This document shows, piece after piece, positions 1 through 64,000 of a DNA stretch of 64,000 nucleotides. Source of the DNA: a virus (Duplodnaviria; Heunggongvirae; Uroviricota; Caudoviricetes); the IMG/VR virus record IMGVR_UViG_3300009193_000001. One strand, given 5' to 3'. The notes beneath the pieces were generated by a model. It was not told where the DNA came from. It worked only from the letters and a program-made list of their open reading frames with translations, and searched no databases. The translations under genes were made by a program, and so were the position numbers. The stretch's first letter is position 1; each line of letters opens with the position of its first letter.

Positions 1-25
1 TTACCAGTATTGTTAGGTATTTTGT

Positions 26-496
26 ATGCCGCTTGGTTCCATAATGATTAATTTGTTAGGTAAGCAAATTCAGGTAAGTGAACCGGACAACGAAGAAGAT
101 ACAAAAAAACCTGACGTACCTAAGCTATTTGATTGGTTGAAGGCAATCAATCAATCAAAAGATGATTTACGTAGAGTCGACCCATCGTTGGTTGGTTTCG
201 AACCATTTATTATAACTAAAGGCTTAGGTCAAAGCGAAACCACAATTGGTTTTGCAAATATAATGAATAAAATGCCACATATCCCAAAAGATATGGTATA
301 CTTATTTTATCTAAATGGTGTGCCTAAACATAGAGCATACGCCAAGTGGGCTAAAAACTCCCACGGTAAAGATTTAAAGCCATTCATGGAAATGACTGGT
401 GTTAGTAGAGAAAAAGCATTAGAGGCACTTAGAGTGTTGACTAAGGCGCAAATTAAACGTATACTTCGCCCAATTGGCGGTAAAATTAAAAACTAG
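26..496 (+). CDS. 62: Clamp-loader small subunit, T4 gp62-like
   Basis: Translation aligns to T4 gp62 C-terminal half (VPKHRAYAKWAKN vs T4 VPRGKRYGKWAKL). An in-frame stop at 14-16 prevents upstream extension. gp44 is presumably just upstream of the window. Confidence 0.6.
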   Translation: MPLGSIMINLLGKQIQVSEPDNEEDTKKPDVPKLFDWLKAINQSKDDLRRVDPSLVGFEPFIITKGLGQSETTIGFANIMNKMPHIPKDMVYLFYLNGVPKHRAYAKWAKNSHGKDLKPFMEMTGVSREKALEALRVLTKAQIKRILRPIGGKIKN

Positions 497-505
497 GAGA
501 AAATT

Positions 506-1174
506 ATGACTAAATCAACTTTCACACGTGTAGCAGAATGGAATATTATTTGTGGTAAATCGGCACCAACTATCGGTACTATGGATTATTACACAGCATT
601 ATCAAACCAAGCGGCACGAATTAAAGAAGAGCTTCAAGAACTCGAAGATGCAATTACTTTATCACGAGCAATCACCGAAGCCATGGCTGAACCCGATTAT
701 GATGTTAATGATATTATTTCATTTGGTGGCGAAGTTATCGAAGTTAACCAAAAATCTTTAGACCACTGGAAACAAGAAATTTTGGATGCTGGGTGTGACT
801 TGGATGTTGTTGTTGCCGGAACAAACTTTATTTCTGGCCACAATTACCAAGGCGCTATCAATTCGGTCTTGGACAACAATGACGTGAAATATACGCACAT
901 CTTAGATGATGCAAGCGCAGCGTTAGCTTACTTGGGCGAAGAAGACCATAATATCGTGGCGACTAAAGTACTTATCGATTTCGATGATGAAAACCTAAGC
1001 CTTGCTGATGGTATCGAAAACTTAATCGAGCACGGCTACACTGCCCAAGAAATTGACGGTAACGCTGTCGTGTACCAATACAGTGTACATCGCAACTCGG
1101 ATGATAAGATTTGTAAACTATTAAATCATCCTAAAGTAGACTTGTCTCCATTCATGGCAACTGACGATGAGTAA
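506..1174 (+). CDS. Putative all-alpha NTP pyrophosphohydrolase (MazG/dCTPase-like)
   Basis: EELQELEDAI-type ExxEL motif near the N-terminus followed by acidic helix; size 222 aa. Weak, motif-only. Confidence 0.3.
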   Translation: MTKSTFTRVAEWNIICGKSAPTIGTMDYYTALSNQAARIKEELQELEDAITLSRAITEAMAEPDYDVNDIISFGGEVIEVNQKSLDHWKQEILDAGCDLDVVVAGTNFISGHNYQGAINSVLDNNDVKYTHILDDASAALAYLGEEDHNIVATKVLIDFDDENLSLADGIENLIEHGYTAQEIDGNAVVYQYSVHRNSDDKICKLLNHPKVDLSPFMATDDE

Positions 1175-1347
1175 TAGCTGGACGGAAGAAGAGTTCGAAG
1201 AATTCGCACATATTTCGGACAATCTATCCTCACCGGACCAGTGTGACCGGATAGGTGCCAGAATGGACATGCCGAGGTTTGTAGAGAAGCACGGCAAAGA
1301 AAAGTGCGACTTGATGTTTGAAGAACTAACAAAAGATGAATAATTAG

Positions 1348-1381
1348 TTGACTTTTATCTATGGGTCTATACAATGGACCC
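1348..1381 (+). promoter_or_regulatory. Sigma70-like promoter TTGACT-16-TACAAT with IR gggtc/gaccc flanking the -10; duplicated at 22931
   Basis: TTGACT 1348-1353, TACAAT 1370-1375, arms 1363-1367/1377-1381; about 66 bp including the leader is repeated at 22928-22995. Confidence 0.6.
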
Positions 1382-1412
1382 ATATTCAAGAGAAACTAAT
1401 AAGGACTATATT

Positions 1413-1868
1413 ATGAGAGCACCTAAATTTATCACACAAATTAAGCGTTTAGCAAGCAAGCACCACAAGCAACAAATGTATGGAGATAAACCGTACATGA
1501 GCCATATATTTGATGTGGTCAGAGAAACACACGCAATCGTAATTGAGCGTGGTATAGTTGATGGCTCTGATGAATATTGGAAATACATCGCAGTCGCATT
1601 CGGTCATGATTTAATCGAAGACACTAGCGTAAAAATAGACACATTATTATGGTCTAATATTCCGGTTGATGCTGTTAATGGTATCGATATGATGACGAAG
1701 CGTAATGGTGAATCTCGTACAGAATATATTGAGCGAGTAAAATCCGACAAGTACAGCCACTTAGTTAAACAGGCAGATTCGCTAAGCAATTTAACACATA
1801 GCATTCGTGCTGGTAACTCTAAGCGAATTGCTAAATACACAACATACTTATCAATATTGGGAGAATAA
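1413..1868 (+). CDS. HD-domain phosphohydrolase, small alarmone hydrolase (SpoT/Mesh1-like)
   Basis: His...HD pattern with VAFGHDLIEDT, matching the (p)ppGpp-hydrolase HDxxED signature. The ORF-track start at 1374 lies inside the conserved promoter leader; ATG at 1413 has an AAGGA RBS. Confidence 0.6.
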   Translation: MRAPKFITQIKRLASKHHKQQMYGDKPYMSHIFDVVRETHAIVIERGIVDGSDEYWKYIAVAFGHDLIEDTSVKIDTLLWSNIPVDAVNGIDMMTKRNGESRTEYIERVKSDKYSHLVKQADSLSNLTHSIRAGNSKRIAKYTTYLSILGE

Positions 1869-1869
1869 A

Positions 1870-2097
1870 ATGAGCGTTGTAGATTTAACTAAACAGACAG
1901 CAGAGCGTGGATATTTCAGCCACAATCAAGAAATGCTGGAGAAAACTAAACCATTCCTTGATGCGATATTGGCGAAATATCCTACTGGTGTCCATATCCA
2001 AAGAGTAGGCGATTTTATATATAACGTCCATATAATGAATCAGGTTTGGCAATTTGAAAATGATGGTAACGTCGCACAGATGTTTCGAATTGGTTAG
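1870..2097 (+). CDS. Hypothetical protein
   Basis: ORF with GGGAGA RBS upstream of ATG 1870; no recognisable motif. Confidence 0.4.
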   Translation: MSVVDLTKQTAERGYFSHNQEMLEKTKPFLDAILAKYPTGVHIQRVGDFIYNVHIMNQVWQFENDGNVAQMFRIG

Positions 2098-2106
2098 GGG
2101 GGATAT

Positions 2107-2766
2107 ATGTTTAACAAAGAAGAATTAGCAATTGCTCGCGTGAAATATGTCGGTAAGATGTATAGAGCTAAATACGCAGATATATCCTTCGATTTGTCTT
2201 TTGATGATTATTTAAATTTGATAACGAATGCTGGTATATCGGTCAGTGATATCGGTCGTGCTGGCAATCAGTTTTGCTTAGGTAGAAAATGTACAAAAAC
2301 TGGAAAGGTTGATGGGGATTTGCCATATTCTATAGGTACATGTCGATTTATAACAAAAGCAGAAAACACTGCAGAGGCAGAGAAAGGTACAACATTTAGT
2401 GCCAAGATGTCTGCTATACATAAAGGTAAAGTTGTATCAGCACCCCAACGAAAGGGGATGTCCGAACGTATGATAGGCAACACTAATCTTAAGGGCTTCA
2501 AGCAAACCGAATATAGTAAAAAAGTTACATCCGATAGAATGCTTGGCACTTTACCATGGGATGTATATAACACAAACGAAACCCAACTAAAAGCTTGGAA
2601 AATTATGCCAGAAATACATACAAAATGGATTGAGTTTGGTAGACCTAAAACTGGATTCAGGTTAGCCAAGATATATGGCGGTCATCTAAATAAAATGGTA
2701 CGTATATTTATGGACGAACCGAAGTATATTAAAATATTAAAAGAATGGAGGGTAAAATATGGATAA
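2107..2766 (+). CDS. HNH_3-like homing-endonuclease-like protein (paralog of 8258..8833)
   Basis: Shares LSFDDxxxxIxxAGIxxSDIG...LGRKC...DGDLPY...TCRFITKxEN block with ORF 8258. The tail (VDGD...CRFITKAEN) resembles the HNH_3 VDHIDxN...NLRWVTxSEN signature, with the first His replaced. Confidence 0.45.
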   Translation: MFNKEELAIARVKYVGKMYRAKYADISFDLSFDDYLNLITNAGISVSDIGRAGNQFCLGRKCTKTGKVDGDLPYSIGTCRFITKAENTAEAEKGTTFSAKMSAIHKGKVVSAPQRKGMSERMIGNTNLKGFKQTEYSKKVTSDRMLGTLPWDVYNTNETQLKAWKIMPEIHTKWIEFGRPKTGFRLAKIYGGHLNKMVRIFMDEPKYIKILKEWRVKYG

Positions 2767-5377
2767 AATATGGTATATGAATTGTGAAGCGAGAGGCAAC
2801 AATATTTTGCTTACGTATTCGCACAACGGGGAAACTAAATACCAGAAAATAAGCGACTATAAACCATCGTTATTTTCTGAGTCTGCGGGTCCAACCGAAT
2901 ATACAGAATTACTTTCGGGTAAACATCTGTTCAAGAAAACATATAAAAATATGTGGGAAGCGAACCAAGCCATACGTCAAGCGCACGATACTGAAGGTAT
3001 GACTATTTACGGTAACCGTAATTTCAACTATACGTTTTTGCATGAAAATTTCGACGACATGGAACTGAATTATGATGCGTCAAAAATACGAGGTTTTATA
3101 ATCGATATCGAATGTCCGTCGGATTTTGGTTTCCCTGAAGCTTCAAAAGCTGAGTGGGCCATCAACTTGATGTGTATACGTGATTCTATTACTGGTATAT
3201 ACGATGTATATGGCCTTGAGAGCTTCGCAATTGAACGATACCTCGATAAGCTAATCGAAGGTGGTGTTACGATGGAAGAGGTCAGATACCATCAGTTTGA
3301 TAGCGAAATTGACCTATTAGAAGCCATGGTAAGTTACTGGGAAAATAATTACCCACAATACATTACCGGATGGAACATAACAAACTTCGATATGCCTTAT
3401 ATATACAATCGACTTCAACGTTGCGGATTTAACGCAAACCGTCTGTCTCCATGGAACTCGGTACGAGTACGTGACTTTACTGATGGCTTTGGTAAAGATG
3501 CACAAAACATTATCATCTCTGGTGTTAGTGATTTGGATTATATAGACCTATACAAAAAGAATAGGTTTATAACTCGTGCAAGCTATAAGTTGGATTTCAT
3601 ACTGGAAATTGAAGGCTTAGGTAATAAGGTAGATTTCTCTCATATCGCACCGGACCTAAAAACTCTTTATCGAGTAGATTGGGATTTGTACACCGCATAC
3701 AATATAATCGATGTTGCTGGTATTAAACGGTTAGACGATAAATTGGGGTTCATTGGTATATCATTTGCCGTTGCTTATGCAGCAGGAATTAATTATAGTG
3801 ATGTGAGTTCTCCGGTGGCGACATGGGAAAACATTTTTTATCGGGACTTAATTAGAAGTAATGTTATATTACCGCCTAAAAAGAACCATGATAAAATAGG
3901 TTTCGAGGGTGGGTATGTTAAAGACCCACAAACTGGTAAGCATCGTTGGGTATGTAGTTTCGATTTGGCTTCTCTTTATCCGCATTTAATAATGCAATAT
4001 AATATTAGCCCAGAAACAATTAGCCAATATATGGTAGCTGGCGTGAATGTAGATACAATGACTGAGGGTGATTATTATAAGCCACCACCATTAGATTTGT
4101 GTGTATGTCCAACAGGTAATACATTTAAGCGAGATAAAGCTGGTATTATACCTAAGCAAATGTTACGATTATATCTTGAACGTAAAGAAATTAAGCGGCA
4201 GATGTTACAACATGAGCAAGATGTAATCGATATAGAAAACGGTAATTTTGATGAACATGCAATGTTTGGCAAGTATGGACTAAATCTAGCAACCGACACA
4301 TATGAAACACTATTATCGGCAGCAAAGAAACAAGTTAGCCTGAAGGACGGTGCGCAAATGGTTCGTAAGATTTTACTTAACTCTGCGTATGGTGCATTAG
4401 CGAATATACATTTTTGTTTGTTTGATTTACGTTTAGCTGAAAGCATAACTAAATCAGGTCAACTTAGTATTCGTTGGATAGGCCGTGTGGTTAATGAGAA
4501 GCTAAATGCTGCGTTCGGCACCAATAAAGACTATGTGGTGTATACCGATACCGATTCTATCTATGTTAAGTTAGAAGAGGTCGTCGAGCGTATGGGTTAT
4601 TCGGATAAACCAACCGATGAAATTGTTGCCATGCTTGATAATTTCTGCTCCAGTAAAATGGAACCGATGATTAATGCAGGTTATGAAGAATTGGCGAAGT
4701 ATACTAATGCATATGAGCAGAAGATGTTCATGGACCGTGAAGTTATTTCAGATAATTCTGTGTTCTGTGCCAAAAAGCGTTATGCTATGTCGGTGTGGAA
4801 TTCTGAAGGTGTTGCGTTCACTGAGCCATACATTAAAGTTATGGGATTGGATTTAGTTAAATCATCCACTCCGCAGGTCTGTAGGGACGCCATGAAGGAA
4901 ACTGTACGTATGATATTAAATCATACCGAAAGTGAAGTTCAGGCATACTTCAGGGACTTTAGAGAACGGTATAATGGATTCACACCAGAACAGATTGCCA
5001 AACCGAGTGGTGTATCTGCGATGGAAGAAAAATATTGTAATGGTGATGGTAGTTTCCGTGATGGTACTGTATACTACATATCTAAAGCGTGTATCCATTA
5101 CAACAGGCATATAGAAAAGTTGGGTTTAGATAAGGTTAAGGTGGTTGCTGGCGATAAGATTAAATATCTTGAATTGAAGCTCCCAAACAAACTAAAATCT
5201 AAAGATATTGGATTTCCTGATGAATTGCCTATTGAATTTGGTCTACATCATAAGGTAGACTATAAGACAATGTTTGAAAAGACGTTCAAGAAGCCGATGG
5301 AAGACATCGCGAGATTGATTGGTTGGTCCCTTGAGCCTAAAGCGACATTGAAAGGTTTATTATTTAAAAAGAAATAA
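2759..5377 (+). CDS. 43: Family B DNA polymerase, T4 gp43-like
   Basis: Exo motifs (TGWNITNFDMPYIYNRL), motif A DLASLYPHLIMQYNISPET, KILLNSAYGALAN, motif C YTDTDSIYV; collinear with T4 gp43. Confidence 0.95.
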   Translation: MDKIWYMNCEARGNNILLTYSHNGETKYQKISDYKPSLFSESAGPTEYTELLSGKHLFKKTYKNMWEANQAIRQAHDTEGMTIYGNRNFNYTFLHENFDDMELNYDASKIRGFIIDIECPSDFGFPEASKAEWAINLMCIRDSITGIYDVYGLESFAIERYLDKLIEGGVTMEEVRYHQFDSEIDLLEAMVSYWENNYPQYITGWNITNFDMPYIYNRLQRCGFNANRLSPWNSVRVRDFTDGFGKDAQNIIISGVSDLDYIDLYKKNRFITRASYKLDFILEIEGLGNKVDFSHIAPDLKTLYRVDWDLYTAYNIIDVAGIKRLDDKLGFIGISFAVAYAAGINYSDVSSPVATWENIFYRDLIRSNVILPPKKNHDKIGFEGGYVKDPQTGKHRWVCSFDLASLYPHLIMQYNISPETISQYMVAGVNVDTMTEGDYYKPPPLDLCVCPTGNTFKRDKAGIIPKQMLRLYLERKEIKRQMLQHEQDVIDIENGNFDEHAMFGKYGLNLATDTYETLLSAAKKQVSLKDGAQMVRKILLNSAYGALANIHFCLFDLRLAESITKSGQLSIRWIGRVVNEKLNAAFGTNKDYVVYTDTDSIYVKLEEVVERMGYSDKPTDEIVAMLDNFCSSKMEPMINAGYEELAKYTNAYEQKMFMDREVISDNSVFCAKKRYAMSVWNSEGVAFTEPYIKVMGLDLVKSSTPQVCRDAMKETVRMILNHTESEVQAYFRDFRERYNGFTPEQIAKPSGVSAMEEKYCNGDGSFRDGTVYYISKACIHYNRHIEKLGLDKVKVVAGDKIKYLELKLPNKLKSKDIGFPDELPIEFGLHHKVDYKTMFEKTFKKPMEDIARLIGWSLEPKATLKGLLFKKK

Positions 5378-5384
5378 ATATTAG

Positions 5385-5419
5385 TTGACTTTACACTGGA
5401 ACCTAGTAACATAGGTTCC
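5385..5419 (+). promoter_or_regulatory. Promoter TTGACT-16-TAACAT with IR ggaacc/ggttcc around the -10
   Basis: Arms 5398-5403 / 5414-5419; followed by ccaagataaag leader similar to the other cassettes. Confidence 0.5.
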
Positions 5420-5452
5420 AAGATAAAGATAATTAATTAAACGGAGAAAATT

Positions 5453-6196
5453 ATGAAAACTACAATCAATGCAAACGAACTTAAAGAACTTAGTGCCTGT
5501 ACGTCAGGATATAAAACATTCGTTGAAGCTCATGAAGATAAAACTGTTAAGCTGAGTGAAGCTTTAGAATCTAATGGTATTGATGACCTGTTTTGGTTGT
5601 TAGATGAAATACCCCTATCAACAGAGCAAGAAAATGATTTACGGTTGTTGGCTTGTGATTATGCATCAGACGTTTTACATATTTTCGAAGAAAAATATCC
5701 TACTGATAAAAGACCAAGATTGGCCATTGAAGCAGCTAGAAAATATATAAATGGTGAGATAAGTAAAGAGGAATTAGATGATGTTGTTGTTGCTGCTGCT
5801 GCTGCTCGTGCTGCTGCTCGCTCTGCTACTGTTGCTGCTCGTGCTGCTGCTCGCTCTGCTACTGTTGCTGCTGTTGCTGATTATGCTGCTAGTGCTGTTG
5901 CTGATTATGCTGCTAGTGCTACTACTTCTTCTCGTGCTGCTGCTCGCTCTGCTACTGTTGCTGCTGTTGCTGATTATGCTGATTATGCTGCTGCTGCTGC
6001 TCGTGCTGCTTCTCGCTCTGCTACTGTTGCTGCTGCTGCTGCTCGTGCTGATTATGCTGCTGCTGCTACTGTTGCTGCTGTTGCTGATTATGCTGCTAGT
6101 GCTGTTGCTGATTATGCTGCTAGTGCTACTACTTCTTCTCGTAAAACGCAATCAGAGCAATTAATGAAGGTTTTATTGAAATGGGAAAATAAATAG
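5453..6196 (+). CDS. Hypothetical protein with Ala-rich tandem-repeat C-terminal region
   Basis: About 115-aa N-terminal globular region followed by about 120 aa of AAAR/AARSATVA/AVADYAAS units encoded by GCT-rich near-perfect DNA repeats (5785..6140). Preceded by a promoter cassette at 5385. Confidence 0.6.
   Translation: MKTTINANELKELSACTSGYKTFVEAHEDKTVKLSEALESNGIDDLFWLLDEIPLSTEQENDLRLLACDYASDVLHIFEEKYPTDKRPRLAIEAARKYINGEISKEELDDVVVAAAAARAAARSATVAARAAARSATVAAVADYAASAVADYAASATTSSRAAARSATVAAVADYADYAAAAARAASRSATVAAAAARADYAAAATVAAVADYAASAVADYAASATTSSRKTQSEQLMKVLLKWENK
5785..6140 (+). repeat. GCT-rich coding tandem repeats (Ala-rich peptide units)
   Basis: Recurring units gctgctgctcgt, gctgctcgctctgctactgttgct, gctgttgctgattatgct, gctgctagt; several 60-100-bp blocks duplicated exactly. 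Confidence 0.85.
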
Positions 6197-6234
6197 TTGA
6201 CACGGTCTTGGGGTCATGTATAATGGCTCCAAGA
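6196..6234 (+). promoter_or_regulatory. Promoter TTGACA-17-TATAAT with IR tcttgg/ccaaga; conserved 60-bp cassette (copy 1 of 3)
   Basis: TTGACA 6196-6201, TATAAT 6219-6224, conserved leader tggctccaagatgaacaaacggagaaa to ATG 6254. Confidence 0.65.
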
Positions 6235-6253
6235 TGAACAAACGGAGAAAAAT

Positions 6254-6613
6254 ATGAGTCAGTTATTTATAGATAGTGTTACTGAATTAGCAAAGTTAAA
6301 CCATAACAAGTTTACTGCCATTGAGCAGTTGGCATTAAAGCAATTAGAAAGTAAATGCCACGAATCATTATCTCATATTGATAGAGCTATCAGGATATCG
6401 AAAAATGCCGATACAGAAATAAAAAATAGCCCAGAAAAAATGGAAGATGTTCGTCGATATTATTCGTATATATTATCTTCGTGCGAAATGATGTCGTCTT
6501 CGTTTTTACTTAAGCCTGTTAAGGGTCATGTAATCCAACGAGACCGTACATTTATTGCGAAATATATGGAAGCTGCAAAAATTTTATTAGAAAAACATAA
6601 AATTAGTAGTTGA
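6254..6613 (+). CDS. Hypothetical protein
   Basis: 119-aa ORF directly downstream of conserved promoter/leader cassette (6196..6253) with GGAG RBS. Confidence 0.55.
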   Translation: MSQLFIDSVTELAKLNHNKFTAIEQLALKQLESKCHESLSHIDRAIRISKNADTEIKNSPEKMEDVRRYYSYILSSCEMMSSSFLLKPVKGHVIQRDRTFIAKYMEAAKILLEKHKISS

Positions 6614-6648
6614 CAATAGAATCGAGTCATATTATAATGGCTCCAAGA
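6610..6648 (+). promoter_or_regulatory. Promoter TTGACA-17-TATAAT; conserved cassette copy 2
   Basis: TTGACA 6610-6615, TATAAT 6633-6638, leader ggctccaagataaacaaacggagaaa to ATG 6668. Confidence 0.65.
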
Positions 6649-6667
6649 TAAACAAACGGAGAAAGTT

Positions 6668-6814
6668 ATGTCATCATTCAAGCACCATTGGGCATTTAAT
6701 GTTGTTTCGATAAGTAGAGAAACTATAAAAAGACCTTTACTTACTCTTTGGAAACATGATAAACTAGTTCAGTACAAGGGACAAAGAATTATCCCTTGCA
6801 AATATATCGGTTAG
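6668..6814 (+). CDS. Small hypothetical protein (48 aa)
   Basis: Below the ORF-track cutoff, but preceded by the same conserved promoter/leader cassette (6610..6667) and GGAG RBS as the 6254 and 30596 genes. Confidence 0.35.
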   Translation: MSSFKHHWAFNVVSISRETIKRPLLTLWKHDKLVQYKGQRIIPCKYIG

Positions 6815-6904
6815 ATATATTTATGTAAATGTTTAGTATCTGGTGACGTATGGGTGTCGATAGCCCAATATGAATAGAATATATGTTGTTTGTTCCTTCT
6901 GTAT

Positions 6905-6926
6905 ATTCATGGCATATTCATGGCCC
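6905..6926 (+). repeat. Direct repeat atattcatggc x2 in non-coding region
   Basis: Seen in sequence within the 197-bp ORF-free gap 6817..7013. Confidence 0.6.
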
Positions 6927-7013
6927 GTATGGTGGGATTAAGACTTAAGATTGGCAAGTTCGATTCTTGCACACTAAACAATTACATAAATGTATTTATT
7001 ATAGGAGAAAAAT

Positions 7014-7277
7014 ATGCAAAACGTACAATTTATTTTGAACGAAGATGGCTTCGCGTTTGAAGTTAAATGTGAAATCGACCTAGAAAATTTAGAAGGTTGC
7101 GAGTTATTTGAAACTGAAGAAGAGTTATGCCAAGCACACCGAGAAATCCACAAAAATTCTGGATTTCGAGCGGAACTTATCACGATTGATGAAGCCGAAA
7201 TTGTATCAAATTTTGATGGTGTTATTGGTGTAGTTGATTCTTGTGTTGCGGTGTATGTATCGGCCTTCTCGTATTAG
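7014..7277 (+). CDS. Small acidic hypothetical protein
   Basis: 87 aa, about 23 percent Asp+Glu; AGGAG RBS upstream. Confidence 0.45.
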   Translation: MQNVQFILNEDGFAFEVKCEIDLENLEGCELFETEEELCQAHREIHKNSGFRAELITIDEAEIVSNFDGVIGVVDSCVAVYVSAFSY

Positions 7278-7352
7278 GGGATTTTTTATGAGTAAAGATA
7301 AATTTAGTATAGGGATAATAGATAAATCTAGATGTTCTAGAATCTTAAACCA

Positions 7353-7983
7353 ATGGCACTATTTAAAGACGTGAGCAAATCGTTTAAAAGTGGAATAAAT
7401 TATGGACTATTCGATGATGGGAAGTTAGTTGGCGTATGTATATATACAGGATTTCCTGTACCTGAATTAGTTTATGGTATGTTTGGTTTGGATAGAGACG
7501 ACCAACAAGGGTTTTATGAACTTAGTCGGTTATGTATCAGCCCACAAACACAAGAATCTGAACATAATATAGCCAGTTGGTTTATAAGTAAAACCATCAA
7601 GGAACTTAGAAGAAATTTTAGTGTTCGTGCTATTCTAAGTTATGCAGACGACGACCACCATAATGGTATAATTTATAAGGCTTCAAACTTCACTTATTAT
7701 GGCAAAACAGCAAAAAAAAAGCGATTTTTGGATTCGCCACAAAAATGGGACATACACCAAACATTCACGGGGTAAGATTAGTGGATTGGATGGCGAATGG
7801 CGACCGCGCAGTATAAAACACCGATTTGTTATGGTCTATGATGGAACTTTGGACATGAAATGGGAAGAACAATTATGGATTAGAACGCCAGATAGAATAA
7901 GACCAACAGTTGTGGCTGGTCCATCAAATGGTATACAAAAAACACCATTCGTTAAATTGTTATTTGGTAACTCGCATGATTGA
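7353..7983 (+). pseudogene. Frameshifted paralog of ORF 22057..22668 (split at an A9 homopolymer 7712..7720)
   Basis: ORF 7353..7775 (frame 0) matches the N-terminal 110 aa of the 22057 protein (ELSRLC, SYADxxxxHxGxIYKAxNF). ORF 7699..7983 (frame +1) matches its C-terminal part (HxxxxYxKxxRxKxxG, FxxVY). An A8 tract would give one 210-aa ORF. Confidence 0.6.
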
Positions 7984-8248
7984 AATAAAAGAAATCGCAG
8001 GTTTCGATGAAGCCAAGCAACGAAAAGTTATGAACGTGTTATTATATGGCACAAGTAAAGCAAAAACCGCTTTACAATTCGAAACGAGTCGTGGTACTAT
8101 TATTCGCATCGAACAGCAGATGGCTCCAATATTAGAAGCCGAAGCCGATGTGTGTATTGGTCAAGATATACATGAAGCAATATCAACATTTGGCCACAAT
8201 AAAAAAATTAAACGTACACCGTTTACAGTATTAGTGTTAAACTATTAG
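7976..8248 (+). CDS. Small HTH protein resembling sigma-70 region 4
   Basis: AKQRKVMNVLLYGTSKAKTALQFETSRGTIIRIEQQ resembles region 4.2 (L..R...VL.LRfG...TLeEIG..fgVTRERIRQIE). Start at internal ATG 7976. Confidence 0.35.
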   Translation: MIEIKEIAGFDEAKQRKVMNVLLYGTSKAKTALQFETSRGTIIRIEQQMAPILEAEADVCIGQDIHEAISTFGHNKKIKRTPFTVLVLNY

Positions 8249-8257
8249 GAACTAGAA

Positions 8258-8833
8258 ATGATACAAAATGAAATAGATATAGCTAAGCAATATTATATAA
8301 GTAAACAATATAGTAGTAAAAGGTTGGGTATACCATTCGTATTGTCATTTGATGAATTAATAGATAAGATACATGAAGCTGGTATATTTCCTAGTGATAT
8401 TGGCTGTAGGCGTGGACAATATGTTCTTGGTAGAAAGTGCCAAAATACATCAAAAACTGATGGCGATTTACCATATTATATAAATACTTGTAGATTTATT
8501 ACTAAGCACGACAATGATATAGAGCGAGTTATGCCAGTGACAGATGAGCATAAATATAATTTATCGGTTGCTTTATTAAATGGAAACAACTTTAGTAGAG
8601 GTAATAAGGGTTCCGACTCCTTGAAGTTTAAAGGTTGGTACATAACACCTAAAGGGAAGTTCGACGATATGAAACTGGCTGGTATAGCTAACGGTATATC
8701 ACCTAGAACTATACATAGTTGGTGTGGAAAAGAAAATGAACGAGTGTTCAAGAAAAGTAGGAAAGGTTCTACTACGTTGGACATGTTGGGCAAAACGCCT
8801 AAGGATTTAGGATTTGGGTTTTTGTCTAAATAA
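8258..8833 (+). CDS. HNH_3-like homing-endonuclease-like protein (paralog of 2107..2766)
   Basis: Same conserved block as ORF 2107 (LSFDELIDKIHEAGIFPSDIG...LGRKC...TDGDLPYYINTCRFITKHDN). Confidence 0.45.
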   Translation: MIQNEIDIAKQYYISKQYSSKRLGIPFVLSFDELIDKIHEAGIFPSDIGCRRGQYVLGRKCQNTSKTDGDLPYYINTCRFITKHDNDIERVMPVTDEHKYNLSVALLNGNNFSRGNKGSDSLKFKGWYITPKGKFDDMKLAGIANGISPRTIHSWCGKENERVFKKSRKGSTTLDMLGKTPKDLGFGFLSK

Positions 8834-8844
8834 TAGGAGATACC

Positions 8845-9450
8845 ATGATACAGAAACTATCACCTTATCAGGCTTGTAAGTTGTTTATGAACATCAGGAC
8901 GCATTTTAGTAATGAGAAATTTGATATAACTGCGTCTAACGGTATCCGATACAGTGAAGCGAGTTTCGAAAAGCGCAAAGATAAAGGCTACTTCACGAAA
9001 CTGGCACACGAATACGCTTCCGGTGATTTAGGTTACTACTTTATGAGTAACTTAATAGATGGAAACGAACATCCGTCAGGGATGATGGATATAACATATC
9101 GGGAATGGAAGGCACGAATGCATAAGATTGAGCACATCTTCAATGAAGATTGTATGTTGATTTATTCGCATATGATGCAACAGGAACTGACGTTTAATGA
9201 TTTCTTCGTGTCCAACAATGGTGGACTCCCGATATCAATACAAATGCTAAACGGTAACATGATAAGCATAGAAACTATTTGCCTTATAGATGCACTCTTT
9301 GATGGGTTCATTATCCAACGAATGGACACGCAAATAACAGATAGGTTTGTCTGGGACAAGATTAGAATTAGAATTGTTAAATATGCACCATGGATAAAAC
9401 GATATTATAAAGCTGAAGAAATTAAAGCTATACTACGAAATTACACTTAA
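8845..9450 (+). CDS. 59: Helicase loader, T4 gp59-like
   Basis: FEKRKDKGYFTKLAHEY vs T4 gp59 YQKRRDKYFFQKLSEKY; MISIETICLIDALF vs IISFETFILLDSF; similar length. Confidence 0.7.
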   Translation: MIQKLSPYQACKLFMNIRTHFSNEKFDITASNGIRYSEASFEKRKDKGYFTKLAHEYASGDLGYYFMSNLIDGNEHPSGMMDITYREWKARMHKIEHIFNEDCMLIYSHMMQQELTFNDFFVSNNGGLPISIQMLNGNMISIETICLIDALFDGFIIQRMDTQITDRFVWDKIRIRIVKYAPWIKRYYKAEEIKAILRNYT

Positions 9451-9475
9451 ATTATAAAACTTAAAGGATAAAAAT

Positions 9476-10558
9476 ATGTCATTCGCAAATATGAAGAAAA
9501 ACAACGCTAGCGCACTACAAGGTTTACAGGCACAAGTACAGCAGTCATTAGAAAACCAAAATGGTGGCGTAGCAAAAGACCCACGCTTCTGGAAACACAC
9601 ATACGACAAAACTACTAAAGTTGGTAGTGCTGTTATTCGCTTCTTACCGTTTGGTGATGGTGAGCGTCTACCTTGGGCATCATGGCAGGGTTACAACTTT
9701 AAAACGGCTGCAGGTAGCTATTGGAACCGTTCACGAGTAACTATTGGCCAACCAGACCCAATGGCAGAAATCAACAAAACTGCATGGGCGCGTAATTTAG
9801 CTGGTGACCAAAATGGTTGTAAAGACCGCACAATTAAGAAACGTTTTGTTGCGAACATTGTGGTCATTAGTGACCCAGCGAACCCACAAAACAACGGCCA
9901 GAACTTCTTATATGAATACGGTCCTTCTATCCAAGACTTGATTTTGGCTAAGATGGCACCAAAATACGAAGACCAAGCAAAGGTTCCAGTATTTGATTGG
10001 TGGAAAGGTGCAAACTTTGAGCTTCGTTCATGTGAAGATAAAAAGTTCTTAAGCTATAAAGATAGTACTTTTGCTCCGGCAGGTCCATTACATCCAGATG
10101 ATGCAGTGCTTGAGAAAATCTACAACGGTATGCATGATTTGGTTGAGTTCGAGAAAGAAGAAGGCAACTATAAGTCTTACGATGACTTGAAAGCTGATGC
10201 GATTAAAGTATTGGGTGCACGTTTCGTCGCTGGTATCTTCGGTGAAGAATTCTCGCCTGAAGCTGCAGCGCAAAGTGGTGGTAATCCTTTTGGTCAAGCC
10301 CAACAGCAAGCCCAAAAGCAAGCAGCACCTCAAGGTAATCCTTTTGGTCAACAGCAAGCAGCGGTAAGTAATGAGCCAGCGGCAGCAGGTAACCCGTTTG
10401 AACAGCAAGCAGCCAGTAATGAGCCAGCGGCAGCAGGTAACCCGTTTGAACAGCAAGCAGCCAGTAATGAGCCAGCGGCAGCAGGTAACCCGTTTGAACA
10501 GCAAGCAGCAAGCACTGAAAATGTAGCAGCCGACCCATTTGCAAATATTCCTTTGTAA
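9476..10558 (+). CDS. 32: Single-stranded DNA-binding protein, T4 gp32-like, with repeat C-terminal tail
   Basis: [12 protein letters not shown] vs T4 [37 protein letters not shown] vs [33 protein letters not shown] vs WEGANFVLK. C-terminus holds 5 GNPF(G/E)QQ motifs including 3 perfect 48-bp repeats. Confidence 0.9.
   Translation: [360 protein letters not shown]
10367..10510 (+). repeat. 3 x 48-bp perfect tandem repeat in the gp32 3' end
   Basis: Unit agtaatgagccagcggcagcaggtaacccgtttgaacagcaagcagcc at 10367, 10415, 10463. Confidence 0.9.
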
Positions 10559-10644
10559 TTTGGTTGAAGTGTAGTATAATGTAGTTATCTAAGGTGGCTG
10601 GAATGGTCTAGCCACCGAATATTAAAATTTTTGGAGAATATTAA

Positions 10645-10845
10645 ATGTCAGTACAATTAAATGAGCGTAAATTAGAATTAGCAGCCGACGTAGTAAAATT
10701 TGTTGAACAGTACAACGATTGCATAAGCCAAACAGACGTATTACGCAAATGTGAATCAGTTGATGACTTTGATGCATTAGAAGATGAAGTAACAATCGCT
10801 ATCGATACAGGCAACATCGAAGCACTATCTGAAGCACTAATTTAA
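10645..10845 (+). CDS. Small acidic hypothetical protein
   Basis: 66 aa, about 26 percent Asp+Glu; GGAGAA RBS. Sits where T4 carries gene 33/dsbA between 32/59 and rnh (positional only). Confidence 0.4.
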   Translation: MSVQLNERKLELAADVVKFVEQYNDCISQTDVLRKCESVDDFDALEDEVTIAIDTGNIEALSEALI

Positions 10846-10856
10846 TAGGTGATGTT

Positions 10857-11039
10857 ATGGCGAAGACAGTCAAGGTAAAAAAACATAAGCGCGACGGAGT
10901 GGTTGTCGAAGCACACGACAGAGAAATCACCCGTGGTAAAGAATCACTATCAAACAAGATTAAAAGTAAGGCCATAGAAAAAGCTAAAGGCCAGAAATTA
11001 AAGAAACTATTTTTTGGAGAGAACAATGATACTACTTGA
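10857..11039 (+). CDS. Small basic (Lys-rich) hypothetical protein
   Basis: 60 aa, K/R-rich; follows the acidic ORF. Confidence 0.35.
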   Translation: MAKTVKVKKHKRDGVVVEAHDREITRGKESLSNKIKSKAIEKAKGQKLKKLFFGENNDTT

Positions 11040-11943
11040 TTTTAGTGCGATTATATTTGCTGCGATTCATGTTGATATTAAAGGTGGAACTAAACCAAAC
11101 TTTGAATACATTCGCCACTTAGCACTTAATACAATTCGTCACCAGAACAACATGCATAAACGAGAATACGGTGAAATGTATTTGATATTTGATTCGAAGT
11201 CTTGGAGACAGTCAGCGTTCCCACTATATAAATGGGCAAGACAACACGACCGAGAAATAAATCCAGACCAAGATTGGGAAGTTTTATTTGAAATGGTAGA
11301 GGAAATAAAGCGCACATTAATTGAGCATTTCCCATACCCATCGGTAGAAGTTAAGTTTGCCGAAGCAGATGATATTATCGGTGTCATGTGTAGAAACGCC
11401 AAAGAAAAGGTTTTGGTTAGTTCAAACGATAAAGATTTCGGTGGTTTGTTGAAGTATAAGCGAGTGTCACAATATAGACCGTCGCAGAAAAGCTTCCTTG
11501 AAATAGCAGACCCAGTACGGTTCGAATATGAATTGATAATGAAAGGCGATAAGTCTGATGGTGTTCCAAACATATTCAGTCCTGATGATTTTCTAAAGCA
11601 GCAGGTACTAGATAAAGAAGCCGGATTAAAGCCACAACGTGCTAAGCCAGTATCACAAAAATATATGGATAGTATGTGGGAAGTATACAGTTCGAATGAT
11701 GAGGCATTAATCGAAAAAGAGTTTGGCCCATTATATAAAAACTTTAGACGCAACCGTAGATTAGTATCATTAGACTGGATACCAGATATTTTAGTTGATT
11801 CGATAAATAAACAGTTGCAAAACTTAACAAGACAGCCTATCATGAAGGCTATGGAATATATGACAACGAACAGAATGACTTTGATGGCGCACCACTTAGG
11901 TGACTTCGAACCAAACCGTACGTTAAAAACATCTTTAATTTAG
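11026..11943 (+). CDS. rnh: RNase H / 5'-3' exonuclease (FEN family), T4 rnh-like
   Basis: LLDFSAIIFAAIHVDI vs T4 LIDFSQIALSTALVNF; SSNDKDFGGL vs SSDGDFTQL; GGAGAG RBS before ATG 11026. Confidence 0.8.
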   Translation: MILLDFSAIIFAAIHVDIKGGTKPNFEYIRHLALNTIRHQNNMHKREYGEMYLIFDSKSWRQSAFPLYKWARQHDREINPDQDWEVLFEMVEEIKRTLIEHFPYPSVEVKFAEADDIIGVMCRNAKEKVLVSSNDKDFGGLLKYKRVSQYRPSQKSFLEIADPVRFEYELIMKGDKSDGVPNIFSPDDFLKQQVLDKEAGLKPQRAKPVSQKYMDSMWEVYSSNDEALIEKEFGPLYKNFRRNRRLVSLDWIPDILVDSINKQLQNLTRQPIMKAMEYMTTNRMTLMAHHLGDFEPNRTLKTSLI

Positions 11944-11952
11944 GAGAAATTT

Positions 11953-12624
11953 ATGAAAATATCAGAAGAAACATTAATCGTATTAGGCAACATGGCCAAA
12001 CTAAACCCACACTTAGTAATCGAAGCCGGAAGTAAAATCCGAAGCATCAATGAAATTGGTTCTTACATCATCGAAGTTGAATGTAATGAAACGTTCCCAG
12101 TGCAGGTTGCACTACACGACTTAGGTGGCTTCCTGAAGGTATTAAGTATCTTCGAAGAGCCAGAGTTAACATTCACTGATAAGTATGTTGAAATCACTGA
12201 TGAATTCGCCTCACAAAAATATTATTTTTCTGAGCCGGACGAGCTAATTTACGACAACGACGAAGCTACCCAATTAGATTTTGGTATAAACTTCAAGTTA
12301 GAATTCGCGAAGTTCGACCGAGCATTAAAAGCTGCTGGCGTTAATGGCGTAGAAGATATCATATTTGTTGGTACAGATGCTGGTATATTCTTGGAAGCAT
12401 CAGATAAAGAAAACCCAACTCGTGCATTCACTATCCAAGTAAGTGAAGAAAACCATGGCGAATTTAGAGCATGTATGCGCCATGGCAAGAAAAACAAAAT
12501 CGGTGTGTTGCCAATGGATTACGATGTTAGTATCTGTAAAGATGGCGCTATCCGTTTCGCATCAGACATCGAAGAGTTTGATTTAGTGTACTTAATGGCT
12601 TTAGAAGCCGATTCTGAATTTTAA
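11953..12624 (+). CDS. 45: Sliding clamp, T4 gp45-like
   Basis: Length 223 aa vs 228 in T4; C-terminus YLMALEADSEF vs T4 YVVALEADSTHDF; N-terminus MKISEETLIVLGNMAKLN vs MKLSKDTTALLKNFATIN. Confidence 0.85.
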   Translation: MKISEETLIVLGNMAKLNPHLVIEAGSKIRSINEIGSYIIEVECNETFPVQVALHDLGGFLKVLSIFEEPELTFTDKYVEITDEFASQKYYFSEPDELIYDNDEATQLDFGINFKLEFAKFDRALKAAGVNGVEDIIFVGTDAGIFLEASDKENPTRAFTIQVSEENHGEFRACMRHGKKNKIGVLPMDYDVSICKDGAIRFASDIEEFDLVYLMALEADSEF

Positions 12625-12634
12625 GGAGTAACAT

Positions 12635-13243
12635 ATGGCAGATTACGACGAACAGCGAGAATTCCATGAAATGTTAGATGGAATTAAAAACGGTGATGTG
12701 TTTACTTGGCACGGTAACTCCGATAAAACATATGGCTTAGCTGATGGTGATGTTTATATTGCATTATCAGATAAACCAGACATTTTACACAGAGAAAAGG
12801 ATACTGGCCGTTACATTATTATCCGTTCACCTAGTGGACATGTATGTTTATCTACTGGCGACATCAAGAAATGTGGATATATATTGCAAGGTAACGAACG
12901 TATAGTTACTAAGCCATTAAATCGCCCACCATTTTGGTTATCATTAGAACCTAATGCACCTGTTGTATCAGATGGTAAATCATCATCATATTACAACCTG
13001 TTACTGAATGAGCGTTTAACTAAAAAGATAAAAGACCAGCTAGAAAAAGGTGAGCCGTTAAATCTTGAAACTGGCGACATTATCGAAATGATGTTTGGTA
13101 ATGACTTCGACTTTGGTAATATCGAAAAGGCATTACGTCGAATATTCGAAGCCAAGCATGGTCGCGGTAAAGCCGGAGTTGATATTAAATATGATATTAA
13201 CAAGTGCCATTATTTTCTTGACCAGATAGAAGAAAAATGTTAA
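12635..13243 (+). CDS. Hypothetical protein
   Basis: 202-aa ORF, AGGAG RBS; no motif recognised. Confidence 0.5.
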   Translation: MADYDEQREFHEMLDGIKNGDVFTWHGNSDKTYGLADGDVYIALSDKPDILHREKDTGRYIIIRSPSGHVCLSTGDIKKCGYILQGNERIVTKPLNRPPFWLSLEPNAPVVSDGKSSSYYNLLLNERLTKKIKDQLEKGEPLNLETGDIIEMMFGNDFDFGNIEKALRRIFEAKHGRGKAGVDIKYDINKCHYFLDQIEEKC

Positions 13244-13249
13244 TTTATA

Positions 13250-13831
13250 ATGATTATTTTTAGTGATGCTTTATATAATCAGGATAAAATCGCTGGAGTA
13301 TACGTAATATACTCTGGTGATGGTGTCCCTCTGTATTGTGGTCAGTCTTGCAACATTATGGAAAGGTTGGGAGTTCATAGGAAATGGGTCAGCGATAGTT
13401 ATTATGCCGAGATTATACTATTAGAACCAAACAAGCACCTACGGATGGAATTTGAGGGTCTATACCATGATGTGTGTGGGTATACTTTATTATCCAAGAA
13501 ATACAATGGGCGAGATACACCATGTAAATTTAATGGTATGGAGTTTGATAGTAAAACTGATATGTACAATCATGTTTCTGATATTGGTGGTATATCCACC
13601 ACCACGGTAGAGAAATATATACGCAAATATAATTGTAAAACGTTATTAGATATATTAACATTGGGTAATAATGAGCAGCAATCTAGAATCGATGCCGTAT
13701 CAGCATCAAATGCTCGTAGGGTCGGAAAAAAACTTAATATGAAACCTAAGATATGCCCACATTGTGGTGCTGAAGGTAAAGGAGGCAATATGACAAGATA
13801 TCATTTCAACAATTGCAAAGATTCATCATGA
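13250..13831 (+). CDS. GIY-YIG homing endonuclease (Seg-like) with C-terminal zinc finger
   Basis: GVYVIYSGDGVPLYCGQSCNIMERLGVH equals GIY-x10-YxG...R..H; C-terminal CPHCG...C Zn-binding/NUMOD-like segment. Confidence 0.7.
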   Translation: MIIFSDALYNQDKIAGVYVIYSGDGVPLYCGQSCNIMERLGVHRKWVSDSYYAEIILLEPNKHLRMEFEGLYHDVCGYTLLSKKYNGRDTPCKFNGMEFDSKTDMYNHVSDIGGISTTTVEKYIRKYNCKTLLDILTLGNNEQQSRIDAVSASNARRVGKKLNMKPKICPHCGAEGKGGNMTRYHFNNCKDSS

Positions 13832-15372
13832 ATGTATATGATACTACTGTATACTTCATAAAGACTAGTGAAGTATATGGGACGATTCAATGCCAAGATT
13901 TTGATACCATTGTAGCATTAAGAGAATACTTTAGTTTCTTTGCCGATGGTTACCAGTTCCAACCTAGCTTCATCAATTTACAATGGGATGGCAAAATTCG
14001 TCTGATTGATGCTAGCAATCAAATTCGTCTGGGTCTATGGCATGAGGTAAAATCGTTCTGTGAGCGATATAATTTACCATTCATGTTGGACCCAAAAATT
14101 CAACGGTTTAGTTTAGACAAGAAAAAGTTCGAAGGTTTTGTTGAAAACTTAGACGTTCATGCTGGTGGTGATTCGATTACTCCATACGACTATCAAGTTG
14201 ACGCAGCACATCATGCATTAGAAAGTCAGCGTTGTTTATTGCTATCACCGACATCTTCGGGAAAGTCCCTGATACAGTATATGCTGATACGAATGTATGA
14301 AAAGATACTACCGGACCAGAAAATGCTAATAATCGTTCCTACGGTCGGTTTGGTCACTCAAATGCAAGGTGACTTCAATGATTATAGTTCGAATATTGAA
14401 TGGGATGCGGAATCTAGCATTCATGGTATAAAAGCTGGCGTATGTAAGGATACAAATAAACATATTGTTGTCTCAACATACCAAAGTTTAATCCGTGTTG
14501 ATGTGTCGTTCTTTCATCAGTTTAGTGCTATCATGTGCGACGAAGTTCATACCGCCACGGCTAAAAGTATTACTCGCATTTTAGATAACGGTGTTAATGC
14601 ATCATGGAGAGTTGGACTTACTGGAACACTAGATGAGTGTAAAACCAATAAACTTATACTTACTGGTATGTTTGGTCCAGTGTATACAGTAATATCAACA
14701 AAAGAACTTATGGACTCTGGCCAAGTCGCTCAGTTGAAGGTTAATGTAGCACTACTGAAGCATAACGAAAAAGATTGTAAGTTTATGCGGTCAGCACCAC
14801 GTGGCCCAATAGAAGAATCAACCGGAAAGAAGAAGCGAGTTAAGGCGACATATAAAGAAGAGATAGATTTTATTATATCTTCTGAAGCCAGAAATAAATT
14901 CATAATGAATTTTACCGCCAAACTTAAAGGTAATTCTATACTAATGATAAATATCGTAGAACATGGCGAGAATTTATTTAAGTGGATGAAGGCAGCATTC
15001 CCAGATAGAGAAATTTATTTATATACTGGGGCAACAAAAGCAGACGAACGAGAAGAGATTCGTCAATTAATGGAGAAGTCAGAAAATGCAATTATTATTG
15101 GTAGTTTGGGTGTGCTTAGCACTGGAATTAGTATTAAACGCTTACATAATCTTGTGTTCGCTCATCCTAGTAAATCCAGAGTCAAGGTGTTACAAAGCGT
15201 TGGTAGGTTGTTGCGCTTATCTAAGTTCGGCAATCTTGTCCATATGTTTGATATGGTGGATGATTTCTTAATTGGTGCCTACGAAAATTATACGTATGGC
15301 CATGGCCAGAAGCGAGTTAGTTTCTACCACGACCAACAATTCGATACCGAAGTATTTAAAGTGACATTATAG
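13813..15372 (+). CDS. uvsW: SF2 DExH helicase, UvsW-like
   Basis: Walker A SPTSSGKS, DExH box MCDEVHTA, helicase C-terminal motifs; size 519 aa. Alternative start at 13828. Confidence 0.7.
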   Translation: MQRFIMNVYDTTVYFIKTSEVYGTIQCQDFDTIVALREYFSFFADGYQFQPSFINLQWDGKIRLIDASNQIRLGLWHEVKSFCERYNLPFMLDPKIQRFSLDKKKFEGFVENLDVHAGGDSITPYDYQVDAAHHALESQRCLLLSPTSSGKSLIQYMLIRMYEKILPDQKMLIIVPTVGLVTQMQGDFNDYSSNIEWDAESSIHGIKAGVCKDTNKHIVVSTYQSLIRVDVSFFHQFSAIMCDEVHTATAKSITRILDNGVNASWRVGLTGTLDECKTNKLILTGMFGPVYTVISTKELMDSGQVAQLKVNVALLKHNEKDCKFMRSAPRGPIEESTGKKKRVKATYKEEIDFIISSEARNKFIMNFTAKLKGNSILMINIVEHGENLFKWMKAAFPDREIYLYTGATKADEREEIRQLMEKSENAIIIGSLGVLSTGISIKRLHNLVFAHPSKSRVKVLQSVGRLLRLSKFGNLVHMFDMVDDFLIGAYENYTYGHGQKRVSFYHDQQFDTEVFKVTL

Positions 15373-15373
15373 C

Positions 15374-15410
15374 TTGACATTAGCTTGGGACTCTGTAAAA
15401 TGGGTTCCAA
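15374..15410 (+). promoter_or_regulatory. Promoter TTGACA-16-TAAAAT with IR agcttgg/ccaagct
   Basis: TTGACA 15374-15379, TAAAAT 15396-15401, IR arms flank the -10. Confidence 0.5.
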
Positions 15411-15431
15411 GCTAAGTTGTTTGGAGAAACA

Positions 15432-15560
15432 CATGAAGAAACCTAAATCTACATTAAAGCAATTAAAACATATAAAACTAGTTGCACCCGTTTGCCCTAT
15501 ATGTAATACTAGGGTTTATTCGTTAACAGACAACACACATATTAAAGGTAAAGGACATTA
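15432..15560 (+). CDS. Small CxxC protein (42 aa)
   Basis: MKKPKSTLKQLKHIKLVAPVCPICNTRVYS...; preceded by promoter 15374..15401; below ORF-track cutoff. Confidence 0.3.
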
Positions 15561-15562
15561 AC

Positions 15563-15979
15563 ATGAAGTTATTAACTGTATTAACATTAGGTTTATATAA
15601 AACTAAGCCAGCGATGACTGTAAAGAAATCATCAGTAAAGAAACCATTGCGTCCATTTATCGAAGATGTGTGGCAGCTAAAAGACCATAGCGAATGGATA
15701 ACACCATTACCAGAAACAATCACACGTATTGAAATTCTAAACGTATCAAGAGATGGTGATAAGGTTCTGTGTCGTAAAATTATACAAGACGGTAAAGCTG
15801 TATCTGTAAAACTCAAACAAGAAATGTTGATGTGCACACTACATTCAATGTATCGATTATATGAGTCACCGTTAAGAACTCGGTCTAAACATGAGCGCGA
15901 GTTTATGAATAGGCATAATAAACCATTAAGTAAGGTTCCACCAATGCCACCATGCAAGCCACCATTAAGGAAGATATAA
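15563..15979 (+). CDS. Hypothetical protein (hydrophobic N-terminus, Pro-rich C-terminus)
   Basis: 138-aa ORF with N-terminal hydrophobic segment and PPMPPCKPPL tail. Confidence 0.45.
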   Translation: MKLLTVLTLGLYKTKPAMTVKKSSVKKPLRPFIEDVWQLKDHSEWITPLPETITRIEILNVSRDGDKVLCRKIIQDGKAVSVKLKQEMLMCTLHSMYRLYESPLRTRSKHEREFMNRHNKPLSKVPPMPPCKPPLRKI

Positions 15980-15981
15980 TT

Positions 15982-16284
15982 ATGCACGACCTACAAGAAC
16001 GAGTAATGGACGCAAACCATGCTAGACAAATATCGGCCAAATATATTGCTACGATTGCGAACGTAAAGGACGCATTAGTTGCTGTTAGCTTCAAGGCGCA
16101 TGAGGGTAAATACTCAGTCAGTTTTATGCATGACCGCGAATTGGAATATAAGGGCCGTAGTTTGGTTGCAGATTTCCTAAAACGGTTCCATGGTTTTGAT
16201 GTTGTCGACAGTGAAGGTGTTGATAACAAACAGAACAATCACAGAACAATTATTATTAACTGGAGAAAAGATAATGCTAAATAA
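15982..16284 (+). CDS. Hypothetical protein
   Basis: ORF 15952..16284; internal ATG 15982 after a purine-rich stretch is the likelier start. Confidence 0.35.
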   Translation: MHDLQERVMDANHARQISAKYIATIANVKDALVAVSFKAHEGKYSVSFMHDRELEYKGRSLVADFLKRFHGFDVVDSEGVDNKQNNHRTIIINWRKDNAK

Positions 16285-16708
16285 AGTCCAACTGTATGCT
16301 GAACTTGATACAGACGGTAAAATCGATTTTACCAACTTAGAAGATGAATTGGCCAGATGCCCATTACTATTTTCTAAATGGCTCAAGTATCACTTCGATT
16401 ATAAGTCTGCAGAAATTCGTGGTGAATCTCTATTGGCCGAAATGGTAGTAAAGAAACAATTGTTTTATTCTGGTGCAGCGGCAGCAGAAGATTATCGTGG
16501 GCATCCTATGTCACATATTAGTGCCAAAAACTCTACAGAGATGGCTAGACTAATCGATGGAGATACTGAGTTGTGTGCTCTACGCGAAAAGGCCGACCTG
16601 AATAAAGCATTTAAGGAAGTTTGCGAGCACATGATTGAATCAATCAAGTATAGACCGAACCACCTTAAAACAATTTTAGATGTCCGCAAATTCCAATCTG
16701 GAGAATAA
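16274..16708 (+). CDS. uvsY: Recombination mediator UvsY-like
   Basis: LFSKWL vs T4 LYSKWL; FYSGAAAAEDY vs YYSGRGDGDEF; C-terminus LKTILDVRKFQSG vs IKHIQDMRAFEAG. Start at ATG 16274 (GGAGAAAAG RBS) inside the longer track ORF. Confidence 0.7.
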   Translation: MLNKVQLYAELDTDGKIDFTNLEDELARCPLLFSKWLKYHFDYKSAEIRGESLLAEMVVKKQLFYSGAAAAEDYRGHPMSHISAKNSTEMARLIDGDTELCALREKADLNKAFKEVCEHMIESIKYRPNHLKTILDVRKFQSGE

Positions 16709-16709
16709 T

Positions 16710-17189
16710 ATGTTTAGTAAAGATAAAAAGTATATGATTAAGAATTCACGAAATAAATCTGCATTAAGTTTTATTAGTTGTGATGGTGATTGCGTAAATC
16801 TAAAAGACACAGACGGTAACATATTACTATTTCTTCGAGAAGAAGTTGTGGAGTATGCAGAAGACGAGCCAATGTCTAGCGCAGAATACCACAAACAGAT
16901 GCAAGAATTAATCGCTCAAGATAACCGTCTACGTAAAGAATTAAATATGCGTTACATTTCAGAGCGTCGAAGATTCGCTAATGGTGACATTATCGTAAAT
17001 AAACAACGTCGGATAATTAAAGTAACCGGAGTTCGTTACAGTCGACCATTTTCTTTAGGTAACAGTAGTAATGTACCGATGTGTGTTTATGTTGGCGTCG
17101 AATGTACACAAAAATTAGTACCAAGAAAAGATGGTAGCAGTGGCTCGATGATTGATTCACCACATGAGCAGCTAACTAAATTAAAATAA
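16710..17189 (+). CDS. Hypothetical protein
   Basis: ORF following GGAGAATAAT RBS; no motif. Confidence 0.45.
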   Translation: MFSKDKKYMIKNSRNKSALSFISCDGDCVNLKDTDGNILLFLREEVVEYAEDEPMSSAEYHKQMQELIAQDNRLRKELNMRYISERRRFANGDIIVNKQRRIIKVTGVRYSRPFSLGNSSNVPMCVYVGVECTQKLVPRKDGSSGSMIDSPHEQLTKLK

Positions 17190-17193
17190 GTGT

Positions 17194-17220
17194 TTACTTT
17201 ACCGTAGGGTTATATATAAT
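17194..17220 (+). promoter_or_regulatory. Putative promoter TTTACT-15-TATAAT
   Basis: Weaker -35 and short spacer; upstream of gene 17256. Confidence 0.3.
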
Positions 17221-17255
17221 GACTCTATCATAAAGAAATCACACCGGAGAAGGTC

Positions 17256-17759
17256 ATGTCGCGAAAAAATAAAAATTTATCTAAGAAGAAAAACAAGCAA
17301 AATAAACCAGTTTTTGCTTCGTGTTGGGATGAGAAAGACATCATGTACCCTGCAGTATCTACCGCTAAATTTATAGAAGAAATTGAAGTGTTTGATATAT
17401 TAACCGATGATAAAGTAGATGAACCCAAATACACCCATGTGGATGAATTTATAGATTACGGTACTTCGGTCATTAGTAGTAAACGTGAAGCTGGCGAAGA
17501 TTATGCTCGCTGGTTATTAAATCATTTTAGAATGTCTGCTATGATGCGTATGGCATTTGATACATTTATGACCAATCATGAATTATACGCCCAATACGAA
17601 GGTAAAACTTATCGTGTTATTGGTGCTAGCCGTATGGGTGATGTTTGGTTAACCGATAAATTTGAAAACACCCACGGATACCAACACCGTGTAGAAGTAA
17701 CTACGCTAAGCAAGTGGTCAGACTCTTGTGATGCACCGTATGAAGGACCACAGTTATGA
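17256..17759 (+). CDS. Hypothetical protein
   Basis: 167-aa ORF with promoter-like element at 17194..17220 and GGAGAAGG RBS. Confidence 0.5.
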   Translation: MSRKNKNLSKKKNKQNKPVFASCWDEKDIMYPAVSTAKFIEEIEVFDILTDDKVDEPKYTHVDEFIDYGTSVISSKREAGEDYARWLLNHFRMSAMMRMAFDTFMTNHELYAQYEGKTYRVIGASRMGDVWLTDKFENTHGYQHRVEVTTLSKWSDSCDAPYEGPQL

Positions 17760-18139
17760 TTATTAATGATATTCCTCGACACTACCGTGAACAAGTAGGT
17801 AGAGAACGAGCCACAGGCAAAACATTCCGTCGAGTATGTGAATCATTTGAACAGGCATCTGCAGGGAATCATGTATATTATGTGGTTAATAATGAGCAGA
17901 TGAAGCGATGGACTGGTAACTATATGCTTGATGCGCTACATGGATTCTTTGGCAATAGTGAAACGATGGTTGCTGGTGGCAGACAACATACTGGAATGCC
18001 ACACGACAAATATTATTTCGAGTTCCCTACTGGTGGGTTTATTAAAGTTGTAACCGAAAATGAGTGGAACCATCGACCAATCCCAACCGATGTCAAGGCC
18101 ACATACACCATCATTGAAATGTGGGATGTACACTCATGA
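17756..18139 (+). CDS. Hypothetical protein
   Basis: 127-aa ORF, ATGA overlap with the upstream gene. Confidence 0.45.
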   Translation: MIINDIPRHYREQVGRERATGKTFRRVCESFEQASAGNHVYYVVNNEQMKRWTGNYMLDALHGFFGNSETMVAGGRQHTGMPHDKYYFEFPTGGFIKVVTENEWNHRPIPTDVKATYTIIEMWDVHS

Positions 18140-18378
18140 AGTTTAATAGCAGTGCCAGTTTATTAGATAAAATATTTGCGGCACATCGATACGACCCAGA
18201 TATTTATTCGGTCGATTTAAGTCCGAACGACTATCACGAATGTCTTCGGTCCGTGACCTGCGCATATTATGACCATGGTTGTTTTAAAGACTTCTGCCAT
18301 GCTGCTGATGATAGTACCAGTTTCGAAGCTGGCGGCATGACTTTTAATTTAGTAGAAGGCGAGCAAGATGAAGTTTAG
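18121..18378 (+). CDS. Hypothetical protein
   Basis: 85-aa ORF translationally coupled to neighbours. Confidence 0.35.
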   Translation: MGCTLMKFNSSASLLDKIFAAHRYDPDIYSVDLSPNDYHECLRSVTCAYYDHGCFKDFCHAADDSTSFEAGGMTFNLVEGEQDEV

Positions 18379-18570
18379 GATGCAACATTTATTCTTTCCG
18401 TCGGACGTTAAAGAGTTCGACGAAACAAATGCCCCAAAATGGCTATCTAAAGGTGGCCCTGCTGGGTCGACCATGGATAACCGATGGTTTTGGGAAGGTT
18501 TTGCACTTAAATTGGAAGTAGGTAAAAGTATCAAGACAGACTTCCACGAAATTACAAGGATATCATAATT

Positions 18571-18777
18571 ATGCCAAAATATATTAAAGCTGTACGAAAC
18601 GATAACGATTCGACGTTCTTTAAAGTTCAATCAGTCGACGGTGATGTTATGATTGTACGTTGCACTCATGGTGGCTGGGTTGGTTATCTTAAAGATAATG
18701 TAATATATGCTTGCAAGTTGATGCGTGTTACTGATATAGTAATCAAAATCAAAAAAAGTCATATCATACGAAAGTGA
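18571..18777 (+). CDS. Hypothetical protein
   Basis: 68-aa ORF. Confidence 0.3.
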   Translation: MPKYIKAVRNDNDSTFFKVQSVDGDVMIVRCTHGGWVGYLKDNVIYACKLMRVTDIVIKIKKSHIIRK

Positions 18778-18829
18778 AAGTGCTTACAATAAAGCATATA
18801 AATCCGAGTACAGATTGTAGGAGTAAATT

Positions 18830-19411
18830 ATGAAGAAGACTAAACTTTTGGCTGGTGTTGGTGTTTGTGATGCCGATTATCCGGTGGTTCGATATCAGCA
18901 GTTGGGTTACGTGGATGGCAAACAAAAACAGAAGCGAGTTTGGGCTTGTAAATTATATGAATGTTGGTCAAACATGATTAGACGCTGTTATTCTGATAGT
19001 AATCCAAGCTACGATAACTGTATCGTAGTTGAAGAATGGCACAAGTTTTCTAATTTTAGAAAATGGGCAATAGAGCAAGATTGGGTAGGTATGTGTTTAG
19101 ATAAAGATATACTTTCGAATGGTCGTAAGATATACTCACCATCAACATGCGTTTTTATTGATTCGAAAACAAACAATTTCATGACAGATAGTAAAAAGGT
19201 TAGGGGTGAGTTTCCGATAGGCGTATCAAAGCATAAATGTACTGGTAAATATAAAGGTCGGTGTGGTGGCAAAGAATTGGGTCTATTCACAACACCGGAA
19301 GATGCTCATGATGCGTGGAAAATAGAAAAAGCAAAACAGGCTGAGTTGTTGGCATTATCACAAAACGATTATAGGGTGGCATACCACATAAGGAGGATAT
19401 ATGAGGTTTAG
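18830..19411 (+). CDS. Free-standing HNH homing endonuclease with C-terminal AP2-like DNA-binding domain
   Basis: WSNMIRRCYSDSNPSYDNCIVVEEWHKFSNFRKWAIEQ...LDKD...GRKIYSPSTCVFI matches the common phage HNH pattern W..M..RCY....Y..YGGRGI.VC..W..F..F..W...GL.IDRID..G.Y.P.NCRW. C-terminus GVSKHKCTGKYKGRCGGKELGLFTTPEDAHDAW is AP2-like. Confidence 0.65.
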   Translation: MKKTKLLAGVGVCDADYPVVRYQQLGYVDGKQKQKRVWACKLYECWSNMIRRCYSDSNPSYDNCIVVEEWHKFSNFRKWAIEQDWVGMCLDKDILSNGRKIYSPSTCVFIDSKTNNFMTDSKKVRGEFPIGVSKHKCTGKYKGRCGGKELGLFTTPEDAHDAWKIEKAKQAELLALSQNDYRVAYHIRRIYEV

Positions 19412-20318
19412 TTATTTTAATGGTTTTTACTCAAACACCGCACAAAAATGTGAAGTTGTGGATTGGGACGAATTTGTTACAATTATGCGAGCTATGTCCA
19501 ATGTTGAAGGGTATAAACCAGCCATGGGCGAATATAAGCGCGAACAGCCATTAATATCACCAGCAATTTACGAAGAAAATATACACCGAACTAACGAAGC
19601 AGTGGTTGGTTGGGATATGATTATGCTCGATATAGATGATGGTATAGATAGCTTAGAGCGAATTAAACAGCACTTTAAGCCGTTTAATTACATTATCTAT
19701 TCAACTGCCAACTGTACGTTAGCAAAGCTCAAAATACGTGTGTGTATACCGTTAAATCAACATGCACCAAAGAAAGAACTTCATGGCCTATGGTACGCCT
19801 TAAATCTTTGGTGTTCTGGTATATTAGACGCACAAACTAAAGATAAATCACGTATGCATTACATACCAGCGATGTATATAAATAAAGGTAGCGATTATAA
19901 CCATACGTTTATTGTTAATGATGGTATAGATTTGGATTGGTCTGGGCTGATGGCGAAATATCCGGCACCACCAGAAAAAGATAAATTTAAGGTAGTAAAT
20001 CCTTTACGTGATTTGAAACGTAAGGTATACTTGGGCGCTAAGGCTAAGCCGACCATCAATATAGCCGACAAGAATTGCCCGTTCGTCTACCAAAACATGA
20101 TAGATGATTATCGGTTAACTCCGGCTGGTGGACATCATGGTGCCATATATAAATTTATGGTAATGTGTTGTTACAATGCAGCGAAGATTGACTACCCAAT
20201 ATCTACTGATGAATTGGTTGATATGGCAGAACAACTCGATGCGATAGATGGTGGTTTCTATGACCAGAAAAAATTATACGGTAATGCAGTTGATGCATTA
20301 AATTACACATGCGTTTAG
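19401..20318 (+). CDS. Putative archaeo-eukaryotic primase (AEP/PrimPol)-like domain protein
   Basis: Ordered motifs hhhDhD (IMLDIDDG), sxH (SRMHY about 75 aa later) and a downstream hD (IVNDGIDL), consistent with AEP motifs I-III. Motif-only call. Confidence 0.3.
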   Translation: MRFSYFNGFYSNTAQKCEVVDWDEFVTIMRAMSNVEGYKPAMGEYKREQPLISPAIYEENIHRTNEAVVGWDMIMLDIDDGIDSLERIKQHFKPFNYIIYSTANCTLAKLKIRVCIPLNQHAPKKELHGLWYALNLWCSGILDAQTKDKSRMHYIPAMYINKGSDYNHTFIVNDGIDLDWSGLMAKYPAPPEKDKFKVVNPLRDLKRKVYLGAKAKPTINIADKNCPFVYQNMIDDYRLTPAGGHHGAIYKFMVMCCYNAAKIDYPISTDELVDMAEQLDAIDGGFYDQKKLYGNAVDALNYTCV

Positions 20319-20325
20319 GGATAGT

Positions 20326-20691
20326 ATGATGATGAATTTAATCAGTGGGAAAAAAATAGGAAGAATTCATATAGGTCGAGTTGGTACGTATATCATCGGA
20401 GCAAATAACATACGTATAGACCGAGGACATTCAATTCTATCAAATAAATTCAAGTTAAAAGATGAAATGTGGAGAGATGAATGTTGTGATTGGTATGATG
20501 ATTGGTTAAGGGAACAATTTTTCGCATGTTCTGGTGGTGATTCTGCTAGTGTATCTGCTGAAATTATACGGATAGTTGGTATTATTGAAAGCGGCAAAGA
20601 CGTAAATTTACAATGTTGGTGTGCTCCAAAACGATGCCACGGACAAAGCATAAAAAAATTAGTATTACAATATATAAAGGAGAGAAAATAA
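20326..20691 (+). CDS. Hypothetical Cys-rich protein
   Basis: 121-aa ORF (CCDWYDDW...CWCAPKRCHG); ends at the Dda start. Confidence 0.4.
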   Translation: MMMNLISGKKIGRIHIGRVGTYIIGANNIRIDRGHSILSNKFKLKDEMWRDECCDWYDDWLREQFFACSGGDSASVSAEIIRIVGIIESGKDVNLQCWCAPKRCHGQSIKKLVLQYIKERK

Positions 20692-22046
20692 TGCGATTGT
20701 TTCAATTAACAAAAGGGCAAGAAATTGCTAAAGGTGAGGTTTTGGCCACTTGTCGAAACCCATGCAGAAAAGATGAGAATAAATTTCATCTTATTTTTGG
20801 TCCAGCAGGTAGCGGAAAATCTACACTAATACAAGACATCATCAAATCATTACCAACTGGTAGTAAAATTGGATTTACTGCACCAACACATAAAGCTGCA
20901 AAGGTTTTATATAAGATGGCATTTAAGCTTGGTATAACGCACCTAGTGGACATTAAAACGATTCACTCTGCCTTGGGTCTAAAGCTAGAACGAAAGTACG
21001 GTGAAGAAGTTATCACGAAGCCTAAGTTCTCGGTTGAACATATTTATGACTATCTTTTCATTGATGAAGGCAGTATGCTTGGCGATGAGATATTACAATT
21101 CATTATAGAATGTAAATCTGTCAAGGTCATATTCGTTGCGGATAAAGCACAAATTGGGCCAATAAATTCAGCCAAAGATGAATATGGTAATACGTTAATT
21201 GATGCGACCATGGCAGACCAACTTAGTAAAATATTCACTGAGGTTACGCATACATCAGAACTGATGGAAATTATGCGACAGGCTGCAGATAGCCCAATTA
21301 TTCGTTTAGCTACAAAGATGCGAGAAGCACAAGAAAATCTTCACCTTGGCTTCCCACAAATCGTAAATGATTTAGATGCAGATGGTAATGGTATTGCCGT
21401 AATGCCGTTTGATGATTGGACTGCTGAGTTAGTTGGAAAGTTTCGTTCGCAGGAATTTAAAGATGACCCAGACTTCTGTCGTGTGGTATGTTACACAAAT
21501 AGTGCAGTGGACCAAGTAAATGATTTTGTCCGTCAACAATTACATGGTGTTGGTGTTGCTGAATTTGTAGATGGTGAAATAATCGTTGCACAAGAAAGTG
21601 GCGGTACACCGGACTCATATAAAAACGCTGAAGAGTTCATTGTAGTAACTAGCGAGAAGTTCTTCGATGATGAATATCACGTAGAGGTAATTGAGTTAGT
21701 GCTTAAGTCATTGGATGATGGTAGAATACATAATGTTCGAACCGTTGCCAAAGATTACAAGCTCGAATTTGATAGACACATTCAGCAATTGGCCGACCGT
21801 GCAAACTCAGTAGATAAAATCTCAGCTAAAGCATTTTGGCGAGAGTTCTGGGCAGCAAAAGATAAGTTTAAGTCGTTTAAATATGTATATGCTCTAACGT
21901 CGCACAAGTCGCAAGGTAGCACGTTTACTTATACATACATATATTCGTCAGACTTTATCAATTTTGGCCCCACATTGGCCGTACTTAGGTTGTTATATAC
22001 GGCAACAACACGAAGTGAATTAAAAACTTCATTTAGCTTAGAATAG
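20690..22046 (+). CDS. dda: SF1 DNA helicase, T4 Dda-like
   Basis: QLTKGQ vs T4 DLTEGQ; Walker A GPAGSGKSTL vs GPAGTGKTTL; TAPTHKAAKVL vs AAPTHAAKKIL; SHKSQGSTF motif. Start at ATG 20690 (AGGAGAG RBS) rather than the track start 20613. Confidence 0.85.
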
Positions 22047-22056
22047 GAGAATTATT

Positions 22057-22668
22057 ATGGCATTGGATGGATGGTATGTAAAAGAGGTGACAAGGAAAGA
22101 TATAACAAATTTTATTGAAACTTGGCACTACTCAAAAAATATAAACGGGTGTATATGTGATTACAACTTCGCATTATATTCCCCAGATGGTATAATGAAG
22201 GGGGCTATGTTCTACGGTCGGATGGCTATGGCAAACCAATGGAAGCGATTTTCATCTTCACCAGATGATGTAATCGAGTTGCGTCGATTGTGTTGCGTCG
22301 ATGATACACCGAAAAATACAGAAAGTTACTTTATTGGACAAACCTTCAAATTACTCAGAAAAAATTGGCGCAGAGATGGGGTTATTGTTAGTTATGCAGA
22401 TAAAGAGTACGGTCACGAAGGGACGATATATAAAGCCACAAATTTCGTAATGACTAGGGAAATTGCTGGCGCTAAGGTTATCATGCATGGTGATAAACGC
22501 TACCATGATAAGGCTATACGCACAAAATATAAGGGCGAACTAAAACCATTCGCTAAGAGGTTGGTCGAGGCATTAAAAAACGGGGACGCACAATATAAAA
22601 ACACTGCAGGGAAATTTACATACGTATATAATTTATGTAAAAAGAAACATAAATTATTAAGCACATAG
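22057..22668 (+). CDS. Hypothetical protein; intact paralog of the frameshifted 7353..7983 locus
   Basis: Shares ELRRLC and SYADKEYGHEGTIYKATNF blocks and the C-terminal H...Y.K..R.K..G / KFTYVY blocks with both halves of the 7353 locus. Confidence 0.6.
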   Translation: MALDGWYVKEVTRKDITNFIETWHYSKNINGCICDYNFALYSPDGIMKGAMFYGRMAMANQWKRFSSSPDDVIELRRLCCVDDTPKNTESYFIGQTFKLLRKNWRRDGVIVSYADKEYGHEGTIYKATNFVMTREIAGAKVIMHGDKRYHDKAIRTKYKGELKPFAKRLVEALKNGDAQYKNTAGKFTYVYNLCKKKHKLLST

Positions 22669-22678
22669 GAGAATTATT

Positions 22679-22921
22679 ATGATGAACGACACAGAACTAA
22701 AAACTTTCGTAGAAGACCTTAGTGGTTGGTACGATGGCAGAAAAGAAAACCTTCAAGAAGTACTAAAAAATATCGAAGGCAAAGAAAAATTAACTTTGGA
22801 TTTTGGTGATGATTTACAAATTAAACTAAAAAACAAACAAGAAATTAATGCTTACCGTATGGGTATCATTAGTGCCATATCTGCCTTTGGCGATTTTCCA
22901 GTTAGTATTGAAAATAAATAA
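22679..22921 (+). CDS. Hypothetical protein
   Basis: 80-aa ORF, GGAGAA RBS. Confidence 0.45.
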   Translation: MMNDTELKTFVEDLSGWYDGRKENLQEVLKNIEGKEKLTLDFGDDLQIKLKNKQEINAYRMGIISAISAFGDFPVSIENK

Positions 22922-22930
22922 AATAAACTG

Positions 22931-22964
22931 TTGACTTTTATCTATGGGTCTATATAATGGACCC
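22931..22964 (+). promoter_or_regulatory. Promoter TTGACT-16-TATAAT with IR gggtc/gaccc; duplicate of the 1348 cassette
   Basis: TTGACT 22931-22936, TATAAT 22953-22958; identical leader ccatattcaagagaaactaa. Confidence 0.6.
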
Positions 22965-22995
22965 ATATTCAAGAGAAACTAAACCGGAGTAACAT

Positions 22996-23493
22996 ATGGA
23001 ATCATTTAAAATAGGCAGAGAAAACAGAGCAACATTAAATGTGGATTTAACGACTGCAATTGATGAGCATTTCCATTATATGGGTATGGGTGACCATACA
23101 ATTAAGGTTCCATGTATATGTACCAATGAATATGTATGTGTAATGTGTAATAAATCTAAAGACTTGTGGGTCGAACGTGGAGATAGAGGTTTGGCTATAC
23201 ATCATGCCAGAAGAACCACCACCACATTCACCGTGACCGTAATCGATGACCCATCAGACCAAACCAATAATGGTAAGAAATTTAAGTTGGTTGTTGGACG
23301 GGGGTTATTGAAGAAGATTGCCGCAGTTAGCGCAAAATATAATGACGTAGTTTTACATTTACTAAATACACCTAAAGGATTCGGGTCTAGAACTTTTCCA
23401 GATTATTCTAATAGTACAATATCAATACCAAAAGAAACAATCACAAACCAATTAGCTATGGATTTATTCGAAGCAACAGAAGGCGAACTATAA
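22996..23493 (+). CDS. Hypothetical protein
   Basis: 165-aa ORF downstream of the duplicated promoter/leader cassette 22931..22995. Confidence 0.5.
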   Translation: MESFKIGRENRATLNVDLTTAIDEHFHYMGMGDHTIKVPCICTNEYVCVMCNKSKDLWVERGDRGLAIHHARRTTTTFTVTVIDDPSDQTNNGKKFKLVVGRGLLKKIAAVSAKYNDVVLHLLNTPKGFGSRTFPDYSNSTISIPKETITNQLAMDLFEATEGEL

Positions 23494-24227
23494 TGCAAGA
23501 CTTAGACCGAGTTAAACGTAAAATAGCAAAGCTAATGAATTTGGCTGCAGGTACATCGAACGAACATGAAGCCGATAATGCCATGCGAAAAGCTGGTGGG
23601 CTTATGAACAAATTCCACGTTGAAGGTGCTGCTGATTGGGACAAGAAAATTGTATTAATCGAAAAAGCATTTGGCACCCGTAAGATTGCCAAGGCCCACG
23701 AAAAGAAATTGTTCTGGGCGATATGCGAAAGTGTCGGTGTGTATGGTTTACATACTTCATCGCAGAAAGCATATACATATTGGGATGGGTTCGCTTATGT
23801 GAATGCTGAAGGTGTGCCATGTAAATTTAGGTTGGTTGGTCACCCGAGCGACATAGATATTGCTTGGTATATGTTTGAAGTGTGTCTATCACAGGTACAG
23901 AAACAAACTACCATCTATGGCCAAGGTAAGAAGCTTAAGCGTTCACAACTGAATGATTATGCAATGGGCCTAGTGTTTGGTTTATCTGCTAGATTTAAAG
24001 CTATGCAGTCCAAATGTAATGAGGTTGGTACTGGTTTAGTGCCAGTAGATACCAGAAAAGATGACGCTGAATCATTTTATGCATCCGAAGGTGGCAAAGT
24101 AAAATCGAGCAGTATGACTGTACGTAACAACGACTTTCTACATTCTGGTGTGAAAGATGCTAAAGATATTCGTGTCAATGCTGGCGTAGAAGCAACCAAA
24201 CCAAATAAAACTTTGAGATTGGGGTAG
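23493..24227 (+). CDS. DUF2786-like domain protein
   Basis: N-terminus RVKRKIAKLMNLAAGTSNEHEADNAMRKAGGLMNKF fits the DUF2786 pattern (KI.KLLALA.ST.NE.EA..A..KAQELM.K). Confidence 0.45.
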   Translation: MQDLDRVKRKIAKLMNLAAGTSNEHEADNAMRKAGGLMNKFHVEGAADWDKKIVLIEKAFGTRKIAKAHEKKLFWAICESVGVYGLHTSSQKAYTYWDGFAYVNAEGVPCKFRLVGHPSDIDIAWYMFEVCLSQVQKQTTIYGQGKKLKRSQLNDYAMGLVFGLSARFKAMQSKCNEVGTGLVPVDTRKDDAESFYASEGGKVKSSSMTVRNNDFLHSGVKDAKDIRVNAGVEATKPNKTLRLG

Positions 24228-24230
24228 TAT

Positions 24231-24536
24231 ATGGACGAGAAAGCTGTTATCATAATCCGGTACATTGGTCAGAACATAGAACAAGTAGTTCTTGATGAAT
24301 TAGACGGAATGTATGATTTATCTGTGCGAGAGTTCCAATCCCATCTTCACTGGCTAATTAAAAATAAATATGTCCGCGAAGAAAAAGCGACATTACGTAA
24401 ATTTAGGTATTTACATTTAGAACCACTTGGTTTAGAATACTTTAAATCGGATATAACTGAAATTAAGGAGAAGTCAAAATGTGTAACCAAACCAACGAAA
24501 CAAAAATCGGGTCTGATAACGGGAAGTTTCAGGTAG
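24231..24536 (+). CDS. Hypothetical protein
   Basis: 101-aa ORF. Confidence 0.4.
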   Translation: MDEKAVIIIRYIGQNIEQVVLDELDGMYDLSVREFQSHLHWLIKNKYVREEKATLRKFRYLHLEPLGLEYFKSDITEIKEKSKCVTKPTKQKSGLITGSFR

Positions 24537-25138
24537 ATTTAGATGTAATGCATATGTACCCACATGTACATACTATATATTGCCCACAAAAAGCAGCCAG
24601 AGAAAAGCAACACAAAATTGACCGTGTTCGATTAAAACAGGCTGAGAGCGAATCTGAGCTTACTAACTGCATAAAGCATGCAGTTGGGTGCATAATCACA
24701 GATAAGCATGGCAGAATCGTTTCTACTGGACGTAACGGTACGCCAGAAGGTATAGAAAATTGTTCTGAGCGTTTTAGTAGCAAAAGGATGCGAATCGAAC
24801 GACTTAAGTTTAACATTAAGCATTCTATCGGTTCGGTTAATGCCACACAACGTGCGGAACTTGAAAAGATATACTTAGAGCATCATGAATGGTCTGCGGC
24901 AAATGAAATTCATGCTGAAATTAATGCCATCATTCATTCTAGCCCAGAAAAACGTGCTGGTGGTACATTGTATGTAAACTTGCAACCATGTCCTGTGTGT
25001 GCTAAAGTGATTGCGAATTCTGGCGTTAGTCGAGTAGTGTTCGGTAAAATGTACGAACGTTCAGATAGCGCAGCAACCCAAGCAATGTTCGATGCGAAAA
25101 ATATCGAATATATTTTTATACCTAACTTACTGGATTGA
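24479..25138 (+). CDS. cd: dCMP deaminase (T4 cd-like)
   Basis: Zinc-binding motifs HAEINAI and LQPCPVCAKVIANSGVSRVVF (T4 Cd: HAELNAI, LSPCPDCAKAIAQSGIKKLVY). Alternative start at 24548. Confidence 0.8.
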   Translation: MCNQTNETKIGSDNGKFQVDLDVMHMYPHVHTIYCPQKAAREKQHKIDRVRLKQAESESELTNCIKHAVGCIITDKHGRIVSTGRNGTPEGIENCSERFSSKRMRIERLKFNIKHSIGSVNATQRAELEKIYLEHHEWSAANEIHAEINAIIHSSPEKRAGGTLYVNLQPCPVCAKVIANSGVSRVVFGKMYERSDSAATQAMFDAKNIEYIFIPNLLD

Positions 25139-25142
25139 TATT

Positions 25143-25706
25143 ATGTTATACCAAAAAGACTGCCCAAGATGTGGCGACCCAATGATACGAACGTCTAAAG
25201 ATACACATTATTGCGATTGGTGTGATATTAGAGTAGATGAAAACGCAAACCAGTTCTTCTTGATATGGGTATTGATGGCCATACTTATTATGTTTGGTGT
25301 TGCGTCGAAGCCAGCAGAAGCAAACGACGAAGTTAAATATATGGCAGAAGCTATTTATTTTGAAGCTCGGAACCAAGCGTTGGTTGGACAGGTTGCTGTT
25401 GGATGTGTAATTAAAAATAGAGTTGAGCATAGGCGATGGGCGAATAATGTCCGCGACGTAGTGCATCAACCAAAACATTTTAGTTACTATTCTGATGGTA
25501 AGCCTGAAGTGTATAATGACACAAAAGCCCATTATATTGCTGTACAAATGGCATTGCATGTATTAAACTCTGATGCATGTGATATGTACGACAAGATTGA
25601 CCATTACATCAATCATGATATTGCAAACCCAAAGGCCACTTGGTATAAACAAATGAAGTTTATTATGAAAGTTGGCGAACACTCATTTTACAAAAGTATT
25701 AAATAG
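25143..25706 (+). CDS. SleB/CwlJ-family cell-wall hydrolase with N-terminal zinc ribbon and TM segment
   Basis: CPRCG...HYCDWC zinc ribbon, hydrophobic FFLIWVLMAILIMFGVA, then EAIYFEARNQALVGQVAVGCVIKNRVE...VVHQPKHFS typical of Hydrolase_2 (SleB). Confidence 0.5.
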   Translation: MLYQKDCPRCGDPMIRTSKDTHYCDWCDIRVDENANQFFLIWVLMAILIMFGVASKPAEANDEVKYMAEAIYFEARNQALVGQVAVGCVIKNRVEHRRWANNVRDVVHQPKHFSYYSDGKPEVYNDTKAHYIAVQMALHVLNSDACDMYDKIDHYINHDIANPKATWYKQMKFIMKVGEHSFYKSIK

Positions 25707-25715
25707 GAGAAATTT

Positions 25716-25970
25716 ATGAATAAGAAATTCAAAAGCAAGAAATTTGTAAGAAGATTACCAGTACGTGTGGTACGATATAGCCCAGTGTCAAATGCGTTTT
25801 TATTTGAAGGTAAAGTGTTTGGTTTCGAGTTTGACCAAGCGCCATCAACGACTAGAATGATTGCGCAATCATTGGTACAAACTAAAGGCCGTGCATATTA
25901 TGGCCACAACGCAAGAGCCGAAGAATTACCAAACTTCTTTAAGCCTTCGGTAATTAAATTTACATATTAA
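25716..25970 (+). CDS. Hypothetical basic protein
   Basis: 84-aa ORF with AGGAGA RBS. Confidence 0.45.
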   Translation: MNKKFKSKKFVRRLPVRVVRYSPVSNAFLFEGKVFGFEFDQAPSTTRMIAQSLVQTKGRAYYGHNARAEELPNFFKPSVIKFTY

Positions 25971-25986
25971 ATAAATAAATAAAAAC

Positions 25987-26020
25987 TTTACTTTAAACTT
26001 TAAGGGTGTATACTACACCC
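25987..26020 (+). promoter_or_regulatory. Promoter TTTACT-16-TATACT with IR gggtgta/tacaccc overlapping the -10
   Basis: -35 25987-25992, -10 26009-26014, IR 26004-26020. Confidence 0.45.
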
Positions 26021-26061
26021 AACTTAGAAAATACTTATTATTAACCAAAAGGAAACATATT

Positions 26062-26562
26062 ATGTCAAACACAGATATCAAACACACTGGTCTTAAAGCA
26101 CGTTTAGAAGCATTACCAAAAGAACAAGCAGCTACAGTTGGTGACTTGTTAGAATTAGCGAACATCGTTAATCACAACATCTATAAAGCTAGCGATGGTG
26201 CCAAAAAATTACAGGCAAAATTAGACCATCAAATGACCATCAATAAAGGCTTAATTGAAACTATGTCTATTATGTCTAAAAACATAACTAACATGGGTGG
26301 ACGTATTGAAAGTGTATGGGACACCGTAAATGTAATCGATAAAGATTTAGATGGTGCGTATGATGACATCAATCTATTAAATAGCGAAGCCGACATCAAG
26401 TATGTGCGCCCTAGCGATTTAATAGACGAAGACGAAGTCGTATGTTATGTTGATAAAGGTCGTGGTGATTGTACTGGCGTATGCACATTACAATTCACCG
26501 ACAACGATGGTAAAGCGTACGACTTCGATATCGGTAACTTAAGCAACTATATCGTCGAGTAA
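26062..26562 (+). CDS. Hypothetical protein in an autonomous promoter-ORF-terminator unit
   Basis: Promoter with IR at 25987..26020, RBS AAGGAAA, intrinsic terminator at 26574..26604. Confidence 0.55.
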   Translation: MSNTDIKHTGLKARLEALPKEQAATVGDLLELANIVNHNIYKASDGAKKLQAKLDHQMTINKGLIETMSIMSKNITNMGGRIESVWDTVNVIDKDLDGAYDDINLLNSEADIKYVRPSDLIDEDEVVCYVDKGRGDCTGVCTLQFTDNDGKAYDFDIGNLSNYIVE

Positions 26563-26573
26563 TACTGTCTTTT

Positions 26574-26604
26574 GGTGGGGATTTATTCTCCACCATTTTT
26601 TTTT
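26574..26604 (+). terminator. Rho-independent terminator
   Basis: Stem ggtgggg / ctccacc (one G-U) with 7-nt loop, followed by T9. Confidence 0.7.
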
Positions 26605-26624
26605 CTTTATAATGTGAGGTTGTT

Positions 26625-27164
26625 ATGGCTATTCCAGTTGAGGTAATTGAAATTAAGCGCAAAACAATGGGACTATGTCACCAAGAAAGAGATATAGATT
26701 TCATGACTATGAATCGAGACATGCTACGAACAACCAATGGTATGTTTTTATCTGGCGAAGCTGCATACGATGAAGTTGTGGCCGAGCGACAAAGTAGACG
26801 AGCTGTCCACATCAGAGATAATCGAGGCCAAGATAAATTTATTGTATGGTCTCCAGAGTTTGAAGAGTTTGTTGGAGTTGGGTTAAATATAATCGAAGAG
26901 CTTCAAGCAGAAATCAAGCAGAAAAGTCTTGACAATCACTTCTTGAAGTCGGAGCTAAACAATAGTAAAATATTAGTAGCCAGCGAAAAGAAGGCCCACG
27001 ATAAAACTAAAAATTTATTGGATGGATGGCAGTCGATTGCTGAACGATTCAAGTGTAGATTACACCGAGCAAGAAAGGTATCATTTACACTGAAGGTTGG
27101 TAGCCTTTTCGCTATATATGTTTACGGTTGTATCGTATATGTCGGCACCGTGGGGTTATCTTGA
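26625..27164 (+). CDS. Hypothetical protein with C-terminal hydrophobic segment
   Basis: 179-aa ORF; C-terminus SLFAIYVYGCIVYVGTVGL hydrophobic. Confidence 0.45.
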   Translation: MAIPVEVIEIKRKTMGLCHQERDIDFMTMNRDMLRTTNGMFLSGEAAYDEVVAERQSRRAVHIRDNRGQDKFIVWSPEFEEFVGVGLNIIEELQAEIKQKSLDNHFLKSELNNSKILVASEKKAHDKTKNLLDGWQSIAERFKCRLHRARKVSFTLKVGSLFAIYVYGCIVYVGTVGLS

Positions 27165-27495
27165 GCGTACATTTTGAGCCAATAATTGAAGTGATGCGAG
27201 TATACACCGATGGTGGTAGTTACGAGCAGAAATCCTCATTTGTTGCAGTGGCTACAATTGTATGGGACAGCGAAACCCAAGTAACTCTAAAGGGGTTGCA
27301 TGGTGATGTTAATAAGAGTATACTACTTACGGTTAAAGAAGCTTTACGTAATCGTGGCGTTACTCATTACAGACAATACCGCAATAACAGATGGCAAACC
27401 AAACCTTGTTAGGAGTGTGTGATGCGAAAACGAAAAACGAAGAGCTACGCTGCATGCATTAAAGCAATCCAACCCAACATTAGGAAAACCGAACC

Positions 27496-28491
27496 ATGAA
27501 ATTGATAATAGCCGGAGGTAGACATTTCGATGATTATCAGCTATTATTAGAGTCGTTCGATTTTGGTGTATGTTGGGAGTTCGGTGAAGTGGATTGTATA
27601 TTTAGCGGTTGTGCTAAAGGTGCAGACTCATTAGGCGAACGTCTAGCGAAAGAACGTGGTATACGAGTAAGTAGATTCCCAGCAAATTGGGATTACCATG
27701 GCAAGAAGGCTGGTATATTACGAAACGAAGAAATGGCAGAATGGGCCGATGGTCTGTTAGCGTTTTGGGACGGGGAATCTACCGGAACTAAGCATATGAT
27801 TGATTATGCTAAATCTATGGGCTTAATCGTCCACGTTGTAATGTATGATAAGGAGAAGAAAGTGGATGTACCATTAAATGTAATTATAGATTTCGAAACG
27901 GTAGATAAAATACCGACTGCGGCAGTTGCGTCTATGGCGGTTATTGTATTCGACCCTAGCGTAGTGCAAGATTTCGACAATCTAGTAAAAAACTCGTTCC
28001 GTATAAAATTTAATTTGGCCGAGCAATATAGTATGGGTCGAACGTGGGAACAGTCGACTGTGGATTGGTGGATGGCCCCAGAACAGGCAGACGCGTTTCA
28101 GCGAGTGATTGTACCAAGCACTGACGATGTTTCTATTAATGAGCTGCCTATTAAGCTTAAACAATATCTAGACCGTATGGGATACAAACCAAACGTTGGC
28201 GAAAAGATATATGCTCGTGGTAATGCTTTCGATATGCCATTAATGGAAAATATTTTTACTTCCCTTGGAGCTGAAGCTGTGTTACCTTGGTGGGGTTATC
28301 GAGATGTTCGTACAGAAATTGACGCTATTGCGCCATACTGGAACCCAGAACATAAAGCATGGGGAAACATGAATTGCTTTGTACCGCCAGCTAGTTTTGT
28401 GAAGCATATAGATACACATGATTGTGCTATTGATGTTATAAAGATGCAATACGCACACCTTAAACTAATGAAACATTTTGGGATGATATAA
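27496..28491 (+). CDS. dexA: Fusion ORF: N-terminal SLOG/DUF2493-like domain plus C-terminal DexA-like exonuclease
   Basis: N-terminal 115 aa IIAGGRHF...SGCAKGADSLGERLAKERGI...FPANWDYHGKKAGILRNEEM...FWDGESTGT match the DUF2493/SLOG pattern. From residue 116, VPLNVIIDFETVDK...AVIVFDP...IKFNL matches T4 DexA (MFDFIIDFETMG...AVIAFDP...IKFDL). Internal AAGGAG RBS plus in-frame ATG 27841 / GTG 27862. Confidence 0.6.
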   Translation: MKLIIAGGRHFDDYQLLLESFDFGVCWEFGEVDCIFSGCAKGADSLGERLAKERGIRVSRFPANWDYHGKKAGILRNEEMAEWADGLLAFWDGESTGTKHMIDYAKSMGLIVHVVMYDKEKKVDVPLNVIIDFETVDKIPTAAVASMAVIVFDPSVVQDFDNLVKNSFRIKFNLAEQYSMGRTWEQSTVDWWMAPEQADAFQRVIVPSTDDVSINELPIKLKQYLDRMGYKPNVGEKIYARGNAFDMPLMENIFTSLGAEAVLPWWGYRDVRTEIDAIAPYWNPEHKAWGNMNCFVPPASFVKHIDTHDCAIDVIKMQYAHLKLMKHFGMI

Positions 28492-28895
28492 TGATTGAAG
28501 TTAAAATAGGTGATGTGGTTAAAGTAACCGTATCCGATACATTACCATACGCCAACCCATACCGTAAAGGTACAACTGGCGTAGTCAAAGCTATATCTTT
28601 GTCTGGTAGAGTTGTATTGCTTAAAGTACGCGGACAGCATAATAAAGTTACTGTTCCGTTGTATCATTTAAAATTTCACCAAATACCAAAATTTGTTGTT
28701 GACATGAGAGACAGTCATGGTAATATTGTTCAAGCAAAAGTCGGTGACCTATTTGCTGCTTATAGTTTCTCGAAGAAACGTGTTATGGTGGTTCGCATAG
28801 AATCAATCAAGAAGCGGTTTAGTTTGGATGGGTGGAAGAACTCACCGAAAGCAAGCCAATGTATATTTATAGGAGAATATCATGCAAGAGATTAA
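28491..28895 (+). CDS. Hypothetical protein
   Basis: 134-aa ORF, ATGA overlap with the upstream gene. Confidence 0.45.
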   Translation: MIEVKIGDVVKVTVSDTLPYANPYRKGTTGVVKAISLSGRVVLLKVRGQHNKVTVPLYHLKFHQIPKFVVDMRDSHGNIVQAKVGDLFAAYSFSKKRVMVVRIESIKKRFSLDGWKNSPKASQCIFIGEYHARD

Positions 28896-30303
28896 AAAAA
28901 TTATTAATAATGTTATGTTACTTGGTACATCAAGAAATACTCGTGCCGGAGTAACCACCAGTAAGTTTTTCGAAACTGTATCGTTTAACCTACAAGATGG
29001 GTTCCCTGCAGTTACTTGTAAACAATTGGCGTTTAAGTCTATGATGGGTGAATTGTTACTATTTTGTGGTGGTGTGGCAGACCGTCGATTGATGAGCGAA
29101 AACTTCAATGATTCCAATTGGGATATATGGAAGCAAGATTGTGAGAGAAAATCGAAAGAAGACCCATCAAGGTTTAATGGTTATAATATGGGCGAAATGT
29201 ATCCAGAAATGTGGAGAATGCGTAGAATATCTCCCAGCGGAACAATAGAACTAAAACCACGAACAGATTTAGATTCCAACGAAACGGTAAAAGGTATACC
29301 CAGTGTTTGTGGTTTTGGTATTAATGATTATCCTGATGGTCGAAGAGAAAATCCAAAAATATATAGAATATGGATGGATATGATTATTCGATGTTATGGT
29401 TCCAGACCGCACCATAAAAAATATAGAGAAAATGGTTGTTCGGTGAGTCCTAGATGGCAATCGTTTAGAAACTTCTACAATGATGTGTTTTCGATTTCGG
29501 GTTTTCAAAGTTGGGTGGATGATAGTGGAAATTTCTCTTTAGATAAAGATTATTTTGGGTCTAATGTATATTCTAGAAATACTTGCATATTTTTAGAATC
29601 GAACATAAACAGAAAATTAAATGGGGGTGGGCAAGGTCTTCGAATATTTAAGGTAGGTGATGATATACTATTCGGCCTACAGGAATTAGCCGATAGATTT
29701 GATACGTATAGACAACATGATTTGGTTGGTCGATTACTTAAGAGTGGGTGTGATTTTATTGAGATATATGACAGTGTGGATGTAATTTATAGACCGAAAA
29801 TATTTGTAGACCAATTACAAGATGCAATTGATAAATTAATAAACGACCCAACTGGTCGATACGCCTTAATCGATAATTGGAACATCGATTATAAGAAAAA
29901 GGCAGTGTTGGGTGCTTGCCATAATATGTTACAGTTTTATGTTAGAGATGCCGGAGGTAAGAAATATTTAGATATGGCTTGGCACCAACGCTCTGTGGAT
30001 GTATTTCTGGGCCTTCCTTTTAATATTGCTAGCTATGCAGCACTAGTACACATATTAGCTCAAATTTGTGGGTATGAAGTTGGTATGCTGCATGGTACAT
30101 TGGGCGATGTACATATTTATGAGCAACATGTAGATGGATGCACAGAATATCTAAGCCGTGATTGTTTAGAACTGCCACAGCTATTTATTATGCCTGATGT
30201 TAATTCTCTTAGCGATTTGGAGAAATTAACCGCCAAGGATTTTTCTTTGGTTAATTATAAACATCATGGTAAAATTGCTGGTAAACTTAGTGTAGGTAAC
30301 TAA
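28882..30303 (+). CDS. td: Thymidylate synthase (ThyA/td-like) with an in-frame HNH-endonuclease-like insertion of about 185 aa
   Basis: ThyA blocks: RTGTGT-like RAGVTTSKFF, FNLQDGFPAVTCK, ELLLF, DQLQDAIDKLINDP, ACHNMLQFYV (catalytic Cys), QRSVDVFLGLPFNIASYA, GDVHIYEQH. An HNH-like segment is inserted between the WRMR... and DQLQ blocks. Confidence 0.8.
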   Translation: MQEIKKIINNVMLLGTSRNTRAGVTTSKFFETVSFNLQDGFPAVTCKQLAFKSMMGELLLFCGGVADRRLMSENFNDSNWDIWKQDCERKSKEDPSRFNGYNMGEMYPEMWRMRRISPSGTIELKPRTDLDSNETVKGIPSVCGFGINDYPDGRRENPKIYRIWMDMIIRCYGSRPHHKKYRENGCSVSPRWQSFRNFYNDVFSISGFQSWVDDSGNFSLDKDYFGSNVYSRNTCIFLESNINRKLNGGGQGLRIFKVGDDILFGLQELADRFDTYRQHDLVGRLLKSGCDFIEIYDSVDVIYRPKIFVDQLQDAIDKLINDPTGRYALIDNWNIDYKKKAVLGACHNMLQFYVRDAGGKKYLDMAWHQRSVDVFLGLPFNIASYAALVHILAQICGYEVGMLHGTLGDVHIYEQHVDGCTEYLSRDCLELPQLFIMPDVNSLSDLEKLTAKDFSLVNYKHHGKIAGKLSVGN

Positions 30304-30318
30304 ATATTTGGAGGTATA

Positions 30319-30522
30319 ATGTTAAAAATTTATATAGCTAAAGGGTTATCTACAATACAAAATTCTAATATAACAACTAAAGATATATTAATCGAAGATG
30401 TTGTGGTTACTCCAACTGGTGTATGTACTTGTAATTTTTATTATGAATCGAATCAATACAGTTTCAGGTTTGATGTTGGTCATGAAGGTGAAGGTTTATG
30501 TATTTATGGATTTACATACTAA
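30319..30522 (+). CDS. Hypothetical protein
   Basis: 67-aa ORF with GGAGG RBS. Confidence 0.4.
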   Translation: MLKIYIAKGLSTIQNSNITTKDILIEDVVVTPTGVCTCNFYYESNQYSFRFDVGHEGEGLCIYGFTY

Positions 30523-30536
30523 ATAAAAATAAGTAG

Positions 30537-30576
30537 TTGACAGTATCTTGGGGTCATGTATAATGGCTCCAAGATA
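30537..30576 (+). promoter_or_regulatory. Promoter TTGACA-16-TATAAT; conserved cassette copy 3
   Basis: TTGACA 30537-30542, TATAAT 30559-30564, IR tcttgg/ccaaga, leader to ATG 30596. Confidence 0.65.
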
Positions 30577-30595
30577 AACAAACGGAGAAAAGAAT

Positions 30596-30814
30596 ATGGT
30601 TACAACAATAGAAAAAGTTATGGTTGGTGTAGTTCTAGTATTAAGCGTTGTTATGGTGACATCATGTAATTTCGCAATCTCTGGCTTCAAGGAAATTGAA
30701 GACAGAGAACAGGCTAAGTTTGATGCGTGTATGGTTAAGAATCATAAAGAAGGCATGGACGTGAAGGCACAGTTAGAAGCTGTTAATCTATGCGACAAAA
30801 TTAAAGAGCATTAA
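30596..30814 (+). CDS. Small membrane protein
   Basis: 72 aa, N-terminal hydrophobic VMVGVVLVLSVVMVTSC; downstream of conserved promoter/leader cassette 30537..30595. Confidence 0.5.
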   Translation: MVTTIEKVMVGVVLVLSVVMVTSCNFAISGFKEIEDREQAKFDACMVKNHKEGMDVKAQLEAVNLCDKIKEH

Positions 30815-30826
30815 ACGGAGAACGTT

Positions 30827-31171
30827 ATGAAAGAACTATCAAAGAAAGAACAACTCGAAGTAATCTTAAAGCGTAAACTTGCTACTGGTGAGAAATTACA
30901 CTCACAAGATGTAATTGATATTATGGCGGTATTTAACAAGCCAGCAGACCTTAAAGGTACCGTTATGGGTATATCTATTAAGCATGGTTTACACTCGATA
31001 GAAAATATCGGATACCACGAGCCACAATTGAGAGTTCGTGGTGTACCAGCCATATCGTATGAGGTTGAGGTTAAATTATATAACCCAACATCAGAACAAT
31101 TACTTGAGGCACATAATATGATGCGCAATTCTAGAGGCCCACAAGTAGTCTCAATCAATCTGGAGGAATAG
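30827..31171 (+). CDS. Hypothetical protein
   Basis: 114-aa ORF, ACGGAGAA RBS. Confidence 0.45.
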   Translation: MKELSKKEQLEVILKRKLATGEKLHSQDVIDIMAVFNKPADLKGTVMGISIKHGLHSIENIGYHEPQLRVRGVPAISYEVEVKLYNPTSEQLLEAHNMMRNSRGPQVVSINLEE

Positions 31172-31173
31172 TA

Positions 31174-31554
31174 ATGACCGGATTTGAATTTGAAGTATTA
31201 AATACGATTACTTATTTCGTATATGTAATTATCTCAATCGTGCTGTTCTTCTTGGCAAAGAAACAATGGGACGAACTAAAATGGTCTTGGTTATTTTCAG
31301 CGATTGTTATATCAACATTAGTTTCTTATAAAATGTTCTTTACTTTATCAGAACGAACAGATATAATTAAGCAACAGTCGATAATGATGGGGCAAAGCAA
31401 CCAAATAATAAATGATAAAGTACTTGACAGTTACTTAAAAGTAGCTACAATACAACCAATCGACGAAGTAGCTCAACGTGAAGCTGAGTTACTGAAGCAA
31501 AAACAGAAAAACGAAGAACTAATTAAACAATCATTCTCAAAAGGAGAAAAGTAA
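31174..31554 (+). CDS. Membrane protein
   Basis: Two hydrophobic segments (YFVYVIISIVLFFLA; WLFSAIVISTLVSY) then coiled-coil tail. Confidence 0.5.
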   Translation: MTGFEFEVLNTITYFVYVIISIVLFFLAKKQWDELKWSWLFSAIVISTLVSYKMFFTLSERTDIIKQQSIMMGQSNQIINDKVLDSYLKVATIQPIDEVAQREAELLKQKQKNEELIKQSFSKGEK

Positions 31555-31555
31555 T

Positions 31556-32482
31556 ATGAAGTCACGTAATATTTTTAGAGCAATCGCAATGAGCGCAATC
31601 GTACTATTCGCATCAGCATGTTCAGACTACCGCACAATTCCGGTATCGACAGTTGGTAAAGTTGTAAGTAACTCTGGCGTATCAAAAGAAACGTACCAAG
31701 CAGGTACTCGTGACATCGGTTGGAACATGAAGTATACAAGCAAATTGGTACTACTTGATACAGCGGTTGAAATTATCCCTCTAAACTTAGATATTCGATT
31801 GAGTGACAGTCAAGAGTTAGGTATCGAATTGTTAGTGAAGACGCAATTAGATTTAACTGATAGCGCATCAATTGATAGTATGTTTGGTTTAGTTACTCCG
31901 GTCGCTTCAGGCAACAATACACTCAAGATTCCGCTTACTCTGGTATACGCAAAACTTGGCCAAGATTTAGCCAGACGAACATTAGTTGAAGTTGTTACGC
32001 CACAGACGTTAGAAAGCTTCCAAACCAACCGTAAAGAAATCAACGACAAGATTGAGCAGATTATTGCCGAACGATTTAAGAATACGCCATTGAAATTATA
32101 CTCTGCCACGATTAACCGCGTAGTGTACCCAAAAACGTATATTAATAGTTCGAATGAAATCAAGACCCAAGAAATGTCAGTAGCATTAAAACAAGCCGAA
32201 GAAAAAGCGAAACGTGCTAAACTGTTAGAAGAAGAAATTACCATCGAAATCGACCAACGTGTTCGACTAGCTAAAGCAAAAACAATTCGATTAGAAAATG
32301 CAGAAACATCTGCTGGCCTAAATCCAATGTTACTAGAGTACCGTAAAATGGAACTAGAAGAAAAGCGTTTAGAAGTTGATATGGAATTTGCGAAAAACTC
32401 GGGCAAGAATGGTAACACTGTTTATTACCCAGTTGGACAAAAGCCGACATACATCGATACTCTGATGGGCCAGAAAAAATAA
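31556..32482 (+). CDS. Lipoprotein with SPFH/band-7-like architecture
   Basis: Signal peptide plus lipobox (LFASAC), central beta-rich region, C-terminal Glu/Lys/Ala-rich coiled coil as in SPFH/flotillin-like proteins. Confidence 0.4.
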   Translation: MKSRNIFRAIAMSAIVLFASACSDYRTIPVSTVGKVVSNSGVSKETYQAGTRDIGWNMKYTSKLVLLDTAVEIIPLNLDIRLSDSQELGIELLVKTQLDLTDSASIDSMFGLVTPVASGNNTLKIPLTLVYAKLGQDLARRTLVEVVTPQTLESFQTNRKEINDKIEQIIAERFKNTPLKLYSATINRVVYPKTYINSSNEIKTQEMSVALKQAEEKAKRAKLLEEEITIEIDQRVRLAKAKTIRLENAETSAGLNPMLLEYRKMELEEKRLEVDMEFAKNSGKNGNTVYYPVGQKPTYIDTLMGQKK

Positions 32483-32494
32483 TAAAATAAAACG

Positions 32495-32551
32495 TTGACA
32501 CCAAGCTTGGATACATATATTATGTGTCCAAGCTTTTTTATTACCTAAAGG
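32495..32551 (+). promoter_or_regulatory. Promoter TTGACA-17-TATTAT embedded in ccaagcttgg...ccaagctt inverted repeat followed by T6
   Basis: TTGACA 32495-32500, -10 32518-32523, IR arms 32501-32510 / 32538-32545, T-run 32546-32551. Confidence 0.45.
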
Positions 32552-32559
32552 AAATTATT

Positions 32560-32895
32560 ATGGAACGTTTTATTCAAGGCAGTCATTTTACACAGTTAGC
32601 AATCAACATCCTATTCGATGAGGCGACACTAGAAGAAGAAATTGGGGGTGATGGTCGCAAAGGTGTATATCAATCCAAATATGTTATTAAATGCCCAGAA
32701 GGCGAATACTGGTGCTCTAAGAAGAACGTACTCAAGCCTATACCAAAAGAACTTGTAGGTTTCTGGATTATGTTGTTCGATGCTGACCTTAATCATATGA
32801 ATTGGCAACAGGCACTAGATAATATGAACTGGGGCAAGTGTAAGAAGAAGGTTAAGGTTGTTACCACAGAAACATGGGTGAGGGTAAAGAAATGA
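32560..32895 (+). CDS. Hypothetical protein
   Basis: ORF 32524..32895; ATG 32560 follows promoter 32495..32523 and an AGGAAA RBS. Confidence 0.4.
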   Translation: MERFIQGSHFTQLAINILFDEATLEEEIGGDGRKGVYQSKYVIKCPEGEYWCSKKNVLKPIPKELVGFWIMLFDADLNHMNWQQALDNMNWGKCKKKVKVVTTETWVRVKK

Positions 32896-33143
32896 AAAAG
32901 ATTACAATTACCCAATTTAAAACAGTTGACACGCTAAGTAATGTTGGTATCATACCTGCAGTTGCAGAAACATTATACCGCGACTTAGTTAACTTACGGG
33001 ACCATGGCTTCTATTGTGCGCTACTAACATACAAGCTGGCGAAAGATGGGCAATGGACCGTGTTCTTACAAAACGAATGTGTGGACGATGCTGCATTAAT
33101 GAGTGTAGCCACCAGATTCATTAAACTAGTCAATGGAGAATGA
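32874..33143 (+). CDS. Hypothetical protein
   Basis: 89-aa ORF overlapping neighbours. Confidence 0.4.
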   Translation: MGEGKEMKKITITQFKTVDTLSNVGIIPAVAETLYRDLVNLRDHGFYCALLTYKLAKDGQWTVFLQNECVDDAALMSVATRFIKLVNGE

Positions 33144-33144
33144 T

Positions 33145-33453
33145 ATGAGTAATGATACATACTACAAGAAGAAAACTATAGAAAACCTAAAGGCTTATAT
33201 TGATGGTAAGTTTAAGTCTGAGGAAACTAAGGTTAGTTACGGATTATGTTATAACGTGATTGTTGGGATAGATGTTGTTGATATTTTCAGAACATGGCCG
33301 AATTATTCTGGTAATGATAGTTACCCAATAGAAGGGTCATGTGGGGAATATTTTGTATGTGGTGCCACAAGACATGATGTAACAACCATATATGGTAAAT
33401 TGCGTATGGAATTGGCGAAATATACTTTAGCTGAATTGGAGAAAACATTATGA
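33145..33453 (+). CDS. Hypothetical protein
   Basis: GGAGAATGAT RBS then ATG 33145. Confidence 0.4.
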   Translation: MSNDTYYKKKTIENLKAYIDGKFKSEETKVSYGLCYNVIVGIDVVDIFRTWPNYSGNDSYPIEGSCGEYFVCGATRHDVTTIYGKLRMELAKYTLAELEKTL

Positions 33454-33863
33454 TAATTACTGAAGGTAACCCAATACTAAGCCAGATGGCAAAAGAAATT
33501 GCATTTGGTGAAGATTGTAGCGAATTAATCGTTGACATGCGTAAAGCATTAGGGCAAACTACTGGTATTGGGTTAGCGGCAAACCAAATTGGTGTTCTGA
33601 AGCGCGTTATACTGATTAATACATCAGACTACGTCCAGACAATTATCAATCCGGTGATTACCGCCAGCAATAATAAATTTAAAAATTCTACAGAAGGTTG
33701 CTTGTCTTTTCCAAATAAGTCTGCTAAGATGAAGCGAGAAAGTGTAGTTACGGTTGAAGGCTTCGATGAAGACTGGAAACCAATCAAGAAAAAATGTCGT
33801 GGTTTGTTGGCCGTAGTCATGCAGCATGAAATTGACCACCTTAACGGTATTACTATAATTTAG
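33450..33863 (+). CDS. def: Peptide deformylase
   Basis: All three PDF motifs: GIGLAANQIG (GxGxAAxQ), EGCLSFP (EGCLS), HEIDHLNG (HExxH). Confidence 0.85.
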   Translation: MIITEGNPILSQMAKEIAFGEDCSELIVDMRKALGQTTGIGLAANQIGVLKRVILINTSDYVQTIINPVITASNNKFKNSTEGCLSFPNKSAKMKRESVVTVEGFDEDWKPIKKKCRGLLAVVMQHEIDHLNGITII

Positions 33864-33871
33864 GAGAAATT

Positions 33872-34303
33872 ATGATTGTTCATTACACAAATTCATTGGG
33901 TATTCACCGAGATACTATGCCACAAATAGATGCTAAAATGGTTCCACATTTTGTAGCCAACCTAAACTCATTATTTGGTATCGGGTCTAGGCTAGAATAT
34001 AGAGTTGCTGGTGTACTAGTACCAACCCAACAACACTTCAATCAACTGCGTGTAGACGCCAAGATATTAGAGGCCGAACGAGAAGGTATCCATGTTTTAT
34101 TTAAGCCTTTAATGATTAGTTCGTTTGGTGGACGTATACTTGATGGACACAACACAGTCGAAGCAATTAAACAATATAATAAAAAACACAACGAAATACA
34201 TAAAGTTGTTGTTATTGCGATTGATTATGATATACTAGAGTTATTGAAGTTTGCAGAACACTATTGCTATTCATACAAAAAATCTATAAACCAAATATTT
34301 TAG
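33872..34303 (+). CDS. ParB/Srx-like nuclease-domain protein
   Basis: GGRILDGHNTVEAI resembles the ParB N-terminal domain DGHHR(L/V)xA motif (second His replaced by Asn). Confidence 0.3.
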   Translation: MIVHYTNSLGIHRDTMPQIDAKMVPHFVANLNSLFGIGSRLEYRVAGVLVPTQQHFNQLRVDAKILEAEREGIHVLFKPLMISSFGGRILDGHNTVEAIKQYNKKHNEIHKVVVIAIDYDILELLKFAEHYCYSYKKSINQIF

Positions 34304-34312
34304 GAGAAATTT

Positions 34313-34690
34313 ATGAGTAAGAAATTCAGTTTACGTAATAAGAACAACTGGTCTAAGCTTCGTGCCGGACAAACATTATTCGAAGTTAATGCTTACGGTG
34401 TAATGGACCCAAACAACCTACGTGTCAATTCTAGCGTATTTGCTGGTCTTATAACTATCAACGGTAGCGAAGGGTTTAAGTGTTTGGGTACTACTCGTAA
34501 GCGTTTCATCGAAGATGCAATTCGTAGTGGTAAATTCGTAACTACTAGTAGACGTAAGGCAGAATCTTATGTTAAGCTACTACAAACTACTGGTTACCCT
34601 GAAGCTGTAGTTAAACACAATGCATGGGTACATGAAGATTTAATGTATAATGACCAAATATGGGAGGTTATGCATAATGAGTACTACTAA
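34313..34690 (+). CDS. Hypothetical protein
   Basis: 125-aa ORF with AGGAGAAA RBS. Confidence 0.45.
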   Translation: MSKKFSLRNKNNWSKLRAGQTLFEVNAYGVMDPNNLRVNSSVFAGLITINGSEGFKCLGTTRKRFIEDAIRSGKFVTTSRRKAESYVKLLQTTGYPEAVVKHNAWVHEDLMYNDQIWEVMHNEYY

Positions 34691-34859
34691 AACTGATGGT
34701 TCTGGAATCGATTATAAAATCGTTGGTCGAGTCCACCAAATTTCGATGATAAAGAAAATACGTGAAGTTAACCGTTGTTCTTTATTGGAAGCAAAACAAC
34801 TATACCGAGCAATGATGGTATTTCAAGCAAACATGAGTAAGATGGGAGAAGTTAGATGA
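34677..34859 (+). CDS. Small protein with L7/L12 C-terminal-domain-like segment
   Basis: MIKKIREVNRCSLLEAKQLYR resembles ribosomal L7/L12 CTD [21 protein letters not shown]. Start at ATG 34677 within track ORF 34650..34859. Confidence 0.25.
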   Translation: MSTTKTDGSGIDYKIVGRVHQISMIKKIREVNRCSLLEAKQLYRAMMVFQANMSKMGEVR

Positions 34860-36289
34860 TAGTAACAAAAACACACGTATTGGATATCATAAACCGAATT
34901 TCTGCTGCGAAAGGCAAAGATAAAATTTTCGTAATTGAAGCATTCGAGCATTCGAGCGAACTTGATTTGTTTAAGCGCGTAGTATCCATGGCGTATAAAC
35001 AAGGTGTGGCGTATCACATTACATCATTGCCGACATTAGAAACAACACTACCAGCATTTAGTTTGTTGGGTAATAAATCTCAAGCGCCAGCAGCTACTGG
35101 TAATTTGGCCAAAGCATTACACCTTCTCGATGAAGCAAACATGTACGGTAGAATGGACCGAGCAGATAAGCAAGTGTTAGCCTCTGTAGTGAGTCGTTTA
35201 CCTGAAGATGATAAAAGACTAGTTGAACTTATTATCGGGCGAGATTTGAAGTGTGGGGCGTCTTTATCGAGCTTTCGTAAGGTATGGGGCAAGAAATTTT
35301 GTCCAGACTTCCCGAAAATGCTTTGTGCGTCATTCGACGAAGATAAAATTGCTAAAAATATTACGTTTCCGGCATACTCACAATTAAAGTCTGATGGTGC
35401 TCGTGCTCAAGCTGTGCATATTTCAACTACATCTTACGCAGATGGTTTATATACTCGTAACGGCCAACGATATAATGGAATCGACCATATATACAATGCG
35501 TGTGTTGATTTGTTTGGTGTCGAATACATACCAGACGGTGAACTGGTAGTGGTAGATGCTGATGGTAAAATTTTACCACGTGAAACTGGTAATGGTATAT
35601 TAAATAAATGTATCAAAGGTACTGCCAAGTTACATGAACAAATGCGAGTTCGTTTCATTGTGTGGGATTTGATATTCGTAAATGAATGGAATGGCGAAGC
35701 AGATGTCAAAACTGATTATGCTGAACGTTGGGCCATGCTAGAACGAATCATGAATGAAGAAGGTGGGTTTATAAATGGAGTTAATTGCCCCCTCATCTTA
35801 ACCGAAAATCGAATCGTAAATAACTTACGTGAAGCCAAGCTACATTACCAAGAAATGCTTGCTCGTGGCGAAGAAGGTACTATCCTTAAAGATTTAGATG
35901 GTGAATGGGTAGATAATCGCAGTACTAGCCAGTTTAAATTTAAAGAAGAGCATGAAGGTGATTTTATTATTACTTCTTGGGGATACGGTAAAGTTGGCAG
36001 TAAAAACGAAAAACGTATCGGTAAATTGTTCGTAGCAACTAAGTGTGGCAAAGTTACTGCAGCGTTTGGTAGCTTAACGGACGTACAACGTAATATGGAC
36101 GGTGATGAGCTAATCGGTACAGTAATAGAAGGGATATACAATTCCCGTACTAATATGGACACTGATGAGCAAAGCCTATTCTTACCACGTCCGGTTGAGT
36201 TGCGGTTTGATAAAGATAAAGATGATGCTGATACGTTAGAGTCGTTAATCGCTCGCGAAGAAGCATCCAGACAAATAGGGGAACTATAA
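34856..36289 (+). CDS. 30: ATP-dependent DNA ligase (T4 gp30-like)
   Basis: Adenylation motif I KSDGARAQA (T4 KADGARCFA); length 477 aa vs 487 in T4. Confidence 0.85.
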   Translation: MIVTKTHVLDIINRISAAKGKDKIFVIEAFEHSSELDLFKRVVSMAYKQGVAYHITSLPTLETTLPAFSLLGNKSQAPAATGNLAKALHLLDEANMYGRMDRADKQVLASVVSRLPEDDKRLVELIIGRDLKCGASLSSFRKVWGKKFCPDFPKMLCASFDEDKIAKNITFPAYSQLKSDGARAQAVHISTTSYADGLYTRNGQRYNGIDHIYNACVDLFGVEYIPDGELVVVDADGKILPRETGNGILNKCIKGTAKLHEQMRVRFIVWDLIFVNEWNGEADVKTDYAERWAMLERIMNEEGGFINGVNCPLILTENRIVNNLREAKLHYQEMLARGEEGTILKDLDGEWVDNRSTSQFKFKEEHEGDFIITSWGYGKVGSKNEKRIGKLFVATKCGKVTAAFGSLTDVQRNMDGDELIGTVIEGIYNSRTNMDTDEQSLFLPRPVELRFDKDKDDADTLESLIAREEASRQIGEL

Positions 36290-36513
36290 TGTTTACTTGG
36301 ATTATTACTTACAGTATTAACGGCAAGATGCGATGCCAAAAAGTAAAGGCGCGTGATATTACTGATGCATGCGAACAGTCGATGTATAATCAAGGTTTTA
36401 TTACTGGTTGTGTTCGTGGTGAGCCAGTAGACCCGAAACATGATGTAGCGTTACAACCAACACACCAGCAAGTTATGTTGCAATTGCAAACCGGAATGGC
36501 AGCAACACACTAA
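36289..36513 (+). CDS. Hypothetical protein
   Basis: 74-aa ORF, last gene before the bidirectional terminator. Confidence 0.4.
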   Translation: MFTWIITYSINGKMRCQKVKARDITDACEQSMYNQGFITGCVRGEPVDPKHDVALQPTHQQVMLQLQTGMAATH

Positions 36514-36514
36514 C

Positions 36515-36560
36515 GAAAAAAAAGGCTACAACACAAATTAATGTGTTGTAGCCTTTTTGT
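36515..36560. terminator. Bidirectional rho-independent terminator at the convergence of plus and minus transcription
   Basis: A8 run, 12-bp perfect stem ggctacaacaca / tgtgttgtagcc with 6-nt loop, then T5. Confidence 0.8.
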
Positions 36561-36598
36561 ATCCACGATAGAATCCCCACTCTACCATAAATATTTTC

Positions 36599-37129
36599 TT
36601 AGTCACTAAGTGACATTATCCTACCAGCGAGTCTAGAAGCACGATTTGGTGTCTGTCTAGCCCACTCCGAATCTAACATCTCGGCAGCAGCCAAATCATA
36701 ATCACTACGTTCTAATGCGAGTAAAGTTTGCTCGAATTTGCTAAGCCTACCTTCGCCCATTTGAAATGACATATTAACTAACACTCGATGGACATCACCA
36801 GAGGCCCACGGATAGCGTTTTAATACCGATTTGCTCGCGATGTTGTAATCGTACCGCAAAAGCTCAATAGCTTGGTGTGGTGTTAGTTTGGTGTATTGTT
36901 CGTCATCTGTTAGCATATGACCCACACCGATGGTTTTATTGCCTAAAGTATCGACATATACGTCATATCTAATGCTTTCGTCTTTCATTAGTTGAGCAAT
37001 TTCGTTTTCGTATGCTTGATGCTCTAACATATTCCCAACAGTTGCTGATACGCTAATTACTATGGTTAATGTGATGGCGATTAATATAGTATTAATTGAG
37101 CGCCACCACGTTTGTTTATTTTCGTTCAT
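36599..37129 (-). CDS. Endolysin: T4-type lysozyme (GH24) with N-terminal signal-anchor (SAR-like)
   Basis: YVDTLGNKTIGVGHMLT vs T4 YKDTEGYYTIGIGHLLT (Glu/Asp/Thr catalytic residues conserved), NMSFQMGE vs NMVFQMGE, WARQTPNRASRL vs WYNQTPNRAKRV. N-terminal TM WWRSINTILIAITLTIVISV. Confidence 0.85.
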   Translation of the reverse strand: MNENKQTWWRSINTILIAITLTIVISVSATVGNMLEHQAYENEIAQLMKDESIRYDVYVDTLGNKTIGVGHMLTDDEQYTKLTPHQAIELLRYDYNIASKSVLKRYPWASGDVHRVLVNMSFQMGEGRLSKFEQTLLALERSDYDLAAAEMLDSEWARQTPNRASRLAGRIMSLSD

Positions 37130-37131
37130 AA

Positions 37132-37536
37132 TTATCTACCGAATAGTTTTAATATGAAGTTTGATATACCTTTCAATGGGTATATGATAAAGGCATTAAG
37201 TGTGTCTGTTATAACAAGCTTAACACCACCGTAGAGTTCACGAGATGATGGTATAGCAACACCAGCACAAATTATAATGGCGACCAATTGCCACCACGTC
37301 AATTCATTTGTTATTTGATTGATGACGTCGGCTTTAGTTGATGTGGTGTTACTGATAGAATCTGCTGTTTGTTTAGTGCCTTCAGACTCAACACTAATTA
37401 AAGATTGGGAATGCTCGGCATTTTTTGCTACTTGTGCATTCACTTCAATGCTTGGTTTATCTGTTAGAACAGATAACGGATTGATAGAACTACATCCAAA
37501 AGTCAATACACATATTAGTAGTATTATACGTTTCAT
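37132..37536 (-). CDS. Spanin-like lipoprotein (o-spanin or unimolecular spanin)
   Basis: N-terminal lipoprotein signal MKRIILLICVLTFGC-SS, Ser/Thr-rich periplasmic region, C-terminal TM WWQLVAIIICAGVAIP; adjacent to the endolysin. Confidence 0.5.
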   Translation of the reverse strand: MKRIILLICVLTFGCSSINPLSVLTDKPSIEVNAQVAKNAEHSQSLISVESEGTKQTADSISNTTSTKADVINQITNELTWWQLVAIIICAGVAIPSSRELYGGVKLVITDTLNAFIIYPLKGISNFILKLFGR

Positions 37537-37548
37537 GTTTGTGTCCTG

Positions 37549-37884
37549 TTATTTATTTTTTTCGAAGTTGTCTAACCTGATTGAGTTCTTTGTTGTTTCG
37601 TTGACGATAATATCGAGACTATCACCAATTTTTGTCAACGTACCATTCAATCTATTTAGGACCGATGTGGTCACTGCCGAATGTTCTGCGTTTTTTGCAA
37701 CTTTATCTGCTAGTACATTGATAGTACCTACCATTAAAGTTCTTTCTTCTAATAATAACTTTTGGTTTACTTTTAACTCGGTTATTGTATTTGAATACGT
37801 AATCCAAGAACCACCAAACGTTATACACCAAGTTATAAATCCTGCAAGAAATACACCTTTAGTGTGTATATCACATTTAAACAT
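37549..37884 (-). CDS. N-terminally anchored periplasmic coiled-coil protein (i-spanin or holin candidate)
   Basis: TM GVFLAGFITWCITFGGSWI then predicted coiled coil; shares the heptapeptide VAKNAEHS with the downstream lipoprotein. Confidence 0.45.
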   Translation of the reverse strand: MFKCDIHTKGVFLAGFITWCITFGGSWITYSNTITELKVNQKLLLEERTLMVGTINVLADKVAKNAEHSAVTTSVLNRLNGTLTKIGDSLDIIVNETTKNSIRLDNFEKNK

Positions 37885-38012
37885 ACAACCCTCACTAGCT
37901 TTGTTTTTTTCGTATAGTATGATTATTTTTATATACTCTTATATAAAAATCACCAACTTTCGAAGTTTTGATAGTTTCTTTTATTTCTATAGATAAATTC
38001 ATTATAACATTC

Positions 38013-38411
38013 CTAATATGGCATAGGTGAATGAAGTACAACCAATGAGCCGTATAGTATAGTATTCCTATATCCTATAGAGTTAACGCCATTAATATCC
38101 GTTAGATGTTCGATTCTAATCTGATATGTATATTCACCTACATCTAATTCACTAGTCAAACTAGAATTTATAATTGCGTGATGTTTTGTTGGTGTTATTT
38201 CATCAACCAAAAATTCAAAATTCAAAATATCATCTGTTGAATGTTCAATACCAAAATAACCATCTAGTAATATTTCGGTATCAGATAAAAGACTTCCGTC
38301 TAATGATATATCAAATGTAACATCTAGTGTGTCGCCCTGTATAACCGACAGCGGCATAAATAATCCTTTTGTGGTCATTGGACCTCCTAAATTTAGCACG
38401 TCCATGTGCAT
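38013..38411 (-). CDS. Hypothetical virion-associated protein
   Basis: 132-aa ORF between lysis and fibre genes. Confidence 0.4.
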   Translation of the reverse strand: MHMDVLNLGGPMTTKGLFMPLSVIQGDTLDVTFDISLDGSLLSDTEILLDGYFGIEHSTDDILNFEFLVDEITPTKHHAIINSSLTSELDVGEYTYQIRIEHLTDINGVNSIGYRNTILYGSLVVLHSPMPY

Positions 38412-38414
38412 ACG

Positions 38415-38705
38415 TTATTTGTTTGTTATTTTAATAGCTCTAGTAGAATCTTCGACTCGACCATCAACAGTGGTGACGCGACAAGTAATCATATACTTCA
38501 TATTCTTGCGACCAGCACTCAACCAAACAGTAACTATATTTTCAGATAATGATGTTTGGTTGATTAATAGTTGACCTGTGTGGGTGGTTGTGTTGTATAT
38601 AATTTCAAATGAAGAAATACTATCACCACCCTCCACCCAATCAGACCAGTCAAAAGAAAAGTCAAGAGTCGAATTTGGGTCTTTAACCCAGTCTGCAATT
38701 GACAT
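38415..38705 (-). CDS. Hypothetical protein
   Basis: 96-aa ORF. Confidence 0.4.
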   Translation of the reverse strand: MSIADWVKDPNSTLDFSFDWSDWVEGGDSISSFEIIYNTTTHTGQLLINQTSLSENIVTVWLSAGRKNMKYMITCRVTTVDGRVEDSTRAIKITNK

Positions 38706-38716
38706 AATTCTAATCC

Positions 38717-39217
38717 TTATGCGATTGTTTGACCTTTAAGTGAAAGGGTATAATTGTCGTTGGCTGCTTGGTTATTGGTGTTTACAACAGTACGACGAAT
38801 CCAAACTGCAACATAATCACCAGCACCGCCAGCATCAAAATCCAATTGTGCACTGAATGGGATGTCCACATTTATTGCTTGCCAAGAAGGGGAACCTGTT
38901 GGTTCTGTGTCTTCATTAGCAATAGAAACTGTATCAACGTTAACATTGTCCATAACTGCAATGTGAATGGTGGTGTCTGGGTCGACTGCACCTTGGGTCA
39001 GTTCTATGGATGGTGCAATTAGTGCGTTTGTTGTACTTGTATTACGGACATACATACAACGATATTCAACATCACCAGAAGATGATTCAGCAGCTTCAAT
39101 TCTATCCCAGAAAGCGTCAGATAAGCCACTAACTTCTGTTGTGAAGTCTGGTGCGCCACCTAGACTTCCGGCTGTGATAGATTGGTAAAATTTAAGATTA
39201 GCTATATTTAAAGCCAT
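38717..39217 (-). CDS. Hypothetical structural protein
   Basis: 166-aa ORF immediately upstream of the fibre gene. Confidence 0.4.
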   Translation of the reverse strand: MALNIANLKFYQSITAGSLGGAPDFTTEVSGLSDAFWDRIEAAESSSGDVEYRCMYVRNTSTTNALIAPSIELTQGAVDPDTTIHIAVMDNVNVDTVSIANEDTEPTGSPSWQAINVDIPFSAQLDFDAGGAGDYVAVWIRRTVVNTNNQAANDNYTLSLKGQTIA

Positions 39218-39223
39218 GTTATA

Positions 39224-42200
39224 TTATCCTTTAATTATTAATTTTCTACTTTCGTAGGAGATTGTGAACGTTCTGTTCGTGTGTGGGATTGTGTATGTTC
39301 TCAGTTTAGATGGTTTGGATATTCTAGTGAAATCCTTAGACCAAGTAACTTTAACATTCACATTTAAGTTTTTAGATTTAGACCATGAGACATTCAGAGG
39401 TTTGGTGTAATATGAATAAACACCTTTAGACCAACTATTCTGAGTTTGTTTGGAAATAGTCTTAACTTTAGACCAACTATTAGTTGTATCTTTCGATATA
39501 GATTCAACTTTAGACCAAGTAACATTATAATCTTTCGATATAGTTTTAGTCTTAGACCATGAAATATTAGTTGATTTTGATATAGTTTTAGTCTTAGACC
39601 AACTCGATATTATATTAGACGAAATCGATTCAACTTTAGACCAGATAACATTAATTAATTTAATGATGCTAGACTGAGATATTTTCGACCAAGTGACATT
39701 AACATCTTTAGATAATTGTTTCGTCTTAGACCAGTTGTTTGTTATTGGTCTATTAACAACTTCAACTTTAGACCAGTTATTGGTTATTGGTTTATTAACA
39801 ACTTCAACTTTAGACCATGAGGTGGTGATTTGTTTAACTAAATCTAGACCTAACTTAGACCATCGTGTAGTTAATGGTTTATCTATAGTTTTCGTCTTCG
39901 ACCACGAATTATTGGTTGATTTAGATACAGTTTTCGTCTTCGACCATACGACTGTCGTTTGTTGACTTATAGTTGCATCTTTAGACCACAAATTAACTAC
40001 TGTGGTATTGACTTGTTTCGTCTTCGACCAAGTAACATTAACATCTTTAGATAATTGTTTCGTCTTAGACCAGTTATTGGTTATTGGTTTATTAACAACT
40101 TCAACTTTAGACCAAGTAACATTAACATCTTTAGATATATATTCGAATTTAGACCAACTATTAGTTGTTGATTTAACAACCGACTTAACTTTAGACCATA
40201 ATATGGTCAGGTCTTTTGATATAATCGTTTCTGAAGATTTAGACCATAAGTTTGTTACACTTGTCTGTAAGTATTTAACTTTAGACCAAACCGAATTAAT
40301 CGTCTTAGATATTGTGGTTTGTGCATCCTTAGTCCAAATAACATTAATGGATTTCGATATTGGTGTTGTTGGGTCCGACGTGTCAATATCATAAGCCCAA
40401 CTCGCAATATCTGAGCCGTTCCAACCTTTACCTGCTAGTGCTGTTTGACCACCAGTAGTGATTTGCGTATTAGCGTCAAACCAACTAGCTTGCGCGTTTA
40501 CTATGTTACCTGTACCTGCTAATGTGCCTTTTGTGGTGGCACAATAATCAGTAACGCTAGCTAATGGGTCATTAGTGTTATCTTTTAATATTGTGTTAAT
40601 TAGTGTTGCTGTGACTGTTGCGTAACGATTAGAGTTCTCAATAATAGAGTCTATAATTACTAAATCTTCAACAGGTATTTTATTGTTATACGCGCCATCG
40701 TTACAATTCTTAATAAGGGTATTTTTTACCGTTACTTTACCTGAGTTTGGCGTTATACCATCAATAGACGTACTGTTAAGTCCATCTACCACGCAACTAT
40801 CTATAACAGTAGAACTACCCTCTACATTGAAGTTTTGTGCACCGATATTGTAATAAAAATTATCACCTAAACTAGAGTTTCTTAGTACCCCTGTAAATCC
40901 AACTTGAGCAACATTATTGATAGGTTCAAGACCTTTAGCGGCTGTGAATGTCATACCTTTTGTCAACTTATTCAGTGACGTAGTAAATCCATTTGGTTCA
41001 AGGTCGTGCATGAGTAACTTATAGTGATAGTCACCGTTGTTATTCGCACCGTACCAAGTAGCCGTGTCAGCATAATCCCACTTAGGGTCACTACCAACAG
41101 TGTAAACACTAACAGGCAGTACAGGTTGCCACTTAACAACAGAATCATTAACAATAGTCGCGTGATTGTTACCAACCGTGTCGATTATCTTTTCTTGGTC
41201 GCCAGTGGTGAAGTCGTAGAAATGACTTTTCCCTTGGGTATGGTTAGTGACCTCAGCCTCTGCAATAAATAGGGGTGCAGTAGCACCTACAGAGTCACCT
41301 CTGGTCCCAAAAGTTAATCTGTTAAAGTCGAGTGTCGGGTCAGTAGCTAAGTTGTTGTCTGTAACTACAACGCCATCTAAAATTATTGTTCTAGCCCTAT
41401 TAGTTTGATTCTCGTATACCTCTAAAATGTGAGGCTCACTATAATCTAACGGTAGAAGTTCAGCAGGTAACTCGTAAGCTTGTGCCCAATCTAGTGTACT
41501 GTATCGAGTAGCAACATAAACTCTTGTAGGGGTTATAGATAAACCCCTAGAGGTGCTTGACCACGATAAAAAATAGGACCCTGCGGTATGGTCGGGATTT
41601 AGCCAAAGTTTAAGTTTTAGAGTTAATTCCGTACAGCCTAGAAGTAAGTCCTCAGCCATAGCATAAGTGATACCACTCGTCTGATACCCAACAACAGCCT
41701 CATCATCACCGCGCACATAACCACTATCGGCAGGGTAGTTGTTTAACGTAGCAATAGCACCGTTATAGTGGTCAATAACAGTATCGCCTTTGGTTTGGTT
41801 GAATTCCCAATAGCGTGAGTTTGAGCTATCAACAAAGTCAGTTATTTGAATTGTACTGTCAGAGCCAGAGAAAAAATGTATATCTCCTTTCTGACCTATC
41901 CGATTAATTATAAATGTGTTTGCAGAGCCAACCGTGTTAGTGCCAAACAACACACCATCTACCCACACTTCATAGGTTAAACCTGTTCGTTTTATCTCAA
42001 TCTCGTACCAAGTATCAACAACCAAAGCAGAATTTAAATCAATCACTATAGCGTTAGTAGACTCAGTTTTAATTCGCATTTGAGTTGAATTGTTAAACCG
42101 CCAAGTAACCTGACCTGTATCCGAACCGAACAAGGTTCTATTTAGGAAGTCTTTCATCAACACTTTTCGTTTAACGCTATAGTCACCAGTAATAGTGATA

Positions 42201-42517
42201 GGGTCAAAACTCACCCATTGGTCAGTGCCATTTAGGGCTAAAGCATACTCTTGATTAACGTCTTCAATCGTTTGAAAAAGCGAGTATGGGTCACTATCAA
42301 TGCCTACTGGTTTGGTTGTCCAAGTTGCACCAACACGATACGTCCCGTCTGTTACACCAATTTGATTAGCCGCATCAAAGGTTTCGCCTGTTACACCCGT
42401 GATTACATTAGTAACGGTTATTCCATCGTCAATTTGACACGTTAGTAATTCGTCCGTATCAGGATTAGTCCAATCTATATCATACGGCTGTGCTAACTCG
42501 CCTCTGAACGTAGTCAT
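39224..42517 (-). CDS. Tail fibre / tailspike-like protein with beta-helix region and about 25 tandem 14-aa C-terminal repeats
   Basis: Central parallel-beta-helix-like repeats (NTLIKNCNDGAYNNKI...IIDSIIENSN...). C-terminal about 380 aa made of xNxxWSKxKxISKx 14-mers encoded by 42-bp tandem repeats (39330..40345). Confidence 0.65.
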   Translation of the reverse strand: MTTFRGELAQPYDIDWTNPDTDELLTCQIDDGITVTNVITGVTGETFDAANQIGVTDGTYRVGATWTTKPVGIDSDPYSLFQTIEDVNQEYALALNGTDQWVSFDPITITGDYSVKRKVLMKDFLNRTLFGSDTGQVTWRFNNSTQMRIKTESTNAIVIDLNSALVVDTWYEIEIKRTGLTYEVWVDGVLFGTNTVGSANTFIINRIGQKGDIHFFSGSDSTIQITDFVDSSNSRYWEFNQTKGDTVIDHYNGAIATLNNYPADSGYVRGDDEAVVGYQTSGITYAMAEDLLLGCTELTLKLKLWLNPDHTAGSYFLSWSSTSRGLSITPTRVYVATRYSTLDWAQAYELPAELLPLDYSEPHILEVYENQTNRARTIILDGVVVTDNNLATDPTLDFNRLTFGTRGDSVGATAPLFIAEAEVTNHTQGKSHFYDFTTGDQEKIIDTVGNNHATIVNDSVVKWQPVLPVSVYTVGSDPKWDYADTATWYGANNNGDYHYKLLMHDLEPNGFTTSLNKLTKGMTFTAAKGLEPINNVAQVGFTGVLRNSSLGDNFYYNIGAQNFNVEGSSTVIDSCVVDGLNSTSIDGITPNSGKVTVKNTLIKNCNDGAYNNKIPVEDLVIIDSIIENSNRYATVTATLINTILKDNTNDPLASVTDYCATTKGTLAGTGNIVNAQASWFDANTQITTGGQTALAGKGWNGSDIASWAYDIDTSDPTTPISKSINVIWTKDAQTTISKTINSVWSKVKYLQTSVTNLWSKSSETIISKDLTILWSKVKSVVKSTTNSWSKFEYISKDVNVTWSKVEVVNKPITNNWSKTKQLSKDVNVTWSKTKQVNTTVVNLWSKDATISQQTTVVWSKTKTVSKSTNNSWSKTKTIDKPLTTRWSKLGLDLVKQITTSWSKVEVVNKPITNNWSKVEVVNRPITNNWSKTKQLSKDVNVTWSKISQSSIIKLINVIWSKVESISSNIISSWSKTKTISKSTNISWSKTKTISKDYNVTWSKVESISKDTTNSWSKVKTISKQTQNSWSKGVYSYYTKPLNVSWSKSKNLNVNVKVTWSKDFTRISKPSKLRTYTIPHTNRTFTISYESRKLIIKG
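39330..40345 (-). repeat. About 25 tandem 42-bp coding repeats with higher-order duplications
   Basis: Plus-strand motif ttagacca(a/t) recurs every 42 bp; blocks of about 110 bp duplicated exactly (e.g. near 39693-39800 and 40020-40125). Confidence 0.85.
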
Positions 42518-42520
42518 TAG

Positions 42521-43222
42521 CTACGCTCCTGTGACTTCAACCGTGAATGGATTAAGCACGTTTGATTTAGCTGTGAACTGAGTATGTCTTGTCAGTTTAC
42601 GGGTATTGGTTATCTCGCGTGTTGATGTTGTACTACCTGCGGGTACAGTAATTTGAAACGTCCAATTCTGGACTGGGCTAAATTCTTGGTCGTCTGTATT
42701 ACGAATAAGTAACTCGAAATCTACTATTGTATCTACCAGTACAGGAGCATCTAAGCGCACCGTTAATCGAACATCTTCATTGCTCAATTTAACGTGTTTA
42801 TCATTACCGCCTAAATATTCGATATGCGACGGTAATTGCTCACCTAAAAATGCTTGTTTAAGTTTAAGGTCATCAAAAACTTCAGCGGTGGTGTCCTTAA
42901 ATGGGAACGATACGCGGTTGGCAAAGTATACACACATGTCGCGCAACTTAGCTAAATTTTGACCGTGTGGTGGGTCAAGTGATATCATCACGTCCAGCAA
43001 TGAAGTGATATTACTTGGGTGACCATTAATGAAGTTGAATTCTCCACCGCTAATCATGTTGTCGTATGTTGCCATTTGGTAATCGCCATCATGTAGTTTG
43101 AAGTATGAGTATAGCCCACATATAACGACGAATATACGCATTTGGTCTGCTGATATCATTTTTGTTGACGCAACCGTATATGCACGAGCATCTTCTAATG
43201 TTGCAAAATCTTGTAATTCCAT
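42521..43222 (-). CDS. Hypothetical tail-associated protein
   Basis: 233-aa ORF overlapping the fibre gene start (ATGA). Confidence 0.4.
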   Translation of the reverse strand: MELQDFATLEDARAYTVASTKMISADQMRIFVVICGLYSYFKLHDGDYQMATYDNMISGGEFNFINGHPSNITSLLDVMISLDPPHGQNLAKLRDMCVYFANRVSFPFKDTTAEVFDDLKLKQAFLGEQLPSHIEYLGGNDKHVKLSNEDVRLTVRLDAPVLVDTIVDFELLIRNTDDQEFSPVQNWTFQITVPAGSTTSTREITNTRKLTRHTQFTAKSNVLNPFTVEVTGA

Positions 43223-43275
43223 ATTAGTACCTTTTGGGTTAGTTGATGATGCATCAGCACCGTTCTATTGTTTAG

Positions 43276-43656
43276 TTATTTCCATCGCCATAATGTCAAT
43301 TCACCGACATCGGGCTGGATTGATTTGACGCAATGGTGTAGGTCGCGTTCTATTGGATAAAATATTAAATTAATTAAATACATTATCGGGATAATCCACA
43401 CAACACCGCGCTTATATGCTTTACCTATTCGAGATGATATCGTCTCTCGATAATCGCCAGCCAAAAATACAGCATTCACCATGATATCCAACACAACTAA
43501 TACGTTGCGAGAATAGCGGTAAAATATCGTCTTTTTGGGGAGTATAAGGAATGATAGCGCCAATATAATAAAGTATATCATTATAGGCAAACTAGTAAGA
43601 TACGTTAACCCGAAGGTGTAAAATGTATCGGTCAAATATTGTAAATATTGTAGCAT
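43276..43656 (-). CDS. Membrane protein
   Basis: 126 aa with at least 3 hydrophobic segments. Confidence 0.4.
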   Translation of the reverse strand: MLQYLQYLTDTFYTFGLTYLTSLPIMIYFIILALSFLILPKKTIFYRYSRNVLVVLDIMVNAVFLAGDYRETISSRIGKAYKRGVVWIIPIMYLINLIFYPIERDLHHCVKSIQPDVGELTLWRWK

Positions 43657-44027
43657 TACGATGCTCCTATTTTATTGGGAATCTTTGCTTTAGTTCTGCA
43701 ACTTTATTCTTCCAACGTTCTTTCGATTCGTCGGTTTTACTCATCATTTTACACCCGCTTAATCTGTTGTTATAGTTTTCCAATGTCCATGCCTGAAGAT
43801 TTTCACTGATGTGTAACCAAGACCAATTATAATTTGTCGAATCTCGACCCAAAATTTATGATTAATGTTACCGCATAATCCTTCAATAATTGCAGTATTC
43901 TCGTCGACGTGGACGAGATTACACACTGCACTATATTTTGACTTTTCTTCGTACGAACCAGAAGTGTACCACCGAATCAATCTAGATTTTTTTGGTTCCT
44001 CTACATGTATCATTTATTTTTTTGCCT

Positions 44028-44390
44028 TTATGTATTTAAGGTTTCGCTACAATGTTTTTCGACGATTTCTGTCAACGATAAGCCAGAGTACTCTTCAGTA
44101 TTTAACAAGTCAGATTCTATATAAAATCTATCACCTAATGGTTCGGTGTTCGCTAAAATGTATGGCAATTTACCATCCAATCTAGATTGTTCAGATACCC
44201 AATAAAACATTTGATAGTTTATGTTGGTATTTCCTGAAGTTGCGGTTTGGATTGAGTTTTCAGAATCACCTTGAGAAATGACGAAATTGATTGATTCATG
44301 ATTATATTTGTCGGAGCATGCGTCAGATATTTCGAAGACTGCATCCGTTTGTAATGTACCCTGTGGGTCGGTGAATGTTTGTATGAACAT
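44028..44390 (-). CDS. Hypothetical protein
   Basis: 120-aa ORF. Confidence 0.4.
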   Translation of the reverse strand: MFIQTFTDPQGTLQTDAVFEISDACSDKYNHESINFVISQGDSENSIQTATSGNTNINYQMFYWVSEQSRLDGKLPYILANTEPLGDRFYIESDLLNTEEYSGLSLTEIVEKHCSETLNT

Positions 44391-44403
44391 ATTAAGTTTA
44401 CCT

Positions 44404-45663
44404 TTAAAGTGATGAGAAGAACGTTAATTCAAAACTCGTGTTTGTTATTGTCACTGCTTGTGTTGCAATATGTCTAGCATATATACGAACATACCCAGAA
44501 TAGTCTCTGTCTGCTCTAATTGGCACAGAGCATGATAGTGTTACATTTGTGTTGTTTGATGAGTATGTGCCATCTGAGGCTCCTAGAACAACATCAGTCA
44601 CAGATGAACCTCCACCAAAAGCCACTACATCAAATAACTCATATCTAAATTCCACGACAGCATTCATTCTAGCACCATGCCCCATCCAGAAATCGCTAGC
44701 AGATTCATTATTCTCATATGTATTCCATGATAATGTTGCAGTGGCTGATGAATTGGTTGTATCTGTGCGTTTAGTTTGTTGTTGTGGTGACTTAGAAAAA
44801 TATAAAGCAGTACCAGTATTATAAAAGTTAGTTAAATATATATCACCAGATGTTGGAACATTTGGTGAATTGTTTGATATATTTGGAACTAACGAACCGG
44901 ACCTATAATAATCCTTGATGTATATAGGATATGTACCACCGAACGTATTATATAAATCGGTCATATAAATCGGTCCAGATGATATGCCCATAGGGATGAA
45001 TGTAGAATTAGATAGTGGGTCAACTCCAGTATTCACAGTGAATACTGGGTTGGTTTGGTTTCCATAAACTACTGTCGTATTTGTTGCTTGTTCATATGCA
45101 GAAGGAGACAATACACGAACTTCGATATAGTCTCCATTAAATACATTAGATGTTGAGGTAAGCCATGCTCCGGAATTTATTCTATATGCCCTACCAGAAC
45201 TGCCAGTAACCGAAATGGTTGTGGATACATTAGAAGATAACCCAGAAACAGTAAATGAAAATGTATAATATTCACTCAGCTTGGCAAACGATATCGACCT
45301 AGATGGAACTGGGTCAGGGATATTATCTGCAGCATCTTCAAAGTATACATATATATATCTATTACTTGCACCAGACATAGTTATAGATATCTGCTGATTA
45401 CCAATAGTATACGCAGGTTTAACCATTCTTGTACCTGAAGAACCAGTAGAAGATAAAGATAAAGTTCCGTCAGTGAAGTAATTCGTTCCGGTATTTATTG
45501 TTACAGTTCTACCTGCGTTGTTTGATATGTATGTTATAGTTAATGTATCGTCAGGGAATAACGATATTCTGTTACTTGATGAACCTGCACCAGTGACTGC
45601 TAATAAATACCCACCGAATTCTGGTTCATATTCTGACGATATATTTATATTATAATTAGCCAT
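44404..45663 (-). CDS. Ser/Thr/Asn-rich fibre-like structural protein
   Basis: 419 aa, low-complexity beta-rich composition typical of fibre shafts; overlaps the end of the giant gene. Confidence 0.45.
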   Translation of the reverse strand: MANYNINISSEYEPEFGGYLLAVTGAGSSSNRISLFPDDTLTITYISNNAGRTVTINTGTNYFTDGTLSLSSTGSSGTRMVKPAYTIGNQQISITMSGASNRYIYVYFEDAADNIPDPVPSRSISFAKLSEYYTFSFTVSGLSSNVSTTISVTGSSGRAYRINSGAWLTSTSNVFNGDYIEVRVLSPSAYEQATNTTVVYGNQTNPVFTVNTGVDPLSNSTFIPMGISSGPIYMTDLYNTFGGTYPIYIKDYYRSGSLVPNISNNSPNVPTSGDIYLTNFYNTGTALYFSKSPQQQTKRTDTTNSSATATLSWNTYENNESASDFWMGHGARMNAVVEFRYELFDVVAFGGGSSVTDVVLGASDGTYSSNNTNVTLSCSVPIRADRDYSGYVRIYARHIATQAVTITNTSFELTFFSSL

Positions 45664-48600
45664 TTATTTTCACCATTTCGATTATAGTTTCCATTTTAGA
45701 TTTTAGGTTATCAATTTCAGTCTTCAGGTTATCAATTTCAATTTCCTGTTTGTTTATGACGATTCTATCTTCGTTGGCTGATTCTACTAACAACCCAATC
45801 ATGGCAGACATCGAAACATTGAGTTTCTGTTTATCCGTTATTAATGGGTCGTCCGAATCTGTGAATATAATAGCCTCTGGTAATATCTTCTGAACTTCTT
45901 GTGCTATAACGCCAGCATGTTGTTGGTTGTCCATATCATAACGACCGAAAGTACAACCACGAATAGACATCCTTTTATTAGAAGCATCTTCAATATTACA
46001 TATATCGTACTTAACACGTATATCTGATGTTGCACCAGCATCTGTACCTGTGATTACACCACTTGTACTAATATTCCAAGAGTTACCATTTAATAAATTA
46101 CCTCTAAAACTATGAGTCGTTCCAGTTGTGTTGCCGTGGTACTGTGTTGGTGAATAATTATAATATGTGGGAACAGAAGACTGTATATAAAGTGTACCAC
46201 CAGCGAATGCTGTTCGGTTTGTTGCATCTGTGTAGAAATAACCACGTGTGGCATCACCAACATAAAATCTCCCAGCTCTTATAGAATTAGTGGAACCTTG
46301 AATTTCTACACCGACAGAAGAATATAAATTAACACCCGAGTGCCAAGCAACATCATACCATATCCCAGAAGTGTTACCTGAGTTGATATTAACTGTAGAC
46401 GCCTTTGTTGCTGTAGTTGCATTACCAGAAAATGTAGCAGCAGTCACAGTACCAGAACCAGCATTTATACTATTATTATTGGTTATTATTGCACCATACA
46501 ACCAATTAGTTCCCTGCGAATATATACCAGAAGGGCAATATATAGCGGCACCAGTACCACCAACATTGGCGTTACCAGCAAACGATTTTGCTGCTATCTG
46601 ACCAACAGCCGGATTTATCGTTACTGGTTGTACAGAACTATACAGTGAATTACCTGAATGCCACACAACCTCATATATAGAATTTGATGTATTATCGGCA
46701 TTTATGGTGACGGTCGATGCCTTAGCGGCAGTAGCAGATAAACCTAAATATTTAGATGTTAAAGCTGTACCATTTTCATAAAAGTTAACACCATGTATTT
46801 GCGCCCATCTCCAAGAATTTGTTCCCATGTAACTAGAACCATTAGAAAATGGTAAAAATCCACCCCCAGCGGATGGTGCTCGAAGGTAATTATCATCACT
46901 AGCTGGATTATTTATTGGATTAAATCTTGGGTAGGTCGAGCTACCTGATGTGTCCAGACTAACATAAGGGAACGTTGCAGCAGAAGCTAAACCTTCAAGT
47001 CCACCACCAGATTTTATTTGCCCAACAGTGAATGAAGTTACACGTTGAGTTATAACAGAGAATCCATTAGTTGAATTATAACCAGAAACATATCTAACAA
47101 TAAGGAAATATTGTATAGTATCATTATCGGCTGCGTTATGACCAACATCAGTAACATTAACATTCACGGTTAAATCATAAGTTCTATAATTCGACTCATT
47201 ATCAATCCAAACTTCACCAGTATGGTCTTTGTTATATACATCAACAAGACCACCATCATTTATAGACCTCTTCACAGTAAAATTATATATTGGTGATGGG
47301 TTTGTGGTTGATGATGATTGATTTAATTGATAATGGAATTTAAACGATATTTCTACATCATTTGAGTTACCTGCAGGAATTTCTAATACAGGTAGTGATG
47401 TTGTACCAGATGGAGTCACCATATACGGTAATGATGTATGCTCATACACACCACCAGTAGAACCTTGAACTGGTGGTGCAATCAAATCCCATATATTCTT
47501 AGTGAATACATCGGCACTATCAATTGTGTTAGCAGCAAGACCACCACCCAACTGAAGAACAGTCTTTTCTGATGTTTGTCCTGCATTCACAGTAACAAAG
47601 TTCAACATGGTATCGTTATTATTTTTCACAACAATAGGTGAACTGGCTAAACTATCTAAAACGACAGTCTTACCTTGCGAATTAGCAACATCACCAACAT
47701 ATATTTTAGGAGATTCAATTAAAGAATTAGACTTAATTGAGTGACCTTCGATTATACCAGCTTTAATATTTTCTGAACGAATGAATCCAGCACCAACACG
47801 TTTAACGCTAGGGTTGAAGAAGTGGTTAGTTACTGATGTTCCATTATTATAATGATTCAGGAATCTTATCTTACAACTTTTTTGTTCTGGTCGCAACTTC
47901 CAAAGGGTGGTGACATTAGATGCTTGTGGTATAGTATTTATGTCGACATTGGCACCAATAATATATGCCTTCATTATTCTCCACGAACCATTCGAGACAT
48001 CACCTAACCAAAAATATGCATTAGATGCTGGATTACCTATGGTTAATGTTGTTGGATTATATGAGTCCATAACTGATGTTGTTGATGCACCAGAAATATT
48101 ATATATGTCGTCATCGTAAGCATATACACCAAAATATCTAGTTCCTGTGTCATCTGGTGCGTCGCTATATATACTTAAGCTAACTTCATATACTTCGTCA
48201 TGGTCTATGGCGAATGCATCCGATAGAACCTGAACGTCGCCACTGGTTGTAACTTTCATTGTCTTGACCGTAGAGCCATACAACATAACTTCATCAACTA
48301 GTGGATAATTCCCAGACCATCCATCATTCTTGCCGCTTGTACTGAAATTGTTAACACCACTAATGGCACCAACATATAAATTTTCAGCACGAACAACGTT
48401 AGTAGATAATTCTCTTGTTGTAATTGCACCAGCAGAAATCTTTTCTGATATGATAGAATTAGCTAGAATTTTAGGCGAGGAAATTGCACCATCAGAAATA
48501 TCAGTTTCTGTTATTGGGAACTTATTATTTAAATCGGTTTCCAATTGACCGATATCACCGGATAGTTCTTCTATTTCTAGTCGAAGTTCGGCATCATCAT

Positions 48601-50998
48601 AGCCAACAGTGATAGGAACATACGCCAATAAAATCTCAGGAGAAAATGTTATACTATCAGTACCAAATTCATCATAATGACCAATTCTAGCATACTTGTC
48701 TCCGACACCTTCAGGGAATTGATATAAGTATGAATCGTTGACCGTAGTTTTATATAGAGAAGATGCGTTTGGCGTGAATCCGGTTGTTCCTGATATGTGT
48801 ATCTGTGTAGCAGCAAAGTCAGGTTCAGTTCTTACATCCCAAGTCAAATTGGATATTTGTAGCTTGTTATTTGCAACGAAGTTTGTTGGTGCTGTTATTT
48901 GTGGATTAACACCAAGAACATCAACACCATCACCAGATACATCATTGATATCGAATATCTGAACGGTGAATGTAACTGAACGATTAACTCCACTAGGTGA
49001 TGCTTGATTTTCTGGTAAAGTATAAACAAAAAATGGGTCTGTAACTTTATGGGTTGATTGTGCGACATTATTCTTAATTACCGTAATTAAATAGTAACCA
49101 AAAACATCGCGAACTACACCATTAGAACCACCACCATTTGGGTCATCTGCAGATACTGAGTTATTAATTGGATACGACATAGCATCATCCCAATTAAGAG
49201 AAAAACTACTTGTAGACGCATCGACTGTTAAATTTTCAATTAATGGTAAAGTATAATCTATACCAACTATATGAGATTCGATAGTAGACCAAATAGATGT
49301 GCCTAAAATATTATCGTTTGTTCTAATCCTAAAATCATATGTGTCTTTTTTAAGATTATAAACATGATATTTATTTTGTGTATGGTGAGATGCTATTCTG
49401 GTCCAATTTGGTTCGCTCTGTAATTTATATTCTATATCATAACCAGTAGAATGCGTAAAATGTTGAGGTGTCCAAGTTAAAATACCATACCCATTAGTTA
49501 CATATGTTTTAAGGTCGAAGTTTAAGTTTAATGGAGGTTTAATTTCTGCTGTTGTTGGTAACTTCGATGATGGTGCGCCTTCAAGTGTTTCTGTGTAAAT
49601 TGAATCATCATATTCCGACAAATTTATAGTCGCGATGTTAAATCCACCAGTTTCACTTGCGACCGATTGGTTCATCGACTGTACACGCATTTTCTTTTTT
49701 ACCCAACCATAAATTGGATGGGTAACTTCAACAACCGACCAAATACCTAATAATGGGTAGTCCAATAAATCTATATCAAACGAGCAGGTTTTCTGAAATT
49801 CTGCTCGTTTATATTCACGGTTAGTTAATAATTTAACACCACGACTAACTTCACCTAAATCAGATTCATATGCATCTACAGAATATGGTAATTCTATAGA
49901 TTTTGTTATAATTTCACCATCTATAAAAATTCTAGTCGGGTGAAATTCATGCGTCATCGATAGTCTATCTGTTGCATCTGCAGGGATAACATAATCTGAT
50001 GAGTTTTCTGAGTTTATTTCAGACTTATAACTTGCACTAACAACATTATAATAGTTACCACTTGAGTCAGGTCGAACAGAGAATGTACCCTCTAAAATAT
50101 TATCAAAATCAAATGAATATACCGATGTAAGCTCTAAATCTTCGAATAATATTTTTATTTTACCTTGGTGTATGACTAAAGCACCACCAAAAGTAGATAG
50201 CATTTTTTGTAAAGTTTCAGAAAATGCTTCGTTAGCATCTATTTGTGCGTTTATTTCTAAACCTAAAAATTCACATCGATTAGCTACATGTTTAAATGAT
50301 TCTAAATCTATGTAATCTTCAGTAATCCCCATACCAAAATAATCTGATGTTAAAAAATCATATATAGCTAAAGATGGGTTTGAACTTGCACCATCATATA
50401 AACCAGTGCGAACATCGTATATATCAACAGCAGTAACTTTAACTATTATATTATATCGGTCACCGAAGATTACAAAATCTTGGTCTAATGTCGCATCAGC
50501 GTATATAGTTATGTTTGGGACTAAAGCACCTTTTGCTGATGTTTTTACCTCACCATCAGAATTATTAACCATTGTGTCGGCTGCTACTTGGTTCTCTTGT
50601 CCAGAGCGCCAATGCATAACTAATTCTTTAGATTGTTGGTATGGTTCTCTCATTTGTGAATCTGAATATTTTCCAGAAATTGCAGAAGTTGCGACAGTTA
50701 AATCATTCTTGTCAACCTCGAACATTTTTTTATCATCAATCCATACATTATGGAAGATTAAAGGTCCAATACCTGCTACCGAAAACGTATCTACTCGAAA
50801 ACTTCGGTCTCTGTTTAATACGTTAGTGTATACGTTAGTACATGAAACTAAACACGTACCATAAACTCTATCTCTACCGGATAGAGTACCTTGTTTTGTT
50901 AATTTAGTACCACCAGCATCATCAGGTGCAATATTTCTGGCGTACATCACAGAACCAACCGCTATAATTAGTGCTGCTATTGCTACTATACCACCCAT
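45656..50998 (-). CDS. Giant tail tip / host-specificity (J-like) fibre protein with C-terminal intramolecular chaperone (peptidase S74) domain
   Basis: 1780 aa; fibronectin-III-like segments; C-terminus SDIRVKYDI...GVIAQEVQKILPEAI... followed by coiled coil, matching the auto-cleaving chaperone domain of T5 pb1 / endosialidases. N-terminal hydrophobic segment. Confidence 0.6.
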   Translation of the reverse strand: MGGIVAIAALIIAVGSVMYARNIAPDDAGGTKLTKQGTLSGRDRVYGTCLVSCTNVYTNVLNRDRSFRVDTFSVAGIGPLIFHNVWIDDKKMFEVDKNDLTVATSAISGKYSDSQMREPYQQSKELVMHWRSGQENQVAADTMVNNSDGEVKTSAKGALVPNITIYADATLDQDFVIFGDRYNIIVKVTAVDIYDVRTGLYDGASSNPSLAIYDFLTSDYFGMGITEDYIDLESFKHVANRCEFLGLEINAQIDANEAFSETLQKMLSTFGGALVIHQGKIKILFEDLELTSVYSFDFDNILEGTFSVRPDSSGNYYNVVSASYKSEINSENSSDYVIPADATDRLSMTHEFHPTRIFIDGEIITKSIELPYSVDAYESDLGEVSRGVKLLTNREYKRAEFQKTCSFDIDLLDYPLLGIWSVVEVTHPIYGWVKKKMRVQSMNQSVASETGGFNIATINLSEYDDSIYTETLEGAPSSKLPTTAEIKPPLNLNFDLKTYVTNGYGILTWTPQHFTHSTGYDIEYKLQSEPNWTRIASHHTQNKYHVYNLKKDTYDFRIRTNDNILGTSIWSTIESHIVGIDYTLPLIENLTVDASTSSFSLNWDDAMSYPINNSVSADDPNGGGSNGVVRDVFGYYLITVIKNNVAQSTHKVTDPFFVYTLPENQASPSGVNRSVTFTVQIFDINDVSGDGVDVLGVNPQITAPTNFVANNKLQISNLTWDVRTEPDFAATQIHISGTTGFTPNASSLYKTTVNDSYLYQFPEGVGDKYARIGHYDEFGTDSITFSPEILLAYVPITVGYDDAELRLEIEELSGDIGQLETDLNNKFPITETDISDGAISSPKILANSIISEKISAGAITTRELSTNVVRAENLYVGAISGVNNFSTSGKNDGWSGNYPLVDEVMLYGSTVKTMKVTTSGDVQVLSDAFAIDHDEVYEVSLSIYSDAPDDTGTRYFGVYAYDDDIYNISGASTTSVMDSYNPTTLTIGNPASNAYFWLGDVSNGSWRIMKAYIIGANVDINTIPQASNVTTLWKLRPEQKSCKIRFLNHYNNGTSVTNHFFNPSVKRVGAGFIRSENIKAGIIEGHSIKSNSLIESPKIYVGDVANSQGKTVVLDSLASSPIVVKNNNDTMLNFVTVNAGQTSEKTVLQLGGGLAANTIDSADVFTKNIWDLIAPPVQGSTGGVYEHTSLPYMVTPSGTTSLPVLEIPAGNSNDVEISFKFHYQLNQSSSTTNPSPIYNFTVKRSINDGGLVDVYNKDHTGEVWIDNESNYRTYDLTVNVNVTDVGHNAADNDTIQYFLIVRYVSGYNSTNGFSVITQRVTSFTVGQIKSGGGLEGLASAATFPYVSLDTSGSSTYPRFNPINNPASDDNYLRAPSAGGGFLPFSNGSSYMGTNSWRWAQIHGVNFYENGTALTSKYLGLSATAAKASTVTINADNTSNSIYEVVWHSGNSLYSSVQPVTINPAVGQIAAKSFAGNANVGGTGAAIYCPSGIYSQGTNWLYGAIITNNNSINAGSGTVTAATFSGNATTATKASTVNINSGNTSGIWYDVAWHSGVNLYSSVGVEIQGSTNSIRAGRFYVGDATRGYFYTDATNRTAFAGGTLYIQSSVPTYYNYSPTQYHGNTTGTTHSFRGNLLNGNSWNISTSGVITGTDAGATSDIRVKYDICNIEDASNKRMSIRGCTFGRYDMDNQQHAGVIAQEVQKILPEAIIFTDSDDPLITDKQKLNVSMSAMIGLLVESANEDRIVINKQEIEIDNLKTEIDNLKSKMETIIEMVKING

Positions 50999-51411
50999 TA
51001 TTTTCTCCTAAATATAGTATAATCTTCTTCGTTATATTTATCTTTTGATATAATAGAAAATATGTTGTCATCATTGACACCGAACCACTTATCACCTAAA
51101 GATATAAACACATCATGACAATCATGGAAGGTTACAATATCTAGTGGTTGTTGGAAGTTACAATCTACTGTTTTATATATATCTTCAGAATTCAACATCT
51201 CAAATACAGAAGAAACACCAAACTCTTTTCGAGCAACACGTACTGCACCAGTTAAAGTCTTATATCTACCTTTAAATTTTTCAAATTTTGTTTTATCGAA
51301 TAATTCAAGAACTAATAAATTACAGTCGGTAGTTCCTCTAATATGTAACTGGTTGTTGTATCTATTTATTATTTTTGATGCTGATAATAAATCCATTACT
51401 CGTCCCTCCAA
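50998..51411 (-). CDS. NlpC/P60-like tail-tip protein (lambda gpK-like)
   Basis: Conserved Cys in TDCNLLVLELF and downstream His (FHDCHD), consistent with NlpC/P60 C/H; position between tip proteins and the J-like gene. Confidence 0.35.
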   Translation of the reverse strand: MEGRVMDLLSASKIINRYNNQLHIRGTTDCNLLVLELFDKTKFEKFKGRYKTLTGAVRVARKEFGVSSVFEMLNSEDIYKTVDCNFQQPLDIVTFHDCHDVFISLGDKWFGVNDDNIFSIISKDKYNEEDYTIFRRK

Positions 51412-51938
51412 GTTTCTTCACCAATTCCGGTATCTGCGGTATATTTAAAGAATGTATCTCCGGTATGTAAAGATTGATGATGAGCTAATGAGGTTGTCAT
51501 CAGGTTACTGTTTCTATCCAAGCTCTTGAATATAGATTGTGTTTCAAATATAATTGATATAGTACCAGAAGTTTCATCAAATTCAGTTACTGGTGTTCCA
51601 GCGAAACCTCGATGATAGAATATTGCGGCTGTTATATTATTTGAATTATCTGGTAAGTTTGCTAACCAGATATCAACTGGTGCATTTCTGAAACCGTTTT
51701 GGTCGATGATTGGTTGGTATGCTGTGTTAACACCGGATAATCTAATTTCTACGTTATCTGTTATTAATTCATAATTGGATTCATGGTCACCTATATTCAA
51801 AAGGTCACCTGCTGCAGTCCACAAATAACCGTTATAATTTACGTCGAATGGTGCACTTGTTAAACGAAACGGAGTTATCTCACCAGTTTCGTGATTCTTA
51901 TATCTTAATTCCATTAGAATTACTTTTCCTAGTGACAT
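51396..51938 (-). CDS. Minor tail protein (lambda gpL-like position)
   Basis: 180-aa ORF in the tail-tip gene block; positional inference. Confidence 0.35.
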   Translation of the reverse strand: MSLGKVILMELRYKNHETGEITPFRLTSAPFDVNYNGYLWTAAGDLLNIGDHESNYELITDNVEIRLSGVNTAYQPIIDQNGFRNAPVDIWLANLPDNSNNITAAIFYHRGFAGTPVTEFDETSGTISIIFETQSIFKSLDRNSNLMTTSLAHHQSLHTGDTFFKYTADTGIGEETWRDE

Positions 51939-51953
51939 TGTTTTCTCCTCATT

Positions 51954-52547
51954 TTAATAAAGTTCTTCGGTCCAAGTTAAAATTACCGATGAAATTAATC
52001 CACCGTTATTGTGTGTTATTGTTGTATTATTTGTATCTAATATTACAGTAAATTTCGGATTGATAAAATTAATGTCTTCGTTTATATTATGTTGGATTTT
52101 TAATGCTGGAACTATACCAACTGATGGATTACCGTATAATGGTATATCGTCGATTATAGTATATAATTTAGTTTCATTTGGTAGTGTAAATACCGAACCT
52201 GCATATATTTTATCGTTACCGATAAATGGTGAAATGTTTATAGTTTCACTACCAATATTATATGAAGCGTTTAATTTTGGGTTGGTCGTTATATTGTCAT
52301 AGCCATACGCACCACCTAACTGAAGTTCGAACGAATTTAATCGACCTCTTAATTTTATTAAGAACCCATTAAGTATCTTAGCAGAATCAAAACCGGAAGC
52401 GGTTAGTGTCAGGCTACCGGAATATTTCTGTATACCTGAATCTTGTCTATATTGTATACCTGATATCGATTTCGAGGTGTATGTTCGATGTTCGTTAGTT
52501 ATAGTAACGTCAGATATGATTAAATTTGTTGGTATTTTTTCAGCCAT
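51954..52547 (-). CDS. Minor tail / distal tail protein
   Basis: 197-aa ORF downstream of the tape measure; positional inference. Confidence 0.35.
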   Translation of the reverse strand: MAEKIPTNLIISDVTITNEHRTYTSKSISGIQYRQDSGIQKYSGSLTLTASGFDSAKILNGFLIKLRGRLNSFELQLGGAYGYDNITTNPKLNASYNIGSETINISPFIGNDKIYAGSVFTLPNETKLYTIIDDIPLYGNPSVGIVPALKIQHNINEDINFINPKFTVILDTNNTTITHNNGGLISSVILTWTEELY

Positions 52548-52556
52548 GTAATTGCC

Positions 52557-53078
52557 TCATATATGGTCATTTAATGCGTGGTTAGATAGTGATAGTGTAT
52601 CATTGGATACTACTATCTTTGATGTCATAAGTTTTTGTATATGGTGTAAATCTATTCTAACACCACAAAAATTAATTATGGATATTACGCAATTTATATC
52701 ATTCATATCTGCGAAATCTACTCTCATACAATTTTTAGATTTTATATATTTTAATTTATTATACATATTATCTAATATAATATTATGTTGCTCGGTGTTT
52801 TTGTAATCGAAAGATTTTATTAATGATTGTTTTATATCATCTATATGTCTATCGATTAATATAAGTGGACTTTCGCCCACTATATTAGAGTTATAACCCA
52901 GCGGATATGTGTCTGCTGAGCCGATATTATCGTAACCATATAACTTAGGTAGAGTTGGTGACAATAAACCTTTTCGTTGGGATAATGCTTCATGAAAGCA
53001 ATATGAATCACCGAACGACAATAAATGGGATAACCATAATGACCTACATCTTGGCATACCCAACAAAAAGAAATTCAT
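52557..53078 (-). CDS. Minor tail protein
   Basis: 173-aa ORF immediately after the tape measure gene. Confidence 0.35.
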   Translation of the reverse strand: MNFFLLGMPRCRSLWLSHLLSFGDSYCFHEALSQRKGLLSPTLPKLYGYDNIGSADTYPLGYNSNIVGESPLILIDRHIDDIKQSLIKSFDYKNTEQHNIILDNMYNKLKYIKSKNCMRVDFADMNDINCVISIINFCGVRIDLHHIQKLMTSKIVVSNDTLSLSNHALNDHI

Positions 53079-55267
53079 TATTGACTCCTTACGCTTCTTC
53101 TACTAGGACGTTTACGTTCTTCCTTGCTCATTAAAGCTGCTATGTTAGATTGTTGTTTTGATAATGCTTGTGCAAAGACTTTTTCATCAACTAATGATGG
53201 ACCCATTTGTATTGTTGATGTGATGTTGACACCACTACCAGAAGATTCTGGGTTATCTAAGAATTTAGTTAACTTTTTATTGGCCTCTGGTTGAACAACT
53301 CGTTCACCAGCTTTAAGCATAAATGATTTATTATCCATAGAAGATGGTAATGAATCTGTACCACCATGAAATTGACCTGCTAGGCTCGAAACTGCACCTA
53401 TAGCAGCAATTGATGCCGGAATTTTGGCATAAAACGATAACGTCGGGTCAGACCATACTTGTATACCTGCCTGTATAGCCGATATAGCCGCTTGTGTTTT
53501 TGCGTAGGTTTCTTGAGCCTTCAACTGAACACCAAATGCATCAGCTATCTGGTCTACGTCGCCCAAAACTGCGGCTTCTCTGACTTGTTGTGCCTCGGCT
53601 TCTTTTTCTGCTTTTTCTTCAGCATAACGCTCTTCTAACTCTTTCTTTTGTAATAAATAATTTTCGTCGGTTAAGTAGTCGTTCTCATATTTTAATATAA
53701 GTGCAGCTTGCTGGTCTGCATATTTTTGAGTAAGTATTTCTTGCTCATATGCAGCATCTATCGCATTCTGTTCGACCTTAGTTTTGGACATATTGCGTTC
53801 AAAATTATATGTGTCGGTTAATGTTTTTCTACGGGCCTCTTCTACACGTCTTGCTTCTGAGATTTTTTCTGCATTTCTGCGCTTCTCTTCGTCGTCTGCA
53901 GTCTTTTGGATTTGTAAACCGATTTGTGTATATTTATCACGTAAACCCAATAACGCCATTTGATATTCTTCTTCGGATATCAATTTCATTTCTAGGTTCA
54001 TTTCTAGAGTTTTTTGTTCTTCTACTAAAGCACGAGTCGGGTCTGATTTTGTTGCCGATGTTGAGTAGCTAGCCAGTTTGGCTGCTTGTTTTTCTGCAGT
54101 CTTAATACGGTTAGTTTCTGCAGTTATCGCATCTTTTTCTGTTTTCTCTCTTGCTCTTTTGGCGTCTTCTTTGGCTTTTTTTGCAGCTTCGGCAGCTTTT
54201 TCTTCTGCTTTTGTTTTGTCTTCTAATGCCTTAAGTTGAGCTTGAAGTATTTTTAAGTTAGCTAGAGCTGTTTTGTTTGCGCCATTTTGTGCAAACTTAT
54301 GGTTCTCTATTGCTTCTGAACCTTTACCGTAATATTCGATTTCTAGCTTGAGCGATTCTGTAAGTTTTTTTATTGTAGAATCTGCGTCGATTGATTCTTT
54401 TGTCGCACCAGATGCAACTATAGTTAATGATGCTCGTTGGTCGGTTTGTTGCTTTAATGCTAATGTTAACTTATCGACTTCCTTCTTCTCATTACTCATG
54501 TAGTCTATACTTTTTTCGATTGTATATGTACGCTTAGATTCCCAATCATAGTAAGATACGCTAGTTTTCGTTGCTTCTTTTTTTGCTTCTGTTAGTGCTT
54601 CTTCGGATTTTAATATTTTTTTATTTAATTTAACTAGTTGGTCTGATGCTTCTTTAACGTTTAATCGCTTAGATACATCACTAGTCATAGCACTATTGTT
54701 TAATTTAGTTATAGCATCAGCTAATTCTATTACACCTTCTGTGGTTTTTTGTGCTTGTTTTTCAGCCGCGACTCCAGCAGCATTAAATATACCAACACCA
54801 ACCGCACCGATAGCCAACGCTGCACCAGCAAGTGCACCAGCAGCACCAAACGCACCAAGGAATTGTGAACCCTGTTGTGCGATGATTGTGGTTGCTTGTA
54901 TACCCATTTGTGCCTGAACAAAAGTATCCTGTAATTGGAAACCTGCTTGTTGTGCTATACTACGACTCTTTCGAGATGCAGATTGCTGTAAAGTTAGTTT
55001 ATCACGTTCATGTTTTGCTTGTCTTCGTGATGCTTCTGCATAGGCTTCGGTTTCTGCCTTTGCTCTTTTCTTAGCTATCATCTCAGCAGCTTTAGCGGCC
55101 TTATTATCATCTGAATTTTGTTGGCTATTACTTTTTTGGTTTGTTTTCTCAAGCTCTTTTAGACGCTTGTCGGTTTGTTTTACCATCTCGGCTAATTGTG
55201 ACCGATAGGTTGCAGTATTTGCAACCATATCGACCGCTAACCGAGCAATATTAATCTCTTTTGCCAT
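53078..55267 (-). CDS. Tail tape measure protein
   Basis: 729 aa, extended Ala/Lys/Glu-rich coiled coil with Gly/Ala-rich hydrophobic central segment; follows G/GT chaperones. Confidence 0.7.
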   Translation of the reverse strand: MAKEINIARLAVDMVANTATYRSQLAEMVKQTDKRLKELEKTNQKSNSQQNSDDNKAAKAAEMIAKKRAKAETEAYAEASRRQAKHERDKLTLQQSASRKSRSIAQQAGFQLQDTFVQAQMGIQATTIIAQQGSQFLGAFGAAGALAGAALAIGAVGVGIFNAAGVAAEKQAQKTTEGVIELADAITKLNNSAMTSDVSKRLNVKEASDQLVKLNKKILKSEEALTEAKKEATKTSVSYYDWESKRTYTIEKSIDYMSNEKKEVDKLTLALKQQTDQRASLTIVASGATKESIDADSTIKKLTESLKLEIEYYGKGSEAIENHKFAQNGANKTALANLKILQAQLKALEDKTKAEEKAAEAAKKAKEDAKRAREKTEKDAITAETNRIKTAEKQAAKLASYSTSATKSDPTRALVEEQKTLEMNLEMKLISEEEYQMALLGLRDKYTQIGLQIQKTADDEEKRRNAEKISEARRVEEARRKTLTDTYNFERNMSKTKVEQNAIDAAYEQEILTQKYADQQAALILKYENDYLTDENYLLQKKELEERYAEEKAEKEAEAQQVREAAVLGDVDQIADAFGVQLKAQETYAKTQAAISAIQAGIQVWSDPTLSFYAKIPASIAAIGAVSSLAGQFHGGTDSLPSSMDNKSFMLKAGERVVQPEANKKLTKFLDNPESSGSGVNITSTIQMGPSLVDEKVFAQALSKQQSNIAALMSKEERKRPSRRSVRSQ

Positions 55268-55685
55268 TTGCGATATTTCCTAATAAAACGTTTAATTGTT
55301 TAATCTTGAGTTCGTCAGGTTGGCGCTTAGCTGATTCGATTTTTATTTCTTCCATTATTAATGGGCGAACATATTCGTAATCTGGTGCTACGCCTCGAAG
55401 CTCGCAACCATGCTCATGGCGACGAATGAGTTCTTTGGCTGTTTGTACCGTTTTATCGGATAACCAAGATGGTGCTTCATTGCTCATATACGGAAATAGT
55501 TCAGCTACTTTAATTTGCTTTTTTCTACGTGCGTTGAATGTTTCGGCAATTAGCAGACCCTCACGCCTCGATGAAATATCGTGGGTGAATGGCTCCAAGT
55601 AATTTAGAGCAAGCATATTATTAAATTCGGACAAAGGTAGACTATCTATATAATCTAGGGTCCACCCTGTCGCTACTGCCAACAT
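55251..55685 (-). CDS. Tail assembly chaperone T portion (expressed as GT fusion by -1 frameshift)
   Basis: ORF lies in the -1 frame relative to the upstream 105-aa ORF; an A_AAA_AAA slippery heptamer sits at the end of the G ORF; no stop between the slip site and this ORF. Confidence 0.55.
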   Translation of the reverse strand: MLAVATGWTLDYIDSLPLSEFNNMLALNYLEPFTHDISSRREGLLIAETFNARRKKQIKVAELFPYMSNEAPSWLSDKTVQTAKELIRRHEHGCELRGVAPDYEYVRPLIMEEIKIESAKRQPDELKIKQLNVLLGNIANGKRD

Positions 55686-55714
55686 CAGTCTGAATTTATA
55701 TGCTTCGTCTGCTA

Positions 55715-56032
55715 TTATTTTTTTGCTTGTTTTTCAACGCTATCCGAATTAAAGTCGTTTACCTTATTGAACATTTCAAGAACTTTATCGTCCTTAAGTT
55801 CAGCTACTTGTTCTGCACTTTCGAAAATACGAGAACCGTTAGCATCAACGATGCCAACATATACCATAGTAGACACCATGTCTGGTGCTGTACTAAAAAT
55901 GGTTGAGTCTTTTCGTGTGAACTTTTTCACGAATGCGGTAGTATTGAACTTTTCTAAAGTCACCTCTTTTAATACTGAGTCAGCGGTGATTGATGATTTA
56001 ATCATTTCTATATTTAACATTTTCTTCTCCAT
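55715..56032 (-). CDS. Tail assembly chaperone G
   Basis: 105-aa acidic protein immediately upstream of the tape measure; ends ...GCA AAA AAA TAA. Confidence 0.55.
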   Translation of the reverse strand: MEKKMLNIEMIKSSITADSVLKEVTLEKFNTTAFVKKFTRKDSTIFSTAPDMVSTMVYVGIVDANGSRIFESAEQVAELKDDKVLEMFNKVNDFNSDSVEKQAKK

Positions 56033-56622
56033 TATGATTTGGCTTTTCTTCGTGCCTGTGCTTTAGCTTTTTTGATGATTTCTTTACTTAATTCCTTACG
56101 GAAAGTAAATAATATATCGCCTTTCATTCTATCAAATGTTGGACGCATCCACGGTTTCGGTACAAGCGTTGGTAGTGTTACCTCATATGCTTGTGTTAGT
56201 TTTCCGAATGCAGAGTATCTATTTATTTGGGTCTCTTTCCGTCCATATTCTGAGACTATGGCATAACCCTGTGCTTCTTTACCAGTCGCTATAACTATAC
56301 GCAATTCACTTTTACTTGCTTTAGTAATTTTAGGTTTTTTTGCTTTAGTCATCTTAGGACTTTTATTTACACTAACTCTCATTCGTATACTATCCTTTAA
56401 AGCGTCCTTAATGGAGCCTGTAGGTAAAATACTAGTTTCTTTTAGTGTTGGTGCGGCTGCAACCATAGCGTCCTTTACAGGTGCCATTGCTTTACGTCCA
56501 GCAGACCTAAGTGCATTAGTTCTGAAGTTTGCATCGGTTAAGGCATTCAATCCTTGTTCGAGTTGTTTGAATCCGGTTATGCTATATTGTGTTATCGCAA
56601 TTTTGGGTCTTACGCTTGCCAT
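56032..56622 (-). CDS. Hypothetical tail-associated protein (basic C-terminus)
   Basis: 196-aa ORF between tail tube and chaperones. Confidence 0.35.
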   Translation of the reverse strand: MASVRPKIAITQYSITGFKQLEQGLNALTDANFRTNALRSAGRKAMAPVKDAMVAAAPTLKETSILPTGSIKDALKDSIRMRVSVNKSPKMTKAKKPKITKASKSELRIVIATGKEAQGYAIVSEYGRKETQINRYSAFGKLTQAYEVTLPTLVPKPWMRPTFDRMKGDILFTFRKELSKEIIKKAKAQARRKAKS

Positions 56623-56665
56623 GGTTGCTCCGTAGCGGACACTAATATGTATCCGCTATATCCGA

Positions 56666-57115
56666 TTATTTAGATACGTACAAACCCAAACCATTAACAG
56701 GCACTAAACTAAATGTCATTGTGCGCGTTTCGTCGAATGAGTTACTTACAGTTGCCGATGCAACAAGTGCGTCGAATTGGTTATATGTACCATTAGTACC
56801 AGATTCATCTTCGTCCATAACTAACGCAATAGAGCGTTGAGTTGATGTATTATATGCCGCCAATAAATCAATTTGACCTGCTTCTGATGGATTATAATTT
56901 ACAACAATTTCGATTGCTGATGCGTTAGCCGAGCCTACCAGTTTCTTTAGGTATTTTTGGCCGTATGCTTGAACATCGACGATTGTTGCTTCATCTGTAA
57001 GTTCACCCACAGACTGTACATCAGGTAAATTTGTTAGAATTGCAAAATCGGTAGATAATGGGCCATATGAGATTTTGGTAAAGTTACCAAGTGAAATATC
57101 AGTTAAACCTGCCAT
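56666..57115 (-). CDS. Major tail tube protein
   Basis: 149 aa, position between connector genes and chaperones; composition typical of siphoviral tube proteins. Confidence 0.5.
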   Translation of the reverse strand: MAGLTDISLGNFTKISYGPLSTDFAILTNLPDVQSVGELTDEATIVDVQAYGQKYLKKLVGSANASAIEIVVNYNPSEAGQIDLLAAYNTSTQRSIALVMDEDESGTNGTYNQFDALVASATVSNSFDETRTMTFSLVPVNGLGLYVSK

Positions 57116-57126
57116 TTATGTGTTCC

Positions 57127-57501
57127 TTAATTAATTAATTTTGGTAAAAAGTCTATAGTCAATTCGAATAACGATTGAGCGTGATTGTAGCTTTCTACTG
57201 AGTTGTCGAAATAGATGACTAATGTTTTAGTATTGTCAGTATTTAGTGTTTTGTTATGCAGTCCTGTTTTTAATAACTTTTCTACCTCATAACATTGGGC
57301 TAGCGTCGAGGCACACACAATTAAACTAATTCTATGGTTTGATATCGATGTACCATTAAGACTAGAATCGTCATCTCTTCGACCACCGGATATTTGCATT
57401 TCGATGCATGGATATTTAGCACCTTCTGGAATTATCACTGGATATACGTCAAGTTTTGATATGCGCTCTATAGCTTCTTTATAATCTATGCGATATTCCA
57501 T
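57127..57501 (-). CDS. Tail completion / head-tail joining protein
   Basis: 124-aa ORF in the connector block; positional. Confidence 0.35.
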   Translation of the reverse strand: MEYRIDYKEAIERISKLDVYPVIIPEGAKYPCIEMQISGGRRDDDSSLNGTSISNHRISLIVCASTLAQCYEVEKLLKTGLHNKTLNTDNTKTLVIYFDNSVESYNHAQSLFELTIDFLPKLIN

Positions 57502-57503
57502 AG

Positions 57504-57851
57504 TTATCTCCGCTTGATTGCCGTGATTATTGTTTTCTCGTTTAGCTTAAGCTTATTAACTGCCGAAGTTATATCGAAGGTATCACCCTGAAACTTTAGA
57601 GACATTTTCGTTTCTGCGTTCTCATACATTTTAGAATATCTAAGTTCGAAACGGATAACTTCTTGGGTATTTATTGCTGTCGAAACGCTTTCATCTGAAT
57701 CGTTTGCCAATATACGACACCAAGGTCTCTGTACGACTTTAGTTTCGTGTGTAGGAGAACCAAAGGCGTCACGTAAAGGTAAACAATCATCACCCAATTT
57801 AGGCTTCAATAGCTCTATCCTATGGCGGTAACTACCGCTACGAACACCCAT
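57504..57851 (-). CDS. Head closure / head-tail joining protein
   Basis: 115-aa ORF in the connector block; positional. Confidence 0.35.
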   Translation of the reverse strand: MGVRSGSYRHRIELLKPKLGDDCLPLRDAFGSPTHETKVVQRPWCRILANDSDESVSTAINTQEVIRFELRYSKMYENAETKMSLKFQGDTFDITSAVNKLKLNEKTIITAIKRR

Positions 57852-58408
57852 TATATGGGTCTCACTCTATGCATTTTACATAGTCGCTTAGCCGGAGCCG
57901 GAATTTCTGTCACGTTCATAGCAATAACCGTATCTTCTCGGTTCTCGTAAAGAGTTGCGAAAGTTTGTCTAATTGCGTGAGGAATAGAGCGAGGAATGTC
58001 TTCGATTTTAGCGTACCCACATTCGAATGTGACTTGAAATTCTGTATGCATGTAAGCATCATTCCAAGAATTTAAAAATATGATGGCCTTTCGAACATTA
58101 TCAAATTTATAATGCACACCTTCTATTAGAGTAATAGAAGTTTCATTTGCGTTTTGGCATGTGATGTTAGTTATTTTTTGTATTGGTGGATATGGTAAAG
58201 TGATTCTCTTACGAAAATCCGAAACAACACCTATCATAAGGGTTGTCGATAACCGACGATTTAAATATTGTTCAATTATATCATGGGCTGCGTCTAGGCA
58301 CATCTGAACGACTGTTTCGTCATAATGGTCGGTGATTCGGGAATGTTCCATCGCATCTTCGAGGGAGACTACGACCACATCCTCGTGGGATAATATGTCA
58401 GTAATCAT
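57851..58408 (-). CDS. Head-tail connector (gp6-like)
   Basis: N-terminus SLEDAMEHSRITDHYDETVVQMCLDAAHDIIEQY resembles the gp6-like connector signature (L..AK.HLRID.DdD..LI...I.AA.E.aE.Y). Confidence 0.45.
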   Translation of the reverse strand: MITDILSHEDVVVVSLEDAMEHSRITDHYDETVVQMCLDAAHDIIEQYLNRRLSTTLMIGVVSDFRKRITLPYPPIQKITNITCQNANETSITLIEGVHYKFDNVRKAIIFLNSWNDAYMHTEFQVTFECGYAKIEDIPRSIPHAIRQTFATLYENREDTVIAMNVTEIPAPAKRLCKMHRVRPI

Positions 58409-58427
58409 ATATTAATACCTCATATTG

Positions 58428-58464
58428 TAAAAATGGCGCACACTAGATGTGTGCGCCATTTTTT
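58428..58464 (-). terminator. Rho-independent (likely attenuating) terminator downstream of the capsid gene
   Basis: Palindrome tggcgcacac-taga-tgtgtgcgcca flanked by an A-run and T6. Confidence 0.55.
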
Positions 58465-58484
58465 ATAACATTTTTAAACTCTAA

Positions 58485-59741
58485 TTATAAAATAGTGTTT
58501 AAAATTACGATTGCATCATTTGCTTGCATTAAGTCACCTTTACGGGCTTCATATTTAAGCGTGATTGCACCATCAGCAGTGTATGGGTCAACCAAGAAGA
58601 AATCGTCAATTGAGCATAACGCGTAAGCTTTAGATAAGTCACCGAAGATAACTGGAGCTTTACTAGTACCAGCTTCACCTTGCATGTAATCTTCTAACAC
58701 TACAGGGAAACCAGATAAGTTGAAACCGCCAGCTTCGAATTGAATTAAAGGGCGACCTTCTAAATCTTTAAGTTTACGATATTCTGCAAGTGTAAATCGG
58801 TTCATTACAAACTTAGAAGCACCTAAATACTTAGATGGCAACATCGCAGTTAAATCGATAATTGTATCAATTGCTGAGTTTGCAGCAGTTGGGTCACGGT
58901 CACCAATAGAATCAGCAATACCAGTTTTCATCGCAGCGTAAAATTCTACGTTACGTGGAGCTACTGCGTCCATAGTAGGTTTGTAAGATTCTAAGCCGAA
59001 TCGTTTAGTACTTAAGATGCCGCGTAATTGGTTGTTTGAACCATTACCTTCGCCAAATAATACTTGAACTGCCCAGTAGCGTGAAACTTCTTCAGCTAAT
59101 AATGATTGTAAGTGAGCGAAAAGGTCAATATGTGGGTCATTGATTGATTCACGTGAGATTTGTGGCTTAGCATATTGCTTAGCTACTTGCATTGATACGC
59201 CAACATATTTTTGTGTACCAGTTTGCGCCCAAACATCAGCAGGGTTGCCAGTTTGCTCGCCAACAGCACCAGTAGCTGGGAAGTTAGCAAGTACCATTTC
59301 ACGGTATTCAACTGAGCCAACAGTTTTAGCCGAGATAAGGCCAAGAATAGCAACATTTTCACGAGCGCGTTCGATGATGGTGCGACCCAATTCAGCGTCG
59401 ATACCTAATGCAATACCATCGGCACCAATTTGCATTTGCTTAAGGTCTAATGGGCGACCATTAGATACTGCATCTTGGATTGCAGTTTTAAGTTGTGTGC
59501 TAGCAGCTTTAACGTCAAATACAGCGTCGGCTTGTTTAGTATCTAATACCAATTCAGCTTGTTTTGCTTCTAAGTTAGCGGCAAGTTCTTTTACGTCTGC
59601 AACGGCAGCGTTTAACGTTTTAATCTCAGCTTCTTGCTCTGCGTTTTTGGCAGAAAGGGCAGCAACAGTTGCAGCGTCGGCTTTTGATTCTAAGCCAGTA
59701 GCTACTGCAGATTTTACGTCTTCGATTTTTAGTTCAGTCAT
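58485..59741 (-). CDS. Major capsid protein (HK97 fold) with N-terminal coiled-coil delta/scaffold domain
   Basis: 418 aa; N-terminal Ala/Glu/Lys coiled coil then capsid-like body; location after prohead protease. Confidence 0.65.
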   Translation of the reverse strand: MTELKIEDVKSAVATGLESKADAATVAALSAKNAEQEAEIKTLNAAVADVKELAANLEAKQAELVLDTKQADAVFDVKAASTQLKTAIQDAVSNGRPLDLKQMQIGADGIALGIDAELGRTIIERARENVAILGLISAKTVGSVEYREMVLANFPATGAVGEQTGNPADVWAQTGTQKYVGVSMQVAKQYAKPQISRESINDPHIDLFAHLQSLLAEEVSRYWAVQVLFGEGNGSNNQLRGILSTKRFGLESYKPTMDAVAPRNVEFYAAMKTGIADSIGDRDPTAANSAIDTIIDLTAMLPSKYLGASKFVMNRFTLAEYRKLKDLEGRPLIQFEAGGFNLSGFPVVLEDYMQGEAGTSKAPVIFGDLSKAYALCSIDDFFLVDPYTADGAITLKYEARKGDLMQANDAIVILNTIL

Positions 59742-59869
59742 GTGGTTTCCTTTAGGATGTGGTAGTAAATAATAAAATATATTAATAAATAGTTAATTGA
59801 GAGGTATCGTTATTGTTGCGTAGTCGTCCACGCACAATGCAGATTATTATATAATGTGGACTACCACTT

Positions 59870-60994
59870 TTATTTGAACCAGCTCTTGATTTCATCTACG
59901 GTTAATGTAGACGCTTCCGATTTAATTTCTTCCGGTTCGATTGGCACTTCGTTTTCGATTGGTGCGATATCTTCCTGAATATCTTCATCAGATTTTATTT
60001 CTCGACTTTCGATGTTTAGTTCTAGGTCTTTTTCTCCATCAGTGATGGTGTCTTCGTTTTTCATTGCTTCTGTTTCTGTTTCGTTTAGCCAAGATACATG
60101 GCGCACAACTACTTCACCAGAACCAACCATAATGTCACCGTTTTCAGCGACGGAATATGGGATTCGCAAGTAATATTCGGCAGAATCATCTTCCAAATAA
60201 ACATGGGCAATAACATATGTCATATAAATATCTTGAATATAGACATACTTACCTTCACCGCCAGCACTTTTACGTATAGCTTCAGAAACAGTACCAGCAA
60301 ATTCACCTAGTGACATTTCTGATTTTATTTCTAAATCGTGTGTGGTTGCTGGGGTTTCGGCTTTAATTTTAAATGCTTCTAATGCGTTTGCCATTTCAGC
60401 TTCGCTCTCCCGAACGGCCTTAATGGAATCGACAGCAGCCTGTGCTTGGCGTTTTGATATACCTGCAGCCTGAAGTGCTTTCTGTACTCCGCGCATAGGA
60501 TTATCATTATCAACTAGAGCAGATTTAACAGATTGAATTAATGAGTCTTCGTTGCATGCGAATGTGACTAATGAAATTTCTTTCACGTCTAGTTCATGTA
60601 GCTCATTTACGCCATTAATCATTTTCTCTTTGACGGTTTTGTATCCGATTGAGAAACGCTTAAGAGCACCCATTTTAACTAGAGCATATGCTTCTGAGCC
60701 AGCTTGAGTTTCTAAGCAGAATTCACCTTCGAACAGTAAACCCATATCATCTTCTTTCATAGAAGTAATGATACCGATAGGATTTTCTGTGTGTCCATGT
60801 TGGCCAAGAAACTGTGGCATTTCTGCCTTAGCTGCCCAACCTTGGATACATTTTGTAAAGGCACCATGCATAGTTTTATCGTTCGCATGGTCGACTGTAC
60901 CGAAAGTGTTTCCGTAGGCACTAAATGTGCCAATCTCACCGCCAGCTTTTATTTTAAAGCCACCGTATAAAGATTTTGTGTTCAGATTATACAT
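59870..60994 (-). CDS. Prohead protease (HK97/S78-type) with acidic C-terminal extension
   Basis: N-terminal region FSAYGNTFGTVDHANDKTMHGAF typical of prohead protease family; between portal and capsid genes. Confidence 0.6.
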   Translation of the reverse strand: MYNLNTKSLYGGFKIKAGGEIGTFSAYGNTFGTVDHANDKTMHGAFTKCIQGWAAKAEMPQFLGQHGHTENPIGIITSMKEDDMGLLFEGEFCLETQAGSEAYALVKMGALKRFSIGYKTVKEKMINGVNELHELDVKEISLVTFACNEDSLIQSVKSALVDNDNPMRGVQKALQAAGISKRQAQAAVDSIKAVRESEAEMANALEAFKIKAETPATTHDLEIKSEMSLGEFAGTVSEAIRKSAGGEGKYVYIQDIYMTYVIAHVYLEDDSAEYYLRIPYSVAENGDIMVGSGEVVVRHVSWLNETETEAMKNEDTITDGEKDLELNIESREIKSDEDIQEDIAPIENEVPIEPEEIKSEASTLTVDEIKSWFK

Positions 60995-62315
60995 TTTTAT
61001 CCCCTGCTACTTCATTAGGTTCTGTCACCGTAGGATTAGCTACCGATTCCAAACCTGAAATTGTAGCTTCAGTCATTTGTTTTTGTTGGTCCCATGTACC
61101 ATAAGTAAAATTGTTCGTACCTATGATATAAACGTCACCACCTTGAATTGTTGGTCGACCCAACTCACGACATGCATCATTTACCGAAGTTGTACCAAGA
61201 GCCATTTCTTCTTTGAGTGTTTGTACTAATGTTTTTCTGTCGCCACGTGTAAATTCTCTCTCATCCAATTTAATTGAATGGTTAGATGGTAATAATAATT
61301 TAATATTATTTTCCAAACGTGTAACTAAAGGCATTAATGAATCTCGAAAGAATGCTGTTGCTGTTTGTTCTATTGTGTTATACTTCATTGCGTCAGGTGA
61401 ACCTAACATATGAAGAGGGACACGAAATATAGAAGCAATTTGCTCTCTTGAATATTTTCGTTGTTCGATTAACTGGACATCAACTGCAGACATTTGAATT
61501 TGTTGGTAAGTCATACCATATTCTAATACTGCTGTTTTTCCTGAGTTTTTCGGACCTTTATATAGCTCATCCCATTGGTCTTTTAGACGTTGGATTGATG
61601 CTTCGGCTTCTTCATCGTCACCGAACGTTTGTTCAGTTGATAATACGCCAGAAGGTCTTGCGCCATTTTCGAATAGTGCTGCTGCGTGTGTGTCGCCAGC
61701 AATTGCCGAACCAATTGTTTGTGAGGATTGTGTAATAGGGGATAATCCACGATAACCGTTGGTTGCGTTCAATTTAATGTGTAAAATTTCACTGGGTGCA
61801 TATGTTTTAATTGTTTTATTACCTCTACCGTCGTTGGTAGTATAGGTATGATACACTTGCCCATATGAGTTCATGCTGGTGGTACAATTTTCTTGATGTT
61901 CGAACGGTACTAATTCGTATACGTTCTTATATCTATTGCGTTTTACCATTGCATAAAAGTTACCTAGCGTTTCTACACTAGTGACATACGTTTCGATGAA
62001 TTCTTGCCAAGTTTGGTACGTGTTTGGTCGCTGCGTAAATACTGTATGCTGAGTACCAGACGTTATTTCGACTTTTTGGTTTCCATCATGGCTGTATAAT
62101 TTAATTGGCAGTTGACCAATACTTTCTGCTTTAATACGGATACAAGAATAAACATCTTGCTGGCGCATAGCTGAAGTATAGGTGACAGTTGTCTTGGCAC
62201 TAACACCATTAAAGTATTGTGATAGTGATTCTGCTGCATAAGGATTATCGGCCTTGGTTCCAACCGACGTGGGGATGGATTTTCTTTTAAACGGATTGCT
62301 AAATATCATGTCCAT
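60987..62315 (-). CDS. Portal protein
   Basis: 442 aa, located between terminase large subunit and protease; composition and length typical. Confidence 0.6.
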   Translation of the reverse strand: MDMIFSNPFKRKSIPTSVGTKADNPYAAESLSQYFNGVSAKTTVTYTSAMRQQDVYSCIRIKAESIGQLPIKLYSHDGNQKVEITSGTQHTVFTQRPNTYQTWQEFIETYVTSVETLGNFYAMVKRNRYKNVYELVPFEHQENCTTSMNSYGQVYHTYTTNDGRGNKTIKTYAPSEILHIKLNATNGYRGLSPITQSSQTIGSAIAGDTHAAALFENGARPSGVLSTEQTFGDDEEAEASIQRLKDQWDELYKGPKNSGKTAVLEYGMTYQQIQMSAVDVQLIEQRKYSREQIASIFRVPLHMLGSPDAMKYNTIEQTATAFFRDSLMPLVTRLENNIKLLLPSNHSIKLDEREFTRGDRKTLVQTLKEEMALGTTSVNDACRELGRPTIQGGDVYIIGTNNFTYGTWDQQKQMTEATISGLESVANPTVTEPNEVAGDKNV

Positions 62316-62319
62316 CCTC

Positions 62320-63891
62320 TTAGGTTGTTACTAGTCCTCGTTTCCGGTATGGATTCTTCGGGCTAGGAGTTTTAAGCTCGCAAAGTTGCATTCCGATTAT
62401 AGTAGCTATAATAGAGTCAATTTTGTCGTGCGGTTTTGACTTATCTTTGAGAACTTTCATATTCTCATTGATGTCCTTGAAACAAACCGCGTTGGCACAA
62501 CACCATTCAAACGCTTTGTCTTTTTCGTCATAATTTAATTTACCTTGAGCAATCAACGATTGAACCATTTTCGCAGGTTCACTTAAATGTGATATACCTT
62601 GCTTAACTTCAACCATTTCGATGTTACTCTTCTCCAGAGAAATTGCAAATTGCGATGCAGAATATGGGTCATACCCAACCATCTGTAAATCGTAATGTTT
62701 AGCACAATGTAATATTTCTCGCTTAATAAAGTCATAGTCTGTGGCAGCACCTTGGGTGATGGTTAATATACCATCCTCTTCCCATTGGACATAAGCTTCA
62801 TATCGTGCCGGAGTGGCTGCATCGAGAGCATGCTCAGGTAAATAGTGCCGCTGAAATATAGTTACGCTACCATCATCTTCGGGGAAGAGGATGCTTAGTG
62901 CAGCTAAATCGATTTTTTGTGCTAAATCGAGTCCTATATAACATTTACGGCCTATGTAGTTTTTTATATCTAAACCTCGTCTAGAACATGTCATTTGCAT
63001 GTGAAGTAAATCTAGATATGGTGAATCATTTGTATTTACGAAAACATCACAATATTTTGTTAGGAAATCTTTTCGGTTGGCGGCATTTTGAAGTGCGCCA
63101 GCGAAGTCTGAACGAAGGGTATGTATATTTGTAGCAAAACCAATAGATGGATTTGCTTTATACCAGTTCTTCTCATCTTTCCAATCATCATTATCATCTA
63201 TTGCAAATTCCATACCGAAATATGAATCTAATTTTTCTAGGTTACTATTGATGTCTCTTACATGGTTTCTCTGTGCTATACAAACACCATCGAGCTGGGT
63301 TCCGGCTGTGGAAATTAGGAACAAAAAAGGGTCTTGGGTTGCACTAGTACCTGTAGATAATGTGTTCATTAAATCTGCATTATGGTGTGCGTGAAGCTCG
63401 TCACAAATACCCAAAGCAACACGTAATCCATCAATTGCCATTGGGTCGTTTGGCTTTGGTTCCATGATACCATCACGAAGCCACGATTTAAGATTGCTTG
63501 CCATGACGTCATAATGCTTACGGAGATTCCAGTCTGCAGATTTAATCATTTTCTTTGCATCTTTAAATACGATACCAGCTTGTTCATAATTACGGGCAAC
63601 TACATAACAAGATGGGTTACCATTTGGAGAAAACGCCATGGTGTATAATGCTATTATAGAACATAGGAAAGATTTAGCGTTACCACGAGCAACCAATGTG
63701 AATGCTTTAGTGAATCTACGTTCTCCTGCTCGTTCATGGTTTTTGCCGTAATACCATCCAAACATATTACCTAATACGAACACCATCCACATTAGTAATT
63801 CTATTTTTTTGCCTTGCATCTTACCTTTAGTGTGACGGAATCTACCAGCGAAATCTATAACATCAGTTACTTCTTCAAATCTGAATTCCAA
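62320..63891 (-). CDS. Terminase large subunit
   Basis: Walker A-like ARGNAKS, Walker B LGICDELH, C-terminal nuclease-like acidic residues; 523 aa. Confidence 0.75.
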   Translation of the reverse strand: MEFRFEEVTDVIDFAGRFRHTKGKMQGKKIELLMWMVFVLGNMFGWYYGKNHERAGERRFTKAFTLVARGNAKSFLCSIIALYTMAFSPNGNPSCYVVARNYEQAGIVFKDAKKMIKSADWNLRKHYDVMASNLKSWLRDGIMEPKPNDPMAIDGLRVALGICDELHAHHNADLMNTLSTGTSATQDPFLFLISTAGTQLDGVCIAQRNHVRDINSNLEKLDSYFGMEFAIDDNDDWKDEKNWYKANPSIGFATNIHTLRSDFAGALQNAANRKDFLTKYCDVFVNTNDSPYLDLLHMQMTCSRRGLDIKNYIGRKCYIGLDLAQKIDLAALSILFPEDDGSVTIFQRHYLPEHALDAATPARYEAYVQWEEDGILTITQGAATDYDFIKREILHCAKHYDLQMVGYDPYSASQFAISLEKSNIEMVEVKQGISHLSEPAKMVQSLIAQGKLNYDEKDKAFEWCCANAVCFKDINENMKVLKDKSKPHDKIDSIIATIIGMQLCELKTPSPKNPYRKRGLVTT

Positions 63892-64000
63892 CTCACCTTT
63901 TTCTATTCTACTACAATCATAAACAAATCTAGCACAAGCATTCTTTGTTTGTACGCCAGTTTTATTGAAATATATACCATCTTGGTGTAATACTTCATAT

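What the first reader, a model, noticed from the sequence alone, without database searches (positions are those of the whole stretch)
28882..30303. Thymidylate synthase interrupted in-frame by an HNH homing-endonuclease-like domain, with a free-standing homolog at 18830..19411
The thyA product is 473 aa against about 264-290 for canonical ThyA. All ThyA blocks are present and collinear, including catalytic Cys, PFNIASYA and GDxHIY. About 185 aa, roughly nt 29250-29830, are inserted between the WRMR(ISPSGTIE) block and DQLQDAIDKLINDP. The insert carries the pattern KIYRIWMDMIIRCY...Y.ENGCSV..RW.SFRNF...LDKD...YSRNTCIF. This is clearly homologous to the N-terminal HNH module of the free-standing HNH+AP2 gene at 18830..19411 (KLYECWSNMIRRCY...YDNCIVVEEWHKFSNF...LDKD...YSPSTCVF). 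The site is in the variable small-domain loop of TS, where for example L. casei TS tolerates a 50-aa insert. T4 carries a group I intron with a GIY-YIG endonuclease in td; here the endonuclease-like module is instead fused in-frame. No canonical intein junctions (N-terminal Cys/Ser, C-terminal HN followed by C/S/T) are visible. It is therefore either a non-canonical intein, a domesticated non-splicing domain insertion, or a TS with an appended DNA-binding/nuclease function. A free-standing gene and an in-frame copy in the same genome is the classic signature of homing-endonuclease mobility.
Basis: partly seen in the sequence, partly recalled or inferred. Interest (0 to 1): 0.75.

Follow-up and report, generated by a model that had tools for sequence, protein, structure and literature searches.

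The report
Endonuclease-like module embedded in thymidylate synthase
A phage thymidylate synthase gene carries, in frame in a surface loop, a folded ~190-residue DNA-binding and nuclease-like module of the kind found in free-standing phage "homing endonuclease" genes; it is neither an intron nor an intein, and it belongs to a large, apparently undescribed family that has moved between thymidylate synthase genes.

Summary
ORF 28882..30303 encodes a 473-aa ThyA with all catalytic residues. About 197 aa sit between the YxxxWR motif and the DQLQ helix, where insert-less relatives have 5-33 aa.

The insert is not a group I intron and not an intein. AlphaFold2 predicts a confidently folded two-part module packed on an intact TS core. 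The first part is a helical domain ending in a beta-beta-alpha element with a near-invariant D-K-D...Y...N motif and no His. The second is a NUMOD-like helix-turn-helix.

The same module occurs as whole free-standing phage proteins, including 18830..19411 (34% identity). It also occurs at exactly this loop in at least 67 distinct 50%-identity TS clusters, among them RB49 td, Asteriusvirus, Vibrio phages and a bacterial chromosome.

Its distribution on the TS tree is patchy. A syntenic relative of this phage has an empty site. Insert and core trees conflict with 90-100% bootstrap support. In close pairs the insert is at least as conserved as the enzyme core.

Best reading: a homing-endonuclease-like mobile module kept in the mature enzyme without splicing. 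Nuclease activity is unproven. The "HNH" label is only weakly supported, and this copy is old.

The parts
28882..30303 (+). thyA/td ORF, 473 aa plus stop. The start overlaps the upstream ORF (28491..28895) by 14 nt.
   Evidence: ORF; TS models; the identical protein P0002 is on metagenome contigs up to 102,856 bp
28882..29217 (+). TS core, N-terminal part (aa 1-112, up to the W111-R112 motif). Contains R21, E57, W83 and Y107.
   Evidence: profile positions 1-119; invariant columns; matches L004 TS residues 1-129
29218..29808 (+). Inserted segment (aa 113-309, 197 aa) replacing a 5-33-aa loop. It includes two beta-strands (aa 121-124 and 302-305) that form the stalk leaving and re-entering the TS core.
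   Evidence: loop lengths; no counterpart in the syntenic relative L004; secondary structure, pLDDT
29302..29622 (+). The 'DKD' domain (aa ~141-247): a helical bundle (aa 158-213) followed by a beta-hairpin and helix (aa 218-246). Near-invariant residues are W164, M167, R170, W192, F198, D221-K222-D223, Y230, T234 and N243.
29644..29766 (+). C-terminal sub-domain of the insert (aa ~255-295): a beta-hairpin plus two helices, positionally equivalent to the I-HmuI NUMOD-like DNA-binding domain.
   Evidence: E255-258, E261-264, H266-272, H278-288; PF22083 at the same position in TS homologues P0076 and P0044, but not detected in the window protein; weak hits to the I-TevI DNA-binding domain
29809..30300 (+). 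TS core, C-terminal part (aa 310-473). Contains R326, C346 (nucleophile), H347, R370, D373, N381, D409, H411 and Y413.
   Evidence: aligns to E. coli TS 109-259; 62% identity to L004 TS 124-286
18830..19411 (+). Free-standing paralogue (193 aa): the DKD domain (aa ~24-118) plus a C-terminal region that looks AP2-like by eye only.
   Evidence: ORF; E=3e-11 to the insert; phrog_953, E=1.4e-70; HMM E=1e-21; no Pfam or NCBIfam family

Best explanation
The gene encodes a working thymidylate synthase. Its surface loop between the YGxQWR motif and the DQL helix (E. coli residues 100-109) carries a complete, independently folded homing-endonuclease-like module. The module has a helical/beta-beta-alpha 'DKD' domain followed by a NUMOD-like helix-turn-helix, which is the same architecture as many free-standing phage genes. 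It is translated and stays in the mature protein, with no RNA or protein splicing. This is possible because the loop is naturally length-variable and a two-strand stalk holds the module away from the catalytic core.

The module belongs to a large family resident at this one site in td/thyA genes of many phages and some bacteria. Over evolutionary time it has been gained, lost and swapped between td alleles.

The likely mechanism, which is inferred and not shown, has four steps:
1. The module binds the td sequence of insert-less alleles and probably cuts it.
2. Recombinational repair from the insert-bearing allele copies the module in.
3. The insertion destroys the target site.
4. The TS homodimer would present two modules.

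Shown here: the anatomy, the fold confidence, the intact TS residues, the family distribution, the empty site in a syntenic relative, the tree conflict and the purifying selection. Inferred: DNA binding, cleavage and homing. This particular copy is old, not a recent invasion.
For: TS is intact:
- PF00303 scores 207.5 bits and TIGR03284 scores above its cutoff.
- Catalytic residues fall in invariant columns.
- The AF2 full-length model has pLDDT 94.7 and pTM 0.92, with the insert folded. The insert alone has pLDDT 93.9.
- An insert-bearing TS sits in a bacterial chromosome beside rpoD, which implies such enzymes work.

The module resembles a homing-endonuclease gene:
- It matches PHROG families of phage 'HNH endonuclease' genes at E=1e-14 to 1e-23.
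- BFVD Foldseek gives 79 hits at E<=1e-3. These are mostly whole free-standing phage proteins, a few of them named homing endonuclease or NUMOD-like.
- 15 of 84 free-standing relatives carry PF22083. The same domain sits at the equivalent position in TS homologues.

The family is large and the site is fixed:
- There are 3950 cluster representatives at E<=1e-3. Of the best 150, 67 are TS with the domain at TS-profile position ~121-123.
- 66 of the 120 best TS homologues are long.
- RB49 td is 410 aa, Asteriusvirus 517 aa and Vibrio phage D181 477 aa.

Signs of mobility:
- The nearest TS cores to the window protein lack the insert (P0008 and P0011).
- L004 is collinear with window 22.7-32.5 kb, its flanking genes are 68-69% identical, and its td has an empty site.
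- Long and short TS are interleaved on the core tree. With/without pairs reach 83% core identity.
- P0072 vs P0027 is 75% in the core but 27% in the insert. P0072 vs P0101 is 65% in the core and 62% in the insert.
- Bootstrapped NJ shows conflicts. Insert splits (P0072,P0101) 100% and (window,D148) 97% oppose core splits at 90% and 94%.

Selection:
- In close pairs the domain is as conserved as the core or more so, for example 94% vs 84%.
- The D-K-D/Y/N motif is conserved in >=97% of the 125 TS-embedded copies and 90-98% of the 94 free-standing copies (N243: 88% and 86%).
- RB49 carries a decayed, truncated version, as expected late in a homing-endonuclease life cycle.
Against: - No nuclease activity is demonstrated for any member of this domain family.
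- There is no histidine at the His-Me position; K222 is invariant there.
- No Pfam or NCBIfam nuclease model matches.
- hhalign against a canonical HNH gives 0.06% probability.
- Free-standing relatives often carry two tandem copies, which suits a DNA-binding repeat as well as a nuclease.
- Strong purifying selection on the insert is not what a purely selfish, post-fixation endonuclease gene is expected to show.
- The trees are NJ on short alignments. Core recombination rather than insert movement could produce some of the conflicts.
- No near-identical genome pair differing only by the insert was found.
- Composition shows no recent transfer.
Confidence: 0.55

Rival explanations
1. Domesticated DNA-binding domain. 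The module no longer acts, or never acted, as a nuclease. It gives TS a second job, such as tethering dTMP synthesis to phage DNA or the replisome, or regulating expression. Its patchy distribution would come from ordinary recombination between td alleles and occasional deletion.
For: - There is no catalytic His and no detectable HNH profile similarity.
- The insert is at least as conserved as the enzyme in close pairs.
- It adopts a fixed, confident orientation on the TS core (pTM 0.92).
- Tandem copies occur in free-standing relatives.
- It is present in a bacterial chromosomal thyA.
- The same domain is fused to another folate enzyme, FolD.
- His-Me fingers that lost catalysis but kept DNA binding are documented, for example Smad MH1 (PMC5714182).
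Against: - A near-invariant acidic D-K-D plus Y and N on a beta-beta-alpha element is more typical of a metal or active site than of a plain DNA-binding surface.
- The best solved-structure neighbour, PacI, is an active His-less enzyme that uses a loop Tyr.
- Repeated gain, loss and swapping at a single site and decay in RB49 fit a selfish element better than an adaptive domain.
- The closest relatives of this phage do without the module.
Confidence: 0.3
2. Non-canonical intein. The insert is removed from the protein after translation by an unusual splicing or cleavage chemistry.
For: It is an in-frame, endonuclease-like insertion at a conserved site of an essential enzyme with patchy distribution, which is the population signature of inteins.
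Against: - No Hint or intein Pfam model matches at E<=1.
- The predicted fold is helical plus beta-beta-alpha plus HTH, not the all-beta Hint fold.
- Junction residues vary across homologues. There is no conserved Cys/Ser/Thr at either junction and no His-Asn.
- The stalk strands and the module pack confidently on TS (pTM 0.92).
Confidence: 0.03
3. Group I intron, separate ORF or assembly artefact that happens to read through in frame.
For: T4 td and other phage TS genes do carry group I introns with endonuclease ORFs (established knowledge; PMC2988022).
Against: - Rfam finds no intron or any credible RNA family in 28500-30700.
- The frame is open throughout.
- The identical protein occurs on 7 independent contigs.
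- The insert is conserved and co-varies as protein across dozens of lineages, and it folds at pLDDT ~94.
Confidence: 0.01
4. Decaying remnant. The module is an inactive relic of an old endonuclease invasion, kept only because precise deletion is rare.
For: - This copy is old and ameliorated.
- RB49's copy has lost K222, Y230, N243 and the HTH sub-domain.
Against: In the window protein every family-invariant residue is intact. The insert is 59% identical to that of Vibrio phage D148, while the cores are only 43-46% identical. Close pairs show no relaxed constraint.
Confidence: 0.08

Closest known systems
Inteins carrying homing-endonuclease domains (for example in phage and bacterial RNR, DnaB and terminase genes)
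   Same: In-frame insertion of an endonuclease-like module at one conserved site of an essential nucleotide-metabolism enzyme. Patchy distribution, and module history uncoupled from host-gene history.
   Different: No Hint splicing domain and no junction nucleophiles or His-Asn. The module is predicted to remain in the mature enzyme as a loop domain.
T4 td group I intron with I-TevI (and the Bacillus phage thyA introns)
   Same: The same host gene (td/thyA) is targeted by a mobile endonuclease element.
   Different: Those elements are removed at RNA level, use a GIY-YIG enzyme and sit at a different site. Here no intron RNA is detectable and the insert is coding.
Free-standing phage homing-endonuclease-like genes with NUMOD-type DNA-binding domains (I-HmuI relatives; PHROGs 953, 2081 and 374; window gene 18830..19411)
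   Same: The same DKD domain and, in many, the same NUMOD-like partner. The predicted fold of the whole insert matches whole proteins of this kind.
   Different: Those are separate genes between host genes. This one is embedded in frame inside an enzyme. The family's nuclease activity has not been shown, as far as I could find.
LAGLIDADG ORFs fused in frame to mitochondrial rps3 in Ophiostoma and relatives (Gibb and Hausner 2005, cited in PMC7902536)
   Same: A homing-endonuclease coding sequence sits in frame within a host protein gene without splicing.
   Different: Different endonuclease family, different host gene and an organellar setting. It is a few sporadic cases rather than a large family at one loop of an enzyme.
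PacI-type His-less His-Me finger nucleases (PDB 3m7k; group 20 of PMC5714182)
   Same: It is the best solved-structure neighbour of the insert. It has a beta-beta-alpha element without the catalytic His, a conserved Tyr in the loop between the strands, and an associated HTH-like domain.
Known length variants of ThyA (L. casei 50-aa small-domain insert, eukaryotic inserts, DHFR-TS fusions)
   Same: They show that TS tolerates extra sequence on its surface. The WR-DQ loop is naturally 5-33 aa in insert-less relatives.
   Different: Those are short segments or end-to-end fusions without a DNA-binding or nuclease-like fold. The L. casei insert is in the preceding loop.

Membership tests
Thymidylate synthase ThyA (PF00303 / TIGR03284) | Profile match above the curated cutoff across the whole fold | tested here: met
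   PF00303 scores 207.5 bits (cutoff 24.3) in two stretches. TIGR03284 scores 177.2 bits (cutoff 108.35). The protein aligns to E. coli, T4 and L. casei TS structures.
Thymidylate synthase ThyA (PF00303 / TIGR03284) | Catalytic Cys and the dUMP/folate-binding residues (E. coli R21, E58, Y94, R126, C146, R166, D169, N177, H207, Y209) | tested here: met
   R21, E57, Y107, R326, C346, R370, D373, N381, H411 and Y413 lie in invariant columns of alignment A4. The R127 equivalent is Tyr (GRY) here and in D148.
Thymidylate synthase ThyA (PF00303 / TIGR03284) | dTMP synthesis activity | not testable with these tools
   Needs a thyA complementation test or an enzyme assay.
Intein | Hint splicing domain (blocks A, B, F, G) | tested here: not met
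   No Hint or intein Pfam model matches at E<=1. The predicted fold is helical plus beta-beta-alpha plus HTH.
Intein | Conserved nucleophile at intein residue 1 and at the +1 extein residue; C-terminal His-Asn | tested here: not met
   Junction residues vary among homologues (…G-T-I-E/L-K…, …Y-R-P-K-I-F/V-D-Q…), with no conserved C/S/T and no HN.
Intein | Protein splicing | not testable with these tools
   Needs intact-mass measurement or a Western blot.
Group I intron | Ribozyme core detectable by covariance model; interruption of the reading frame | tested here: not met
   Rfam with permissive thresholds finds only one chance-level lncRNA hit. The ORF is continuous.
HNH / His-Me finger nuclease | Sequence-profile membership (Pfam HNH families) | tested here: not met
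   No HNH Pfam or NCBIfam hit in the insert, in the free-standing gene or in 84 free-standing relatives. hhalign against a canonical HNH gives probability 0.06%. Only the PHROG family labels say 'HNH endonuclease'.
HNH / His-Me finger nuclease | Beta-beta-alpha-metal topology with structural similarity to solved members | tested here: inconclusive
HNH / His-Me finger nuclease | Catalytic His at the end of strand 1 (or a documented substitute) plus a metal-binding Asp/Asn | tested here: inconclusive
   His is absent and K222 is invariant in its place. D221, D223, Y230 and N243 are near-invariant. PacI uses a loop Tyr instead of His (PMC5714182). Equivalence has not been verified.
Homing endonuclease gene (functional class) | Occupies one specific site in a conserved host gene; sporadic presence/absence among close relatives | tested here: met
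   The TS-profile position is the same in all long TS. The syntenic relative L004 has an empty site. With/without pairs reach 83% core identity.
Homing endonuclease gene (functional class) | Element phylogeny incongruent with host-gene phylogeny | tested here: met
   Bootstrapped NJ conflicts at 90-100% support. Identity contrasts point the same way. The method is simple NJ, so this should be repeated with likelihood methods.
Homing endonuclease gene (functional class) | Site-specific DNA cleavage of the empty allele and super-Mendelian inheritance | not testable with these tools
   Needs biochemistry and phage crosses.
I-HmuI NUMOD-like DNA-binding domain (PF22083) | Profile match | tested here: inconclusive
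   Pfam does not detect it in the window protein. It is detected at the equivalent position in TS homologues P0076 (E=9e-13) and P0044. The window region aligns with it in A5 and has the same beta-beta-alpha-alpha pattern.
AP2 domain (claimed for the free-standing gene 18830..19411) | Profile match to PF00847 | tested here: not met
   No Pfam family matches at E<=1. Only a weak PHROG 99 hit covers aa 130-168.

The most novel reading that the evidence does not exclude
This would be a third way for a homing endonuclease to live inside an essential gene. It uses neither RNA splicing nor protein splicing. Instead the element persists as a tolerated, folded loop domain of the host enzyme. The DKD-Y-N domain would be a new His-less beta-beta-alpha nuclease. 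The obligate TS dimer would supply the two active sites needed for a double-strand break in insert-less td alleles.
Probability: 0.3. Interest if true: 0.85.

Novelty: new variant of a known kind. Interest (0 to 1): 0.62.

Why it matters
If the module is an active homing nuclease, these genes show that a selfish endonuclease can colonise an essential enzyme with no splicing machinery at all, simply by landing in a permissive loop. That would widen the accepted repertoire beyond introns, inteins and free-standing genes. It would also explain many over-long or mis-annotated phage genes; the Vibrio phage copies, for instance, are annotated only as 'HNH endonuclease'.

It would also define a large, experimentally untouched nuclease or DNA-binding domain family of about 3950 50%-identity clusters. 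The natural target would be known in advance, namely the td loop-coding sequence, which is attractive for specificity studies.

If the module is instead a domesticated DNA-binding domain, it points to an unrecognised link between dTMP synthesis and DNA. That link would be testable in tractable phages such as RB49, since RB49 and other cultured E. coli phages carry versions of the insert.

Tried and rejected
- Group I intron: the Rfam scan was negative.
- Intein: no Hint model, no junction residues, wrong fold.
- Recent duplication from the free-standing gene: only 34% identity. On the domain tree the two copies are far apart.
- Recent horizontal acquisition: GC and GC3 are unremarkable and there are no boundary repeats.
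- Nucleotide-level relatives: there are none in the phage collection. No close protein relatives turned up in IMG/VR or JGI metagenome contigs.
- The word-indexed search with the insert alone found essentially nothing. The exhaustive HMMER search was needed.
- Genome-collection scans gave nothing. The insert alignment had no usable conserved stretch, and P0081 found nothing.
- The afdb50 fold library was unavailable.
- The D181 'four places per record' lead turned out to be short intergenic repeats, and its neighbouring HNH gene is unrelated.
- Six literature searches found no description of a TS with this insert. The RB49 genome paper is not held.
- Model coordinates are not exposed. I could therefore not measure the geometry of D221, K222, D223, Y230 and N243, nor the position of the module relative to the dimer axis.
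Full report
**Observation**

The window contains an uninterrupted ORF at 28882..30303 (+) of 473 aa. Pfam's thymidylate synthase model matches it in two separated stretches at 207.5 bits. NCBIfam TIGR03284 scores above its cutoff. Solved E. coli, T4 and L. casei TS structures align to its C-terminal half, with query residue 309 corresponding to E. coli 109.

Between W111-R112 and D310-Q311 there are 197 residues. Insert-less relatives have 5-33 there, and E. coli has 10. This is the loop after the YGxQWR motif (E. coli 100-109). It is not the L. casei small-domain insert, which lies before that motif (offsets, plus my own knowledge of L. casei numbering).

The insert resembles the free-standing gene at 18830..19411. 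BLASTP gives 34% identity over 102 aa at E=3e-11. A family HMM finds exactly these two copies in the 64-kb window.

**What the insert is not**

A permissive Rfam scan of 28500-30700 finds no group I intron or any credible RNA family. The identical protein is present on seven independent metagenome contigs. No Hint or intein model matches. The junction residues vary between homologues, with no conserved nucleophile and no His-Asn. Base composition is ordinary: GC is 0.341 against 0.374 +/- 0.029 for windows of this size, and there are no boundary repeats.

**Anatomy**

AlphaFold2 was run with an alignment of 58 homologues. The full-length model has pLDDT 94.7 and pTM 0.92. The insert alone has pLDDT 93.9.

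- Two strands (aa 121-124 and 302-305) form a stalk out of the TS core.
- A helical bundle follows (aa 158-213).
- It ends in a beta-hairpin plus helix (218-221, 236-239, 240-246).
- A second small unit of a hairpin and two helices comes next (255-288).

The first unit carries the family's near-invariant residues: W164, M167, R170, W192, F198, D221-K222-D223, Y230, T234 and N243. They are conserved alike in 125 TS-embedded and 94 free-standing copies.

The second unit sits where TS homologues P0076 and P0044 have a significant Pfam I-HmuI NUMOD-like domain. The window's own copy is too diverged for Pfam to detect.

All TS catalytic residues lie in invariant columns: R21, E57, Y107, R326, C346, R370, D373, N381, H411 and Y413.

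**Is it an HNH nuclease?**

The evidence for this label is weak.

- The name comes from PHROG families 2081, 953 and 374, matched at E=1e-14 to 1e-23.
- No Pfam or NCBIfam HNH model matches the insert, the free-standing gene or any of 84 free-standing relatives.
- hhalign of the family profile against a canonical HNH gives 0.06% probability.
- No solved structure matches by sequence.
- Foldseek against the PDB finds nothing significant.

The position where His-Me enzymes carry the catalytic His holds an invariant Lys. PacI, however, is an active member that lacks the His and uses a Tyr in the loop between the strands (PMC5714182), and this family has an invariant Tyr (Y230) in that loop. Catalysis is therefore neither supported nor excluded. 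The strict conservation of an acidic D-K-D with Y and N suggests a metal or active site rather than a plain scaffold.

**The module as a free-standing gene**

Foldseek against predicted viral structures gives 79 hits at E<=1e-3. Most are whole free-standing phage proteins of 160-300 aa. A few are named homing endonuclease or NUMOD-like, and some hits are other phage thymidylate synthases.

Among the 83 non-TS proteins in the best 150 family representatives, plus the window's own free-standing gene (84 proteins scanned):
- 15 carry PF22083 and 2 carry NUMOD1.
- 11 have two tandem copies of the domain.
- One is fused to FolD.

**The family in thymidylate synthases**

An exhaustive HMMER search with the insert finds 3950 cluster representatives at E<=1e-3. 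Of the best 150, 67 are TS with the domain at the same TS-profile position, ~121-123. Of the 120 best TS homologues of the whole protein, 66 are long (451-613 aa), and all have the insert at this site.

Cultured examples include RB49 and other Krischvirus td (410 aa), Asteriusvirus (517 aa), and Vibrio phages D181, D148 and D69 (477 aa, annotated only as 'HNH endonuclease'). One insert-bearing TS (P0081) lies in a bacterial chromosome next to rpoD and type IV pilus genes. That argues such enzymes are functional.

I found no paper describing this architecture.

**Evolutionary behaviour**

The closest TS cores to the window protein are short, insert-less proteins. P0008 and P0011 are 50-53% identical in the N part and 62-64% in the C part. 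The closest insert-bearing one, D148, is 43-46% identical in the core but 59% in the insert.

P0011 lies on a contig (L004) collinear with window 22.7-32.5 kb. Its flanking genes are 68-69% identical. It is thus a related phage with an empty site.

On an NJ tree of the TS core, long and short proteins are interleaved. With/without pairs reach 83% core identity.

Insert and core histories disagree:
- P0072 vs P0027 is 75% in the core and 27% in the insert. P0072 vs P0101 is 65% and 62%.
- In bootstrapped NJ, insert splits (P0072,P0101) at 100% and (window,D148) at 97% contradict core splits at 90% and 94%. Several other clades are congruent.
- On a domain tree, TS-embedded copies form a few large blocks rather than mixing freely with free-standing ones.

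In close pairs the domain is as conserved as the core or more so, for example 94% vs 84%. RB49's copy has lost K222, Y230, N243, R170, C171 and the whole second unit.

Taken together, the pattern is a site-specific element with long vertical runs, occasional replacement or loss, purifying selection in most lineages and decay in some.

**Interpretation**

The best-supported reading is a homing-endonuclease-like module that resides in frame in a permissive loop of a working TS and is retained in the mature enzyme.

- Shown: anatomy, fold confidence, intact TS residues, fixed site, family size, empty site in a syntenic relative, tree conflict and conservation.
- Inferred: DNA binding by the module, cleavage of insert-less td alleles, copying by recombinational repair, and use of the TS dimer to bring two modules together.

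The main rival is a domesticated DNA-binding domain with a host-beneficial role. It explains the strong conservation and the missing His, but it explains the patchy, incongruent, single-site distribution and the RB49 decay less well. A non-canonical intein, an intron or artefact, and a dead relic are each unlikely for the reasons given above.

In-frame, unspliced endonuclease ORFs have a precedent in fungal mitochondrial rps3 (PMC7902536). I therefore rate this as a new variant of a known kind rather than categorically new.

**Limits**

- The trees are NJ on 105-280 columns.
- No near-identical genome pair differing only by the insert was found.
- Nothing biochemical is known for this domain family.

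Noticed in passing
L001:3947-5380 (Vibrio phage D181; the same in D148 and D69): The 477-aa insert-bearing thymidylate synthase is annotated only as 'HNH endonuclease'. Its TS core is unusually diverged (PFNIASY becomes FYNIWSY, GDxHIY becomes KDAHTY) while its insert is 59% identical to the window's. It shares the R127-equivalent Arg-to-Tyr change (GRY/SRY) with the window protein.
   Followed up: partly
L002:2501-3733 (RB49 td, 410 aa): RB49 and other Krischvirus Td proteins carry a shortened, degenerate version of the insert. K222 is replaced by S, Y230 by L, N243 and the NUMOD-like unit are missing, and R170/C171 are lost. It looks like a decayed copy in a well-studied phage that has apparently never been commented on.
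   Followed up: partly
L004:1-12341 (GCA_027943315.1, contig BOPT01002267.1) vs window 22682-32464: A related phage contig is collinear with the window: dCMP deaminase, DUF2786, a 331-aa YAcAr/Rv2179c-like gene, td and a Band_7 gene, at 30-69% protein identity. Its td has no insert.
   Followed up: yes
L021:10001-11587 (Logan SRR20911780 contig; the same gene is on a 1.33-Mb contig): An insert-bearing TS of 528 aa (P0081) lies in a bacterial chromosome between a Pnkp-like RNA-repair gene and a thioredoxin-like gene, near rpoD, ankyrin-repeat genes and a type IV pilus cluster. The organism was not identified.
   Followed up: partly
Proteins P0060, P0163, P0184, P0191, P0198, P0216, P0232: Some insert-bearing TS have a second, smaller insertion (~25-55 aa) at TS-profile position ~174-175, in the C-terminal half of the enzyme.
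   Followed up: no
Proteins P0004-P0013, P0017, P0025 and others: Many TS inserts are 235-285 aa. They carry an extra ~70-aa beta-rich module (pattern G.y.V......y.vqF..TGy...) in front of the DKD domain. The window's insert lacks it. Its nature was not determined.
   Followed up: no
Protein P0201 (472 aa); one further family member with a weak DHFR hit: The DKD domain also occurs at the N-terminus of a FolD (methylene-THF dehydrogenase/cyclohydrolase) protein, and in one protein with a weak DHFR match. All are folate or thymidylate enzymes, like TS. This could reflect targeting of conserved nucleotide-metabolism genes, or a functional link.
   Followed up: partly
window 18830-19411 and 19401-20318: The free-standing DKD-domain gene overlaps the next ORF (305 aa) by 11 nt and has no Pfam or NCBIfam family at all. 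Its C-terminal 'AP2-like' stretch (GVSKHKCTGKYKGRCGGKELGLFTTPEDAHDAW) is recognisable only by eye.
   Followed up: partly
window 27496-28491: The gene two positions upstream of td encodes a 331-aa fusion of a YAcAr (SLOG-like) domain and an Rv2179c-like exonuclease domain. It is 68% identical to its L004 counterpart. The function is unknown.
   Followed up: no
L001:3676-3731 and 3834-3890 (upstream of D181 td): A 57-nt inverted repeat at 75% identity flanks the short ORF just upstream of the D181 td gene. Similar short sequences occur at three other places in that phage genome.
   Followed up: no
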